Shown: positions 1-64,000 of the stretch, piece after piece
Layout: each line of letters starts with the position of its first letter
How positions within the stretch are numbered: the stretch's first letter is position 1
Assembly: GCA_031367905.1 (NCBI GenBank)
Contig: JANLQQ010000154.1
Location: 5,344 to 69,343 of the forward strand
Length of the DNA: 64,000 nt
Reading direction: 5' to 3'
Source of the DNA: Novosphingobium sp.
GTDB taxonomy: Bacteria > Pseudomonadota > Alphaproteobacteria > Sphingomonadales > Sphingomonadaceae
Program-made: the position numbers and the translations under genes
Notes under the pieces: generated by a model
What the model saw: the letters and a program-made list of their open reading frames with translations, nothing else
Databases searched by the model: none
What the model was told of the DNA's origin: nothing

Positions 1-1
1 C

Positions 2-1471
2 CTTCGCCAATCCCAGTCTTTGGTGATGACGCCGCAGCTGCAGCAGGCGATCAAGCTGCTGGCGCTGTCGAACCTTGAAATCGAGGCGTTCATCGGCGAG
101 GCGATCGACGCCAATCCGCTGCTTGAACTGGGCGAAGGTGCGCCTCCTACCGAGCCGCAGGGTGACGACCACGATGTCCGCCGCACTACACTGGAAAGTT
201 CCCCGGTTGACCAACTGATCGGCGAGGGCCGGGCGGCGGATGATCGTCCGCTCGATATTGATCGCACTGCGCTCGACGTCGATCGCGATACTGGCGATAG
301 CAGCCCGGGCGATGCCGATTGGGGCGGCGACTTCCGCAGCGGCGGCGAGGATGGCCCCGACATCGAAGAGCGCCGCCAGCAGTCCGAAACTCTGACCGAG
401 CACCTCCATGCGCAAGTCGGCCCCGCCAGCCACGATCCGCGGACCACCTTCATTGCCCGTTATCTGATCGATCAGCTGGACGAGGCGGGTTATCTGCCCG
501 TGTCGCTGCGCGACATGGCGGGTGAGCTGGGCGTGGCCCTGGCCGAAGCGGAGGACGCGCTGGCACTGATCCAGTCGCTCGATCCGACCGGAGTGGGTGC
601 GCGCGACCTGGCAGAGTGCCTTGCCCTGCAAGCCCAGGAAGCGGATCGCTATGACCCCTGCATGGCCCGCCTGATCGACAATCTCGATCTGCTTGCGCGC
701 GGGGAAATTGCCCGGCTGAAACGGATGTGCGGGGTCGATGACGAGGATTTTGCCGGGATGATGGCCGAGCTGCGCGGCTATGATCCCAAGCCAGGACTCC
801 GGTTTGGCGGCGCTGGCGGCCAGCCGGTGGTGCCCGATATATTGATCAATGCGCGAACCGATGGCGGCTGGGACATCGCGCTCAACCAAGCCACCCTGCC
901 CCGATTGATCGTCAACCGCAGCTATTACGTCGAACTGCGCGGGGCCTGTGATGACAAAGCAGCACGCGGCTGGCTGTCGGAAAAGTTGGCCGACGCGAAC
1001 TGGCTGCTCAAGGCTCTGGACCAGCGGCAGAAGACTATTCTCAAGGTTGCCGCTGAAATCGTCAAACAGCAGGACGGCTTCTTCCGCAGCGGCGTCTCAC
1101 AGCTCCGCCCGCTAACCCTGCGCACCGTGGCCGAGGCGATTTCGATGCATGAATCGACCGTCAGCCGCGTAACCTCGAACAAATATCTCCACTGCGATCG
1201 CGGTACGTTCGAGCTGAAGTTTTTCTTCACCTCGGGCGTCGGCATGACCGGCGGCGAAGGCGGAGCCTCCGCCGAAGCCGTCAAGGCGGCAATCAAGACG
1301 CTGATCGACGCTGAGGACGCCCGCGCGATCCTGTCTGACGACGCATTGGTCGACCTGCTCAAAGCCAGAGGCTTTGACCTCGCCCGGCGGACCGTGGCCA
1401 AATACCGCGAAGCGATCGGACTTGGCAGTTCGGTCCAGCGGCGACGGCAAAAGACCCTGGCGGGGGTGTGA
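2..1471 (+). CDS. rpoN: RNA polymerase sigma-54 factor (5'-truncated by window edge)
   Basis: Frame open from base 2 (LRQSQSLVMTPQLQQAIKLL, region I); HESTVSR HTH; RpoN box ARRTVAKYRE. Confidence 0.97.
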   Translation, partial: LRQSQSLVMTPQLQQAIKLLALSNLEIEAFIGEAIDANPLLELGEGAPPTEPQGDDHDVRRTTLESSPVDQLIGEGRAADDRPLDIDRTALDVDRDTGDSSPGDADWGGDFRSGGEDGPDIEERRQQSETLTEHLHAQVGPASHDPRTTFIARYLIDQLDEAGYLPVSLRDMAGELGVALAEAEDALALIQSLDPTGVGARDLAECLALQAQEADRYDPCMARLIDNLDLLARGEIARLKRMCGVDDEDFAGMMAELRGYDPKPGLRFGGAGGQPVVPDILINARTDGGWDIALNQATLPRLIVNRSYYVELRGACDDKAARGWLSEKLADANWLLKALDQRQKTILKVAAEIVKQQDGFFRSGVSQLRPLTLRTVAEAISMHESTVSRVTSNKYLHCDRGTFELKFFFTSGVGMTGGEGGASAEAVKAAIKTLIDAEDARAILSDDALVDLLKARGFDLARRTVAKYREAIGLGSSVQRRRQKTLAGV

Positions 1472-1494
1472 TCAGGCAGGTGAGTAGTCTCCGC

Positions 1495-2103
1495 TCACGC
1501 CTCCAGCTCGACATCCCAGTAAAGCCAGTCACGCCAGGTTTCGTGCAGATAGCCCGGTGGGAACGCGCGGCCGCGTTCCTGGAGGTGCCAGTTGGTTGGG
1601 CGGATCGGCTGCACTTGCAACGGCATCTTGGCTTGCTGCGGCGTGCGTCCACCTTTGCGCAAATTGCACGGTGCACAGGCGGTCGCGACATTTTCCCAGC
1701 TGGTCTTGCCGCCCAGCCGCCGGGGGATCACGTGATCGAAGGTCAGCTGGCGGGGGCTGCCGCAGTACTGGCAAGTGAACCGGTCACGCAGGAACAGGTT
1801 GAAGCGGGTGAAGGCGGGAAATTCGCTGGGGCGGACATATTGCCGCAGCGCGATCACCGAGGGGATTTTCATGTCGAGCGAGGGCGAATGAACCGCGCGC
1901 TCATAGCTGGCGACAATATCGACCCGTTCGAGGAACACCGCCTTGATCGCGGTTTGCCAGGGCCACAGGCTGAGCGGGTAATAGGACAGCGGGGTATAGT
2001 CGGCGTTGAGGACCAGCGCCGGACAATTGGACAGGTGCCGCGACGGATCGTCGTCCACGCTGCGGAACCGGGCCGCGCGTTCAATCAGCTCGGTTCTGAG
2101 CAT
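1495..2103 (-). CDS. HNH endonuclease (McrA-like, zinc-binding)
   Basis: RDRFTCQYCG...TFDHVIPRRLGGKTSWENVATACAPCNLRKG; N-terminal LVLNADYTPL typical of the stand-alone family. Confidence 0.93.
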   Translation of the reverse strand: MLRTELIERAARFRSVDDDPSRHLSNCPALVLNADYTPLSYYPLSLWPWQTAIKAVFLERVDIVASYERAVHSPSLDMKIPSVIALRQYVRPSEFPAFTRFNLFLRDRFTCQYCGSPRQLTFDHVIPRRLGGKTSWENVATACAPCNLRKGGRTPQQAKMPLQVQPIRPTNWHLQERGRAFPPGYLHETWRDWLYWDVELEA

Positions 2104-2222
2104 GGTCTCCAGTCGCAGTTCAGCGTTACAGTTTCAAGTCGGTTCATGAGCGTGAATCCAGCACGGACAGCGCCATGTCGTCAAGGCTTGCGTATGGTCG
2201 CAATCCACAGGAGGGTGCAGGC

Positions 2223-3068
2223 GTGATCGTTTCCCGCTTTGCCCCCAGCCCCAATGGCCCGCTGCATCTGGGCCATGCCTATGCGGCGATTGTGGCGCAT
2301 GATCTGGCGCATGCGGCGGGCGGCAGGTTCCTGCTGCGGATCGAGGATATCGACGGCACCCGCAGCCGGGCCGAGATGGTGCCCGAAATCCTGGCGGATC
2401 TTGAATGGCTAGGGCTGAGCGGGGACGGCGCGGTGCTGTTCCAGTCCAGCCGGCTTGAAACATATGCCACTGCTGGCGAGAGGTTGAAAGCGATGGGGCT
2501 GTTGTATCCCTGCCACTGCACCCGTGCCGAGTTGCTGGCCAGAGCCGATGGACTGGGGCCGGACGGGCCGATCTATCCCGGGACTTGCCGGGCGCGCGGC
2601 ACTGATCCAGCCGGCGCGGCATGGCGGCTTGATGTGAGCAAGGCGCAGGCGCTCACCGGGCCGCTCGAATGGGTTGACGCGCTCGCCGGGCCGCAACTGG
2701 CAAGCCCGGAAAGCTTCGGCGATGTGGTGCTGCTGCGCAAGGAGGCCCCGGCCAGCTACCATCTTGCCGCGACGCTGGATGATGCGGCCGATGGCGTAAC
2801 GCTGGTCACCCGCGGCGCGGATCTGTTCGCGGCGAGCCACCTCCACCGGCTGCTCCAGGCGCTGCTGGGCTTGCCAGTGCCGCGCTGGCATCATCATGGG
2901 CTGCTGACCGGGGCAGACGGCAGGAAGCTGGCCAAACGGCGCGGCTCGCCCTCGCTTGCCGATTTACGCCGCGCCGGGGGCGATGGCCACGCGCTGGCAG
3001 AGCGATTGCGCCACAAGCGCTTCCCTGCTGGCATTTCGCTCGCACCAGGCGTAGAAGCAGCGCTATGA
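2223..3068 (+). CDS. gluQ: tRNA glutamyl-Q(34) synthetase GluQRS
   Basis: RFAPSPNGPLHLGH, LRIEDID, YPCHC, KLAKR; short, lacks anticodon-binding domain; GTG start at 2223 preferred. Confidence 0.92.
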   Translation: MIVSRFAPSPNGPLHLGHAYAAIVAHDLAHAAGGRFLLRIEDIDGTRSRAEMVPEILADLEWLGLSGDGAVLFQSSRLETYATAGERLKAMGLLYPCHCTRAELLARADGLGPDGPIYPGTCRARGTDPAGAAWRLDVSKAQALTGPLEWVDALAGPQLASPESFGDVVLLRKEAPASYHLAATLDDAADGVTLVTRGADLFAASHLHRLLQALLGLPVPRWHHHGLLTGADGRKLAKRRGSPSLADLRRAGGDGHALAERLRHKRFPAGISLAPGVEAAL

Positions 3069-3298
3069 ACTACATCCTCATCCCGATCATCGCCGTGCTG
3101 ATCATCATGGTCGTCGTCAGTCTGGTCCGCGGTATCATCGCGTTCATGCAAGGCACCAAGCTGGACCTTGAGAGCGACCCCGGCGGCACCGGGGCAACCC
3201 CCAATCAGTTGCTGCAGAACAAGATGATGTTCAACCGCATCAAATATCAGGCAGCCGCAGTGGTAGTAATCGCAATCCTGCTAGCTGTTTCGCGCTAA
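3065..3298 (+). CDS. HIG1-like twin-transmembrane small protein
   Basis: Two hydrophobic helices flanking QNKMMFNRIKYQ; 4-bp overlap with gluQ. Confidence 0.8.
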   Translation: MNYILIPIIAVLIIMVVVSLVRGIIAFMQGTKLDLESDPGGTGATPNQLLQNKMMFNRIKYQAAAVVVIAILLAVSR

Positions 3299-3302
3299 CC
3301 CC

Positions 3303-3872
3303 TTGGTCAAGCTCAACAAGATCTACACCCGCACGGGCGATGACGGGACCACCGGCCTCGTCGACGGCTCGCGCTGTCCCAAGCACGCTGCCCGGATGGA
3401 AGCAATCGGCGCGGTGGACGAGGCCAACAGCGCAATCGGGCTGGCGGTGGTGGCGCTGGGCACTGACGATCACGCCGCCGCGCTGACCCGGATCCAGAAC
3501 GATATGTTCGATCTGGGAGCCGATCTGGCCACTCCCGGCGATGAATTTACGCCGTCTCAGATGGTGCTGCGGATCGTTGCCAGCCAATCCGCTGGGCTGG
3601 AGCAAGCAATCGACGCCCTGAATGAAACCATGCCGCCGCTGACCAGTTTTATCCTCCCGGGCGGCAGCGAAGGTGCGGCCCGCGTCCATATCGCCCGCGC
3701 CGCAGTGCGCCGGGCCGAGCGGGCGATGACTGCGCTGGCCGCAGCGGAACCGGTCAACCCGGCGGCACTTGCCTATGCCAACCGCCTGTCGGATTATCTG
3801 TTCGTCCTTGCCCGCGCGATCAACGCCGCAGGATCGGGCGATGTGCTGTGGATTCCCGGCCAAAACCGATAA
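3303..3872 (+). CDS. PduO-type cob(I)alamin adenosyltransferase
   Basis: KIYTRTGDDGTT, GAVDEANS, FILPGG, RRAER, NRLSDYLFVLAR. Confidence 0.95.
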   Translation: MVKLNKIYTRTGDDGTTGLVDGSRCPKHAARMEAIGAVDEANSAIGLAVVALGTDDHAAALTRIQNDMFDLGADLATPGDEFTPSQMVLRIVASQSAGLEQAIDALNETMPPLTSFILPGGSEGAARVHIARAAVRRAERAMTALAAAEPVNPAALAYANRLSDYLFVLARAINAAGSGDVLWIPGQNR

Positions 3873-3975
3873 AGCGTGATACGAAAAAGTGGGAACCGGT
3901 TTTTCGTAATAAATCACGCGACAACAGAGAATTATAGAGCATGTTGCGATGCAGATTTATCGCATCATGCTCTAG
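3870..3975. repeat. RIME-like double-hairpin intergenic element
   Basis: Hairpin 1 GCGTGAT-ACGAAAAA...TTTTTCGT...ATCACGC (3874-3919); hairpin 2 TAGAGCATG...CATGCTCTA (3935-3974); ends TAAAGCG / CTCTAG. Confidence 0.7.
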
Positions 3976-4034
3976 CCAAGCCTCGCACCACTCGCTAGGC
4001 AGCGCGCTTTGCTGCAATTGCGAAGGGGCAGGCA

Positions 4035-4904
4035 ATGCGGATCATAGCAGTTATCGGTGCCGGCCAGATGGGAACGGGCATCGCCCAGACCGTGGCCCAG
4101 CATGGCATCAAGGTGCTGCTGTCCGATGTCGAGCTGGCGCTGGCTGAAAAGGGCAAAGCGGGTATCGAAAAGGCGCTGGTCCGGCTGGTCAGCCGCGACA
4201 AGTTGACGCCTGCCGAAGCCGAGGCGGCGCTGGCGCGGATCACCCCGCTGGGTGACTACGCCCCGATGATCGAGGCCGATCTGATCATCGAGGCGGCGAC
4301 CGAGAAGGAAGAGATCAAGCACCGGATCTTCGCCGCCGTCGGCAAGGTTCTGCGCGCCGATGCCATTCTGGCGTCGAACACCAGCTCGATCCCGATCACC
4401 CGCATGGCGGTCAGCTCGCCCGATCCGGCGCGGTTCATCGGGCTCCATTTCTTCAATCCGGTCCCGGTGATGGGGCTGATCGAAGTGATCCCCGGCCTTG
4501 CCACCAGCGCAGATACGATCGCCCGCACCCGCGCCTTTGCCGAGAGCCTGGGCAAGCAGGTGGTTCAGGCCGAGGATGAGCCAGGGTTCGTGGTCAACCG
4601 GATCCTGCTGCCGATGATCAACGAGGCGGTGTTCGTGCTGGGCCAGGGCACGGCCAATGTTGCCGATATCGACAAGGGTTGCCGCCTTGGCCTCAACCAT
4701 CCGATGGGCCCGCTGGAACTGGCCGATTTCGTCGGGCTGGATACCTGCCTCGACATCGTCCGGGTGCTTTACAACACCACCGGCGACAGCAAGTATCGCC
4801 CTGCCCCGCTGCTGATGAAATATGTCGAGGCCGGCTGGCTCGGCCGCAAGACCGGGCGCGGGTTCTACGATTATTCGGGCGACGCGCCGGTTCCAACCCG
4901 CTAG
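4035..4904 (+). CDS. hbd: 3-hydroxybutyryl-CoA dehydrogenase
   Basis: GAGQMGTG Rossmann motif, [36 protein letters not shown]. Confidence 0.93.
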
Positions 4905-4972
4905 CTTATCTCCCCGATGTATCGCAGTTGGTGGCTCGCTCTGGCGCTATGATCCTGCAGGAATAAACGGTC

Positions 4973-5833
4973 ATGACTCTATCTGGCTTTCGCCGCCGAT
5001 TTACCCAGAACGCCATGGATACAGCGCATCCATTTGCCTCTTTGGCGCGCTGGCCAGCCTGGCTGCTGGCCTGTACCAGCGGGCGGGCCACGATAGCACG
5101 TTTCAAGACTGGCGGGCTAAAGATGCAGTTGATCCCCAAGCTCCACAGCTTCGGCTCGACCTCAATCTATATTAAACGCGATTACTACGAGCCCGAACTG
5201 CTTGGTGTGGGCCGCTTGATCAAGCCGGGCAGTGTAGTGCTCGATATCGGCGGCAGCTTTGGCATTTTTGCGCTGTTCATGGCGCATTTCAGTGGCCCCA
5301 AGGGCCGTGTCCACAGTTTCGAGCCCGGCCACTTTTCATTCTCGCAGCTCAGCACCAATGTGGCGTTGAACCGGATGGAGCAACGGATCGTGCTCCATCA
5401 CGCCGCCGCCAGCGACCGATCGGCGACATTGCAGCTGTTTCACATTGGCGGCTCGCCGGTCAATTTCTCGCTTGGCGGCGCGACCGGGATAGCTACCGAG
5501 GAAGTTCCGGCAGTGCGCGTTGCCGATCTGGTCCCAGCCGCCGACGCGGCAAGAGTCAGCTTCATCAAGATCGATGTCGAGGGCTATGAAATTGCCGCCC
5601 TGGAGGGCGCACGGCCAATCATCGAGGCTGCCAAGCCAGTGATCATGTTTGAAGTTTCGGCCTCGGCGCTCGCCCGGCAAGGCCAGGTTCCGCTGGATGT
5701 CTATGACTTTTTGTCCAGCTTCGGCTATCGCTTCTGGATGCTTGAAGGAACGCGCATGGTGCCGGTAGAAGGCACGCCAGATGGGAACATCTTTGCCGCA
5801 ATTGCCGATCTTGCCCAGCACTACGCCGAGTAG
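4973..5833 (+). CDS. FkbM-family SAM methyltransferase
   Basis: VLDIGGSFG, VHSFEP, FIKIDVEGYE motifs. Confidence 0.9.
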   Translation: MTLSGFRRRFTQNAMDTAHPFASLARWPAWLLACTSGRATIARFKTGGLKMQLIPKLHSFGSTSIYIKRDYYEPELLGVGRLIKPGSVVLDIGGSFGIFALFMAHFSGPKGRVHSFEPGHFSFSQLSTNVALNRMEQRIVLHHAAASDRSATLQLFHIGGSPVNFSLGGATGIATEEVPAVRVADLVPAADAARVSFIKIDVEGYEIAALEGARPIIEAAKPVIMFEVSASALARQGQVPLDVYDFLSSFGYRFWMLEGTRMVPVEGTPDGNIFAAIADLAQHYAE

Positions 5834-5840
5834 GGATACA

Positions 5841-6527
5841 ATGGCCGCCCCCTCCCCGATGCACCGGTTGTTCACCAAGCTGATCGCCGGCGCGCCCAAC
5901 CGGCGAACGCGCTTTCATGACGCCACCGGAACGCGGGTGTCGCTATCGCGGTTGATGCGCAACGGATCGCGGGGTCTGGGCGGGGCTATCTTGCGGGTGT
6001 TACTGGGCTACCGCCCGCAGGTCCCGTGGATTTCCTATGATGCGCAGGCGCTGCTGGCCCGGCATCTGACCCCCGCCAGCCGGGTGCTGGAATTTGGCTC
6101 GGGGATGTCGACGCTGTGGTTTGCGGGGCGGGCAGGTGCTATAGTCTCGGTCGAACATCATCCGGAATGGTATGCCAAGGTAAAGGGAATGCTCCCTCAA
6201 GGCCCCGCTATAGACTACCGCCTGGCAAGCGATCCTGCGGCCTATTGCGCCGTGGCGGATGAGGCGGGATTTGATCTGGTGCTGGTCGATGGCCGCTTTC
6301 GCGACCAATGTGTCGCCGTCGGCCTCAAGGTCCTGCGACCGGGCGGCATCCTCTATCTTGATAATTCCGATCATGCGCTGGACGATTATGATGGAGATGT
6401 TCCGCGGGCAGTGGCGCTGATCGAAGCCGCGGCCCGCCAAAATGACTGGCGATTGCAGCGCTTTACCGATTTCGCGCCGACCATGTTCTTTGCACAAGCG
6501 GGGCTGTTGCTCCAGCGGGGGCCATGA
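5841..6527 (+). CDS. Class I SAM-dependent methyltransferase
   Basis: PWISYDA, VLEFGSGMSTLWF, SVEH, DLVLVDGRFR, LRPGGILYLDN; start 5841 or 5859. Confidence 0.85.
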   Translation: MAAPSPMHRLFTKLIAGAPNRRTRFHDATGTRVSLSRLMRNGSRGLGGAILRVLLGYRPQVPWISYDAQALLARHLTPASRVLEFGSGMSTLWFAGRAGAIVSVEHHPEWYAKVKGMLPQGPAIDYRLASDPAAYCAVADEAGFDLVLVDGRFRDQCVAVGLKVLRPGGILYLDNSDHALDDYDGDVPRAVALIEAAARQNDWRLQRFTDFAPTMFFAQAGLLLQRGP

Positions 6528-7540
6528 CCCAGCCTGCGCGCCTGCTCGCCACGGGCTTCGTGGTCGATCGCCCGGGCGAGGGCAGCATTTTCCCGTCGGC
6601 CGGGGGCAATTCGGCCGATCCCAAGGTTCAGGCGATCTATTGGCGCTGCATTGCAGTGCTGTACGCCAGCGCCCGGATTAACAACCCCTCGCTGCCGCTG
6701 GCGCTGTTCACTAATGCGGTTCCGCCAAAGGTGGACAGGATCGATCTGGGCCAGCTATTCGATCGTCTCGAGGTAGAAGTACGACAGGTTCCGCTAACCG
6801 CGCGGCTGGATCAATCGAAAACGCCGATGTGGGGTAACGTCCTCTATTTTCTAGATATTCTGGAATCTGTTGCCGCTTCGGCGCAGGATAGCCAGCGCTT
6901 CGCCCTGCTCGATAGCGATGTTGTGGTGACCGCCCCGCTCGATCGATTGTTCGATCGGTTGGGGGACTGCGACTTCATTGGTTACGCCGTCGAGACGGCG
7001 GTCGACACACCGGTGAACGGCATGACCCCGCGTGAGATGGCCGCCATCGCGACTGCCTCGGATGGGGTGTTGCGCGACACGGTAACCCACTTCGGCGGCG
7101 AGCTGATTGCGACCAGCATCGCTGCCTGGCGTCGCGAGGGGCCGCGCTTTGCCGAATTGTTTGCCCAGGCTGCACGTGACAACGGCAAAGCTGCGGCAAT
7201 CCGCACCGAGGAGCATCTGTGGAGCATTGTGCTCGCCCAGCTGGGCGACCGGGTGATGCTTGGGAACGATATCCTCAAGCGGATCTGGACCAGCCCGCGC
7301 TATCGCACCGCAGAGCCCGGCGATGAAAACTTGCCATTGTGGCACCTGCCCGCCGAAAAGCGGTTCGGTTTTGTCGATCTGTTTCGGGATCTCGCCCGGT
7401 TGGGTTTCCCATTGGCAATGGACCCAGCCGAATTAAAGGCAGTGGCGCAGGCCCGGTTCGGGCTGCCCCGGCCTTCGCCAAACAAGCTGCTGCGCGATGG
7501 AGTACGCCACTTGGCGATCCGCCTCGGCCGGGGTATTTGA
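6524..7540 (+). CDS. Putative GT-A fold glycosyltransferase (GT8-like)
   Basis: FALLDSDVV DxD motif; HFGGE and WHLPAEK; inside polysaccharide locus; 4-bp overlap with upstream gene. Confidence 0.55.
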   Translation: MTQPARLLATGFVVDRPGEGSIFPSAGGNSADPKVQAIYWRCIAVLYASARINNPSLPLALFTNAVPPKVDRIDLGQLFDRLEVEVRQVPLTARLDQSKTPMWGNVLYFLDILESVAASAQDSQRFALLDSDVVVTAPLDRLFDRLGDCDFIGYAVETAVDTPVNGMTPREMAAIATASDGVLRDTVTHFGGELIATSIAAWRREGPRFAELFAQAARDNGKAAAIRTEEHLWSIVLAQLGDRVMLGNDILKRIWTSPRYRTAEPGDENLPLWHLPAEKRFGFVDLFRDLARLGFPLAMDPAELKAVAQARFGLPRPSPNKLLRDGVRHLAIRLGRGI

Positions 7541-7611
7541 TGGTTTTCAGCAAGCTCTGTTAACGATAGAAGGCCGGTTGCGGATGATGGCCGGGACTGC
7601 AGGGGGATTTC

Positions 7612-8220
7612 ATGGAAGACACCACAGCATCGCCGGGTAGTGGCCGCAACCGGCGTAAGCGGCGGCGCAAGGATTCAAACCGGCTTTACGGGCTGGAGTG
7701 GCTACGCTCGCTTGCAGTTGGCCAGATAATATTCCGAGGCATGTGGGTGGTTGCGTTCCTCTATGCTGCATCCGCGCTGTATCAGGTTCGCACCGCAAGC
7801 TACATGTATGGGCCGCTGATGCTGGGCATGACCCGCTCCGAAGCCCGCTATGTCATGGGGTCGCCCCAGGCCGCAGAAAGCGAGACGCAAAACTGGCATT
7901 TTGCCGAGCAGGGGCGGATCATCTCGGTCAGATTTGGGCAGGACAACCGCGTTTTCTCAATCGCTTGTCGGCATCAGGGTGAGACCGCCCTGTCCTGCCC
8001 TGACCTGATCGGAATAGAAATCGGATCAGGCGAAGACCAGCTCTGGCGGCGGTTGGGCGGCGCCCGCGAAGCCTATCGCGATACCAGCAAGACGATGGAT
8101 TATCCTGACTTAAATGCCGCTTTCCGTCTGGAGAAATTGAGCGTGACCGAGATCAAGCTAACGGGCCCGCAGCATGCTCTGTCCTACCTTCCGGTGTGGC
8201 TGTGGGGGCTAGTGCCCTAG
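7612..8220 (+). CDS. Membrane-anchored protein with BamE/SmpA-like repeat(s)
   Basis: Arg-rich N-terminus, one TM helix, LGMTRSEARYVMGSP...WHF, second GIEIGSGEDQLWRRLG unit. Confidence 0.55.
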   Translation: MEDTTASPGSGRNRRKRRRKDSNRLYGLEWLRSLAVGQIIFRGMWVVAFLYAASALYQVRTASYMYGPLMLGMTRSEARYVMGSPQAAESETQNWHFAEQGRIISVRFGQDNRVFSIACRHQGETALSCPDLIGIEIGSGEDQLWRRLGGAREAYRDTSKTMDYPDLNAAFRLEKLSVTEIKLTGPQHALSYLPVWLWGLVP

Positions 8221-8489
8221 CGGGTAGAACTTGCAGGGCGTTGGCGGCGGATCAGATCAACCCCAAGCCACAAGCCTTGCGCCACCGCATAGATCACCAA
8301 CTGCTTCAGCGCAAAAATGTGATACTGCTGACGCAGCACGAAGACAAATCCACTGAGCAGAGCGAGCGACAGCAGATGCGCCACCACAGTCCCGCGCGCA
8401 CCGCTCCACGGCTGTGGCAAGCGCAACGTCAACCGGCTTGTGAAATAGGTGAAAATACAAGCACCAATGAAACGGAAAACAAGCTCCAT
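8217..8489 (-). CDS. Small three-TM membrane protein
   Basis: GGAGG RBS before ATG 8489; three hydrophobic segments; 4-bp convergent overlap with upstream gene. Confidence 0.6.
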   Translation of the reverse strand: MELVFRFIGACIFTYFTSRLTLRLPQPWSGARGTVVAHLLSLALLSGFVFVLRQQYHIFALKQLVIYAVAQGLWLGVDLIRRQRPASSTR

Positions 8490-8569
8490 TCCGCCTCCCA
8501 TAATTTGGCGATGAGACCCTGCTATCATGGCTGCACGCCGGTGCAAAGCCTCCAGCGGTGGTCAACTAG

Positions 8570-9913
8570 ATGAGCCGCAGACGCATTGCCTTGGGCTGGA
8601 GTGCAACAATCGCGGATAAAACCGTGGTGGCGATTACCCAGCTGCTCTCGGTTCCGCTGCTTTCGCTTCACTGGGGGGTCGAGCTTTATGGCCTTTGGTC
8701 GATGCTGTTTGCAGTACCCAGCCTGCTGGCGCTGGGTGACTTCGGGTTCGCCTCGGCTGCCACAGCGCAAGTAACGATGGAAGTCGCCCGCGGGAACATG
8801 GCCGGCGCACGCGCCGCCTATCATGGCTCGCTGCGGATCGTGGTTTTCTTTACGGCAGCGTTGTTCGTTTTTGCCGGGCTCGCCTGTTTTCTTCTGCCCG
8901 ATTCCATTTGGCCGAACCAAGCAGGTTTTTCGCCGGACGATGCGCGAGTGACCGCCTTTGCGTTTTGCTGCTACGCCTTGCTGGTCGTGCTGGGTGCAAT
9001 GGCGTTGGTGGTATTCCGCAGTACTGGTGCAATGGCTTTGGGAACGGTCATCAACTCGTTTACACTGGCGGCTGAGACCACGTTGATTGCGCTGATTGTG
9101 TTCAATGGCGGCGGCTTGGCAGCGGCGGCTTTGGGCATGTTAGGCGCGCGCACCGTTGGCGTTCTGGCGATGGGTACGATCGCATGGAGCCGCAGTCCGC
9201 AGTTGCGTCCCGGTCTTGGCAAACCGGATCAATCGGTCATCAGGGCGCTGGTGCCCGCAGCAATGGCTGGGATGGCAATCACGCTCGGCAATGCATTGCT
9301 GGTCCAGGGCTCGGTGTTGGCGCTGGGACTTGCCGCCGGTGCAGCGGCAGTGCCAGCTTTCACCGCCGCGCGGACTTTGGCGCGATTGGCCTTGCAGGGC
9401 GCACAGACGTTGGCTTTGGTGCTGATGCCCGAATTTGCATCCGCAATTGCGCGGGGTGAGACCGAACGGGCCAACACGCTGGTTGGGGCGGTCGCGCTGG
9501 TAGCGTTGGCATTGTCGCTACCGTTTGCGCTTGGGTTGGCCATTTGGGGGCCGGAGTTGATCACGCTTTGGTCAGGCGGGGCACTGGATGCGGGGCGCGG
9601 ACTGATGATCGCGATGGGGCTCTCCGCATTGGCAGGCGCGCTGTGGGCACCCCTTTCGAGCTTGCTGCTTGCAATCAATCGGCAGGGCAGCTTTTCCTAC
9701 GTTTACATTCTGGCAGCAGCAATTGCCTGCCTTGGCATTTTCGGTTTCGCGGTGCGCTTTGGCAATGTTTCGGCAGGGGTTGCCTTCGCTCTGCTCGACC
9801 TGACTATGCTGGCTATCGTCGCAATTGCGATTGTGCGGATTTGTCCCAATGCGCTCCGGCCCTCACATTTGGCCGCCGCAGCGCAGCTGATCATCTCGCG
9901 GTTTCGGCGTTAA
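8570..9913 (+). CDS. Wzx-type polysaccharide flippase
   Basis: About 12 TM segments, WGVELYGLW and LGDFGF motifs of PST flippases; locus context. Confidence 0.8.
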   Translation: MSRRRIALGWSATIADKTVVAITQLLSVPLLSLHWGVELYGLWSMLFAVPSLLALGDFGFASAATAQVTMEVARGNMAGARAAYHGSLRIVVFFTAALFVFAGLACFLLPDSIWPNQAGFSPDDARVTAFAFCCYALLVVLGAMALVVFRSTGAMALGTVINSFTLAAETTLIALIVFNGGGLAAAALGMLGARTVGVLAMGTIAWSRSPQLRPGLGKPDQSVIRALVPAAMAGMAITLGNALLVQGSVLALGLAAGAAAVPAFTAARTLARLALQGAQTLALVLMPEFASAIARGETERANTLVGAVALVALALSLPFALGLAIWGPELITLWSGGALDAGRGLMIAMGLSALAGALWAPLSSLLLAINRQGSFSYVYILAAAIACLGIFGFAVRFGNVSAGVAFALLDLTMLAIVAIAIVRICPNALRPSHLAAAAQLIISRFRR

Positions 9914-11114
9914 GAACTGCCCGAGCGTGGTCCGCGATGGCCAAGCGGAAGTCTGCCCATTGCCATTTTGCGACCTGGGCAGCGATAACAGCGGGGTCGA
10001 GGCGGCCTTGCTCCTTATGCCTAACGAGGGCTCGCATGGCCTCGGCCAGTTCATCGATTTTCCCCGGCGTGACCAGTGTCAACGCCGCTGAATCGAGCGG
10101 AAGGTCTGGCAGACCGGTGTTAGGCGTGCCGATGACATGACATCCGGCTGCCAGTGCTTCCAGATAAACCAGGCCGAAACCTTCGATCAGTGACGGCATT
10201 ACGAAAACGTCATGCGCCACATAAAGCCGTTCCAGATCGCCGCGTTCCTGCCTGGCCAGCAAGCGGACGCCAGTCTGTTTGGCCATGGCAGCCAACGCCG
10301 GGTCGATTGCGTAGCAGACCAGCGTGAGCTCTGCGCCGGTTGCAGCGATCTTCGGCCAAGCCCGAAGCAAATGGTGCAAGCCTTTCCGCTGGATGCCCTG
10401 GCCAACAAACAGAAAGCGGCACGTTCCAGGTGGCCGCGGTCTTGATTGCGCCGCCGACGAAGGCGGCGCCCCATAGGGAATTACTGTGATCTTGGCAGGA
10501 TCGCAGCCAGCATGTTCGAGTGAACGCCGCGTCATCGTACTGGCGCAGACAACCGCATCAGCCAGGTGCCAGCCGTGCCGACGATCAATCCGCTCGGCCA
10601 GTAGCTCGCGGGTAAACGATTGCGCGCATTCGGGATAGGCGGCCGCGTCATCGCGGAGAATTTCCAGCGATAGCGCCGCATCGGGATGAAATTCAAAGTC
10701 AATCACCGGGCGGCCGGGTTGGCGCTCGACAGATTCGGGAAGATAATACGAATAACAGTAGAGCGCAGAGCCGCTCTGACGGGCACGTTTTGCTGCCGCC
10801 TTCGCGAGAATGCGTCCGTTTAAAGGCCACATCCAGTCGGGCGGATTCCTCCAAAGTGAAAGTGCTGCCTGGAGCAGGAAGGATCGCCAGACTGACTTTG
10901 ACTTAGCAGCGGGCAACCCCCGCATTGCCCGCCTCCGCAAGGGCCCCGGCCACAACGGTTTCGGTGATTCGCCAAGGTAGAAATCTGTCACGAAGCATTC
11001 GAGTAAACCCGCTTCGGCCAATGCCAGCGGGACCTGGTAATCGTCGCGGCGGCGATTGAAGACACAGACGAAGCGTGAGGGTTTTGGAACATCTGTAGGC
11101 GGACTTTTGATCAT
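9891..11114 (-). CDS. GT4 glycosyltransferase
   Basis: FLFVGQGIQRKG, FVMPSLIEGFGLVYLEALAAG (EX7E); start at MIKS (11114) preferred. Confidence 0.9.
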   Translation of the reverse strand: MIKSPPTDVPKPSRFVCVFNRRRDDYQVPLALAEAGLLECFVTDFYLGESPKPLWPGPLRRRAMRGLPAAKSKSVWRSFLLQAALSLWRNPPDWMWPLNGRILAKAAAKRARQSGSALYCYSYYLPESVERQPGRPVIDFEFHPDAALSLEILRDDAAAYPECAQSFTRELLAERIDRRHGWHLADAVVCASTMTRRSLEHAGCDPAKITVIPYGAPPSSAAQSRPRPPGTCRFLFVGQGIQRKGLHHLLRAWPKIAATGAELTLVCYAIDPALAAMAKQTGVRLLARQERGDLERLYVAHDVFVMPSLIEGFGLVYLEALAAGCHVIGTPNTGLPDLPLDSAALTLVTPGKIDELAEAMRALVRHKEQGRLDPAVIAAQVAKWQWADFRLAIADHARAVLNAETAR

Positions 11115-11216
11115 TCGGACAACCTTAACCGCGAGCCACGGCCACGACCACAGAAAACATTTTCCTACACGAGCCAATATGGTTATTTATCTTGTTCACT
11201 CTAACCGGAGGAACAT

Positions 11217-11645
11217 ATGCCCTCGACTCCCATCCTTAATCCGGCTGGCTACGTGCCGACCGTCGCGATCGGCTTTGCTGATATTACCAATTCACTCGCG
11301 GCAGTCGCCGCCGCCAATCCGCTGCCGATCGTGCAACAGCCGATCAACGCCTCTGCAGCACTTGCCGGTTCGACTGCCGCAACCGGCATTCTTGGACCAT
11401 TCGTGCCGGTGCTCGACCGCCCAGTAATGCTGCTACTTTCAGGCACCTGGACGGGTAGTGTGCGAGTTCTTCGCTCAACCGACGCTGGCACTACAAAACT
11501 GCCTCTGACGCTGGGCGGGATCGGCTGGGCTCAGTTCACCGGCAATTGCTGCGAGCCGGTGTGGGACGAATCAAGCGTCAATGCCCTGCTCTACCTCGAT
11601 GTAACCTACGCAAGTGGCACGATTGTCTACCGGATGGAGCAATAG
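11217..11645 (+). CDS. Small beta-rich hypothetical protein, phage-structural-like
   Basis: GGAGG RBS; LSGTWTGSVRVLRSTDAG strand pattern; no signal peptide or TM segment. Confidence 0.75.
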   Translation: MPSTPILNPAGYVPTVAIGFADITNSLAAVAAANPLPIVQQPINASAALAGSTAATGILGPFVPVLDRPVMLLLSGTWTGSVRVLRSTDAGTTKLPLTLGGIGWAQFTGNCCEPVWDESSVNALLYLDVTYASGTIVYRMEQ

Positions 11646-11647
11646 AC

Positions 11648-12934
11648 ATGGCAGCAGACATGATCGCACGCGGAATTGGCCTGGCCGAAGTCGCCCGCCA
11701 GAAGCGCCATCGGATTCTCAATACGCTGCGCACTTCGATCGAGCGGACCGGCTTCCGGCTGCCTCAACTTGACACTGCCTTGCCGACCATCGGCCTTGCG
11801 ACTGCCGCGACAGCGATCGCTACTGGAACCAGCTGGCAGGTTTCGGTCAGTGGCACTCCGGCCCTTCATGCTGCCAAATACACCTTCCTTGGCGGCACTT
11901 GGGCAAACAACAGCGCAGTATTTCCCGACACTGATGCCTACCGCCCGTTCACTTACCATGCCGGCAACGGCACCGACCCCACGACCAACTTCGTGCAGGG
12001 CGTCGGCCGGGTGCGTTTTTCCACTGCGGCACCAAAGCTCGAACTATGGGTCAAGGAAGGCGCGACCGGCGGTGGTCACGGCTTTCGGATGCAGGTTGAT
12101 GGCAAGCTTTCCAAGGCCGGATTGATCGGCCTCGGTAGCTCCAGCTTCCGCTATATTCCTGTGACTTGGGGTGATGGCACGGCAACATTTCGCAAGAACC
12201 GAAATTATGAGCTTGAATTTGGTCCGGTCGGCCAGTTCTGCGGAATCCGCACCGAACCGATCTATTCGCCTGAACCCTGGCCGCAGGCCGATGGTCTGCG
12301 CGTTGTCGTTCATGGCGACAGCCTGTTGCAGACAATTGTCGACACCGGCAGCCTCGATACTCCGACCTGGGGCGCGATGGGTGCGGTGATCGGCAACCTG
12401 ATCGGACAGGCAGACACCTGGGTTTCTGGCGTCGGCGGAACCGGCTGGTTCAACAGCGCCGTCAACACCAAAAGTACCTTCAACCAGCGAGTCACGCTCG
12501 ACGTGGTTGCACCTACCCCGGATGTGGTGATCGAGATGGGCGGCGGCAACGACTTTGCACTCGCCACCCAGAGCCAGCTTCAGGCTGCAGTTGAAAGCTG
12601 GTTGGCAACCGTAGTCGGCGCAAATCCGAATATCATTATCTTCATGATCGGTCCGGTGACCTGCGCAGCCTGGTCGGCGGCCAACAACTGGGCCCGCGAT
12701 GCCAAAAAGGCAGCGGCGGCCAAATACCCCCGAAACGTTGCCTTCATTGATAGCCCTGTCGAGGGCTGGACGTTTGGCACGGGCAAACAGGGCACTGTCA
12801 ATACCTCGGGCAATACGGACTGGGTTCTGGGCAGCGATGCCGCCCACCCGACGATTGAGGGTCATGTTCATCTGGCCGGACGGATCGCAAAAGCAGTGGC
12901 CAAGGCCATCCCCGGCCTAATCGCCGCACAATGA
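11648..12934 (+). CDS. SGNH/GDSL esterase with N-terminal beta-rich domain
   Basis: Blocks GDS (VVHGDSLL), GVGGTG, GGGND, DAAHP; ATG 2 nt after upstream stop; no signal peptide. Confidence 0.85.
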   Translation: MAADMIARGIGLAEVARQKRHRILNTLRTSIERTGFRLPQLDTALPTIGLATAATAIATGTSWQVSVSGTPALHAAKYTFLGGTWANNSAVFPDTDAYRPFTYHAGNGTDPTTNFVQGVGRVRFSTAAPKLELWVKEGATGGGHGFRMQVDGKLSKAGLIGLGSSSFRYIPVTWGDGTATFRKNRNYELEFGPVGQFCGIRTEPIYSPEPWPQADGLRVVVHGDSLLQTIVDTGSLDTPTWGAMGAVIGNLIGQADTWVSGVGGTGWFNSAVNTKSTFNQRVTLDVVAPTPDVVIEMGGGNDFALATQSQLQAAVESWLATVVGANPNIIIFMIGPVTCAAWSAANNWARDAKKAAAAKYPRNVAFIDSPVEGWTFGTGKQGTVNTSGNTDWVLGSDAAHPTIEGHVHLAGRIAKAVAKAIPGLIAAQ

Positions 12935-13014
12935 TCCATGCTTCGGAGGGGCGCGGCGCATTTGGCGGCACCCCTTCAGCGACCTTTCCACAGCAGTAAC
13001 CAGCAGGAGGCTTG

Positions 13015-15108
13015 ATGGCCGATTTCCTTTTTTCACAATTTGCAGTGCAGCTTATCAAGATCGGAACTGACATTGTCACCACAACCGGTCACAATGAGAT
13101 CGGCAAAGGTGGGGCAAGCTATGTCGCCGATGCGCTGGCGAACGCCGCATTTCAGGCGGCGCATCCTCGCTTCGTCGGCAAGAGCTCAAATTCCCGTTAC
13201 TTCCGCGCTTTGCCGTTAAACGGGGTGCTGACGGTTGAGATTGGCGGCGCAATTGGCGATGATACCGCCAACGATCAGCCCGCGATCCAGGCGACCGTCG
13301 CCTATGCTGAAGCAATCGGATGCCGTTCCATTGTCTTCACCAAACCAGCATATCGCCTGTTCTGTCCGATCCGCACCAGCGATCCCGATGGAACTATCGG
13401 CCAGCACGCGTATGATGGGCGGCCGTTGGTAATTTCTTCGGTGATGACACTCTCGTCCTCCAGCGCCGGCGGAACCACGCTCAATTTCCGCAATAGCGCT
13501 GGCAATCCGCGTGAAACCGGTTGGCAAGTGGTTTTTTCTCCCTCGGTTGCGCAGAATCAGCTCTGGCGCGGCGGCGGCTTGTTTCTGCGCTGCCCATCCA
13601 GCCTACCAGTAGCTCCAGCCGAGCGTCCGGGCATCTCGCTAATCGACATCACGCTCAACGGCGGAATCCCGCGCGGCAGCTATTTCGAGTTCCCGGCGCG
13701 CCTGTCCGATGGCGATGGCTGGGATGTGACCGACAAGGGCATCGAAGTTGAACCAGATCGCTTCTCAGGCGATATTCGTCTGATCCGTTCCGCAGTGAAG
13801 GGCTTCCGCGGCGAACTGATCTTCCAGGCCGGGGAGAATAACGGCGAGCTTTATACGCGCTCGGCAGTCCTTGCCGAAACCAACGGTGACATGTTCCAGT
13901 CATGCGGAACCAATGTCGATATCGACGGACTGTTCGTTACGCGGGGCTACGCTACGTTCGAAGGCTGGGCGGGCCGACGTGGCCGGATCGTCAACGCCGT
14001 GTTCGAGGATTGCATCAGCACCGGCGGAATGCAGGGCGGGCGGCTCAACACCGTATCAGCCAACCGCAATGCACCGCTGCGCTTCTCCGACGGCCTGGCC
14101 CCATGGCTGGACATAGACGCAGAGTTTCGCAACTGCGGCAATGTGAAGCTGGGCAGCTGGACCCGCGGCCGGCTGAAACTGACTGATTCGTCCTTGCTGA
14201 TCGATGCGACTGATCTCTATTCTGAGGGTCTCCATGACATCGACCTCGAAGTACTTTCCCAGGTTGATCAACTCAGCGACATCATGGCAGTTGCACTGAC
14301 CGGCGGGGCGACGGCGGGCTCAAAGACTCTGACCGACGTTCGCCTCCGCCTGACTTGCTCGCGTAGCGAGGAAGCGCGCCGCAATGACCGCATGCATACC
14401 CAGCCGGTCTCGTATTCCGGCTCGATTGGCCCCAACGTCCTGATCGAACAGTCAAGCGGCGAATCCAAGCGATACAGTGCGCCGACTGCGGCGGTAAGCG
14501 ACTTCCACCCTTGCTTCCGCGGCAACAGCTGGACGCGGATCGTCAACGACTGGTCGGGTACCTATCAGGACATCGCCGCCGCGCCGCTGCTTTCGGTTGC
14601 CGGGGATACCATGGCTATTTTCGCCAATGGTGCGGGCAATTTCGCCTTCACCCTGCCAACCGCCGGGATCAACGACGGGCATCAACTGACACTGGTGAAC
14701 GGCAGCAGCAGTGCGTGTTGCACGCTTGCCGCCAGCGGTGCCGGGGCGAAGCTCCCGGCGCGGCGGGTAATCGCTCCGGGCTCCATGATACGTCTGCGCT
14801 TTGCCGGGCTTGATGTGGTGTGGCAGGAGGAAATAGCACCGCCAGCCCTGGTCGCAAGCGCCGCGCTTGCCGCGCAGCCTATGCTGGCGGCAGGCGCAGT
14901 TTCGGCGGAAATCTCGGTACCACTATCTGGGGCCATCGAGGGAATGGCGGCAACTGCGACACCGCAAAACGACCTCGGCAGCGACCTTGAGGTGTGCCAA
15001 CTGCGCAGCCGAAATGGCGCTGTTACATGGCGTTTGCGGAACCTTGGCAGTGGATCGGCAATTCCGCCAGCCGCCACTTGGACGGTCAACGCCTATCATC
15101 TGAACTGA
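13015..15108 (+). CDS. Tailspike/depolymerase-like right-handed beta-helix protein
   Basis: TTGHNEIGKGGASY N-terminal unit; GAIGDDTANDQPAIQA (pectate_lyase_3-type cap); G/D/N-rich coils; beta-rich C-terminus; GGAGG RBS. Confidence 0.7.
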   Translation: MADFLFSQFAVQLIKIGTDIVTTTGHNEIGKGGASYVADALANAAFQAAHPRFVGKSSNSRYFRALPLNGVLTVEIGGAIGDDTANDQPAIQATVAYAEAIGCRSIVFTKPAYRLFCPIRTSDPDGTIGQHAYDGRPLVISSVMTLSSSSAGGTTLNFRNSAGNPRETGWQVVFSPSVAQNQLWRGGGLFLRCPSSLPVAPAERPGISLIDITLNGGIPRGSYFEFPARLSDGDGWDVTDKGIEVEPDRFSGDIRLIRSAVKGFRGELIFQAGENNGELYTRSAVLAETNGDMFQSCGTNVDIDGLFVTRGYATFEGWAGRRGRIVNAVFEDCISTGGMQGGRLNTVSANRNAPLRFSDGLAPWLDIDAEFRNCGNVKLGSWTRGRLKLTDSSLLIDATDLYSEGLHDIDLEVLSQVDQLSDIMAVALTGGATAGSKTLTDVRLRLTCSRSEEARRNDRMHTQPVSYSGSIGPNVLIEQSSGESKRYSAPTAAVSDFHPCFRGNSWTRIVNDWSGTYQDIAAAPLLSVAGDTMAIFANGAGNFAFTLPTAGINDGHQLTLVNGSSSACCTLAASGAGAKLPARRVIAPGSMIRLRFAGLDVVWQEEIAPPALVASAALAAQPMLAAGAVSAEISVPLSGAIEGMAATATPQNDLGSDLEVCQLRSRNGAVTWRLRNLGSGSAIPPAATWTVNAYHLN

Positions 15109-15162
15109 AGCATTGCGAAAAGGACTTGTCAGCCCCGGCAAACTGCCGCTTCTAACAAGCGC

Positions 15163-16365
15163 ATGGTTGCTGGGGCTGAAACTTTGGATGAGACTGGTCC
15201 CGTTCGGCACGCCGCCCGCGTCGTCTGGGTTTCGCCGAGCTATGGCTACTCCGGTAAGTTAATGTATTTTGGGGATATTTTCCGCCAGTTTACGATACAA
15301 TTTCCGCATACCACAATCCCGGTCGCGCCAGAAGATATGGATAGCGAAGGAATTGGTGTCAATCTGCTGCCAATTCTGCGCCTGCGCTATTTAAGTTGGC
15401 AACGTAAAGTCGGCGAGGCCGACTATTTGACCCGTATGGCGCTGCCCTCGCTGGCAACCATGCTCGCCCTGTACCGGCTTATGCCCGACGTCATTATCAC
15501 GATCGAGTTCACTCCGCTGGCCCTGGCCGCAATGCTGCTGTCGAGCCTGTCCGGGAAAATCGCGCGGGTTCAACTGATCGAATCTGATCCGGCAGCGCGC
15601 GGCGGATCCCGGATTTGGCTGGTACTGGCAATCAAGCGCTGGGCTTGCCGGCGCGCGGACGTGATAATGGCCAACAACGAAGCTGGCCGCCGTTTCGCGA
15701 TTGAGGATCTTCGGGCCGATCCCGCAAAGGTTGTGGCCGCTCCCTATCTTACTTCACATCCGCCCGGACCGCAGCCTGATCGTTCCGTCGCCCCTGGCGG
15801 CATTGTACGGCTGCTGTTTGTCAATTCGCTTACCGAGCGAAAAGGTCTGAGCCACTTGCTTGCGTCACTGGCGCTGCTGGGCGAGGAACAGCGCAAGAAG
15901 CTTAGCCTGACTGTCGTTGGCGATGGGCCGCAGCGTGCGGCGCTTGAAGCGCAAACAATCGAGTTGGGCCTGGCGGCGCAAGTCGAATTTGTGGGCGCCA
16001 AACCTTATGATTGCGTCGGCGCATTCTACGCCAGAGCCGATGTGCTGGTTGCGCCCAGCCTTGCCGATTATCGCTCACTGGCCAGTTTTGAAGGGCTTGC
16101 CTACGGGCTTGCCCTGATCGTTTCGAGCTTCGATGGCGCCGCTGCCGAAACTGTGATTGAAGGTGTCACTGGATACAGTGTGGCGCCGCACGATCATGCC
16201 AGGCTGGCAATGTGCATCGCCAGCCTGATCGAAAATCATGCGCAGCTGGCCGCGATGCGCATGGCGGCACTGGCTTTGTTCGAGGAGCATTTCTCTGTAG
16301 ACCGCGTTGTTACCAATCTGGAAACGAGCGTCTTGCTGGCGTTAAAAAAGCGCGGGGAAGGCTAA
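15163..16365 (+). CDS. GT4 glycosyltransferase
   Basis: LLFVNSLTERKG, VVGDGPQR, APSLADYRSLASFEGLAYG (variant of the EX7E motif). Confidence 0.85.
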   Translation: MVAGAETLDETGPVRHAARVVWVSPSYGYSGKLMYFGDIFRQFTIQFPHTTIPVAPEDMDSEGIGVNLLPILRLRYLSWQRKVGEADYLTRMALPSLATMLALYRLMPDVIITIEFTPLALAAMLLSSLSGKIARVQLIESDPAARGGSRIWLVLAIKRWACRRADVIMANNEAGRRFAIEDLRADPAKVVAAPYLTSHPPGPQPDRSVAPGGIVRLLFVNSLTERKGLSHLLASLALLGEEQRKKLSLTVVGDGPQRAALEAQTIELGLAAQVEFVGAKPYDCVGAFYARADVLVAPSLADYRSLASFEGLAYGLALIVSSFDGAAAETVIEGVTGYSVAPHDHARLAMCIASLIENHAQLAAMRMAALALFEEHFSVDRVVTNLETSVLLALKKRGEG

Positions 16366-16367
16366 AT

Positions 16368-17498
16368 GTGGCGCGGGTCATAATTATTCAGCGGCTCGTG
16401 CCGCACTATCGAATTCCAGTGTTTGCGCAGCTCCACCGCGAGCTTGGCTGGGAAGTTGTGGCAAGTGACCGCCCGGTTGCAAACGGTCTGAAGCTTGCCC
16501 GGCCGGAAGATCACGAATGGCTCCACCCGGTGCCGATGACGATGAGCAGCAACAACTTTTATCGCGCTTATGTGCCGATGGGTCGGATCATGCGTGAGTT
16601 TAAGCCCGATGCGCTGGTGGCCGAGTTTTCGCTGCAGCTCAGCTCAAGTTGGCAACTCGCCCTGGGCCCGAAGAAAGTCCCATTTGCGTTTTGGTCGCAA
16701 GGCTGGAATCTTGAACGCGGCTTCGATAGTTGGCGTGACCGGCTGGTTCAAAAGACCCGGCTGATGCTGCAGCAGCGCGCCGATGCACAGCTTTGCTACT
16801 CAGATCAAGGCGCTGCCTATCTGCGCAGCCAGTTGCCAGTCGGAATGCCGATTTGCGTCGCGCAAAACACCATCGAAATTGATCAGCAAGATGGCGCTCC
16901 GAGCGATCGCAAGCCGGGATATCAGCTCCTGTATGTTGGCCGGCTCAATGCCGACAAGCGCGTAGACGTCCTGATCGAGGCATTTGTGAGGTTGAAGCAG
17001 CGAGGACTGGTTGAACGGTTGGTGATCGTGGGCGACGGCCCGGAACGCGAAGTCGTGCGCCGACAGGCCGGCGCAATCGATGGCATCACCCTGACCGGAG
17101 CGATCTATGACGAGGCCAAGTTGGCCGGGTTCTTTGCGGCAAGCGACTTGTTCGTGGTGCCCGGCAGTGCCGGATTAAGCGTAAACCACGCACTGGCCTA
17201 CGCGTTGCCGGTACTCTTGTTCGATGATGCTGGCGCCATGCGGCACCACCCCGAACACAGCACCATTATCGAGGGCGTCAGCGGCTATCGTATCCCTGGG
17301 ACCGGGGCTGAGGCATTGGCGCAAGGGATTGCGACAGCCTTTTCGGGTCTGAACTCGCCCAAAGTGCAGCTTTCTGACAGCATTCGCGCCCTCGTTGCCG
17401 ATACCATCTCACTTGAGCGCATGATCATGGGCTTTCGAGAACTTGACAAAATCTTGACCCGGCAAGCTGCGCGAATGCAGCAACGGTCCTATGGCTAA
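16368..17498 (+). CDS. GT4 glycosyltransferase
   Basis: VPHYRIPVF, LLYVGRLNADKR, IVGDGPE, PGSAGLSVNHALAYALP; GTG start at 16368. Confidence 0.85.
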   Translation: MARVIIIQRLVPHYRIPVFAQLHRELGWEVVASDRPVANGLKLARPEDHEWLHPVPMTMSSNNFYRAYVPMGRIMREFKPDALVAEFSLQLSSSWQLALGPKKVPFAFWSQGWNLERGFDSWRDRLVQKTRLMLQQRADAQLCYSDQGAAYLRSQLPVGMPICVAQNTIEIDQQDGAPSDRKPGYQLLYVGRLNADKRVDVLIEAFVRLKQRGLVERLVIVGDGPEREVVRRQAGAIDGITLTGAIYDEAKLAGFFAASDLFVVPGSAGLSVNHALAYALPVLLFDDAGAMRHHPEHSTIIEGVSGYRIPGTGAEALAQGIATAFSGLNSPKVQLSDSIRALVADTISLERMIMGFRELDKILTRQAARMQQRSYG

Positions 17499-17605
17499 GC
17501 TTTATCTGCAATGGTTCAGGACCTTTGCAATTGCGCCGCGATTGGGGCAGGCTGATCCCGTTCAAATAGCACCAATTGACGTCCGGGTTTTCGAAAGCTG
17601 CGCCC

Positions 17606-19033
17606 ATGTATGAATTTCTGTTGCTGGCCAGCACCGGTGTCTGGGCCATCACCGCACTGGTTTACTCCCAGCGGTCTTGCGCGTCGATGTTCCATCCGCT
17701 CACCTATTACCTTGCCTTTCACTTCCTGATCTTTGTGCTGCGGCCTCCGCTAGTTTATTTCCGCGAATACAATGTGATATACCGCGTTTACGAGTTCCAG
17801 CCATCGATGGAGGACAAGTCTACAGTCCTTATCGCAGCCAATCTGGGACTGATCGCTTTTGCGGTCATGGTCCTGCGCAAGGGCAGTGCAGCATTCCAGT
17901 TCAAACGCACGCAATTCGATGAAGCGCAGCGGACGCTATTGTGGAAGCCCTTCATGATTTCGGCATTGGTCCTGTTTCCCATCGCCGCCCTCTCGCTGGT
18001 AAGCGACATTTCCAGCAAGGCTCTGGATTCAACGACCATGGTGCGCGACGCCGCCACCGGCATTGCGGTCAACACCTCCGGAAATGGTTACTTCGTCGAT
18101 GCCCAGATGATGCTGGCTCCGCTCGCTTTGATGTTCGCCTGGCTGCTGCGATTCCGCTGGTGGTCGCTGATGCCGTTGCTGGTGTTCATCGTCTTGCGCG
18201 GGATGACCGGCGGACGCGGGGTATTCGTGCTAAGTGCAGTCGCCTTGGCCCTGCTGTTCCTTTATGAGCAGCGGCAAAAATGGCTTGTTCCCAGAGTTCT
18301 GCTTGGCTTGGCTGCGCTGGTCGCCATGTTCAATATTGTGGGCCAAGATCGCGGCGCGGCGATCCGGGCGCTGGTCATGGACGATTATAGTGTGCAGGGC
18401 CTGAATGGCGCCGATGAACTCCGCTTCCTTGAAGGAATGGACGCGGGGAACCTCGAGTATTTCGAGTTCCTGGTTTATGCCATCCCTCAGCGGAGCGGAA
18501 CCTACGGCTATTTCCTCAATAATTTGCAGATTCTGACTGAGCCGATCCCGCGCGGATTGTGGCCAAACAAGCCGATCGGTCCACCGATCCAGATGTATAA
18601 GCTGTTCGATTATGGCTACCCGATCGGCATGACCAATTCTCTGCCCGGCGAAGGCTGGGCCCAGCTCGGCTACCTTGGCGTGGCGCTATGGTGTGGGTTG
18701 TTCGGGTATCTTTGGGGTGTGGCCTTCAATAGTTATGTCAAAGGGCCGCAGACGAATTTTCAGACTGTCACCTATATGTTTGCCTTGCCAATCTCGATCC
18801 TGTTCTTCCGCGATGGCACCATTCTGACTTTTCTGAAAGCCGGCTTTTACCTGTTCCTGCCGCTGCTGATTATGCGGGGCATGGCCGGGCTGCTGGCGAT
18901 CCCTTCGGCCGAAGCGTTGGCCGGCGCAGCCTTGCGCAAACGGCAGCGCCAACAAGCCATGCAATCGGGCAAGATCCTGCCCGGAGCGGGGGCCCGGGTG
19001 CTGGGGATGCGCAAGGTCGTGCCCCGGCGATGA
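17606..19033 (+). CDS. Wzy-type polysaccharide polymerase
   Basis: About 11 TM segments; GGRG, IPRGLWPNKP periplasmic loop, GEGWAQLG, FFRDG. Confidence 0.75.
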   Translation: MYEFLLLASTGVWAITALVYSQRSCASMFHPLTYYLAFHFLIFVLRPPLVYFREYNVIYRVYEFQPSMEDKSTVLIAANLGLIAFAVMVLRKGSAAFQFKRTQFDEAQRTLLWKPFMISALVLFPIAALSLVSDISSKALDSTTMVRDAATGIAVNTSGNGYFVDAQMMLAPLALMFAWLLRFRWWSLMPLLVFIVLRGMTGGRGVFVLSAVALALLFLYEQRQKWLVPRVLLGLAALVAMFNIVGQDRGAAIRALVMDDYSVQGLNGADELRFLEGMDAGNLEYFEFLVYAIPQRSGTYGYFLNNLQILTEPIPRGLWPNKPIGPPIQMYKLFDYGYPIGMTNSLPGEGWAQLGYLGVALWCGLFGYLWGVAFNSYVKGPQTNFQTVTYMFALPISILFFRDGTILTFLKAGFYLFLPLLIMRGMAGLLAIPSAEALAGAALRKRQRQQAMQSGKILPGAGARVLGMRKVVPRR

Positions 19034-20214
19034 GCGCCAACTCATACAATTTCAGCGCCAGCCACTCCATCACCGGTCAGCGCATCGGATTGCTGACCGC
19101 CTCGGCCTCGCGGCTAGGCGGCGGAGTGTCCGAGGCGGTCATCGCCCAAGCGCAGCTATTGGCAGAGCTGGGTGCAGAGCCGCATGTCTTTGCGTTGGAA
19201 GACCATTTCAGCGAAGCCGATCGCCCCCGGTTCGGGGACGTGAAAGTCGAACTGCACCGGGTCACCGGACCGTCACAGTTCGGCTTCGCCCCAAGCCTGG
19301 TACAAGGGCTTATGGCGGCAAAGCTAGACTGCCTGCACCTGCATGGCATCTGGATGTATCCATCGGCAGCGGCCGCGCGCTGGGCCCGGCAATCTGGCGG
19401 CGCCTATCTCATCAGCCCGCATGGCATGCTCGATCCCTGGATCACATCGCGTGGGCGCTGGAAAAAGGCGCTGGCGCGGATCGGCTATGAGCGGCGCAGT
19501 TGGCAACGGGCGACCCGCTGGCATGCCCTGACCGAGGCTGAAGCAGCCGATATCGTGGCGGAAACCGGGCGCAGCGCAGTCATCATCCCGAACTGGGCAC
19601 CGCCGCCATCCCTGCCAACCCAGACAGAGAATGGCAGTTTCATATATCTTGGACGGATCCATCCCAAGAAGAACCTGGCCGCGCTGCTTGACGCATGGGG
19701 TGAACTGGACCGGAACGGTGCACTTGGCCCGGCCCGGTTGACGATTGCCGGCTGGGGGGAGGAGCGCGATGTTGCTGCGCTGAAATCGGCACTGGTTAGC
19801 GCACCACCTTCAGTATCGTTCATCGGGCCAGTCCTTGGTGAGCACAAGCAGGCCCTGCTGGACCGGGCGCACCACTTGATTTTGCCGTCGCTCAGTGAAG
19901 GATTGCCAATGGTGATTCTCGAAGCATGGGCCAGTGGCACCCCGACGATAATGACCACGCACTGCCACCTGGATGATGGCATCGCCGCCGGGGCCGCTTT
20001 GCGCTGCGGGACCGATCAGCATTCAATCGCCGCCGCCATTCTGCAGGCGCTTAGCCTGGACGAGGCGCAGTGGGGGGCGATGGCGAAGGCTGCACGGCAG
20101 CTGGCCGCCGGCCCGTTTGCCCGCGCCACCATTGCCGGGCAATGGGCGGCTGCCTATGCTCAGGCTATCGAGCAGGTTCGGCAAGAGACCCCGGACCGCA
20201 AGGCGAGGATGTGA
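19030..20214 (+). CDS. GT4 glycosyltransferase
   Basis: LHLHGIW, ISPHGMLDPW, YLGRIHPKKN, PSLSEGLPMVILEAW. Confidence 0.92.
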   Translation: MSANSYNFSASHSITGQRIGLLTASASRLGGGVSEAVIAQAQLLAELGAEPHVFALEDHFSEADRPRFGDVKVELHRVTGPSQFGFAPSLVQGLMAAKLDCLHLHGIWMYPSAAAARWARQSGGAYLISPHGMLDPWITSRGRWKKALARIGYERRSWQRATRWHALTEAEAADIVAETGRSAVIIPNWAPPPSLPTQTENGSFIYLGRIHPKKNLAALLDAWGELDRNGALGPARLTIAGWGEERDVAALKSALVSAPPSVSFIGPVLGEHKQALLDRAHHLILPSLSEGLPMVILEAWASGTPTIMTTHCHLDDGIAAGAALRCGTDQHSIAAAILQALSLDEAQWGAMAKAARQLAAGPFARATIAGQWAAAYAQAIEQVRQETPDRKARM

Positions 20215-20215
20215 A

Positions 20216-20788
20216 ATGAGTACGCCGCTGAATGCACGCAGCGCGCGCCCACTTGAGGGCGGAGCGAGCTTTTCACTGGGCAACCGCGTGCTGCGGCTGG
20301 TCTGGGGCATGGCCTGGCTGCTGTTCGCCCGCTTCACCCCGCCGCCCCTGTACGGTTGGCGCCGCCTTATTCTGCGCAGTTTTGGAGCGACGATCGCGCC
20401 CGGGGCGCGGGTTCACGCCAGCGCGGTCATCTGGCTGCCCGCCAATCTGGAGCTTGGCCCCAACTGTCTGATCGGCCCGCGGGTCAGGCTGTATAATCAA
20501 GGCCGGATCACCGTAGGCGCGCGCAGTGTGATCTCGCAAGGGGCGCATTTATGCGCGAGCAGCCATGATGTGTCAGATCCGGATTTCCAGCTTGTGCTGC
20601 ATCCGATCACAATCGGGTCGGGGTGCTGGGTTGCCGCGGAGGCCTTTGTCGGCCCAGGGGTAACCATGGCTGACGGATCAGTTTTGGGCGCGCGCGGCGC
20701 CTTGTTCGGAAGCGCCGAGGCCAACGGGATTTATCAAGGCAATCCGGCGGTCTGGATCAAACTGCGCCAATTACGGGGCGTAGGCTAA
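20216..20788 (+). CDS. WcaF-like hexapeptide-repeat O-acetyltransferase
   Basis: WRRLILRSFGA, left-handed beta-helix repeats, SQGAHLCASSHD, GNPA. Confidence 0.88.
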   Translation: MSTPLNARSARPLEGGASFSLGNRVLRLVWGMAWLLFARFTPPPLYGWRRLILRSFGATIAPGARVHASAVIWLPANLELGPNCLIGPRVRLYNQGRITVGARSVISQGAHLCASSHDVSDPDFQLVLHPITIGSGCWVAAEAFVGPGVTMADGSVLGARGALFGSAEANGIYQGNPAVWIKLRQLRGVG

Positions 20789-20793
20789 TCGGA

Positions 20794-21963
20794 TCAGCGC
20801 CGCGTTAATTGCAAATCCTTCAGAGTAACCTCACTGCCGGGAGCGAGCCACAGGACCAGTAGCTGCCCGGGGCATCCCGGATCGGCATTGAGATCGACAC
20901 TGAAACGTGCCTGTTGCAGATCCACCAGCGTGGCTGGAGTGCCTCCTGCCTGTGGTGTTCCGCAACCCAGACTGGCCGCAAAACGCGCCGCCGGGGCGCC
21001 GCTGTCATCGTTCGCGCTCCACGACAGGCGATAGCCTCCCGGAGGCAAAGCCAGCAATTGCTGCGTGACCGCACGCGAGCTGGCTGCGGTAACTCTCGCT
21101 CGCAATTTTTGCGTCCCGCCCGCACCCGGCAGCAGCTCAACACTAAGATTGGCGTCGGCTGGGAAGTTCCAATCAAACAGGGTTCGCTGCTCGCCAAGTG
21201 TCGCTCCGGCGAAGCCGGGGTCTGGTATCAGCCCCGGTGCCCTTTCGACAAAACAAGCTGAGCGCCACATCTTCAAGCCTTGGCCAACATCGCCTTGCTG
21301 CACCAAGCGATCGATCAACGTTGCTACTTCGCCGCAATTGAGCGCCTGTGGTGCCAACAGCCCAAGCACGGCGGCGCGTTCGCGCAGCTGCCCGGGGTCA
21401 ATTCTCGCAGTTGGCTTGATGAAAGTGGTCAGCCACGCGGGGCGGCGCGCAAGCCGCGCTGCCAGAGCACGGCGCCCGGCTTCGCTATTGGTAAACTGGC
21501 CAAGCAGCTGGTCGCCCTGCGGAAAGCCGGGCATCTGGCGAAGCACCGCATCAAGCCGCTGCGCAGCTATTTCGGTGGCACCCCGATTGAGCGCGATCTG
21601 CATCCAGTAAAGTTGGGTAATCGGCTCACGCCACCCAAGCCTACCAGCCACGACAAAGGCATCATCGGCGCGGGCCAAATGGCCTTGGGCATACAGGGCT
21701 GCCCCAAGCAGGGCGGACGAGCCTGGATCAAGCGGCTCTGCCGTTAGCGCACGGCGAGCCCATATTTCTGCCTGGTTCGGCTGGTTCGCGGTCAGCGCCA
21801 CGCGGGCCAGCGACCGCGCCGCGACCGGAGAGAGGTATGCAGGCTTTATTCCCGCCATTCGGGCCTCGGACGAACTTAGCCGATCCAGCCCACTCAGCAG
21901 GGCAAGGCTGCCAATCCCAAACGCTGCAATCAAGATGCAAATTGCCGCCAGATACCGCAGCAT
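20794..21963 (-). CDS. Periplasmic TPR-like protein with C-terminal beta-sandwich
   Basis: N-terminal hydrophobic anchor; Ala-rich helical repeats (ARRALTAEP); DPGF...FDWNF C-terminal domain; start 21963 or GTG 22002. Confidence 0.65.
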   Translation of the reverse strand: MLRYLAAICILIAAFGIGSLALLSGLDRLSSSEARMAGIKPAYLSPVAARSLARVALTANQPNQAEIWARRALTAEPLDPGSSALLGAALYAQGHLARADDAFVVAGRLGWREPITQLYWMQIALNRGATEIAAQRLDAVLRQMPGFPQGDQLLGQFTNSEAGRRALAARLARRPAWLTTFIKPTARIDPGQLRERAAVLGLLAPQALNCGEVATLIDRLVQQGDVGQGLKMWRSACFVERAPGLIPDPGFAGATLGEQRTLFDWNFPADANLSVELLPGAGGTQKLRARVTAASSRAVTQQLLALPPGGYRLSWSANDDSGAPAARFAASLGCGTPQAGGTPATLVDLQQARFSVDLNADPGCPGQLLVLWLAPGSEVTLKDLQLTRR

Positions 21964-22003
21964 TCGCGAGGCAGGAACCGGTTGATCCTTGCCCCGGCCC
22001 ACT

Positions 22004-24253
22004 TCAGGCTGCGGCCTTGGTGCTGGCCTTGTCCTTGCCGGAATACTGATAATAGTCGTAGCCGTAATATTCGGAATAGCGGTTGCTGCCCTTCGACACG
22101 TCGAACATTGTCAATACCGCGCCCAGAATTGTTGGCTGCATCGCGCGGAGGCGGCGCAGCGAAGCCTTGAGCGAACCGCGCCGGCCACGGTCAGCTTCGA
22201 CCACAAAGATCACCCCTTCGACCAGCGCCGACATCAACGGGGCGTCAGCCAGGCCGAGGACCGGGGGACAATCGAGGATCACGATGTCATAAGTTGCTGC
22301 CAGCTCAGCAAGGACTGCTTCCATCCGGGCGGAACTCAGCAGTTCCGTCGGGCTCGGCGGGATCGGGCCGGAAGTGATCAATGACAGGTTCTCAGTGCCG
22401 GTTTCACGCACCGCACTCAGCACTGGATCTGCGGAAGTCAGCAAGTTTGACATCCCGCGACCATTTTCACCGTCAAGCTTGTGGTGCAGCGAAGGGCGGC
22501 GCAAATCGACGTCGAGCAAGACCACCCGCCGCCCCATCCGGGCCAGGCTGTTGGCGATTGCCCAACTGGTGGTGGTCTTGCCTTCCGCAGGCTGAGAGCT
22601 GGTAATCAACAGCGTACGCGGCAGGCCGTGGCTGGTGGCATAGATCAGCGCGCCGCGCAGCGAGTTATAGGATTCGCTGATCGGCGACTTGGGATCGAGC
22701 AGTTCTTGCTCAGGCGAATCACCGCGGGTCTTGGGCACCACGCCGAGCAGCGGCAACATCAGCTTGCCTTCGACATCCTCGGGAACATGCACAGTGTCGT
22801 CAAACTGGCTCTTGAGGAAGACAACCAGCATCGCCAGCACAGTTGCAGCGAACAGCGCAAATACGACATTCTTCATCAGGTTGGGCGAGGATGGCGAGGT
22901 TGGTGTTTCGGCCTCGTCAATGATCGAAATGTTGCTGGCGCTGAGTCCAGCAGCGGCGTTCAGCTCTTTGAAGCGCTGGAGCAACCCATCATACAGCGCG
23001 CGATTGGTATCAGCTTCACGGGCCAGCAGATTATACTGCACCAGACGATCCTGCTCGGCCAAGGTTTCCGACTTGAGCCGATCGACCTGATTGCCGAGGG
23101 CCTGTTCGGTTGATGCGGCGGCCAGATAATCGGCCCGGATTGAATCGCGGACACTGCGCGCGGTCCGCTGGATTTGGGCGTCAATCGCGCCAAGTTGCGC
23201 CCGCAGCTGCAGGACCGTGGGATGATCTTCAAGGTGCCGGGCCCGCTCTTCCTCAAGCGCCGCATCGATCTTGCCGCGCTCGGTCGTCAGCTGCTGGACG
23301 CTGGCATTGGACAGCACTTCGCGCGCGCTCAGCAGCGGCACTCCGGCGATCGCCTGCCAGCGGCCTTCGGCAGCGATGCGGGCAGAACGCGCATCATTGG
23401 CGGCCGAGTTGGTCTGAAGCAGGCTGGCAGTGGTCACCGAACTACCGCCGCCAGTTTGAGAAGCCCCGTTCGGCCCCGGCGCAGGAATCGCATCCCGGGT
23501 GCGGATCAAGCCGTTCTCCCGGGCATAGCTGTTCACCGCGCGCTCCGAAGTTTCCAGGCGGGCCTTGGCTTCGCCCAACTGGTTGGAGACGAAATCGCGG
23601 GCATAGGCCGAGCTGTCATAGCGGCGTTGCAAATTGGCCTGGATAAACTCGCCGGCAAAGCCATTGGCGATCCGCGCCGACATTTCCGGATCGGTGCTTT
23701 CAAAGGTAATTGCGGTCACGCGCGAATTGCGCGGCAGCTTTGCCGCAAGATTACTGCGGAGCATGGCGATAGTCAGCTCGCGCGCCATCCGGGGATCGGC
23801 CCCCGGCACCGGGGGTTCGACTTGCACAGCCTTATAAAAGCGGGCGCTTCCGGTCAGGCCCATCTTTTGCATGACGCGCACTGCCAGACCGCGGCTGTTC
23901 AGAATATCGATCTGGGTCTGGAGGAAGCGATCGACATCATAGGATGCGTTGACGCTCGCCGAACTATCTTCCTGGTCTTTCAGAATGCGTTCGGACTGAT
24001 CGTTGATCTGAACGCTGGCCCGGGCTGTATAACGCGGGGTCTGGAGCATCGTCGCCACCACCGCCAGTGCCAGCGCCGCACCCAGCATCAAGGCAATCAG
24101 CACGATGTTGGCCCGCACCAGCGAAACATAATAGCGGATGTCAAAACCCGGGCCCTTGCCCTCGCCATAAATGTCTTCGTTCGACAAATGATCAAGAGTA
24201 ACGGCCCGCTCGGCGAGGGACGCCACATCTTGAGGGTGGGCCAGCTGATTCAC
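22004..24253 (-). CDS. wzc: Wzc polysaccharide co-polymerase/tyrosine autokinase
   Basis: Two TMs around a coiled coil; Walker A SSQPAEGKTT, DVDLRRP, ILDCPP; C-terminal Tyr cluster YSEYYGYDYYQY. Confidence 0.93.
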   Translation of the reverse strand: MNQLAHPQDVASLAERAVTLDHLSNEDIYGEGKGPGFDIRYYVSLVRANIVLIALMLGAALALAVVATMLQTPRYTARASVQINDQSERILKDQEDSSASVNASYDVDRFLQTQIDILNSRGLAVRVMQKMGLTGSARFYKAVQVEPPVPGADPRMARELTIAMLRSNLAAKLPRNSRVTAITFESTDPEMSARIANGFAGEFIQANLQRRYDSSAYARDFVSNQLGEAKARLETSERAVNSYARENGLIRTRDAIPAPGPNGASQTGGGSSVTTASLLQTNSAANDARSARIAAEGRWQAIAGVPLLSAREVLSNASVQQLTTERGKIDAALEEERARHLEDHPTVLQLRAQLGAIDAQIQRTARSVRDSIRADYLAAASTEQALGNQVDRLKSETLAEQDRLVQYNLLAREADTNRALYDGLLQRFKELNAAAGLSASNISIIDEAETPTSPSSPNLMKNVVFALFAATVLAMLVVFLKSQFDDTVHVPEDVEGKLMLPLLGVVPKTRGDSPEQELLDPKSPISESYNSLRGALIYATSHGLPRTLLITSSQPAEGKTTTSWAIANSLARMGRRVVLLDVDLRRPSLHHKLDGENGRGMSNLLTSADPVLSAVRETGTENLSLITSGPIPPSPTELLSSARMEAVLAELAATYDIVILDCPPVLGLADAPLMSALVEGVIFVVEADRGRRGSLKASLRRLRAMQPTILGAVLTMFDVSKGSNRYSEYYGYDYYQYSGKDKASTKAAA

Positions 24254-24271
24254 GACTGTATCCTGACGGGA

Positions 24272-24967
24272 CTAGAAGTAACTGAAAACATAAAGCAGCG
24301 GCGCCGCAACCAGGAAGTCGCGGAAGGCGCCCTTGACGGCATCGAAGCCCACGACGACGACATCGCCGCCGATTAACTGAGGATCGGCGGCCCTGCCGTT
24401 GCGGATCGCACCAAGATCGAAGCGCGCGCCCATCCGGCGCCCGTTGACCGTGCGAAACACCACAACTTCATCCAGCTTGGCTGTCTTGGTGGGACTTTGC
24501 GCCTGAGCGAGTGCTGAGAGCAGAGTGGATTGCGTGCCGACCTCATAGACCCCGGGATGACCGACCTGACCCTCAACCGCGACCGTCTGGGCGCGCGATA
24601 ATATGAGATTGACCACCACACTGGGGTTGCGGATGTAGCGGGTGCCAAGCCGCATGGTTATTTCTGCCGCCAGATCCGCCGTGGTCTTATCGGCCGCGAT
24701 CATGTCGCCGACCAGCGGAAGCTGAACCCGGCCGACCTCATCGACCTTGAGTTTGTCAACGCTGAGATCTGGTTCCTGAAAGACCCGCACCTGCAATTCA
24801 TCACCGGGACGGATGCGATAAGCGGTCGGCAGCGCAGCATAATCGGCCTGCGGAACAACGGCATAGGCCGCATCACCGGTTGGCAGATTATTTTTACCCC
24901 CGCTGGCGCAACCAGCCAGTAGCGCAATCGCCGCAAGCGCGCAGATCTGGCGGGAGAAGCAATTCAT
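24272..24967 (-). CDS. wza: Wza/OPX polysaccharide export lipoprotein
   Basis: Lipobox LLAGC; YRIRPGDELQVRVF, LPLVG, VEGQVGHPGVY. Confidence 0.9.
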   Translation of the reverse strand: MNCFSRQICALAAIALLAGCASGGKNNLPTGDAAYAVVPQADYAALPTAYRIRPGDELQVRVFQEPDLSVDKLKVDEVGRVQLPLVGDMIAADKTTADLAAEITMRLGTRYIRNPSVVVNLILSRAQTVAVEGQVGHPGVYEVGTQSTLLSALAQAQSPTKTAKLDEVVVFRTVNGRRMGARFDLGAIRNGRAADPQLIGGDVVVVGFDAVKGAFRDFLVAAPLLYVFSYF

Positions 24968-24970
24968 TGC

Positions 24971-26401
24971 CTATTGAACCTTTGATCCGCTGTTACCCGA
25001 TTGCCGATGCGGCATCGGCATAAGCATTGCGGCAGAGATCGCTGCGATGGCCGCCAACGACATCGAGCGCAAGGGGTAATCGACCATCGAATGAAGTCCA
25101 AGAACGGCCAGCACCACACCACCAAACCAGACTTGCACGCGCGCGCCCGGTATACCACTGCACCAGTGCTTGTGGGCGAGGCCAATCAGGATCGCGGCGC
25201 AAATCGCAAGCACGATAGTCCCCGGCAGACCTGCTTCAATGGCGAATTCCAGAAAATCATTGTGGGCCCGGTTTGGAACGGTTGGATCGACCACCTCAAG
25301 CCGCTCGCTGGCGAGGAACACCGGTACGAAATTGCCGAGTCCGGCCCCGAATGGCCAGTACTGACCGAGGCTGTAGAGCGAATCTTTCCACAATTCGGGG
25401 CGGAACTCACCAGCAAAATCATACCGCGCAAGTATGCCTGCGATCACCGAATTGCGCAGCAAGAGCGGAAGGACTGCGCCTGCGGTCACTATCCCCAGCA
25501 GCGCCAGACCTACTCTCCGCGATAGCGCGAGATGGGCTTGAAAGATCCCCAGCTGTGCAATTACGACCAGCGGAACCAGCATCATGCCGGCGCGCGAACC
25601 AGTCAGCACAATGCCAAGTGCCAACATCAGAAAGGGTGCAGCCATCACCAGCGGCCAGCGGAATTGCTCGGCGCGGGTCCGGCGCAGGCCGATCCGTTCC
25701 AGCATCGCCGCGCTCAGAGCCAGATAGCCGACCAACAGCAGGTCTGCGCTGCTGTTGCGATTGGCCTGGAAACCGCTCAGGAACGGTTGGTCCGGAACGT
25801 AGAAGCGCAGCCAGTTGCCAGTCCCGCCAGACATTTGCGCAGCGCCGACCACCAGGCTGAGCAGCGCGATCCCCGCGATCAACCCCATGATCATGGCCCG
25901 TCCCGCCCGATCGAGCGAAGCAACCATTACCATGGCAATCAGCGGGACGATAAGCGCAAGCCCCGCTGCGATCGTCCGCGCCGGCGAGATAGTCAGCGGG
26001 CGCCAGCTATCCTGTTGGCCGATCAGAGCAAGTGCGGCACGCTCACCCGCGCGGCCCGGCAGACCGTGCCACAGGATTGGCGGCAATGGTATCAACTGGA
26101 TGAGCGGGATTGCAAAAAGGATGACCGCAAGCAGGATGGCCGGGCCGGACAACTGGGCTGGGGGCCGCTTAAAATAAGCTCTAGCCCCAAGCGTGGCTGC
26201 CCAGGCAGCAAGTAGCGCTGCAGTGATGAGCTGGAGGATAAGCTCGGGCAGCGGGTTGGGCGAACCGCCGCCGCCCAGCATGATTACCACGCCCAGGAAC
26301 GACACCGCCACCACGCCGGCAAGGGAAGACGGATCTTTCCCTCGCCCAACCGCTGAGGACAACCGCAATAAATCAGGGAGTTGAACTATTGCCACAGGCA
26401 T
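24971..26401 (-). CDS. O-antigen ligase (WaaL/Wzy_C)-family membrane protein
   Basis: Multi-TM; GFQANRN, LTGSRAG, GAGLGNF, RAHNDFLE, HSMVDYPLR. Confidence 0.88.
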   Translation of the reverse strand: MPVAIVQLPDLLRLSSAVGRGKDPSSLAGVVAVSFLGVVIMLGGGGSPNPLPELILQLITAALLAAWAATLGARAYFKRPPAQLSGPAILLAVILFAIPLIQLIPLPPILWHGLPGRAGERAALALIGQQDSWRPLTISPARTIAAGLALIVPLIAMVMVASLDRAGRAMIMGLIAGIALLSLVVGAAQMSGGTGNWLRFYVPDQPFLSGFQANRNSSADLLLVGYLALSAAMLERIGLRRTRAEQFRWPLVMAAPFLMLALGIVLTGSRAGMMLVPLVVIAQLGIFQAHLALSRRVGLALLGIVTAGAVLPLLLRNSVIAGILARYDFAGEFRPELWKDSLYSLGQYWPFGAGLGNFVPVFLASERLEVVDPTVPNRAHNDFLEFAIEAGLPGTIVLAICAAILIGLAHKHWCSGIPGARVQVWFGGVVLAVLGLHSMVDYPLRSMSLAAIAAISAAMLMPMPHRQSGNSGSKVQ

Positions 26402-26454
26402 AGCTGGCCAGGCAAGAGGAACGCAAGTGCGACGTTTTGCCGCCGCAAGGCTGG

Positions 26455-26916
26455 TTAACCCTTGCTATCTTTGCCCAACGCGATGGCCAGCCCGGCAGCG
26501 CCGCCTGCGGCAACCAGAACTGTCAGCACGGTGCCAGCAGCCCCGCCGCTACCACCGGCAGCCTGACCGCCAGAGTTACCCGGCGCAGGCGCACCATCGC
26601 AGGTGCGATCACGCAGCAGCGCACCAACGATTGCTTCGGCCGAGCCGTTGGCGTTGCCCGAAGGACCAGTAGAAATTGTGCAGACGCAGCCGCCATTGTT
26701 CATCACCTGACGCGTGATGTCAGCAGTTCCGGGCGCGCCATTGCGCACCACATCAACGCGGCATTGACCGCCTGCGCCGGACCCACCGCCCAGACCATCG
26801 GCGGCCATTAGCACCTGCGAAGGGAGCGCGGCAAAAGACCGCGTTTCAGTCGCGGATGCGACGCCCGCACCCAACAGGCCAGCGGCGGCGATTGCTGCGA
26901 TAATTTGCGATGTCAC
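26455..26916 (-). CDS. Small secreted 4-Cys protein with Gly-rich linker and C-terminal TM
   Basis: Signal peptide ending ASA; Cys in GQC, CVC, RTC; C-terminus VLTVLVAAGGAAGLAIALGKDSKG. Confidence 0.7.
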   Translation of the reverse strand: MTSQIIAAIAAAGLLGAGVASATETRSFAALPSQVLMAADGLGGGSGAGGQCRVDVVRNGAPGTADITRQVMNNGGCVCTISTGPSGNANGSAEAIVGALLRDRTCDGAPAPGNSGGQAAGGSGGAAGTVLTVLVAAGGAAGLAIALGKDSKG

Positions 26917-27079
26917 TTGGCGATACCCTTGAAATATTTTTTTAGTTCAGTTGTAAATACCACAGGGAAGATACCCATGTCCAGTTAATACAGTGTGAAT
27001 CCACGGGGTTGTACCAAATTAACCATAACTGCGACAAAACTGCTGCACCCGGACTCGCCCTCTGGGGGCTGGATTAACG

Positions 27080-28426
27080 CTAATAGGCCTGGGGATGAAT
27101 CAGCACCCGCAGCGTCGCCGCCAGGATCCCCACATCGCGGGCCAATGACCAGCCGTCGAGATATTCAAGATCGGCGTTCAGGCGCTGTGCCAGATCGGAT
27201 TCCTGCTCTGTCGTGCCGCGGAGGCCGCGTACCTGAGCGAGGCCGGTCAGCCCAGGCCGCAGCGCATGGCGCTGCCAATAGCGGGCATCGACTTCCCAAA
27301 ACAGCTTCTCGCCAGCTTGCGAACCAAGCGCATGCGGCCTTGGCCCCACCAGGCTCATATCGCCCAGCACGACATTGACCAGCTGGGGCAGCTCGTCGAT
27401 GCTGGTCCGGCGGATGAATTGGCCAATCCGGGTGATCCGATGATCGTCCCGCGCGGTGGAAGTATCGCCCTGATGATCGCTGCCATCCACTGCCATGCTG
27501 CGGAATTTGATCACTTTGAAAAAGCGATTGCCCCGCCCGACCCGACGCTGGAAAAACAGCACGGGACCACCGTCGTCCAGCCGGATTGCCAGCGCGACCA
27601 GCAACAAGATCGGTGACAGCAGGACCAGTCCGCCGCCCGCCAGCGCAACATCGAACATGCGCTTGGCCAGACGGGCGCGCAGACCCAGCGGCCCGACCGA
27701 GACCCGCAGCCAGCCGTGCCCGCCTGCAACCCGCGCGCCATGCGCGCCCAGCTGCGAGACGGCATCGTCCAGGACCTCGCCCGAGACATTCGCGCCCTTG
27801 AGGATAATCGCCCAGGCCGCCCGGCGCTCTGGCGGGCAGCTGACTACTACCCGATCGATATTGTTCAAAACCTTACCGATCCGATCGAGTTGAACCGGAT
27901 TGCCAAGCTCGGGGGCAAGGCCATGCTCGCGGGCCGAAATGCGCAGCGCCCTGGGTAGTTCAATCACCGGACCTCCATCATCCAGGATCAGCTCGTTGAC
28001 TATAGCGGGTCCGCATCGCCAGCGCACGAAAGCCCGCATCTGGGCCCTGATCCAGATCATGCAGAATGCCGCCAGCAGCATCCCGCTGGTAAAGCTGAGC
28101 CGCGAGAATTCTTCACTCGATTTGGTATAAAAGGCAATGAATACAACCGCCGCTGCCGAGATCGCCAGCGCCGCCATCGCCCGCAATGTGCCATGCACTG
28201 CATTCGTCAGAGCGGAAATCGAATAGGCCCCGTTATAGAAGCCGACGGTCAGGAAGATCGGAAGGACCAGCTGGGCCAGGACTGCCGACTGTTGCAGCCC
28301 CAGATTTCCGAGGTACAGATATCCTGCACTCGAGAATCCGGCAAATAACGCCAGAATATCAGCGAGGACCAACGCCAGATAAGATTGCAGCCGCCTTCTA
28401 TCGAGCGGCCGGGCAGGTTCGATCAT
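27080..28426 (-). CDS. Priming phosphoglycosyl transferase (WcaJ/ExoY-like)
   Basis: [40 protein letters not shown]; four N-terminal TMs; start uncertain. Confidence 0.93.
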
Positions 28427-28520
28427 GCAAGTGCCCCGCGCGACGCCGAGAATTCGGACACCCGCTGTCTCTGCCTCGCCGGCCAGCGATGCGCAAGGCG
28501 TGGCGACGCCAAAATTGTGA

Positions 28521-29552
28521 TCAGCCGCGCGGTGCCGCCGCCCGAGCAATGTCCGCCAGCCCCTGAGCGAGCAGCAGTTCGGCATTCTGGCTGTTGGTCA
28601 GCAGCGCCCGGTGCAACTCGACCAGCCGCTCGACCAGCCGGGCCAGCCGCTTGCCGCGCCAGCGCCTGATCTGGACGGTGATATCGCGCTCGTCCTTCCA
28701 GAAGATCCGCCGCGCCGCGACCTCGGCCTTAAGCACGGCCGCCATATCGCCGCGTGGTCCGATCCGCGCCGCAATCTGCGCCAGTTGGGCCACCCGCCGC
28801 TCGAAGGCGAGCAGCAGCCCGACTGGGTTGAGCCCCAGCTCGCGGATCCGCCGCAGCTCGCCGGCCAGTCTGGCGCTTTCCCCGCTCAGCACTGCGTTGA
28901 CCAGCGACATAAAGCCATCATCCTCGGTCCGTGCGCCGATCGCCTCCCACGCTGCGCTATCGGCACTGCGCGGCGCCTCTGGTCCGGCATCGAGATAGAG
29001 CGCAAGTTTGGTTACTTCGGATTGGGCGATCCGCGTATCGAGCGAAGCTGCCCGGGCAATCCGCTCGGCCAGATCACCGCCCAGCCGCACCCCTGCGCCA
29101 TCGGCCATACCGCGCACCGCCTCGGTCACGGAGCGCAAATCGGGCGGATAGAACATCGCGACCAGCGCATCGGGGCAGGCTGCGAGCAACTTTGCGGTGC
29201 GCGATTTGTCGCTCGCGCCGCTGGCGAGGATCAGCACCGGGCAGGCCTCGGCCGTTCCGCCGAGCAGGATCTCGACCGCGTCATGCGCTTCATCGCCCTG
29301 CGCGCGGACGTAGATGTGGCGCGCGTCGCCGAACAACGAGGTGGAGCGCGCCTCGTCACCCAGCCGCACCGGATCACGGCGCAGGTCAGCGCCGGAAAGT
29401 TCGATCCGCTCACCCGGATCCTTCAGCATCGCGGTGATCCGCGCGGCGGCATCCTGCGCACCGCTTTCATCCGGCCCGCAAAAGAAGAACACACGGCAAC
29501 CCTGCGCGGCGCGCGGCGCAAGGCTGTTAAAATCCTTCTGGGTGGCTTTCAC
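28521..29552 (-). CDS. holA: DNA polymerase III delta subunit
   Basis: FFCGPD, SLFGD, EVTKLALY; conserved leuS-lptE-holA order. Confidence 0.9.
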   Translation of the reverse strand: MKATQKDFNSLAPRAAQGCRVFFFCGPDESGAQDAAARITAMLKDPGERIELSGADLRRDPVRLGDEARSTSLFGDARHIYVRAQGDEAHDAVEILLGGTAEACPVLILASGASDKSRTAKLLAACPDALVAMFYPPDLRSVTEAVRGMADGAGVRLGGDLAERIARAASLDTRIAQSEVTKLALYLDAGPEAPRSADSAAWEAIGARTEDDGFMSLVNAVLSGESARLAGELRRIRELGLNPVGLLLAFERRVAQLAQIAARIGPRGDMAAVLKAEVAARRIFWKDERDITVQIRRWRGKRLARLVERLVELHRALLTNSQNAELLLAQGLADIARAAAPRG

Positions 29553-30049
29553 CCGCTCTTGCGGAATTGCAGCGAGAGCCGCGTCACGATTCGGTCAGCC
29601 ACTTGCCGGGCAAGGTTTTCCAGCGCGGTCTGTTCGGCGGCGATGGTGGCATATTCGCTCGAGACGATGTCGATCCCCGCGTCCGATCCGGCGGTGGCAT
29701 CGAGCAGAATATCGCCATTGGCCGTATCGACCAGCTGATAGCGCGCCCGCAAAGTCCGTCGTTCCCGGCCAATCGTGTCATCGGACAGCAGGCCCAGTCC
29801 CTCAAGTTTGTCGTCGAGCCGCACATCGAGCCGGTAGCGCGGCGATCCGGATTTTTGACCCAGCCGATCAACCCCCAAACGATCAACCAGCGCATTGCGG
29901 ATCAGCCAGCCGGCCTTGCCCTCAATCGGCGGGACCTCGATCCCGGCCAGGCCTTGCGCGACGGCGCCACTGCCGCCGCCGGCATACATCGGCTGGAGCC
30001 CGCAACCACTTAGCAACAGCACTGCAACAAGGATGCAAAGCCGTTTCAT
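29549..30049 (-). CDS. lptE: LPS assembly lipoprotein LptE
   Basis: Lipobox LLSGC followed by GLQPMY; between leuS and holA. Confidence 0.88.
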
Positions 30050-32580
30050 GCGACGATGTTTACCAGCCGGTCGGGCACCACGATCATTTTCTTCACCTCC
30101 GCCCCGTCCAGCGCACGCTGCACCTTGTCGCTGGCCAGAGCAAGCGCTTCGAGACTCTCGCGCGACAGGCCCTTGGCGACCGTCAGCGTGTCGCGCAGCT
30201 TGCCCCGCACCTGGATGGCGATAGTCACTTCATCCTCGATCAACAGCGCAGGGTCGACCGGTGGCCAGGCGGCCTCAGCAATCAGCCCCGCTTCGCCCAT
30301 TTGCGCCCAGGCCTCTTCGGCCAGATGCGGCATCATCGGCGCGACCAGCAGCAGCAGGGTGCGGATCGCGGCGCTGCGGCTGGCAGACGGCGCGGATTTT
30401 TCAATCGCCGAGGTCAGCTCATAGATCCGCGCCACCGCCTTGTTGAACGAGAGCGCGGCGATATCCTCGGCAGCCGCAGCAACCGCCTGATCGCGTTTGC
30501 GATCAAGCGGCTTGTCCTCGCCAGTGGCGGCGGCATCGAACTGTCCGAACAGCCGCCACAGCCGCTGGACGAACCGCGCGCAGCCCTCGATCCCGGCTTC
30601 CGACCACGGCAGATCGCGCTCGGGCGGGCTGTCGGAGAGCATGAACCAGCGCACGGCGTCGGCGCCGTATTGGGCGATGATATCGTCCGGATCGACCACG
30701 TTTTTCTTGGACTTGGACATCTTGATGACCCGGCCGATAGTGACCGGAGCATTGTCGATCCGCAGCACCGCGTTCTCGCCGCGCTTTTCGATCTCGTCTG
30801 GGGTGAAATAAACCGGCTGGCCGTTCACCGGATCGGCCCGCGAATACGTCTCATGCGTCACCATCCCTTGCGTGAACAGGCTGGCGAACGGCTCTTTCAC
30901 GCCGATCAGCCCGATCCGTTCCAGCGCGCGGGTCCAGAAGCGGGCGTAGAGCAGATGGAGGATCGCGTGTTCGATCCCGCCGATATATTGCTCGACCGGG
31001 AGCCATTTGGCGATCGCCGCGGGATCGAACGGACGGTCCGTTGGCTGGCTGGCGAAGCGCAGGAAATACCAGCTGCTGTTGACGAAGGTATCGAGCGTAT
31101 CGGTTTCGCGGGTCGCCGGTTCATTGCAATGCGGGCAGGCGACATGCTTCCAGGTCGGATGGCGCACCAATGGATTGCCCGGCGTCTGGAAATCGACATC
31201 CTCGGGCAGGACCACCGGCAGCTGGTCCTTGGGCACTGGCACCACGCCGCAGCTTTCGCAGTGGATGAACGGGATCGGCGTGCCCCAATAGCGCTGGCGC
31301 GACACGCCCCAATCGCGCAGCCGCCACACGGTCTTGCCCTCGCCCCAGCCTTCGCTTTCGGCGCGGACGATCACGGCGGCCTTGGCCTCGCTGACGTTCA
31401 TTCCATCAAGGAAACGCGAATTCACGATAGCTCCGGGCCCGGAATAGGCTTCATCGCCCTCAAACAGCAGCGCAGTCTTTGCGCCATCGGCGACGACCCG
31501 TTCAACGGGGAGGTCATATTTGCGCGCGAATTCAAGATCGCGCTGGTCATGCGCCGGCACACCCATGACGGCACCAGTGCCATATTCCATCAACACGAAA
31601 TTGGCGATGAAGACCGGCAGGGTCCAGCTATCGTCGAATGGATGCAGAACTTCGTAGCCCGTATCGAAGCCCAGCTTTTCCGCCGTCTCGACTTCAGCGG
31701 CGGTCGTTCCACCTTGCTTGCAACGCTCGATGAATGCGGCTGCTGTGGGCGATTGCGCGGCCAGTTCCTGCGCAATCGGATGATCGGCTGCAATGGCGAC
31801 GAAACTTGCGCCGATGATCGTGTCAGGTCGGGTTGAATAAACCCTGATCGGATCCATCAAAGGCACCAGCGGCGCGAATGCGAACTCCACTCCCTGCGAT
31901 TTTCCGATCCAGTTTTCCTGCATCAACCGGACCTTTTCCGGCCAGCCATCCAGCGCGCCCAAGCCTTCGAGCAGCTCGTCGGCAAAATCGGTGATCTTGA
32001 GAAACCACTGGGACAATTTGCGCTTTTCGACCAACGCGCCGCTGCGCCAGCCGCGCCCGTCGATCACTTGTTCATTGGCCAGCACGGTCTGATCGACCGG
32101 ATCCCAGTTAACCGCGCTTTCCTTGCGATAGACGAGGCCAGCGGCATAAAGATCGAGGAACAGCGCCTGCTCGTGGCCGTAATAATCGGGCTCACAAGTG
32201 GAGAGCTCGCGGCTCCAGTCGAGTGCAAAGCCGAGCCGCTGCAATTGCGCCTTCATGGTGGCGATATTGGCACGGGTCCAGCCGCCGGGGTGGACACCCT
32301 GTTCCATCGCGGCGTTTTCGGCCGGCATCCCGAAGGCGTCCCAGCCCATCGGGTGGAGCACTTCAAAGCCCTGCATCCGCTTGGTCCGGGCCAGCACATC
32401 GCCCATCGTGTAGTTGCGAACATGGCCGATATGGATCCGCCCCGAAGGATAGGGGAACATCTCGAGTATGAAGCTGCGCGGGCGCGCGGTATTATCATCG
32501 GCGCAAAAGCACTGGCGCTCGTCCCACACGCGCTGCCAGCGCGGATCGGCAGCGGCGGGATCGAAACGGTCTATAGTCAT
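30046..32580 (-). CDS. leuS: Leucine--tRNA ligase
   Basis: [13 protein letters not shown] (HIGH), [12 protein letters not shown] editing domain, [16 protein letters not shown]. Confidence 0.98.
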
Positions 32581-32637
32581 GCCCGTCCCTCTAACCCGCC
32601 AAGCGGGCTTGTCGAGAGGGAGTGGGAGAGAACCCGC

Positions 32638-33117
32638 TTACTTGATCGCGCTGCGGCGCAGATCGCGGGCCTTGGTCAGGATAATATCCTCAAGCTTTTG
32701 CACGGTGGCGGCCTGGACCGGGGCATCGGTCCACCCGCCGCCCTGTGCTACCTGACGGCTGGCGGCGACCCGCAGCGCATCGGCGCGCAAATCCTGATCG
32801 AGGATGGTGACGGTTACCTTGACGCGCTCGCCCGGATTGCCCGGATTGGCATACCAGTCGGTCACAATCACCCCGCCGGAGCTGTCGGTCTGGAGCAGCG
32901 GCATGAACGACAATGCCTCAAGGCTGGCGCGCCACAGATAGCTGTTGACGCCGATGGTGGTCACTTTCGAGGCGGCCAGATCAGCCTTGGGGCGATCCTT
33001 GCCACCGCAGCTGACCAGCGCAAGTGCTGCACCGCTGACGAGGGCTGCCCGGCTCATAAGTCGAAAATTAGCCAGGAACCGGAGAGTGTTGCGGCCGGTG
33101 GAAGTGCTACCAGTCAT
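32638..33117 (-). CDS. DUF3576-like lipoprotein
   Basis: Lipobox LVSC; GVNSYLWRASLEALSFMPL, GGVIVTDWY; upstream of leuS as in many alphaproteobacteria. Confidence 0.8.
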   Translation of the reverse strand: MTGSTSTGRNTLRFLANFRLMSRAALVSGAALALVSCGGKDRPKADLAASKVTTIGVNSYLWRASLEALSFMPLLQTDSSGGVIVTDWYANPGNPGERVKVTVTILDQDLRADALRVAASRQVAQGGGWTDAPVQAATVQKLEDIILTKARDLRRSAIK

Positions 33118-33297
33118 CGTGTTTTCCAAATCCCGTTCAGTCGCCATCAGTTGGCCAATCGTGAGGTGCCAGGCCAAGACCCGTACATTATGATGCGTCT
33201 CTATAGCCGCAGCGGCGAAGGCGGCAAGTGCGCTGTGGCGCGCCTTTTGCCGGTCTGGGCGCTGAATGCGCCATGAACATGGCGCAAGGCCGCGCGG

Positions 33298-33312
33298 TTA
33301 AGCTGTGATTAA
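33298..33312. promoter_or_regulatory. CtrA binding site
   Basis: TTAA-GCTGTGA-TTAA (TTAA-N7-TTAAC on minus strand) in a divergent intergenic region. Confidence 0.7.
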
Positions 33313-33419
33313 GCGCCGGGAGCCTAGAATCCACTTGGTTTTTTGCGGTATAAGCGCATGGTTTAATAATAGAGTCGGCTGAGTGGCAGGCACACACATC
33401 GGGGCGAGATTCAGAAAAA

Positions 33420-34199
33420 GTGACAGTGGCGAGCGAAACATCAATGGCCGGAGCCTTCGCGGGTGACAGGGCAAAAAAGCGGGGCAGTGGTGCCACGACT
33501 TTGTTGCTGTCAGCCACGGTTGCCGCGTTGGCGTTGCCGAGTGCCGTGCTGGCAGTATCCAGTGGGTTGGAACCAGAGCAACTGTTCGATAGCCCCCAAA
33601 TCGCAGGCAGCAATTTCGTCCCTGCATCGGTCGATCCGCGGCTGGCCCGCAGCATTACGGTTCGCGCCCTGTCCAAGGGACGATTGTTCCGCTTTACCCC
33701 AGCGGCGACAACATCGCGCCTCGATCGGTCGGTTACGGTGGCCGTCCGGGTCGATACCCGCGCCTATGGCGCCCGCTCGCAACTGGCCAAAAGCGATACC
33801 GATTCAGCCGCATCGCTGCTTCGCCTGACCCCCAATAGTTATAGCCTGGGGACATCACGCGGCTATAAGACGTTCGCCCAGAACCTGGGCATATCTGCCG
33901 ACAAGATCGATATGCCCGATCTCGCCACTTACAAGCCCGGTACTGCGACCCAGGGCGATCCGGCCCGGTTCAGCCCGCGGATCGCGCTGGACGAAAAAGC
34001 AAAAACCGGTCGTGCCCCGCGTACCTTCGAAGGGCAAGCGGGCCAGACGGTGGATCTGGGTGGGAGCTACCGGTTGACTCGCAATCTTAATGTTACCGCC
34101 GGGGTGCGCTATTCTTCGGAACGTGACCGGCTGGTCCCGCTGACCGACGGGCGGCAGGATAGCCAGGCGGTTTACGTTGGCACCCAGTTCCGCTTCTAA
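33420..34199 (+). CDS. Putative outer-membrane/porin-like protein
   Basis: Signal-like N-terminus; C-terminal beta-strands ending VYVGTQFRF (terminal Phe beta-signal). Confidence 0.65.
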   Translation: MTVASETSMAGAFAGDRAKKRGSGATTLLLSATVAALALPSAVLAVSSGLEPEQLFDSPQIAGSNFVPASVDPRLARSITVRALSKGRLFRFTPAATTSRLDRSVTVAVRVDTRAYGARSQLAKSDTDSAASLLRLTPNSYSLGTSRGYKTFAQNLGISADKIDMPDLATYKPGTATQGDPARFSPRIALDEKAKTGRAPRTFEGQAGQTVDLGGSYRLTRNLNVTAGVRYSSERDRLVPLTDGRQDSQAVYVGTQFRF

Positions 34200-34299
34200 G
34201 CGCAATTCCAAGTAGCGCCTTTAAGTATGCATGAAGCTTGCCCGCCAATAACGGGCAGCCTACCATGACGTTACGGAAAACAGCATGGGTGAAGATACT

Positions 34300-35022
34300 A
34301 TGGTACGTGTCGCAATCGTAACCGGCGGTACCCGCGGGATTGGTCAGGCGATCTGTCTGCGGCTCAAGAAACAGGGCCACATCGTCATCGCCAACTATGG
34401 CGGCAACGCGGAAAAGGCCAAGGCCTTCACTGCAGCGACCGGAATACCTGCCCATTGCTGGGATGTTGGCGATCACGAAGCGGCACTAGCCGGTTGTGCG
34501 GCCGTTGCTGCCGAATACGGTCCGATCGATATCGTCATCAATAACGCCGGCGTGACCCGCGACGGCGTGCTCCACAAGATGAGTTACGACGACTGGCACG
34601 ACGTTATGCGGATCAACCTTGGCGGCTGTTTCAACATGGCCAAGGCCACTTTTCCCGGCATGCGCGAACGTGGCTGGGGGCGGATCGTCAATATCGGCTC
34701 GATCAACGGTCAGGCCGGCCAATACGGCCAGGTGAATTATGCTGCGGCCAAATCGGGCATCCACGGCTTTACCAAGGCGCTGGCCCAGGAAGGCGCGAAA
34801 TTCGGCGTGACCGTCAACGCCATCGCGCCGGGCTATATCGATACCGACATGGTCGCCGCCGTCCCCGCTCCGGTGCTGGAGAAGATCGTGGCCAAGATCC
34901 CGGTCGGGCGGCTGGGACAAGCCGAGGAAATTGCCCGCGGCGTGGCCTTCCTGACTTCGGACAATGGCGGGTTTGTGACCGGCTCGACGATGAGCATCAA
35001 CGGCGGGCAGCATATGTACTGA
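34300..35022 (+). CDS. phbB: Acetoacetyl-CoA reductase
   Basis: TGGTRGIG, NNAGVTRD, GQYGQVNYAAAK, PGYIDTDM, INGGQHMY. Confidence 0.92.
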   Translation: MVRVAIVTGGTRGIGQAICLRLKKQGHIVIANYGGNAEKAKAFTAATGIPAHCWDVGDHEAALAGCAAVAAEYGPIDIVINNAGVTRDGVLHKMSYDDWHDVMRINLGGCFNMAKATFPGMRERGWGRIVNIGSINGQAGQYGQVNYAAAKSGIHGFTKALAQEGAKFGVTVNAIAPGYIDTDMVAAVPAPVLEKIVAKIPVGRLGQAEEIARGVAFLTSDNGGFVTGSTMSINGGQHMY

Positions 35023-35082
35023 CGGGCCGACGTCACGGATGCGGCTTTGCCGCAGCCACTTTCCCTCGCTATCACAGCCCCC

Positions 35083-35346
35083 ATGACTACCCCCTATCGT
35101 CCCCCGCTCAATCGATCAGGCGAGGTTGCCGGACACAAGACCTCGATCAGCCTCGAGCCGCTGTTCTGGGAACTGCTCAAACAGGCAGCTACTGCGGAAG
35201 GCTTGCCGATTAACGCGCTGGTTGCCCGGATCGATATGGAGCGCATCGCCGCGCCAACCCCGCCGGGCCTTGCCGGAGCGGTCAGAGTCTGGCTGGTCGG
35301 CTGGCTAGTCTCACAGCTGAGCAAGACCCAGCCCGAGCAGGGCTGA
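35083..35346 (+). CDS. Ribbon-helix-helix (RHH_4-type) protein
   Basis: AGHKTSISLEPLFW, INALVARID, LAGAVRVW. Confidence 0.8.
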   Translation: MTTPYRPPLNRSGEVAGHKTSISLEPLFWELLKQAATAEGLPINALVARIDMERIAAPTPPGLAGAVRVWLVGWLVSQLSKTQPEQG

Positions 35347-36612
35347 CGCTGCCAGCACCGTGGGAATACCCCGGCCAAAGCGGAACAGCAGCAACGCCGC
35401 CACCGCTCCGATCAATGCGGCGCGCCAGTCCAGACTGGTGGGGTCAGGTAGGCCGAAAATCTCAGCCTCGGGCCGGGCGAACAGCACGTGGACCGCAAAC
35501 CACAGCGCCAGATTAGCGATCACGCCAACCACCGCCGCGGTGATCGCAGCGAGAGCTGCCTGAAGCGCGGGGACTCGCTCAAGCCGTTCCATCCAGGGAG
35601 CGCAGGCGAAAATCCACAGGAAACAGGGCGCGAAAGTGACCCAGGTCGTCAGTCCCGCGCCGAGCAATCCGGCGGTGAGCGGTGACAGCACCCCGGGATC
35701 GCGCCAGGCGGCAAGGAAGCCGACAAATTGCGTGACCATGATCAGCGGCCCCGGCGTGGTTTCGGCCAGTCCAAGCCCGTCGGCCATCTCGCCGGCCGAA
35801 AGCCAGCCGAAGTGCTCGACCGATTGCTGCGCCATATAGGCGAGTACCGCATAGGCCCCGCCAAAAGTGACCACCGCCAGCTTGGAAAAGAACGCGCCGA
35901 TATCCCACAGCACTGATGTCTGTCCTAGTGTCAGCGCGATCAGCACCATCGGCAGCGCCCAGATCACCAGCCAGGTCAGCACGGTGACAAGCGTTGCCCC
36001 GGCCAGCTGGCGGCGGCTCGATTGGAATGCTGCAGCGGGCGGCGGGGAATGCACTCCAAGCCATTCGGGATGACGCTTGCTGACCAGCGCTCCGGCAACA
36101 GCCGCCAGCAGGATCACCAGCGGAAACGGCGCATCGAGCAGCGTCAGGGCCAGAAATGCCAGCACCGCCAGACCCAGCTTGAACCGCGTTTTCAGCGCGC
36201 GCTGGCCGATCCGCAGCAGCGCCTGCACCACGATTCCCAGCACCGCCGCCTTGATCCCCAGAAACAGCGCCGCGAACCAGCTGAGGCCGCTCGCCATGAC
36301 ATAGACCAGCGACAACCCAAGCATCACAGCCGCGCCCGGGATGACAAACAGCAAGCCCGCCGCAAGCCCGCCCTTGACCCCATGCAACCGCCAACCGAGC
36401 CAGGTGGCAAGCTGCTGCGCCTCGAGCCCTGGCAGCAGATGACACAGGTTCAGCGCCCGCAGGAACGCCCCCTGATCGACCCACTTGCGCTCATCGACAA
36501 TCTCGTGGCTCATCAGCGCGATCTGGCCGGCCGGTCCGCCAAAGCTGAGGAAGCCAATCCGGGTGAAGGTGCGGACCAGCTCGGGGAAGGTGGGGGAGGC
36601 CGCCCCGCTCAA
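35311..36612 (-). CDS. chrA: Chromate transporter, long-chain CHR family
   Basis: [27 protein letters not shown]; two homologous halves. Confidence 0.9.
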
Positions 36613-37892
36613 TCCTCACCCACGCGTTCAATCTGCGCGCCGACCAGCGCCAGCTTCTCTTCCAGCCGCTCATAGCCGCGATCGAGGTGATAGAGGCGGT
36701 GGACTTGCGTTTCGCCCTCGGCTGCCAGTCCGGCAATCACCAGGCTCATCGAAGCGCGCAGATCGGTGGCCATGACCTCGGCCCCGGTCAGCTTGGGCAC
36801 CCCGTGGACCACCGCCGTGCGCCCCTTGGTTTCGATATGCGCGCCCATCCGGTTGAGTTCGGGGACGTGCATATAACGGTTCTCGAAAATCGTTTCGGTC
36901 AGCACGCTGGCCCCATCGGCGCGGCACAGCATCGCCATCAACTGGGCCTGCATATCGGTGGCAAAGCCGGGATAGGGCGCAGTCGACAATGTCACCGGCC
37001 TCAGCGGGCCGTCGGCGGCAACATGCAAGCCCCCCGGCACCGGCTCGACGCTGACGCCGGCATCGCGCAGTGCCTGCACTGTCGCGTCCATTTCATCGAT
37101 CTTCGCGCCTTTCAGCGTCACTTCGCCGCCGGTGATCGCCGCCGCGCAGGCATAGCTGCCCGCCTCGATCCGGTCTGACATGACGCGATAGGTCGCCCCA
37201 TGCAGGCGGGGAACGCCGTGGATGGTGATATCCGAGCTGCCGATCCCTTCGATCTCCGCGCCCATGGCGACCAGCAAATTGCACAGATCGACAATCTCCG
37301 GCTCACGCGCGGCGTTGTGGAGCGTGCTTTTGCCCTTGCACAGCACGGCAGCCATCAGCGCATTCTCGGTCGCGCCCACGGACACCACCGGGAAGCTGTA
37401 GCGCCCGCCCGGCATTCCCCCATCGGGCGCAATCGCGCGGACATAGCCCGCCGCCATTTCAATCTGCGCACCCAAAGCTTCGAGCACTTTCAGATGCAGG
37501 TCGATCGGGCGGTTGCCGATCGCGCAGCCACCGGGAAGCGAGACGGTCGCCTCGCCCATCCGCGCCAGCATCGGCCCCAGCACCAGAATCGAAGCGCGCA
37601 TCTTGCGGACCAGCTCATAGGGCGCGACCGAGCTGGTGATCCGGGTGGCCGCCAGCGTCATCACCCGGCCAAAATCTTCAGGCCGCGATCCGGCAATCGT
37701 GGTCGAAACCCCGAACTGGTTCAGCAGATGCTGGAACCCGTCGATATCGGCCAGCCGGGGCAAATTGCGCAGGGTCAGCGGCTCATCGGTCAGCAGTGTG
37801 CAGGGCAGCAGCGTGAGTGCGGCATTCTTCGCGCCGGAGATGGGAATGGTGCCGGAAAGGCGCTTGCCGCCTGCAATGATAATCTTGTCCAT
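36609..37892 (-). CDS. murA: UDP-N-acetylglucosamine 1-carboxyvinyltransferase
   Basis: [21 protein letters not shown] with catalytic Cys, FENRYMH, DLRAS. Confidence 0.97.
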
Positions 37893-37971
37893 CAGCGCGG
37901 TTTAGCGCGAAAAGCTGGGGCGGCAAGCTGGATGGTTGACGCGGGCGGGCGCTCCTGCGATTCTCGCTTTT

Positions 37972-38868
37972 ATGGCCAATCGCAAACCAATCCGCAAAGC
38001 CGTGTTCCCCGTTGCTGGGCTCGGCACCCGCTTCCTTCCCGCGACCAAGGCGATCCCCAAGGAAATGCTCCCGGTGATCGACCGGCCGCTGATCCAATAT
38101 GCGGTGGACGAAGCGCGCGAGGCGGGGATCGAACAGATGATCTTCATCACCGGCCGCGGCAAAACCGCGATCGTCGATCATTTCGACATCGCCTTCGAGC
38201 TGGAAGCCACCCTGCGTGAGCGGGACAAGGATATGTCGGCGCTTGAGGCGACGCGGCTCCTCCCTGGCAACCTTATTACGGTGCGCCAGCAGGAGCCGCT
38301 GGGGCTCGGCCACGCAATCTGGTGCGCCCGCGCTATTGTCGGCGACGAGCCGTTCGCGATCTTCCTGCCCGACGAGCTGATGATCGGCCACAGCGAGGAA
38401 ACTGGCGGCTGCATGAAACAGATGGTCGAAGCATACCACGAAGTCGGCGGCAATCTGATCAGCGTACTCGAAGTGCCGCGCAGCGAAGTCTCGAGCTATG
38501 GCGTGATCGACCCCGGCACCTCGAACGGCGCGCTGACCGAGGTCAAGGGGCTGGTCGAAAAGCCCAGGATCGAGGACGCGCCATCCAACCTGATCATTTC
38601 GGGCCGCTACATCCTCCAGCCCGAAGTGATGCGGGTGCTTGAGGGGCAGGAAAAGGGCGCGGGCGGCGAGATCCAGCTGACCGATGCGATGGCCCGGATG
38701 ATCGGCACCCAGCCGTTCCACGCGGTCACCTTCAAGGGCAAGCGCTATGACTGCGGCAGCAAGATGGGCTTTGTCGAGGCAACACTGGCCGTCGCGCTGG
38801 AGCGCGAGGACATGGGAGACGAAGTGCGGGCGATGGCAAAGCGGTTGCTGGGCCTCTCTAACCCATAA
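37972..38868 (+). CDS. galU: UTP--glucose-1-phosphate uridylyltransferase
   Basis: KAVFPVAGLGTRFLPATKAIPKEML, LGLGHA, VEKP, GEIQLTDA. Confidence 0.96.
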   Translation: MANRKPIRKAVFPVAGLGTRFLPATKAIPKEMLPVIDRPLIQYAVDEAREAGIEQMIFITGRGKTAIVDHFDIAFELEATLRERDKDMSALEATRLLPGNLITVRQQEPLGLGHAIWCARAIVGDEPFAIFLPDELMIGHSEETGGCMKQMVEAYHEVGGNLISVLEVPRSEVSSYGVIDPGTSNGALTEVKGLVEKPRIEDAPSNLIISGRYILQPEVMRVLEGQEKGAGGEIQLTDAMARMIGTQPFHAVTFKGKRYDCGSKMGFVEATLAVALEREDMGDEVRAMAKRLLGLSNP

Positions 38869-39589
38869 GGTGCAATATCCCGGGCGCGATCGCGCGCCAC
38901 CAGTTGCTCGATGTGGCCAGCGGCGTCAGCAGGTGAAGTGGCACCAGCCCGGCAATCACCCACAAGGTAGCGGGGTGAATATTGCCGAGGCTGCGGCGAT
39001 CATGAAGCGCCAGCGGAATCAGCAGCAGGTCCGCGAGGAGGTTCGGCCCCCAATCGGTGAATGGCGGCAGCGCTGGCAGCGGCAGGAACCAACGCGAAAT
39101 CGCCGGGCCGACGAGGCATAGCGCCGCGCCAAAGATGAAGCGCCGATGCCATTCGACATGCCGGGTAACAGCGGCGAAGCTGGCGATCGCCAGTACCGTA
39201 AAGGTCAGCAGATCGACCATATTATAGAGCGTGAAATCAAACGGGGTGGCGTTGCCCGCTGCCATGCGCCGGTGGATCGCAGCGATTGCCAGCATCACCC
39301 CCAGCGGCACCAGCAAGGTTGAAAGCGCAATGCCCACCAGCCCCAGCTCGCGGTGACGCGCGACACGTCCGCTCGCGACCAGATGCGTCTGCAAAGCATA
39401 AAGCCCGATCCATGAGAAGTAAGCCAGCGCATGGATGTGATGGATCGGCGCGAAATAGCTTCCGGGCGACCCCATCGGCGCGAGATAGGTGAAGGGGAAG
39501 GGCGAGAGCACCATGATCAGCATGATCAGGGCAGTATTCGCGAAAAAGCGATCACGCTTGGCGCGCCCACCCGCCGTGGCATCGATCAT
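38858..39589 (-). CDS. Multi-TM hypothetical membrane protein
   Basis: About 7 TMs with His-containing motifs (IHHIH, RHRELG, WHRRF, IHPAT). Confidence 0.75.
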   Translation of the reverse strand: MIDATAGGRAKRDRFFANTALIMLIMVLSPFPFTYLAPMGSPGSYFAPIHHIHALAYFSWIGLYALQTHLVASGRVARHRELGLVGIALSTLLVPLGVMLAIAAIHRRMAAGNATPFDFTLYNMVDLLTFTVLAIASFAAVTRHVEWHRRFIFGAALCLVGPAISRWFLPLPALPPFTDWGPNLLADLLLIPLALHDRRSLGNIHPATLWVIAGLVPLHLLTPLATSSNWWRAIAPGILHLMG

Positions 39590-39592
39590 GGC

Positions 39593-40909
39593 CTAATTCG
39601 CCTTCCAGCGCAGCGGCAAAGTCTTCAGCCCGCCGACGAATGTGCTTTTCGCCCGCTTGGGTTCGCCGGCCAGTTCGACACTCTCTAGCCGGTCAAGCAG
39701 CGCCTCGAACAGGATTCGCATTTCCAGCCGCGCCAGATGAAGCCCAAGGCATTGATGCGCGCCTGCTCCGAAGGCGAGGTGGCGGTTGGGCTCGCGCGCG
39801 GCGTCGAACCGGCGCGGATCGGGGAACTGCGCCGGATCGTGATTGGCGGCGACATAGTTGATCATCAGCCAGTCGCCCTTGGCGATCTGCTGTCCGCCGA
39901 CCTCGGTATCTTGCGCGGCGGTGCGCATGAAATTCTGCACCGGGCTGGTCCAGCGGATCGCTTCCTCGACGATCCCCGCCAGCAGCGAACGATCGGCTTT
40001 GACCCGGGAAAACTGCGCTGGATCACGGGCCAGCGCCAGCATCGCGCCGGCGGTTGAGGCCGAAGTGGTGTCATGCCCGGCGGCGGCGAGGATGATGTAA
40101 TAGCCCGCCAGATGCCGGTCGGAGAGGTATTCGCCGTCGACCCTGGCATTGGCGATGATGCTGGCAACGTCGTCGGTCGGCTGGGCCCGGCGCTCTGCAG
40201 TGAGTGCCGCGAAATAGGCCTCGAAATCCGCGACTGCACCCGCCACCAGCTGGGTGATCGCCTCGGGCGGCAAATTCTTGATCCCCGACTGGTTGAGGTC
40301 TTCGTCCTGGCCGCCGAACATCTGCTGGGTCAGCATCAGCATGCGCGGTTCGTCTTGCTCGGGCACGCCCAGGATCTGCATAACCACATGGAGCGGGTAG
40401 GGGGCGGAGACCTGCTTCACAAAATCCGTTTCGGGCCCGGCTGCAATCAGCCGGTCGACCGTGTGCCGCGCCAGCGCGCGAATATCGGCCTCGATCCGCA
40501 TCAGGTTCTTGGGCATGAACCATTCCTGGGTCAGCTTGCGGTATTTCATATGGATCGGGGCATCGAACACCACCAGCGATTCGACCAGATTGTGGCTGGA
40601 TTCGCCCGACTTGGCGGTAATCGCACGGGCAAAATCTTCACCGACCTTGGTGGTGAACACTACCGGGCGCGGATTGTTGAGGAAGGTCTGGTTGTCCTTG
40701 CTGATCCGCATGACGTCATCATAGCGCGAGATGAACCAGAACGGATCATGCCAGTCTGAACTGTCCTGCGGTGCAGATGAGACGATCCGGGCGACGGGCA
40801 TATTCTCGCGCAGCCAGTCAAATTGATCGAGCAACGGATCCCACGCGGCGTAAGCGGCAGGATCGATGACCGCGCGCGCTATCTCGGCCGGGGCGACGGG
40901 CTCACTCAC
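39593..40909 (-). CDS. Cytochrome P450 (CYP108-like by I-helix)
   Basis: YYIILAAAGHDTT I-helix, EEAIRW ExxR, heme motif FGAGAHQCLG. Confidence 0.92.
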   Translation of the reverse strand: MSEPVAPAEIARAVIDPAAYAAWDPLLDQFDWLRENMPVARIVSSAPQDSSDWHDPFWFISRYDDVMRISKDNQTFLNNPRPVVFTTKVGEDFARAITAKSGESSHNLVESLVVFDAPIHMKYRKLTQEWFMPKNLMRIEADIRALARHTVDRLIAAGPETDFVKQVSAPYPLHVVMQILGVPEQDEPRMLMLTQQMFGGQDEDLNQSGIKNLPPEAITQLVAGAVADFEAYFAALTAERRAQPTDDVASIIANARVDGEYLSDRHLAGYYIILAAAGHDTTSASTAGAMLALARDPAQFSRVKADRSLLAGIVEEAIRWTSPVQNFMRTAAQDTEVGGQQIAKGDWLMINYVAANHDPAQFPDPRRFDAAREPNRHLAFGAGAHQCLGLHLARLEMRILFEALLDRLESVELAGEPKRAKSTFVGGLKTLPLRWKAN

Positions 40910-42450
40910 GATGCCGCCTCCGCCGCCGCGCGGTATTCATCGCGGAGCAGCCGTTTGTAAAGCTTGCCGGTTGCCTCACGCGGCAACTGCGCGCGGAAAT
41001 CGATCTGGCGCGGCATCTTCACCCGGCTGAGCTGCGGGGCAAGATACGCCAGCAGTTCATCTGCCAGCGCCGGCCCGGCGTCCGCCATATCCAGCGGCTG
41101 GACCACCGCGACGACCCTTTCGCCAAGATCGGAATCGGGCGCGCCGATCACCGCCGCATCGGCCACTTTGGGATGGGTGATCAGCAGATTTTCGATCTCT
41201 TGCGGATAGATATTAACCCCGCCCGAAATGATCATGAAGCTTTTGCGGTCGGTCAGAAACAGGAAGCCGTCTTCGTCGAGCAGTCCGACATCGCCAAGGC
41301 TGGTCCAGCCGTGCTTGTTGCGGCTTTCGGCGGTTTTGACCGGATCATTGTGATATTCGAATGGCTTGAGACTGGGATCGGTTGGCTCAAAAAACACCTG
41401 GCCTTCGGTCCCGCGCGGCACCTCGTCGCCTGCTTCATCGCAGATGTGGACCACGCCCGACAGCGCCCGTCCGACCGAACCGGGCTTGGTGAGCCATTCG
41501 GCGCTGGTGATGAAGGTTGAGCCATTTCCTTCGGTCCCGGCATAATATTCAAACAGCACCGGCCCCCACCACTCGATCATCGCGCGCTTGATCGGAACCG
41601 GGCAGGGCGCGGCGGCGTGGATCGCGCATTTCAGGCTTGAGACGTTGTACTTGGCCCGAATTTCTTCAGGCAGCTTAAGCATCCGCACAAAATGGGTCGG
41701 GACAAACTGGCCGTCGGTGATCTCGTATTTTTCGATCGTCGCCAGCGCGGCTTCGGGATCAAACCGTTCCATCACCACCACCGTCCCGCCGATCCGGTGG
41801 ATGGTCATCGACCAGCGCAGCGGTGCGGCGTGATAAAGCGGCGCTGGAGATATGTAGATTGCGTCCTCTGTGATGCCATAGGCCCCTAGCGTGAACTGAA
41901 CCATGATGTTCGGCGCATCGATCGCCGGGTCGACCGGCAAGGCAATCTTGACCCCCTTGGGCCGACCGGTGGTCCCCGAGGAATAGAGCATATCGGTCCC
42001 CGCGCGTTCATCGGCAATCGGGGTTTCGGGCATCGCCGCCAGCGCATCCTCGGCACTCAGTTTGCCCGGACTATCGAAGCGCAACTGCTTGATCCCGGGA
42101 TTGAGCTTGGCCACCTCATCCAGAACCGGGGCCAGATAGGCCGATCCAAATAACAGTCTGGCCCCGCTATCCTCGAGAATATAGGCAACTTCGGGCGCGG
42201 TCAGGCGGCTGGAGATCGCCACATAATGGACCCCGGCGCGCTGCGCGCCCCAGGTCAGCACGAAGAACCATGGATGGTTTTCGAGGCACAGCGCGATCGT
42301 CTCGCCAATCCCGATTCCGTGGTCGCGAATCAGCTGGGCGACCTGATTGGAGCGGGCATCCAGCTGCGCATAAGTTATGATCTCGCCGCTGGCCGCCATG
42401 ATGATGGCCGGCTTGTCCGGATGAGCCTTGGCGTGAACTTTCGGATGCAT
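40906..42450 (-). CDS. Acyl-CoA synthetase (AMP-forming)
   Basis: YSSGTTGRPKG, YYAGTEG, SLGDVG, DRKSFMIISGGVNIYPQEIE, TGKLYKR. Confidence 0.93.
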   Translation of the reverse strand: MHPKVHAKAHPDKPAIIMAASGEIITYAQLDARSNQVAQLIRDHGIGIGETIALCLENHPWFFVLTWGAQRAGVHYVAISSRLTAPEVAYILEDSGARLLFGSAYLAPVLDEVAKLNPGIKQLRFDSPGKLSAEDALAAMPETPIADERAGTDMLYSSGTTGRPKGVKIALPVDPAIDAPNIMVQFTLGAYGITEDAIYISPAPLYHAAPLRWSMTIHRIGGTVVVMERFDPEAALATIEKYEITDGQFVPTHFVRMLKLPEEIRAKYNVSSLKCAIHAAAPCPVPIKRAMIEWWGPVLFEYYAGTEGNGSTFITSAEWLTKPGSVGRALSGVVHICDEAGDEVPRGTEGQVFFEPTDPSLKPFEYHNDPVKTAESRNKHGWTSLGDVGLLDEDGFLFLTDRKSFMIISGGVNIYPQEIENLLITHPKVADAAVIGAPDSDLGERVVAVVQPLDMADAGPALADELLAYLAPQLSRVKMPRQIDFRAQLPREATGKLYKRLLRDEYRAAAEAAS

Positions 42451-42545
42451 GGCGGCAGGCTCTCCTCAGGCGGCGGCTAATGCCGCTCGTACCAGGGAGT
42501 TTAACCGGGTGATTAATTAGCGCAAAAGAAAACCGCGCTGACAAG

Positions 42546-42570
42546 AAAAAGGCGGCGGTCGCCCGTCGCC
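42546..42570 (-). terminator. Intrinsic terminator downstream of the M23 gene
   Basis: Minus strand GGCGACGG-GCGA-CCGCCGCC-TTTTT; GNRA loop, one mismatch in stem. Confidence 0.55.
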
Positions 42571-42637
42571 CCTTTCCCAGCATCCTCAGGAAGCTGACGT
42601 CGGCCCGGGTCTGATGCCCAGTACCGCGGTGGTAAAC

Positions 42638-43354
42638 TTATTCGCCGCCCTTGCCGGTTGCAGCTGGATCAGCATTGATCACTGCCGCGCGGATCTCTGA
42701 GGCCTGCATGTAAGGAATCGGGTTAACCGACTGGCCGGCGATGCGCACTTCATAGTGGAGATGCGGACCGGTCGAGCGGCCAGTAGTGCCGACGTAACCG
42801 ATGATATCGCCCTTGCGCACCTGCTGACCGGCAGCGACATTCAGCCGTGACATATGGCCATAACGGGTTTCGATATTGCCGCCGTGTTCCAGCGCAACAT
42901 ACAGACCATAGCTGCTGAACCAGTCAGCGCGGCCAACCACGCCATCGGCGGTTGCATGAACCGGCGTTCCAACCGGTCCGGCAAGATCGACCCCTTGGTG
43001 GGCCCGGCGGCCGCCAACAACCGGGTGCCAGCGCATCCCGAAGCCACTGGTCAGACGAACCCCTTCAACCGGCATCCGCGAGGGAATAGCGACACCGCCA
43101 ATCCGGCGGCTGGGCAGGGCGATCCGGGCGCCGGGCTGATCGAGCGACTGCCAGCTGGTGAACAGGCGGCGGAATTCTTCATCACCATTACCAAGTTCGG
43201 TCTGTTTGGAAATCTGTGCGGCCCGCAGCGGGGTCATAATATCAGCCGTCGCGCTGCTGTTGGCGAATGCTGGCTGGGCGGCCACGAGGCTGGAAAATGC
43301 GGCAACCGCGCCGACAATTGTCCGAACTTTGGCAAAAAACGAAAAAACGACCAC
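42638..43354 (-). CDS. M23 family peptidoglycan endopeptidase
   Basis: Signal peptide; HQGVD, YGHMS, GTTGRSTGPHLHYE; start uncertain. Confidence 0.92.
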   Translation of the reverse strand: MVVFSFFAKVRTIVGAVAAFSSLVAAQPAFANSSATADIMTPLRAAQISKQTELGNGDEEFRRLFTSWQSLDQPGARIALPSRRIGGVAIPSRMPVEGVRLTSGFGMRWHPVVGGRRAHQGVDLAGPVGTPVHATADGVVGRADWFSSYGLYVALEHGGNIETRYGHMSRLNVAAGQQVRKGDIIGYVGTTGRSTGPHLHYEVRIAGQSVNPIPYMQASEIRAAVINADPAATGKGGE

Positions 43355-43762
43355 TCAAATCACCTTAGTTTCTCCGGCCTATCCATATTTGGATCAGGCC
43401 GTGCGAACCCTGTTTTAACGGACCGAAAACCAACGCATTTCACGCGCTGGCCAAATCGGCCTGCAAACATATTCTGAGATGGTCGGAACCCCCCGCCGTC
43501 TCGCGAGTTGGGCTTATGCGGCAAAAGCCTTATCTGGCAACCCCGTCGCGGAAAGTGCGCGATAAACCGGCTGACTCGCGGGGTGAGTCGTTGAGCTGCG
43601 GCCTAACGCCCCGAAAAAACGGCGTTTCGCCAAGCATTTCTTCAAACAATCCAAGTGATTCTTCGCGCGACGAATTGATTTGCACCGAAACGATTACGGC
43701 AAATTTCATCGTCAAAGATTCGTTTAGGGCCCACCGGAAAGCGGTCCCCAAGGTGGCATTGA

Positions 43763-44236
43763 TCAGAGCGCTGTTGCCGCCGCCAGCACTTCGGCGGCGT
43801 GCCCGGCAACTTTCACCTTATCCCAGATCCGCGCGATCCTGCCATCGGCACCGATCAGATAGGTGCTGCGGACCATGCCCATGTAGCTGCGCCCGTACAT
43901 CGCTTTTTCGGCCCAGACCCCAAGCGCGTCTGACAGGCCGCCTTCCTCGGCATCGCTGGCAAGCGGCGCGGTTAGGCCATATTTGGCAATGAACTTCTGG
44001 TGCTTTTTGGGGGAATCCTTGCTCACCCCGAGCAAACCGATCCCGGCCTTGGCGAAATCCTCTGCAAGCGCCGAGAAATCCTTGTTCTCGGTGGTGCAGC
44101 CGGGGGTGTCATCCTTGGGATAAAAGAACACCACCAGTTTTTGTGCCGCAAAGTCGGTCAGCCGCACGGTGCCACCTGCAGGGCGCTCAAGCGCGATATC
44201 GGGCAGGGGATCACCGATCCCGGGGAAGCTGTTCAT
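43763..44236 (-). CDS. bcp: Peroxiredoxin BCP/PrxQ
   Basis: FFYPKDDTPGCTTE, VRSTYLI. Confidence 0.93.
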   Translation of the reverse strand: MNSFPGIGDPLPDIALERPAGGTVRLTDFAAQKLVVFFYPKDDTPGCTTENKDFSALAEDFAKAGIGLLGVSKDSPKKHQKFIAKYGLTAPLASDAEEGGLSDALGVWAEKAMYGRSYMGMVRSTYLIGADGRIARIWDKVKVAGHAAEVLAAATAL

Positions 44237-44239
44237 GGT

Positions 44240-46957
44240 TCAAATCTCCAGCGTTTCACCAAAAATCTCCGCCCAGCTGGCGGCAACTGCGGCGCGGGCC
44301 GCGGCAAGCTCCAGGCCGACAGCCTCCCAATCGCGGCAACCGCAGGCTTTGGCAAGCACCGCGCGCGCGGCCGGCGACGGAGTTTCCGCGTCAGGGGCAA
44401 GCAGCCGTGCGGCGATCAGCAGCCGCGCCATCATGTCATGGGCAGAGCAGATCGAGCGCGGCAACAGCCCGGCTGCGACCAGCGCGGCGATCGCGCCGGC
44501 CAGATCCGGCACCAGCCCCACCCCTTCGCGCAGCTGGAGATAATGGACCAGAAACTCGATATCGACCAGCCCGCCGCGCGCCAGCTTGACGTCCAGCGGG
44601 CCTTTGGCGGGCTTGTGCCGGGCCATCTCGGCCCGCATTGCCAGCACATCGGCGCGCAGCTTGGCCGGATCGCGCCGGGCCCGCAGCACCCCATCGATAA
44701 TCCCGGCGAGCTCCGCCTGCGCGGCCAGCGGACCAAACAGCGGCCGGGCGCGGGTCAGCGCCATATGTTCCCAGGTCCAGGCCTGCTCGTGCTGATAGCG
44801 GGCAAAGCTGTCGAGGCTGACCGCCAGCGGGCCTTGCGCGCCCGAGGGCCTGAGCCTTGTATCGACCTCGTAAAGCGCGCCCTCGGCAGTCGGCACCGAC
44901 AGCGCGGCGCTGATCCGCTGGGCCAGCCGGTTGAAATAGAGTGTCGCGCCCAGCGGTCTGTGGCCATCGGATTCGGCCCCGTGGGACCCGGTGAACAAAT
45001 AAATCAGGTCAAGATCCGAGGCATGTGTCAGTGCCCCGCCGCCCAGCCGTCCCAGCCCCAGGATGACCAGCTCCGCTCCGGCGATCCGGCCATGGGCGCG
45101 AACAAACTCGGCAATCGTCGCCTCGGCCAGCACCGCCAGCGCAGCCTCGGCGATGCGCGAAAGGCCAGCCGCAATCTCAAGTGGATCGTGCGCTCCGCCG
45201 GCAAAATCATCGGCGATCAGTTGCACGCCCAGCGCAAAGCGCAGCTCGCCCACTTTGCGCCGGACCCGGTCAAGCAGCCGCTGGTAATCGTCATCCGCCT
45301 CAAGGCGGCCAAAATCGGCCGCCAGCTCGGCAACCTCGCCGGGCAGGTCAAACGCGCTGGCATCGATCAGCGGATCCAGCAGATCGGCCCGCCGGGTCAG
45401 CGCATCGGCGAGCGGCGGGGCCAGGCTGAGAATCCGGGCGAGCAACTGGAGCAGCGCGGGCCGCGCTTCCAGCAGCCGAAACAGATTAACCGCGCTGGGC
45501 AGATTGGTGAGCAGCTGTTCCCAGCGCAGCAGCGCGCGCTCAGGCTCTGGCGCGACCGCAAACGCGGCGAGTAGCGCGGGCTGGATTGCATCGAAGGCGT
45601 TGCGGGCGGCATCGCTGCGCAAGGCGCGCAACCTGCCCGAGCGCCAACCGGCGATCCGGTTCGCCAGCGCCGGCGGATCGGCAAACCCCAGACCGCTCAG
45701 CATTTCGCCCAGCGCTTCCCCGCCAGACACGGCGATCTGCGCGGTTTCCGCTGTGCTATGCTCAGCAATCAGCAGGTCGTAACGCTGGCCGACCGCTTCG
45801 CTGATCGCGGCGACTTCTGCCACTAGCGCCGCGCCATTTTCCAGCCCAGCCAGCCAGGCGGCATTATCCAGCGCCGCAGGATCGAGCGGCAGGCTGTGGG
45901 TTTGCTGATCGCCAACCATTTGCAAGCGGTGCTCGATCCCCCGCAGCCGGTCATAACTCTCGCCCAGCAGCTGTGCATCGGCCGGATCGATGATCCCTGC
46001 AGTTGCCAGCGCATCAAGGCTGGCGCGGGTTCCGCGCAAGCGCAGCGCGGGATTGCGCCCGCCGTGGATCAGCTGGTGGGTCTGGGCAAAGAATTCGACC
46101 TCGCGGATCCCGCCGCGCCCGCGTTTCAGATCGAATCCTGGGCCTGGCACTTGCGGCCCGCCATGATTGGCGCGGATCCGCGCGGTCAGCCGCCCGATTT
46201 CGGTAATCGCCCCGAAATCGAGCGCTTTGCGCCACACGAACGGCCTGATCGCGGCGAGGAAGACTTGCCCCGCCGCAATATCCCCGGCACAGGCCCGCGC
46301 CCTGATGAAGGCGGCGCGCTCCCACGCCAGCGCCGAGGATTCATAATGGCTGAGCGCGGCCTCGATCGAGATTGCCAGCGGGCTGACTTCGGATGCCGGG
46401 CGCAAGCGCAGGTCAACCCGGAAAACATAGCCTTCGGCCGTGACGTGGCTCATGGTTTCGATCAAGGTGCGGGCAACGCGCTGCGCTGCTTCGGCCGGTT
46501 CATCGCGGCTCCGCCGGGGGAGCAGCGCGGGATCGTAAAGCAGGATCGGATCGATATCGGAGCTGTAGTTGAGCTCCTGCGCCCCGTGCTTGCCCAGCGC
46601 CAATGCGAGGAACCCGGCAGGCGTTGCATCGGGCATCCGGGCGCGGATCGCATCGGCAATAGCGGCGTCCATCGCCCGATCGGCAAAGGCGGAAAGTTCC
46701 CCCATCACGCGGCCCAACGGGAAGGCCCCGGCAAGATCACCCACCGCCAGTACCACCGCCAGCGCCATCCGTTCGCGCCGCAGCGCGCTGGCGACGCTTT
46801 CCGCAGCAGCCCCCGCAGCCTTCGCCCAGGCCATCGCTTGCTCGCCATCACCGGCTGCCAACAGAGCTTCAAGCACCGGCTGCCGGTCCAGCCCGCGCGC
46901 CAGAAAAGGCGCGTGAGCGCGCGCGCGGGTTATTGCTCCGGGCCAATTGGCGGTCAT
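44240..46957 (-). CDS. glnE: Glutamine synthetase adenylyltransferase/adenylyl-removing enzyme
   Basis: Two nucleotidyltransferase units: LGKHGAQELNYSSDID...VDLRLRP and LGRLGGGALTHASDLD...VDTRLRPSG. Confidence 0.93.
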   Translation of the reverse strand: MTANWPGAITRARAHAPFLARGLDRQPVLEALLAAGDGEQAMAWAKAAGAAAESVASALRRERMALAVVLAVGDLAGAFPLGRVMGELSAFADRAMDAAIADAIRARMPDATPAGFLALALGKHGAQELNYSSDIDPILLYDPALLPRRSRDEPAEAAQRVARTLIETMSHVTAEGYVFRVDLRLRPASEVSPLAISIEAALSHYESSALAWERAAFIRARACAGDIAAGQVFLAAIRPFVWRKALDFGAITEIGRLTARIRANHGGPQVPGPGFDLKRGRGGIREVEFFAQTHQLIHGGRNPALRLRGTRASLDALATAGIIDPADAQLLGESYDRLRGIEHRLQMVGDQQTHSLPLDPAALDNAAWLAGLENGAALVAEVAAISEAVGQRYDLLIAEHSTAETAQIAVSGGEALGEMLSGLGFADPPALANRIAGWRSGRLRALRSDAARNAFDAIQPALLAAFAVAPEPERALLRWEQLLTNLPSAVNLFRLLEARPALLQLLARILSLAPPLADALTRRADLLDPLIDASAFDLPGEVAELAADFGRLEADDDYQRLLDRVRRKVGELRFALGVQLIADDFAGGAHDPLEIAAGLSRIAEAALAVLAEATIAEFVRAHGRIAGAELVILGLGRLGGGALTHASDLDLIYLFTGSHGAESDGHRPLGATLYFNRLAQRISAALSVPTAEGALYEVDTRLRPSGAQGPLAVSLDSFARYQHEQAWTWEHMALTRARPLFGPLAAQAELAGIIDGVLRARRDPAKLRADVLAMRAEMARHKPAKGPLDVKLARGGLVDIEFLVHYLQLREGVGLVPDLAGAIAALVAAGLLPRSICSAHDMMARLLIAARLLAPDAETPSPAARAVLAKACGCRDWEAVGLELAAARAAVAASWAEIFGETLEI

Positions 46958-47067
46958 CCCGCACAGCGATGCCCGTTGCGTCGCCAGTGATCAAGCGGCG
47001 CGCTTGCAGCGCGGTGCACGCTCTGCCAAGTCACGGCGCAATCAATTGCTCGAAAGGCTGCTTCGTG

Positions 47068-47238
47068 ATGCCCCGCCTGCCCCTGCTTGCCGCCGCATTG
47101 CTGATCGCCAATCCAGCTTTGGCCAAGTCCATGCCGGTTTCGCCTACTAAGGCCGCGCGCGATGCTCATAGTGACGAATATGGAGGTAATTGGGACTGCT
47201 CGGGGATCCTCCAGGAAGGCGAAGAAGTAAGCCCATGA
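47068..47238 (+). pseudogene. Probable internally deleted M28 peptidase remnant (56 codons)
   Basis: Clean signal peptide MPRLPLLAAALLIANPALA followed shortly by HSDEYGGNWDCSGILQE, resembling the M28 C-terminal YHxPSDE...WDxSG segment; ATGA overlap with next gene. Confidence 0.5.
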
Positions 47239-48221
47239 CAGCACCCATCATGCGAATGCCGGCAGAATGGCATCCGCAAGCCTGGCTATGGATCGGCTTC
47301 CCCCATGACGGCGAGGAGTGGCCGGGATTCCTCAGCGCGGCGCAGGAACAGATTGCCAGCTTTGCCAATGCGGTGGCGGACAGCGGCCAGGACGTGCGGC
47401 TGATCGTCCGCGACGGTGCCAATGAAGCGCGAGCACGGGGGCTGTGCAGCGCTGCGGTCAAGCTGGAGCGGCGCGTCTATGGCGATGTCTGGCTGCGCGA
47501 TACCGGGCCGCTGGTGGTCTCGGACGGGCAGCACCGGATTGCACGGCGGTTCGGCTTCAACGGCTGGGGCGGCAAATATATCATGCCGGGCGATACCGAA
47601 ATCGGCGCGGAACTGGCGTCCAGCGCCGGGCTGGCGATGGAAGCCCGCGACTGGATATTGGAAGGCGGCGCGCTTGATGGGGACGGCACCGGGCTGGTCG
47701 TGACGACGGAGCAATGCCTGCTCAATTCCAATCGCAACCCGGAGCTGTCGCAAGCCGAGCTTGAGGCACGGCTGTCCCGCGACCTCGGGTTTGAGCGGGT
47801 GTTGTGGCTGGGCGACGGCTTGATCAATGATCACACCGATGGCCATGTCGATAACCTTGCCCGGTTTGTTGCTCCGGGTGTGCTGGCCTTGCCCCGGGCG
47901 AGCGGCGGGGATGATCCCAATGCGGCAATCTATGCCGACGCCAAGGCCCGCGCCGAGGTCTTTGGCGTGAAGTTGCGCGAAGTGCCCTCGCCCGGCCGGG
48001 TGATGACGGCCAAGCGGATCGAACCAGCCAGCTATATGAACTTTGTGATCACCACGAAACTGGTGGTAGTCCCGATCTATGGCACCCGCCATGACGCAGA
48101 CGGAGTAGCCGCGGTGGCCGAGTTGTTCCCGGACCGCGAAGTGATCGGGATCATGGCCGATGCGGTGCTGGCGGGCGGTGGCAGTTTCCATTGCGCCAGT
48201 CAGCAGATGCCCCAGCTGTGA
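47235..48221 (+). CDS. aguA: Agmatine/peptidyl-arginine deiminase family protein
   Basis: MPAEW, DVWLRDTGP, FNGWGGKY, LEGG, DHTDGHVD, GGSFHCASQQ. Confidence 0.9.
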   Translation: MTAPIMRMPAEWHPQAWLWIGFPHDGEEWPGFLSAAQEQIASFANAVADSGQDVRLIVRDGANEARARGLCSAAVKLERRVYGDVWLRDTGPLVVSDGQHRIARRFGFNGWGGKYIMPGDTEIGAELASSAGLAMEARDWILEGGALDGDGTGLVVTTEQCLLNSNRNPELSQAELEARLSRDLGFERVLWLGDGLINDHTDGHVDNLARFVAPGVLALPRASGGDDPNAAIYADAKARAEVFGVKLREVPSPGRVMTAKRIEPASYMNFVITTKLVVVPIYGTRHDADGVAAVAELFPDREVIGIMADAVLAGGGSFHCASQQMPQL

Positions 48222-48272
48222 CGCAGGCGCCGCTTTAACTTTTCGGCAAGGCAACGGGCGCAATATGCCAGC

Positions 48273-48407
48273 ATGGTCAGATTTATCGCCCTAGCTGTGA
48301 TCGACTCGAGCGCCGTTCGGCTCGACTGGCTGCGTTCGTTGATCGTTTGCGGCTGCGCGCTGGCGTTGATCTTCGCGGATCGCGCGCTGCCGACGCTAAG
48401 CCTGTAG
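48273..48407 (+). CDS. 44-aa small membrane protein (absent from ORF track)
   Basis: [44 protein letters not shown]; fills the gap between convergent genes; GC-rich third positions. Confidence 0.5.
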   Translation: MVRFIALAVIDSSAVRLDWLRSLIVCGCALALIFADRALPTLSL

Positions 48408-49142
48408 CAGCTTCAACAGCGCCGCTGCTGCCGCAAGGCCCAGCACGACCCCAGTGAATATCCGCCAGGCATTCTCTGACACGCGGCCAAAGGCCAACGT
48501 GCCGAGCCAATTGCCCAGCAGCACCGCCGGATAGAGAATAGATGCCAACAGCGGCTCGCGCGGTGTCGCCACCCCCAGAGCCACGGCTGAGAGACATCCT
48601 GCCAGCGAGGTGGCGAGGAAGATCGTCATCATCGATGCCCGGGCCATTTGCACAGGCAGCGCGCGGCGGAGGTAATATGGCACCACTGGCGGCCCCGGCA
48701 TCCCTGCAAATCCGGTCAATATGCCAGAGGCAATTCCGGTTGTGCCAGTCTCAAGCGAACTGGGCTGGTGATCGTCAGCTCGCTTGGGCAGCAGCACCAT
48801 CACAAACGCTCCGAGCGCGACCAAGGCGATCATGAGCCGCGCCAATGCCGGGTCGGTAATTGCCAGCAACCAGACACCAAGCGGGGTCGCGATCATCGCC
48901 AGCACCGAAATATGCAGCGCCGAACGCTCGGCATGACCGATGATCTTCTTCAGCCCGACCAGCCCGATGAACAGCCCGAGCAAATTCGCCACCACCACCG
49001 CCTCGCCCGGCGGGACGGCAAGTCCCAGCACCGGGACCAGCAGAATCGCCATGCCGAACCCGGCCAGCCCCCGCACAAACGCCGCCGCCAGTGCGGCCGC
49101 AAGCGCGACTGCCATTTGTTCAGGAGCAAGCCCAGCGATCAA
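48396..49142 (-). CDS. TauE/SafE family sulfite exporter-like membrane protein
   Basis: [16 protein letters not shown]; about 8 TMs; 4-bp overlap with thrS. Confidence 0.85.
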
Positions 49143-51139
49143 GAAGCGCGCAGATCCGGCGGTGTCGCCTCACTCTGAAGCATCGCGATTGCCTCGGCCA
49201 GCGGCATGAAACGCTGGCGCTCTTCGCCCAGAGTGCGGATTGCCAAGGTGCCCTCATCTGCTTCGCGCTTGCCGACCACCAGCAGATGCGGAACCTTGGC
49301 CAGGCTGTGTTCGCGCACCTTGTAGTTGATCTTCTCGTTGCGCAGATCGCTTTCAACCCGGATGCCAGCCGCTTTCAACTGCTTTGTGACCTCGCCCGCA
49401 TAATCATCCGCATCCGACACGATCGTTGCCACCACCGCCTGCACCGGGGCGAGCCAGACTGGCAGCTTCCCGGCATAATGTTCGATCAGGATCCCGATGA
49501 AGCGTTCAAAACTGCCCAGAATCGCGCGGTGGAGCATTACCGGGCGATGTTTTTCACCATCTTCGCCGATGTAGCTGGCATCAAGCCGTTCGGGCAGCAC
49601 GGTATCGGTCTGGAGCGTACCGACCTGCCAGGTCCGCCCGATCGCATCGGTCAGGTGGAACTCCAGCTTGGGCGCATAGAACGCGCCTTCGCCGGGCAGC
49701 TCTTCCCAGCCCCATTCGGGCGTATTACGGCCGGTGACCGCCACCGCATCGCGCATCGATTGTTCCGACCAATCCCACATAGCGTCCGTGCCGAAGCGCT
49801 TGTCCGGGCGTAGTGCCAGCTTGATCGCATAATCCGCAAAGCCCAGATCCTTGTAAACCAGATCGAGCAGATCGCAGAAATCGGCCACTTCGGACACCAG
49901 CTGATCCTCGCGCACGAAGATATGGGCATCGTCCTGGGTGAACTGACGGACCCGCATCAGCCCGTGCAGCGCGCCATGCGGCTCGTTCCGGTGGCAGCAG
50001 CCAAATTCGGCCATCCGGATCGGCAGCTCGCGGTAGCTGGTGATGCCCTGGCGGAAAATCAGCACATGCGCCGGGCAGTTCATCGGCTTGATCGCCATCA
50101 GATCGGCCTCGCCGGTCAAGACCGGGCCATCGTCTTCGCCGCTGGGGATCTCGTCGGGCACCACGAACATGTTCTCGCGGTACTTGCCCCAGTGGCCGCT
50201 CTGCTCCCACTGCTTGGCATCCATGATCTGCGGGGTTTTGACCTCGACATAGCCCGCCGCATCCAGCCGCCGGCGCATATAGGCCTCGAGGCAGCGCCAG
50301 ATCATATAGCCCTTGGGATGCCAGAAAATGCTGCCATGGGCTTCGGGCTGAAGGTGGAACAAATCCATCTCCTGGCCCAATTTGCGGTGGTCGCGCTTGG
50401 CCGCCTCTTCCAGCCGCACCAGATGGGCGTCGAGCTGCTTCTTGCCCAGCCAGCCGGTGCCGTAGATGCGACTGAGCATCGCGTTGTTCTGATCGCCGCG
50501 CCAGTAAGCGCCCGAAACCCGGGTCAGCTTGAAGGCCGCCGGATCAAGCTTGCCGGTCGAGGGCAAATGCGGCCCCTTGCACATGTCGAGCCAGTCCGAA
50601 CCAGACCAATAGACGGTTAGTTCTTCATCCTCGGGCAATTCGGCGGCCCATTCGGCCTTGAAGCTCTCGCCCTGTTCTTGCCAGCGGGCGACGAGCTTTT
50701 CGCGGCTCCAGACCTCGCGAACCAAGGGCTTGTCGGCGGCGATGATGCGGCGCATCTCAGCCTCGATCGCGGGGAGGTCATCCTCGGTAAACTGGCGGTC
50801 TTTTGGCGCAAAATCATAGTAGAAGCCATCGTCGGTCGATGGGCCGAAGGTTATCTGGGTGCCGGGAAACAGCGCTTGCACCGCCTCTGCCAGCACATGG
50901 GCAAAATCATGCCGGGCGAGGTCAAGCGCATCGGCCTCGTCGCGCGAAGTGACCAGTGCGAGCGCGGAATTTCCCGTAAACGGCCGGGTCAGATCAACCA
51001 GCTCGCCATCGATCCGCGCCGCCAGGGCAGCTTTGGCAAGGCCGGGGCCGATCGCAGCGGCGACATCGGCAGGGGTCGAGCCCAGCGGCATTTCGCGCGT
51101 GGAACCATCGGGCAGGGTGATCGTGATCATTTCGGACAT
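49139..51139 (-). CDS. thrS: Threonine--tRNA ligase
   Basis: TGS domain [42 protein letters not shown]. Confidence 0.98.
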
Positions 51140-51216
51140 GGGGGAGGCCCCTAGAGCGATTTGGAATGAAATGGAACATTTCACGCCTGGAAAACGCGCC
51201 AGCGGCGTTGATCAGA

Positions 51217-52875
51217 TCAAATTGCCACGAATTTGCGGTGTCCGGCCAGCACGGTCATCCGCTGCACTCCGGCCAGTTGGGTGCCGCGCTGGCGCACATT
51301 GTGGAGGAAGCGAAACTCGCCAATCGCCTGATTTGGGCTTAGCTCCACTGCCAGATAGCCGCGCTGCGCGGTGTCGCACCATTTGAGCTGCGGGTTGCGC
51401 TGGGTCAGTGCCCGGGCCAGCGCATCGGGACGCAGCCAGCCCAGCGCATCTTCCGCCCCCGGCGAGGTGACGCTGTGCGCGCCAAGCTCAACCCCCACCC
51501 GCGTTCCGTTGCGATCAAGATCGAACGCCCAGGCGTTGTGGCTGTCCCCAGCCAGCACCAGCAGATTGGCGTCGGCCGCAAGCGCGGCCTGATACAGCCG
51601 GTCACGCGCGGCGGGATAGCCGTCCCATGCGTCCATGTTGAACGGCACTCCGGCATGGGACGCGGCGATGGTCGATTGCAATCGCCGCCGCAGCCAGTCC
51701 GGGGTTTTGGCCGGAAGGCCCTCGGTGACCAGATCGGGCATGAGCAGTTCACCCATCACCACTTGCTGGGCAAGGATCTGCCATCGTTTGCGGGCCTTGA
51801 CCGAGGCTTTGAGCTGGCGGGCGAGCCATGCCTCTTGGGTGGTGCCAAGCAACTGGCGCGCCGGATCGCGCCACGCACCGTCGCGGAACGCCGCATAGGT
51901 TGACGCCACCTGATCGGGCGCCACGCCGTTGACGGCTTCGATCAGATCAAGCTGCTTGGTCCGCGCAACATGCCTGCTTTCAAGCCGGAACAGCGTTGCC
52001 AGGTCACCGATCTCGTAACTGGCCCAATCTTCGTCCGATACCGGCAGCCATTCGCGCCAGGCCCGCTCGGACGCGGCCTTGCGGATCGCCCATTCGCCTT
52101 CGGTGTCCGGCTGGTGGTTCTCTGCGCCGTCCTTCCAGGTATCATTGGCAATTTCATGATCGTCCCACATCACCAGCATCGGCAAGATCTGGTGGAGCCG
52201 CTGGAGATCGGGATCGGCCCGGTAAGTGGCATGGCGCTGGCGGTAATCGGCGAGCGCTACTGCCTCATTCGCCGGCCACAGGGTCCGCTCAGCCATGGCC
52301 TGCTCGGCACCGGGATAGACGCCGCGCTGATATTCGTAGTAATAGTCGCCCAGATGAACCGCGAGGTCGAAGTCGCCCGCCTCGGCCGCGTGAGCATAGG
52401 CATTGAACCAGCCGAATGCGAAGTTTGCGCAAGTGAAAACAGCCAGGCGGAACTTCGCCACCTTGCCCACCGGGAGCGTCCGGGTCCGCCCGATCTGCGA
52501 GATCGCCCCCGAAGGCGCGATGAAGCGGTAATAATACCAGCGCCCCGGCCGCAGCCCGGTCGCCATTGCCTTGGCACAGCAATCCCGCGCCGGAGCGGCC
52601 AGTGCCTCACCCGAAGCGGCGATATGCGCAAAACCGAGATCCTCGGCTACTTCCCAGCTGAGCGTGGTGTCAGACGAGCTGACATGGCGGGTCCACAGCA
52701 GCACCTGATGCGGACCCGGCTCGCCGCTCGCAACGCCGTGGGTAAACCCGCGCGCGCCATCCTGTGCGCTGAGCGGAGACGCCAGCCCGACCAGCCCGAG
52801 CGCGCTCAGTTTAAGGGCGGTACGGCGGTCTGCCAGCAAACGCGATTCAGCGGGCGGCGGTAGGCTCATCGACAT
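51217..52875 (-). CDS. phoD: PhoD-family alkaline phosphatase, Tat-exported
   Basis: Tat-like DRRTALK, FTHGVASGEP, HLGDYYYE, WDDHE, DAWDGY, GDSHNAW. Confidence 0.93.
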   Translation of the reverse strand: MSMSLPPPAESRLLADRRTALKLSALGLVGLASPLSAQDGARGFTHGVASGEPGPHQVLLWTRHVSSSDTTLSWEVAEDLGFAHIAASGEALAAPARDCCAKAMATGLRPGRWYYYRFIAPSGAISQIGRTRTLPVGKVAKFRLAVFTCANFAFGWFNAYAHAAEAGDFDLAVHLGDYYYEYQRGVYPGAEQAMAERTLWPANEAVALADYRQRHATYRADPDLQRLHQILPMLVMWDDHEIANDTWKDGAENHQPDTEGEWAIRKAASERAWREWLPVSDEDWASYEIGDLATLFRLESRHVARTKQLDLIEAVNGVAPDQVASTYAAFRDGAWRDPARQLLGTTQEAWLARQLKASVKARKRWQILAQQVVMGELLMPDLVTEGLPAKTPDWLRRRLQSTIAASHAGVPFNMDAWDGYPAARDRLYQAALAADANLLVLAGDSHNAWAFDLDRNGTRVGVELGAHSVTSPGAEDALGWLRPDALARALTQRNPQLKWCDTAQRGYLAVELSPNQAIGEFRFLHNVRQRGTQLAGVQRMTVLAGHRKFVAI

Positions 52876-52906
52876 TTCCCCTTGTAGCTGGCGCACAGTA
52901 AAGCGG

Positions 52907-52950
52907 TTTTGTGACGGTGCAATGGCGGCAAATCGCCATCAATATGACAA
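52907..52950 (-). promoter_or_regulatory. Pho box (PhoB direct repeats) upstream of phoD
   Basis: Minus strand TTGTCAT-ATTG-ATGGCGA-TTTG-CCGCCAT-TGCA-CCGTCAC-AAAA: 11-bp spaced units, three resembling CTGTCAT. Confidence 0.6.
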
Positions 52951-52964
52951 GTCACTGTGTCTTT

Positions 52965-53016
52965 ATGTCAATTACACTTGACATACTGGCGTCTCGTGTG
53001 TAAAGCGTCATTGTCA
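52965..53016 (+). promoter_or_regulatory. Sigma-70 promoter overlapped by palindromic operator(s)
   Basis: Perfect ATGTCAA-N6-TTGACAT (52965-52984); degenerate TGTAAA-N6-TTGTCA (52999-53016); TTGACA-N17-TAAAGC. Confidence 0.65.
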
Positions 53017-53036
53017 TTACGACAAAGGAGCTTGCT

Positions 53037-53456
53037 ATGCGTACCAATTGGTCCCCTGCTGTCCGCCGGTATCTGAAGCGGCTGGCTGTGCTGATGTCTG
53101 CCTATATTGTGCTGATTTTTCTGGCCGGTTATCTGTTCCGCCACAATCCTCCGCACGGCGCGCTGGCCTATGGGCTGGCGGTACTGCCCGCGCTACCGAT
53201 CATCGGCGTGGTCTGGACTGCGATGCGGCTGCTGGTGGAAGAAACCGACGAATATATGCGGATGTTGTTCGTCCGCCAGAACCTGTTTGCGACCGGGTTC
53301 TGCTTGACGATCCTGACGGTGTGGGAATTCCTCCAGAACTACGATCTGGTCGCGCCCGGCAATGGCGGTTTCGGCGCGGCGTTCTTTTGGTTCATGGGGC
53401 TGGGGGTTGGCGCGGTGTTCAATCGCCGGGCACTTGGTGCAGGCGACTGCGCATGA
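53037..53456 (+). CDS. Four-TM membrane protein
   Basis: AAGGAG RBS; four TMs; ETDEY motif; ATGA overlap with HTH gene. Confidence 0.8.
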   Translation: MRTNWSPAVRRYLKRLAVLMSAYIVLIFLAGYLFRHNPPHGALAYGLAVLPALPIIGVVWTAMRLLVEETDEYMRMLFVRQNLFATGFCLTILTVWEFLQNYDLVAPGNGGFGAAFFWFMGLGVGAVFNRRALGAGDCA

Positions 53457-53644
53457 AAAACCGCCTCAAAGTGCTCCGCGCCGAGCTTAATTGGAGCCAG
53501 CAGGATCTGGCCGGCCGCCTCGAAGTCAGCCGCCAGAGCGTCAATGCGATCGAAACCGGACGCTATGATCCCTCGCTGCCGCTCGCGTTTCGCATTGCCG
53601 AGGTCTTTGGCCTGACGATCGAGGCGATCTTCCACAAGGACTGA
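53453..53644 (+). CDS. XRE/Cro-family HTH regulator (COG1476-like)
   Basis: MKNRLKVLRAELNWSQQDLAGRLEVSRQSVNAIETGRYDPSLPLAF. Confidence 0.93.
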   Translation: MKNRLKVLRAELNWSQQDLAGRLEVSRQSVNAIETGRYDPSLPLAFRIAEVFGLTIEAIFHKD

Positions 53645-53700
53645 ACACTTGCCCGCCAGCCCTCCCTCGCCCAGAGCAACACGTCAGGGAGGGCTGAAAT

Positions 53701-54468
53701 TTGAGCGAGCCGCAACATCACACCATGCCCGATGGGCGGCGGATCGCCTTTCGCCACAACCTTGGCAACGCGCCGACGCTGGTATTCCTGCCCGGCTATC
53801 AGTCTGACATGACGGGCAGTAAGGCTTGCGCGGTGTTTGAATGGGCGGCGGCAAGCGACCGGGCCTGTTTGCTGCTCGATTATTCGGGCTGCGGGCAAAG
53901 CTCCGGCGATTTTGCCGAGGGGACGCTCAGCCGCTGGCGTGAGGAAGCGCTGGCACTGATCGCGGCTTATTGTCCGGGCGAGGTGGTGCTGATCGGCTCG
54001 TCCATGGGCGGCTGGCTGATGCTGCTGATGGGCCTTGCGCTGCCGGTGCAGCGAGTGGCCGGATTGATCGGCATCGCCCCGGCACCGGACTTCACCGACT
54101 GGGGCTATGACGAGGCGCAGAAGCAGGCGCTGGGCGGGGGTGAAATGGTGCTTGAGGCCAATCCCTACGGCCCTGATCCGACCCCGATCTATCCCGGCCT
54201 GTGGGCCGATGGGCAGGCCAACCGGCTGCTGGGCGCTGAAATCGCGCTGACTTGCCCGGTCCGGTTGATCCACGGCCAATGCGATACAGATGTGCCGTGG
54301 GAGACTTCGCTTTCGCTCGTCCGGCAGCTGCGTTCGGCGGATGTTCAGCTGACCCTGATCAAGGACGGGGATCATCGCCTGTCGCGACCCGGCGACATTG
54401 CGCTGCTATTGCGTGTGATCGCTATGCTTGACCAACTCCCTGTGGCTCTTACACCAGCAGACAGGTGA
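53701..54468 (+). CDS. Alpha/beta hydrolase (ABHD10-like)
   Basis: [24 protein letters not shown] nucleophile elbow, DGDHRLS. Confidence 0.88.
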
Positions 54469-55445
54469 CCCGGCTTTCCGTCCTTGATCTGATCCCCGTC
54501 CGCGCAGGGGGAACCGTAAGCCAGGCGCTGGCCGAAGCGGCGCTGCTGGCGCAGGCGGCAGAAGCGGCGGGATACCACCGTTTCTGGGTCGCCGAACATC
54601 ACGCGATGGACGGAATTGCGGGCGGCGCCACCGCGGTCGTCCTGGGCCATATCGGGCAAGCTACCACAACCATCAGGATCGGTTCGGGCGGGATCATGCT
54701 GCCCAATCACAATCCCTTCGTGATTGCCGAGCAGTTCGGCACCCTGGATGCGCTGTTCCCCGGGCGGATCGATCTGGGCCTCGGCCGCGCGCCCGGGGCT
54801 GACGGGCGGATCGGCCAGGCGCTGCGCAAGGATCTGATGCGCGCTTCGGAGTATTTCCCGCAGGACGTAGCCGAACTGCGCGCGCTGTTCACCGGCGAGC
54901 CCGCGCTGGCTTTGAAAGCCACGCCCGGCTTTGGTGCAAAGGTCGATCTGTGGATTCTGGGCTCCAGCCTGTTCGGCGCGCAGCTGGCCGCCGCGCTGGG
55001 AATGCCGTTCGCCTTCGCCTCGCACTTTGCGCCCGATCATCTCGACGAGGCGCTGGTGCTTTACCGCCGCCAGTTTCGCCCCTCTGAAACACTGGCCCAG
55101 CCCTATGTCATGGCTGCGATGACAGTGATTGCAGCAGACAGCGATGAAGCAGCGGCGTTGCTCGCCTCGTCGATGGACCAGAGCTTTGTCGCGTTGCGCA
55201 GCGGCAATCCCGGCAAGCTGCAGCCGCCGGTACCCGATTACCGCGACAGTCTGCCCCCATCCGCCCGCGCCATGCTGGAACATATGCGCCAGGCCAGCGC
55301 GGTGGGCAGCCCGGCCACCGTCCGCGCAGCGATCGGAAATTTCATCGCGCGGACCGGGGCAGATGAGGTGATCGTGGCCGGCGCGACCTTTGATCCGGCA
55401 GCGCGGCGGCGCTCCCTTTCGTTGACGATGGAAGCCTTGGGATAG
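54465..55445 (+). CDS. LLM-class flavin-dependent oxidoreductase (YhbW-like)
   Basis: [34 protein letters not shown]. Confidence 0.9.
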
Positions 55446-55579
55446 CGCCTTTTACCTAGGGCCAAACTGGTTGCGGTTGCGAGCTGTTGTCCCTAGAATA
55501 CGCATCAATAATGCCAATAAACGTAATATAATAACTCGCAGGAAGCGGCCGTTGCCAGGCCGGATGGAGAGCGCAAGCG

Positions 55580-58500
55580 ATGAGTTTGAAGGCCGCCCGC
55601 AGTGCCCCCGGTGCAGGTCCGCGTACTGGATCTTTGGCCAAAACGCTGGCCGCGCGCCTTGCCGATTCGCTGCTGCCCGGGGATATTCCATTCGCCGCCA
55701 AAAGCTTGTCGAGCGCCGCCGAATTCGTCCTCGCTGCCGCTGCCCAGCGCAGCGGGAGCGAGCCGGCCTTCGTGCTCGAATCTGTTTCCGGCTCCGCGAC
55801 CGAGCGGTTCATGCGGATCGCGGTCATCAACGACGACATGCCGTTTCTGGTCGATTCGATCGCCGCCGCAGTCGCCTCGCAAGGTCTGGCGATCAACCGG
55901 CTGGTCCATCCGGTGGTCCCGGTGCGCCGCGACGGCGAGGGCAAGCTAATCGCTATCTTTGATGGCGATCCGGTCAGCGAACCACGCGAATCAATGGTTT
56001 ATCTCGAGACTGAGCGCGGCGACGCGCTGGCCCGGCGCCAGTTGGAAAGCGCCTTGCGCACCGCGCTGGGCGATGTTCGCGCGGCCGTGCGCGACTGGCC
56101 GAAGATGCAGGCCGCAATGGCTGCCGATGCAGATAGTCTGGCCGACACAGAAGGTGCGGCGCTGCTGGGTTGGTTCAAGGACGGCATGCTGACCCAGCTT
56201 GGCCATGTCCTGCGCCGCCGCGACGGCAGCCAGAGCGAAGTGCTTGGCATCTGTACCAAGAGTGCCAAGGCAGTACTTGCCTCTGCGTCGTTCGATCGCG
56301 CCTTCCAGTGGTTTGACAGCGTCGCGAAAGCTGGAGCCAAGCACGGTTTGCGGGTTCCGCTGATCGTCAAATCGAACCTGATCAGCCAGGCCCATCGCCG
56401 CGTCCCACTCGATCTGTTCATCGTGCCGGTGATCGAGAGCGGCAAGGTTGCCGCCCTCTCGGTCCACGCCGGGGTATGGACCAGTGCCGCCCTGGCCGCC
56501 GCACCTGACCGCATTCCCCGAATGCGAGCGCAATTATCCGAGCTGATGGCCAAGTTCGGTTTCAACCCGAGCGGGCATGCCGGCAAGGCATTGGTTCATG
56601 CGCTCACTGCACTGCCGCATGATCTGCTGATCGGCTTTTCCGACGCTGACCTTGAACGGATCGCCACCGCGATGATGAGCCTGATTGATCGGCCGCGCCC
56701 GCGGCTGGCGCTGGTCGAGGCCCCGCTTGAGCGTCATTTGTTCGCTTTTGTGTGGCTGCCGCGCGATGCGCTTTCAACCACGCTGCGGCTGCAGATCGAA
56801 GAATTGCTGACCACCGCAACCGATTCGCGTCTGCTTGACTGGAGCCTTCAGGTCGAGGGTAACAATCTGGCACTGTTGCGGTTCGTCCTCGATATTCGTG
56901 ACGGCACCGGCCAGGCCAGCGAAACTGTCCTCGACGCACGATTGCAGACCATGGTCCGCGGCTGGTCCGAAGCGGTCGAGAGTGAAATCGCCGCCAGCGA
57001 AGAGCCTAGCCGGGCAGCGGCCATCGCGGCGCGCTTTGCCGAAGCCTTCCCGCAAAGTTACCGCGCCATCTATGGCGCAGCCGAAGCAGCGATTGACATT
57101 TCCCGCTTGCGCCACTTGACCGGCGAAGGCGAAGGCGCGCCCCGGCGTGGGGCACGGCTCCATCTTCTGGCCGATGACACCGATGGGGTGCTGCGCCTCA
57201 AACTCTATCAGCGCAGCGGCACCCTGGCCTTGTCCGATGCGGTTCCAGCGCTGGAAAACTTCGGTTTCCGGGTGATTGAGGATGTCCCGACCACGCTGGA
57301 GGCGAAGGCCACGCTGGAGTCTAAAGACAGTCAACTTGGCGCGATTCACGATTTCCTGCTGGCAATCCCGATCGGCCAGGACGTTGCCGGACTGATGGTC
57401 CGAAGCGAGGCGATAGAGCGCGCGATTGCTGCCGTGCTCAATGGCCAGGCAGAGAATGATCCCTTCAACCGGCTGATCATTTCCACTGCGCTGTCCGCAG
57501 AGGAAGCCAATTGGTTGCGCGCCTGGTTCCGCTATCTGCGCCAAGCCGGAATGACCTTTGGCATCCCCACCGTGGTCGATGCGCTACAGCATGCTTCGGG
57601 CGTGACCCGGGGCCTGATTGCGCTGTTCAGCGCGCGCCATGATCCGGCCTTTCCCGGCAACCGGGCGGCGGCTGAAACCAAAGCCCAAACACATATCCGC
57701 GACGGGCTTTCCGCGGTCAGCGCGATCAATGATGACCGGCTGCTGCGCCAGTACCGGGCACTGGTCGAGGCCATGCTGCGGACCAATGCCTTTTCCCCAG
57801 CCGCGCAAGGGGCACCAGAAATCGCATTGGCCTTCAAACTCGATTCATCGCTGGTTCCCGGCTTGCCCCGGCCGGTACCGTGGCGCGAAATATTCGTTTA
57901 TTCGCGGCGGGTTGAAGGTATTCACTTGCGCGCCGGGCCGATTGCCCGCGGGGGCCTGCGCTGGTCCGACCGGCGCGATGATTTCCGCACCGAAGTGCTT
58001 GGGCTGATGAAGGCCCAGCGGGTCAAAAACGCAGTGATCGTGCCAACCGGTGCCAAGGGCGGATTCTATCCCAAGCAACTGCCTGATTCCACAAGAGTCG
58101 AAACAGGTGGGCGCGACGCTTGGCTGACCGAGGGCAAGGAGAGCTACAAGCTGTTTATCCGCACGCTGCTGTCGATCACCGACAATATCGTCGAGGGAAA
58201 AGTCGTTCATCCCAAAGCGGTCATCATCCGCGATGGTGAGGATCCCTTTTTCGTGGTCGCTGCGGACAAGGGCACTGCGACCTTTTCCGACACTGCCAAT
58301 GCCATCGCCGAAGAGCATGATTTCTGGCTCGACGATGCGTTCGCCAGCGGCGGCTCCAAGGGTTATGATCACAAAGCGATGGGCATCACCGCCAAGGGGG
58401 CATGGCTTTCGGTCCAGCGCCATTTCCTGGAACTGGGCGTCGATGTGCAGACCCAGGCCATCCGGGTGGCAGGATGCGGCGATATGTCGGGCGATGTATT

Positions 58501-60343
58501 CGGCAATGGGATGTTGCTATCGACGGCGCTGCAAGTGGTCGCCGCTTTCGATCACCGCCACATCTTTCTTGATCCCACGCCCGATCCGGCGAAATCTCAT
58601 GCTGAGCGAGCCCGGATGTTCGCGCTGCCGCGTTCCAGCTGGGAAGATTACGACAAGGCGCTGATTTCAAGGGGCGGAGGGGTGTTCGCGCGCAGCCTCA
58701 AAGAAATCCCACTGAGCCCGCAAATTCGCGAAATGCTGGGAGTTGAGGCCAAGTCGATCGATCCCGACAACCTGATAACCGCAATCCTCAAAAGCAAGAT
58801 TGACCTGTTGTGGTTCGGCGGGATCGGCACTTATGTGAAGAGCTCTGCGGAAAACAATGTCGATGTCGGCGATCCGGCCAATGATGCGCTGCGGATCGAT
58901 GGCGCGGAGGTTGGCGCCCGGGTGATTGGCGAAGGGGCCAACCTTGGGTGCACCCAGGCCGGTCGCATCGAGTTTGCATTGGCTAATGGCCGGATCAACA
59001 CCGATTTCATCGACAATTCGGCCGGGGTCGATTGTTCGGATAATGAGGTCAATATCAAGATCGCGCTGGCTTCGGCCAAGCGGGCCGGGCGCTTGTCTGA
59101 ACCGGCGCGGGTCAGTTTGCTTGTTTCGATGACCGAGCAAGTTGGCGCTCTGGTCCTCGAAGACAACCGGCTGCAGGCCCTCGCGCTCTCGATTGCCGAA
59201 GCCGGCGGCGCTGCGGCGGCAGCGTCGCATACCCGGCTGATCGAAACGCTGGAAACCAGTGGCCACCTTGATCGCAAGACCGAGGGTCTAGCCTCAAGCG
59301 ATGTGCTGGCCCGCCGCGCTGCCGATGGTCACGGACTGACCCGGCCCGAACTGGCGGTAATCTTGTCGAGCACCAAGCTGGTCTTGCAGGATGCCCTGGA
59401 ACACAGCGCCTTGCCCGATGATCCAGCGCTGGTCGATGAATTGCTGGCCGCTTTCCCGGCACCGATGCGGGCCAAATTCAAGGGCGATATCCTTGGCCAC
59501 CGGCTGCGCCGCGAAATCATCGCGACCAAGCTGGCCAACCGGATGGTCAACCGGCTCGGCCTGATCCATCCGTTTGAGCTGGTCGAAGAAGAAGGCGCGA
59601 CCCTGGCCCAAGTGACTGCGGCTTTCGTCACCGCCGAGCGGCTGCTGGGGATGGGTCCGATCTGGAACCGGATCGAAACCACCGCCATGCCCGAAGCCGC
59701 CCGCATCCTGCTGTTTGACCGCGCGGCAGCAGCGATGGTCACCCATATGGTCGATCTGCTGCGGGTCAGCGGGGGCCTTGCCGAGCCCGCCCGGATGATC
59801 GCCGAACTCTCTGCCGGGGTGACGGAGCTTTCCAATGCCACCGGCATTCTGCTTTCGGCCGAGGCGAAATTGCAATCGGCCCGGATGTGCGCCGATTTCA
59901 CTGCGGCCGGTGCGCCCGGCGCAGTCAGCGCGATGGTAGCGCATCTGTATGACATCGACGGGGTAATCGGCCTCGCCATGCTGTCACGCCAAAGCGGAAC
60001 CCCGGCGGCGGTGCTGACCAGCGCATTCAGCGATATCGGTGCACGACTGGGGCTGGATTGGGCCCAGCAGACCGCCGAGCGGATGAGACCGTCCGACCCG
60101 TGGGAGCGCCTGCTGGTCAACGGATTGGCCCGCGATTTCCAGCATATGCGGCTCGATTTCCTGCGCCGCGCGGCGGGCGGGAAACTCGGTCCCGGGGCGG
60201 CGGTTGAGTGCTGGGCCGAGGCGCAGGCCCCGGCGATCGGCCAGTTCCGCGCGATGGTTGGCCGGGCCCAAACCGCCGCTTCGGTGGCGCCGGCCATGCT
60301 CGCCCAGATCGCCAGCCAAGCGCGCAATTTGCTGGGGCGTTAA
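55580..60343 (+). CDS. Large NAD-specific glutamate dehydrogenase (GdhB/GdhZ type)
   Basis: 1587 aa; [71 protein letters not shown]. Confidence 0.95.
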   Translation: [1587 protein letters not shown]

Positions 60344-60347
60344 TTCC

Positions 60348-60438
60348 CGTCGTCCCCGGCTTGACCAGGGATCGCTGGCCTCGTCGAAGCGAAGGCGGAA
60401 TGATGAGGCCAGCGGTCCCGGATCAAGTCCGGGACGAC
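60348..60438. repeat. CGTC-type REP dimer (inverted pair of palindromic units)
   Basis: CGTCGTCCCCGGCTTGACCAGGGATCGCTGGCCTC ... GAGGCCAGCGGTCCCGGATCAAGTCCGGGACGAC; long stem between convergent genes. Confidence 0.75.
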
Positions 60439-61505
60439 AAATCTAGCTCGTCCAACGCCCAGCGCGCCGCTTCGGCCACGGTTTCGTCGGGATCGACCGT
60501 CAGCGCCGTAACCTGCGCCAGCAGCCCCGCGTCACCGCTATTCCCCGCCGCAATCAGGCAATTGCGCACAAACCGGTCGCGCCCGATCCGCTTGATCGGA
60601 GAGCCGGAGAACAGGGCCCGAAAGCCCGCATCGTCCAGCGCCAGCAGCTCGGCGAGGCGCGGTGCGGCCAGTTCGGCGCGCGGCAGGAACGCCCGATTGG
60701 CCTGCGCGGCGTGCGCAAATTTGTTCCACGGGCAGACCGCCAGGCAATCATCACAGCCATAAATCCGGTTGCCGATGGCGCGGCGAAACTCGAGCGGTAT
60801 CGGCCCCTTGTGTTCGATCGTCAGGTAACTGATGCAGCGCCGCGCATCGAGCTGGTAAGGGGCCGGAAAAGCATCAGTCGGACAGGCCGTCTGGCAGGCG
60901 TTGCACGATCCGCAATGGTCTTTTTCGGGATCATCCGGGGTGAATTCAAGCGTGGTGTAGATCGAGCCGAGGAACAGCCAGCTGCCCTCGCTGCGGCTGA
61001 CCAGATTGGTATGCTTGCCCTGCCAGCCAAGGCCCGCCGCTGCGCCCAGCGGCTTTTCCATCACCGGGGCGGTATCGACGAACACCTTTACCCCGGCCTC
61101 CCCAAGCCCGCGTTTACCACCCTCATCCACCAGCCAGCGGGCCAGCGCCTTCAGCGCTTTTTTGACTGTATCATGATAATCCTTGCCTTGGGCATAGACC
61201 GAAATCCGCCCCCGATCCGGCGCCCCAGCCAAGACAAGCGGATCGGCCGCCGGGGCATAGCTCATCCCCAGCGCGATGACGCTGTGCGCCTCTGCCCATA
61301 GGCCCTGCGGCGAACGGCGGTGGTGGCTGCGTTCCTCCATCCAGCCCATCGAACCGTGGTTGCCGCCTTCCAGCCATTGCTCCAGCCGGGCGGCGCGCAG
61401 TGGATCTTCGCCTGCTGCGGTAAACCCGCATTGGGCAAAGCCCAGCCGCATGGCTTCGGTCACCAGATCGGCCTTTAATTCTTCAAGAACTGCGGCATTA
61501 ACCAA
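60423..61505 (-). CDS. queG: Epoxyqueuosine reductase
   Basis: [57 protein letters not shown]. Confidence 0.95.
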
Positions 61506-61572
61506 ACTTGCTGTTGCTCCTGTTCACAGGGCGGGCATTATCGAACCCGAGATGAAGTTAGGGGAATACAAC

Positions 61573-62538
61573 TTGGCGAGCAACGCGGGCGGTGGGGCGG
61601 CACGGCCGCTGGCGATTGAAGCGCGCGGGATAGTGAAGCGGTTCGATGGCTTCACGGCGGTTGACGGGGTCGATCTAGCGGTCCCGGAAGGTTCGATTTA
61701 CGGCATTCTTGGCCCCAATGGCGCGGGCAAAACCACGACCTTGCGGATGCTGCTGGGAATTATCGATCCTGATTCAGGGGTGCGCCGGATTTTGGGCCAT
61801 GATCGCCCGCATGAGATTGCCCACGCGATCGGCTATCTACCCGAAGAACGCGGGCTCTACCCCTCGATGAAGGCCTATGAGGCGATTGCCTTTGTTGGCG
61901 CCCTGCGTGGCCTGCCGCTGGCTGAAGGGCGCAAGCGCGGGCGGGCGCTGCTTGAGGAACACGGCCTCGGCTATGCCGCCGACCGCCAGATCCGCCAGCT
62001 TTCCAAAGGCATGGCCCAGCAGGTTCAGCTGCTGGGCACGCTGGTTCACGAGCCCCGGCTGGTTATCTTTGACGAACCGTTTTCGGGGCTTGACGCAATT
62101 AACCAGGGCAGGCTGGAACGGATGATCCGCGCGCTGGCGGCGCGCGGCACCACGGTCATCTTCTCAACCCATGTGATCGCCCATGCCGAGCGGTTGTGCG
62201 ATGAAGTGGCGATCATTGCTGGCGGGCGCGTGCCGTTTGCCGGGCCGGTCGATGTCGCGCGGGATCGGATCCGGCCTCAGGTGCGGCTTGAGACCAGGCT
62301 GCGCGATGGCGTCTGGCGCAAGGCGCTGCCAGCCGACGCGCGGACCGAGGGAAATTTCTGGTATTTTTCGCTCCCTGAAACCGGGATCGAACCGCTGCTC
62401 CGCGCCCTGATCGAAAGCGAGGCCGGGATCCTCTCGCTCTCGATCGAACGGGCCGGGCTGCATGATGCGTTCGTGGCGATTGCTGGCCAAGCGGCGGCGC
62501 GCGCCCTTGAAGAAGGCACCACGGAGGAGCAACGCTGA
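61573..62538 (+). CDS. ABC-2 transporter ATP-binding protein (NatA-like)
   Basis: GPNGAGKTT, LSKGMAQ, DEPFSGLD; start TTG 61573 (GGGGA RBS) or ATG 61552. Confidence 0.9.
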   Translation: MASNAGGGAARPLAIEARGIVKRFDGFTAVDGVDLAVPEGSIYGILGPNGAGKTTTLRMLLGIIDPDSGVRRILGHDRPHEIAHAIGYLPEERGLYPSMKAYEAIAFVGALRGLPLAEGRKRGRALLEEHGLGYAADRQIRQLSKGMAQQVQLLGTLVHEPRLVIFDEPFSGLDAINQGRLERMIRALAARGTTVIFSTHVIAHAERLCDEVAIIAGGRVPFAGPVDVARDRIRPQVRLETRLRDGVWRKALPADARTEGNFWYFSLPETGIEPLLRALIESEAGILSLSIERAGLHDAFVAIAGQAAARALEEGTTEEQR

Positions 62539-63782
62539 TGGCCAATCGTACCAAACCCGCCGGGCGCCTTTCCATCTTGCAGGCCGCGCTGGTCATCGCC
62601 CGGCGCGATTTCACCGCGATCCTGTTCAGCCGCAGTTTCTTTTTCTTCCTGCTTGGCCCGCTGTTCCCGGTGCTGGTCGGAACGCTGGCTGGCGGGGTCG
62701 GGCAGCAGGTGCAACAAAACGCTGAGCGGCCTGAGTTGGGCATTGCGATGTCTGCGGCCGATATTGCTGCGATGCAATTGGCCAACCGGCAGCTCGCCGC
62801 GCGGCTTGGTCAAGTCCTGCCCGAATTTACGGTACTCAAAAAGCTTGGCCCGGGCGAGGCGTTCGATCCTACCGCCGCAATGAAGCGCAGCCGCACCAAC
62901 CTTGCCGCAATCCTCAGCGGCACCCCTGCCAGCCCCGTGCTGACCGGTCCGGCCGCGCGGATCAAGCCCTGGCAGGGGCCAGTTTCACTGGTCGCAGCCC
63001 AGGCGCTCGGCAATGCACCCACCGCCTATCCTGCGGTGGCGCTTAGCAGCCTGGCGACCAGTTCGGCTGATCAGACGCGGGGCAAAATGCTGACCGCACA
63101 AGCCGGTCAGACGTTGTTGTTCCTGCTGACCATGCTGCTGGCTGGCATGGTCCTGTCCAATCTGGTTGAGGAAAAGGGCAACAAGATCATCGAAATCCTT
63201 GCTGCTGCAATCCCGATGGACGCGGTGTTCCTGGGCAAGCTGTTTGCCATGCTCGCCGTCTCGCTGGTCGGGATCGCGGTCTGGGGCGTGGCGGGTGCAG
63301 TGATCGGCTTGATCGCAGGACAGGCGCTGCCCGCACTGACAGCTCCGGCGGTTGGTTGGCCGTTGTTCCTGGGGCTGGGGGTGGCCTATTTCGCAATGGG
63401 CTACCTGCTACTCGGCTCGCTGTTCCTGGCAATCGGTTCAATGGCGACGACCGTGCGCGAAGTGCAGACGCTGTCGATGCCGGTGACCATGATGCAACTG
63501 ATGGTGTTCTTCTTTGCCAGCTTTGCGATGTCGCGACCCGGTTCGCCGCTTGAGCTGGCGGCGATCATCGTGCCGTTCAGCTCGCCGTTTGCGATGCTGG
63601 CCCGGGCGGCGCAGGATCCGGCAGTCTGGCCGCATGTTGCAGCGCTCGCCTGGCAGGCGCTGTGTGTGGCCGTCTTCGTCCGCGCTGGGGCCGCACTGTT
63701 TCGCAAACGGGTGATGCAATCGGGACCGGCGCGGGGCAAGGCAAAGTATGGCGGATTATTCCGCCGCGCCCGTTCCGCCTAA
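62538..63782 (+). CDS. ABC-2 transporter permease (NatB-like)
   Basis: IARRDF; one TM plus large loop plus five TMs; VEEKGNKIIEIL. Confidence 0.88.
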   Translation: MANRTKPAGRLSILQAALVIARRDFTAILFSRSFFFFLLGPLFPVLVGTLAGGVGQQVQQNAERPELGIAMSAADIAAMQLANRQLAARLGQVLPEFTVLKKLGPGEAFDPTAAMKRSRTNLAAILSGTPASPVLTGPAARIKPWQGPVSLVAAQALGNAPTAYPAVALSSLATSSADQTRGKMLTAQAGQTLLFLLTMLLAGMVLSNLVEEKGNKIIEILAAAIPMDAVFLGKLFAMLAVSLVGIAVWGVAGAVIGLIAGQALPALTAPAVGWPLFLGLGVAYFAMGYLLLGSLFLAIGSMATTVREVQTLSMPVTMMQLMVFFFASFAMSRPGSPLELAAIIVPFSSPFAMLARAAQDPAVWPHVAALAWQALCVAVFVRAGAALFRKRVMQSGPARGKAKYGGLFRRARSA

Positions 63783-63914
63783 GCCAGCCCGCACCATAAT
63801 CGCGCCAGACAATCGCGCACCGATCCGGCGGCTCTATTGACACGGCGGTAAGTTAGGCGGGATAAGTCTCGACCCGCAACTGACCAGTCAAGCAAGCGTT
63901 CAAGAGGATCCCAG

Positions 63915-64000
63915 ATGGCCAGCAACCCGCAAGTTGGAACCCCTGCTTTCACCTATCGCACCGCGCCCAGCGCGACCGATGCGTTTGATGATTGGTGCAA
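63915..64000 (+). CDS. Start of a CDS truncated by the window edge (product not identifiable)
   Basis: GAGGA RBS then ATG, MASNPQVGTPAFTYRTAPSATDAFDDWC; upstream TTGACA (63837) and TGAC-CA-GTCA palindrome (63881-63890). Confidence 0.55.
   Translation, partial: MASNPQVGTPAFTYRTAPSATDAFDDWC

Follow-up and report, generated by a model that had tools for sequence, protein, structure and literature searches.

A three-gene cassette with an adaptor-like protein, an anchored SGNH esterase and a tailspike-like protein in a Novosphingobium capsule locus is a candidate accessory module of a GTA

The window, a 64,000-nucleotide stretch of a Novosphingobium sp. contig, carries within a capsule locus a cassette of three plus-strand ORFs encoding proteins of 142, 428 and 697 aa, in agreement with the three co-oriented genes reported by a first-pass annotation. 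Gene 1 (11217..11645) is a putative adaptor/base gene whose product is predicted to consist of an arm (residues 1-42) and a jelly-roll (residues 41-142). It is followed, with an ATG located 2 nt past its stop codon, by gene 2 (11648..12934), encoding the 428-aa anchor-bearing SGNH esterase, and by gene 3 (13015..15108), encoding a 697-aa anchor-less beta-helix tailspike-like protein, predicted to be a depolymerase or a capsule-binding spike. The cassette had been placed between glycosyltransferases, and glycosyltransferase genes indeed flank it, except that the upstream one, a GT4 gene recognized by Pfam (9891..11177), is divergent on the minus strand, so that the cassette begins at a divergent promoter. 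Further upstream, the host capsule locus contains a gene for a flippase-like (Wzx) protein (8570..9913, plus strand; NF041503, E 2.7e-7, below cut-off), and 3' of the cassette two GT4 genes, a Wzy-like polymerase gene, another GT4 gene and a WcaF-like acetyltransferase gene run in the same orientation (15163..20788, plus strand). The Wzc, Wza, O-antigen-ligase-like and priming glycosyltransferase genes found at 22004..28585 on the minus strand point to Wzx/Wzy-dependent export of a capsule or EPS. A home-made hydrophobicity rule, used rather than SignalP, found no signal peptide or transmembrane segment in any of the three cassette proteins, and a Pfam scan of 50 of the 182 listed ORFs of the window gave none of the capsid, portal, terminase or integrase families, both as originally claimed. 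Relatives in GTDB numbered 118, and 73 of 80 base-gene loci were situated inside capsule loci.

The model of the 142-aa protein was all-beta (pLDDT 88.7), and its best structural matches were the C-terminal domain of XepA (Z 10.9, rmsd 2.6, 96 aligned residues) and YomS (Z 10.7, rmsd 2.9, 101 aligned residues), about 2 Z units above the next one at 10% identity. The predicted structure displayed the C2-like jelly-roll of the XepA/YomS family, and an Atlas feature match with PF27453 (XepA) reached 0.91, with 170 shared features. The protein represents a sphingomonad family with a predicted XepA/YomS-like jelly-roll; its residues 1-42 constitute a portable N-terminal arm. No match to the protein was found in Pfam, PHROG or NCBIfam, PHROG gave none for 26 distant relatives, a search of GenBank phages gave no match, and the family profile found nothing at E 10 among PDB sequences. 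The family had been described as unlike Rcc01079, and no homology was detected by hhalign (probability 0.5%) against gp29 of phage RcapNL, a verified Rcc01079 homologue (E 2.9e-30); Rcc01079 (6tb9) was also absent among the matches listed in the fold searches. Prediction of a complex between the base protein and partner residues 1-40 gave, with four base copies, a score of 0.01, which counts neither for nor against binding. Among ten related cassettes, pairwise dN/dS ranged from 0.09 to 0.57 in every pair computed, with no visible difference between GTA-positive and GTA-negative pairs. Three close relatives in this set formed a star.

Residues 223-406 of gene 2 form a GDSL/SGNH domain (PF13472, E 7.7e-9, above cut-off) in which the GDS, G, GxND and DxxH blocks are intact (GDS at 223, G at 261, GGND at 299 and DAAH at 397), and residues 56-421 of the protein matched PHROG 9703, annotated 'head decoration' (E 1.6e-8). 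The protein is predicted to be a capsule de-O-acetylase or a capsule-binding fibre. Its N-terminal anchor peptide, delineated by alignment of the partners, covers residues 4-11 (11657..11680, plus strand). The layout of a head spike, with a small base gene and then a fibre gene bearing a short N-terminal anchor, was found in 72 of 80 loci, in which the gene next to the base opens with MSxDxIARGLA, a pattern composed after the sequences had been seen; D4 and R8 are invariant in the 66 aligned partners. The bodies behind this fixed peptide, which fall into at least nine clusters, swap among SGNH esterases and tailspikes, and many of the anchored partners match tail-spike PHROGs. This bears out the earlier proposal that the small gene is kept while the catalytic domains are exchanged. 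The strict GxND pattern matched none of the 18 partners of class SGNH_A. As for gene 3, its model (pLDDT 90.6) shows the architecture of a tailspike beta-helix: among the matches listed, to rank 23, Foldseek returned solely phage tailspikes (best E 2.6e-8, TM-scores of just 0.2-0.4), and the protein also matched a tail-spike PHROG. An anchor-less third gene was present after 26 of 31 SGNH-anchored cassettes versus 0 of 26 tailspike-anchored ones, a restriction which ties gene 3 to the base module. These folds are predicted, and the proteins would be active on the capsule.

Cargo class had also been expected to vary with capsule type. It was found to track the flanking capsule genes and not a host core gene (partial rho 0.73), capsule-gene likeness being 57% in same-cargo pairs and 38% in different-cargo pairs while host-gene identity was equal (90 vs 89%). 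This co-variation is explained equally well by physical linkage.

A predicted promoter (11161..11189, plus strand) was located upstream of gene 1 and recurs at holin, endolysin and small-terminase-like genes of the genome. It comprises a -35-like element, TTTCCTAC (11161-11168, plus strand; motif TTCCTAC), an AGCC-N5-GGTT element (11172-11184, plus strand) that reads AACC-N5-GGTT in most relatives, and a -10-like hexamer 17 nt past TTTCCT; judged from its sequence, this segment would act as a promoter. In 76 of 80 loci TTCCTAC lies 5' of the base gene, versus 4 of 924 other called genes of the same loci. In the Novosphingobium genome three sites fit the full pattern including [AG]CC; they precede the base gene, a holin gene and a small-terminase-like gene, and the 8-mer was also found 5' of an endolysin gene and of two further small-terminase-like genes. 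When applied to 20 relatives, the strict pattern matched 12 sites and a reversed control none. Five of these sites precede holin-family genes, two precede base genes, and one each an endolysin gene and a gene for an Rcc01079-family spike base (PDB 6tb9, E 7.6e-10); two of the 12 precede proteins bearing a similar N-terminal arm, and one is unassigned. TTCCTAC was likewise present upstream of 15 of 20 Rcc01079-like genes, one of the Rcc01079-like genes being observed within a capsule locus, and of all three gafZ-like genes inspected. Through this shared upstream motif, predicted regulatory elements are common to the cassette and to GTA accessory genes.

TTCCTAC was missing from all 15 main-cluster GTA promoters examined; the strict palindrome was found at 7 of 15, and an AACC-N5-GG element just 5' of the -35 in all 14 main-cluster promoters listed. 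The palindrome of sphingomonad GTA promoters follows TTGACA, and several motif sites have a TATCTT-like -10. Both features recall Caulobacter crescentus, in which the GTA main cluster carries a TATCTTT -10 and a palindrome that lies between the -35 and the -10, and in which the GafY regulon includes unlinked accessory promoters, about 18 in number, whose -35 is degenerate; by the same account, no GafY consensus was obtained (PMC11150451). A LexA box (0 and 2 of 69) and a CtrA TTAA-N7-TTAA box (0 of 69) were rejected as identities of the upstream motif. A generic sigma-70 scan did not pick up the cassette promoter and gave no terminator excess.

It had been suggested that an RcGTA-like cluster and gafA/gafYZ be looked for in the genome. 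The cluster was found on contigs C128 and C6, with genes for a terminase, a portal protein, a protease, an HK97 capsid protein, a gp8 connector, and tail tube, distal tail, hub, NlpC/P60, megatron-like and DUF2793 proteins, the DUF2793 ORF after the megatron being 152 aa long (domain 30-113); the search for a gafZ-like gene in this genome, which is 81% complete, gave none. A match to the megatron, the GTA baseplate gene, was present in 23 of 31 other carrier genomes and missing from eight (99-100% complete), the same share as in the family (60/228). The PF05065 capsid was missing from seven of these eight and the DUF2460 gene from all of them. Lack of a GTA in carriers had been named as an observation that would refute the GTA link, and it does occur in 8 of 31; however, Rcc01079-like carriers are similar, 11 of 57 being without megatron, so that the absence is not decisive. 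The counter-evidence from megatron-less carriers is softened by this comparison, not removed. Base and Rcc01079-like genes were found together in 3 of 31 genomes versus 7.75 expected, kin not being independent, and no capsid-protein column split six base-type from seven Rcc01079-type genomes, a comparison of low power.

Among known systems, GhsA/GhsB (Rcc01079/Rcc01080) of R. capsulatus present a similar arrangement, in which a small jelly-roll base holds a downstream fibre by a peptide, the N-terminal residues 2-10 of the RcGTA fibre (PMC7296036), and the genes lie off the main GTA cluster, directly upstream of capsule genes (PMC5026251). Sphingomonad genes of the Rcc01079 family also have the upstream motif of the cassette. 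The GhsA base differs by its length, 84 aa against 142 aa here, and by the lack of detected homology; the anchor of the cassette is D-x-x-A-R-G-L-A and probably helical, whereas that of GhsB is an alternating G-L; and the cargoes of the cassette, unlike GhsB, are predicted enzymes (SGNH, beta-helix) accompanied by a third, anchor-less spike. XepA and YomS, from the Bacillus prophages PBSX and SPbeta, share the fold of the 142-aa protein, whose relatives are found in phage lysis cassettes like xepA. Both are pentamers, and XepA, reported to be exported, possesses a second domain on which cytotoxicity depends (PMC6834076); the passages of that report on XepA describe no anchored enzyme partner, whereas the 142-aa family is followed by a conserved partner and is at home in a capsule locus. 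The HFTV1 capsid turret (gp30 hexamer plus deacetylase-like trimer) also combines a jelly-roll base with a polysaccharide-deacetylase-like head (PMC12494034), and its chain matched the gene-1 model with a Z of 7.6 (rmsd 3.5, 94 aligned residues), a value below 8 that may reflect a common fold alone; HFTV1 is, however, an archaeal virus and its head is of NodB type, not SGNH. Finally, RcGTA TspA is described as a tailspike that is controlled by GafA, detachable and biofilm-degrading (bioRxiv 10.64898/2026.07.19.739414). It is a GTA-regulated, unlinked, polysaccharide-degrading spike freed with particles, as the cassette products would be, but in the available text of that preprint it is baseplate-bound and reported from Rhodobacterales only, with no adaptor, anchor or capsule locus.

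The cassette is very probably a GTA accessory module, and we favour, with appreciable reserve, the view that it is a head-spike, receptor-binding one. It would be induced together with holin and endolysin genes through the common upstream motif. The 142-aa protein would form an oligomer on the particle, with the head vertices as the likeliest site, and this oligomer would hold the SGNH esterase by its short N-terminal peptide; the anchor-less tailspike would ride on the esterase. The GTA particle would then be freed by lysis, which would explain why signal peptides are lacking. As the cassette is located within the capsule locus and moves along, its spikes would match the capsule made by that locus, and such matched spikes may favour gene transfer to cells with this capsule type.

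The same regulon may instead serve a released complex, an alternative which we take seriously but judge unlikely. In that case, the base hub would multimerise the deacetylase and the depolymerase with no need for a capsid, and the complex, freed by holin/endolysin lysis, would strip the cell's own capsule or biofilm matrix, thereby aiding particle escape or dispersal. In phage contigs, the 142-aa family adjoins endolysin genes in very different phage types, and at six phage loci signal-peptide-like leaders are found on the partner and, in most cases, also on the base. These leaders do not fit easily with capsid assembly in the cytoplasm and keep a release at lysis, off the particle, alive as a reading. 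The XepA-like fold points in the same direction, XepA being a lysis-cassette protein reported as absent from mature particles (PMC6834076), as does the detachable TspA; moreover, of the 27 genomes tested that lack megatron, 24 keep a holin gene and 24 a gafZ-like gene, and seven of the eight megatron-less carriers have open frames for base and partner. However, true Rcc01079-family bases have the same promoter, the base-plus-anchored-fibre layout and the same persistence without megatron, and gene 2 matches the 'head decoration' PHROG. In addition, the Rcc01079 homologue of RcapNL lies directly after a peptidoglycan-binding gene, which makes a lysis-cassette position compatible with a head spike.

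Docking of gene 3, or of the whole module, on the tail baseplate via the DUF2793 protein appears improbable. The DUF2793 ORF is so short that it leaves little space for a receptor domain, and the tail-spike PHROG matches of gene 3 and of many partners would agree with such a location, but the third gene occurs solely with an SGNH-held anchor. It is very improbable that the proteins are domesticated phage enzymes acting in capsule synthesis, remodelling or shedding without a GTA or lysis link: the position in capsule loci and the nearby WcaF-like acetyltransferase, a plausible source of substrate, would suit this role, but not the motif common to holin, endolysin, terminase-like and spike-base genes, nor the absence of an export signal by the hydrophobicity rule. 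A non-functional prophage remnant is hardly credible, given the 118 GTDB relatives, the conserved promoter and the dN/dS values of all computed pairs, even if the base gene is interrupted by a stop in one carrier and the third gene is broken in one.

A broader reading, put forward tentatively and with more doubt than conviction, is that of a plug-and-play XepA-fold hub in sphingomonads and phages, the ring of which would take any protein beginning with the eight-residue anchor. With a seat in the capsule locus and a GTA/lysis promoter, capsule (lock) and spike (key) would be swapped together, leading to capsule-type-restricted gene transfer. The phage leaders on both parts would imply periplasmic assembly, with virions or capsule met only at lysis, and in capsid-less genomes the gafZ-like gene, holin, hub and enzymes could constitute a programmed capsule-stripping lysis system.

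If the head-spike interpretation is true, the cassette represents a second, non-homologous route to GTA capsule recognition; a literature search found no GTA-spike paper on the 142-aa family. Kin restriction of GTA transfer would become testable, as a cargo class readable from sequence tracks the capsule genes. The upstream motif provides a sequence handle for sphingomonad GTA accessory genes and a candidate activator site, the function suggested for the XepA/YomS fold is that of an adaptor for an anchored enzyme, and the short anchor could serve protein display.

The three-gene cassette of the first-pass annotation was recovered in full on the forward strand. Gene 1 (the base, 11217-11645) encodes 142 aa, gene 2 (11648-12934) begins 2 nt past it and encodes 428 aa, and gene 3 (13015-15108), 80 nt further on, encodes 697 aa. 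A stem-loop is predicted in the spacer between genes 2 and 3 (12935-13014), whose 80 nt give -27.6 kcal/mol. The host locus is of Wzx/Wzy polysaccharide type, with GT4 genes, Wzy, a WcaF-like acetyltransferase, Wzc, Wza and a priming transferase, and the glycosyltransferase upstream of the cassette is divergently oriented. Ahead of the flippase, positions 4973-8573 hold methyltransferase genes of the FkbM type and of class 24, together with three unassigned ORFs. Each cassette gene is present once in the source genome (81% complete assembly), and the closest GTDB locus, L001 from Novosphingobium sp., encodes proteins 95-99% identical.

Gene 2 encodes an SGNH hydrolase whose motifs are intact; its residues 56-421 match a PHROG annotated 'head decoration'. 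Phage Carin-1 is said to carry SGNH head spikes mounted on a spike base. Gene 3 has a confident predicted fold whose top structural matches are phage tailspikes, at low TM-scores and 10-13% identity. Gene 1 was assigned no family by Pfam, PHROG or NCBIfam, and sequence and profile comparison detected no homology to Rcc01079 (GhsA), the base of the RcGTA head spike. Its model shows a jelly-roll starting at residue 41, nearest to XepA (Z 10.9, rmsd 2.6, 96 aligned), then YomS (Z 10.7) and a phage cement protein (8.6), and its top BFVD matches are uncharacterised phage proteins. A portable arm, residues 1-42, recurs at 95% probability on an unrelated body of 450 aa. Such ~450-aa proteins (L144/L175, L145/L176) have the same upstream motif as the base, and the one in L175 lies in a capsule locus ahead of a large tail-fibre-like gene.

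GTDB yielded 118 relatives of the base, nearly all from sphingomonads where family or genus is named, and the best 80 of the 118 were analysed. In 72 of these loci the partner, at -4 to +30 nt from the base gene, starts with M-x-x-D-[ILF]-[IVA]-A-R-G, an anchor pattern drawn up after the sequences were seen; the other eight comprise three near variants, three ALALSALGLA-like starts, one contig-end cut and one locus where no partner was obtained. The bodies behind the anchor fall into nine clusters (SGNH, 20 and 14; gene-3-like beta-helix, 19; pectate-lyase-type tailspike, 10; five small clusters), which bears out the earlier proposal that the small gene is kept while the downstream bodies swap. 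The four cargo classes need 11 changes when mapped onto a tree of 63 base proteins, against a minimum of 3; starred branches of this tree require at most one origin per class. An anchor-less gene-3 homologue follows the anchored SGNH protein in 26/31 evaluable loci and the anchored tailspike in 0/26. A 338-aa ORF family from positions 4973-8573 is enriched beside the cargo class of the present cassette (10/14 loci versus 2 others).

Polysaccharide genes lie within 6 kb of the base in 73/80 loci. Among 25 loci with a common flanking core gene (202 pairs), capsule-gene likeness was 57% in same-cargo pairs versus 38% in others at equal core identity; its partial rho with cargo likeness was 0.73, a value reached by 0/2000 label shuffles of these non-independent pairs. 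The co-variation of cargo with capsule type foreseen in the first-pass annotation thus holds as co-inheritance; it does not demonstrate biochemical matching, since physical linkage alone would produce it.

TTCCTAC was found upstream of the base gene in 76/80 loci versus 4/924 other genes, usually followed by AACC-N5-GGTT. In the source genome (G000) the 8-mer TTTCCTAC occurs 21 times; six sites precede the base and, at C63:163, C186:71233, C32:24713, C177:2058 and C113:2053, a holin, an endolysin (lysozyme) and three extra small-terminase-like genes. The remaining sites lie ahead of a DnaJ-like gene or other genes, or have no clear gene after them. The full pattern leaves three sites, at the base, the holin and one terminase-like gene. 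The three terminase-like genes (PHROG 4044) would form, with the holin and the lysozyme, a small motif-marked regulon scattered outside the GTA cluster; a second TTTCCTAC within the flippase-like gene (9693) is probably due to chance. Applied to 20 further genomes, the strict pattern matched at 12 sites and its reversed control at none. Five of the sites belong to holin-family genes, two to base genes and two to arm-bearing proteins; an endolysin and an Rcc01079-family spike base have one each, and the last is unassigned. Rcc01079-like genes occur in 57/228 genomes of the family; TTCCTAC precedes 15 of the 20 inspected, and most of their partners start with G-F/L-G repeats. Three inspected gafZ-like genes also have the motif and a fourth locus (G298) does not. 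Main-cluster GTA promoters lack TTCCTAC (0/15), and AACC-N5-GG stands directly ahead of TTGACA in 14/14 of those listed. Judging from spacing, the motif sites would have a -35 of degenerate sequence and a -10 resembling TATCTT, an arrangement described for Caulobacter GafY targets (PMC11150451). Taken together, the cassette very probably belongs to a GTA/lysis accessory regulon.

The search for an RcGTA-like cluster proposed earlier was positive, the source genome carrying one divided between two contig ends. Of 300 genomes with a completeness of at least 95%, 31 gave a full-length match to the base (four weak partial matches left out), and 23 of the 31 match megatron, the baseplate gene marking the main cluster, which equals the family rate (168/228). 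The eight others have no DUF2460 gene (0/8), and seven have no PF05065 capsid; base and partner frames are open in seven. Carriers without a GTA had been named as evidence against the proposal, and these eight do count to that extent. Their weight is reduced because 11/57 Rcc01079-like carriers also lack megatron (Fisher p 0.59), and because, of the 27 megatron-negative genomes tested, 24 keep a gafZ-like gene (DUF6456) and 24 a holin gene of the GTA type. This points either to frequent and recent loss of the main cluster or to a separate use for the accessory regulon. In megatron-negative genomes the gafZ-like and holin genes are usually 5-25 kb apart, near secD/secF.

We lean towards display of the cassette on the particle head, as an analogue of GhsA/GhsB (Rcc01079 and its fibre Rcc01080), because in relatives the true spike base has the same promoter and layout and, in one inspected case, sits in a capsule locus, and because the two base types overlap less than expected (3/31 genomes, p 0.04, kin not being independent). 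The main rival, a free or loosely attached capsule-degrading complex released at lysis, is less likely. Against head display, XepA is described as exported and not in particles (PMC6834076). Of 19 IMG/VR loci carrying the base (four near-identical), seven (L088-L093, L099) have a Pfam- or PHROG-confirmed endolysin within ~3 kb and several more have one by eye; capsid types include P2-like and GP7. A home-made rule, which flagged 0/72 bacterial partners, gave the partner, an anchored esterase, a signal-peptide-like leader in the phage lysis cassettes L088-L091, L096 and L100; their base has one too, by the rule or on inspection. The anchor comes after the predicted cleavage site in L088-L091 and L096; L099 has a leader on its anchored esterase alone and L085 on neither protein. 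Additional leader-bearing genes lie past the endolysin in L092, L093 and L098. In favour of head display, in phage RcapNL a true Rcc01079 homologue and a G-L-G-L fibre also come after a peptidoglycan-binding gene. For head display, as for the module generally, we infer peptide binding, oligomer state, location and activity.

The RcGTA fibre is held by its residues 2-10 (PMC7296036), which is the same logic with a peptide different from the present anchor. The cassette would work like the RcGTA head spike while lying, by the tests run, outside the Rcc01079 family. GTA clusters in Sphingomonadales (PMC5721377) and capsule binding by RcGTA spikes (PMC10218006) were already known. The literature covered, with few subscription journals in it, gave no paper describing such GTA spikes in sphingomonads, the motif, or lysis-cassette spikes that bear signal peptides.

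Several features of the main cluster were also observed. In sphingomonad main GTA promoters (G000:C128:6325, L182-L199) AACC-N5-GG and TTGACA are immediately followed by an imperfect palindrome, in a position similar to that of the Caulobacter GafZ-binding element. In five genomes (L190, L191, L192, L194, L195) an Rcc01079-like gene lies within the main cluster, directly after the capsid gene. In L084 the distal-tail ORF (16053-18500) has DUF2460 fused to a 'non-contractile tail sheath' domain of TIM-barrel fold; the DUF2793 gene that follows megatron (12135-12590) encodes just 152 aa.
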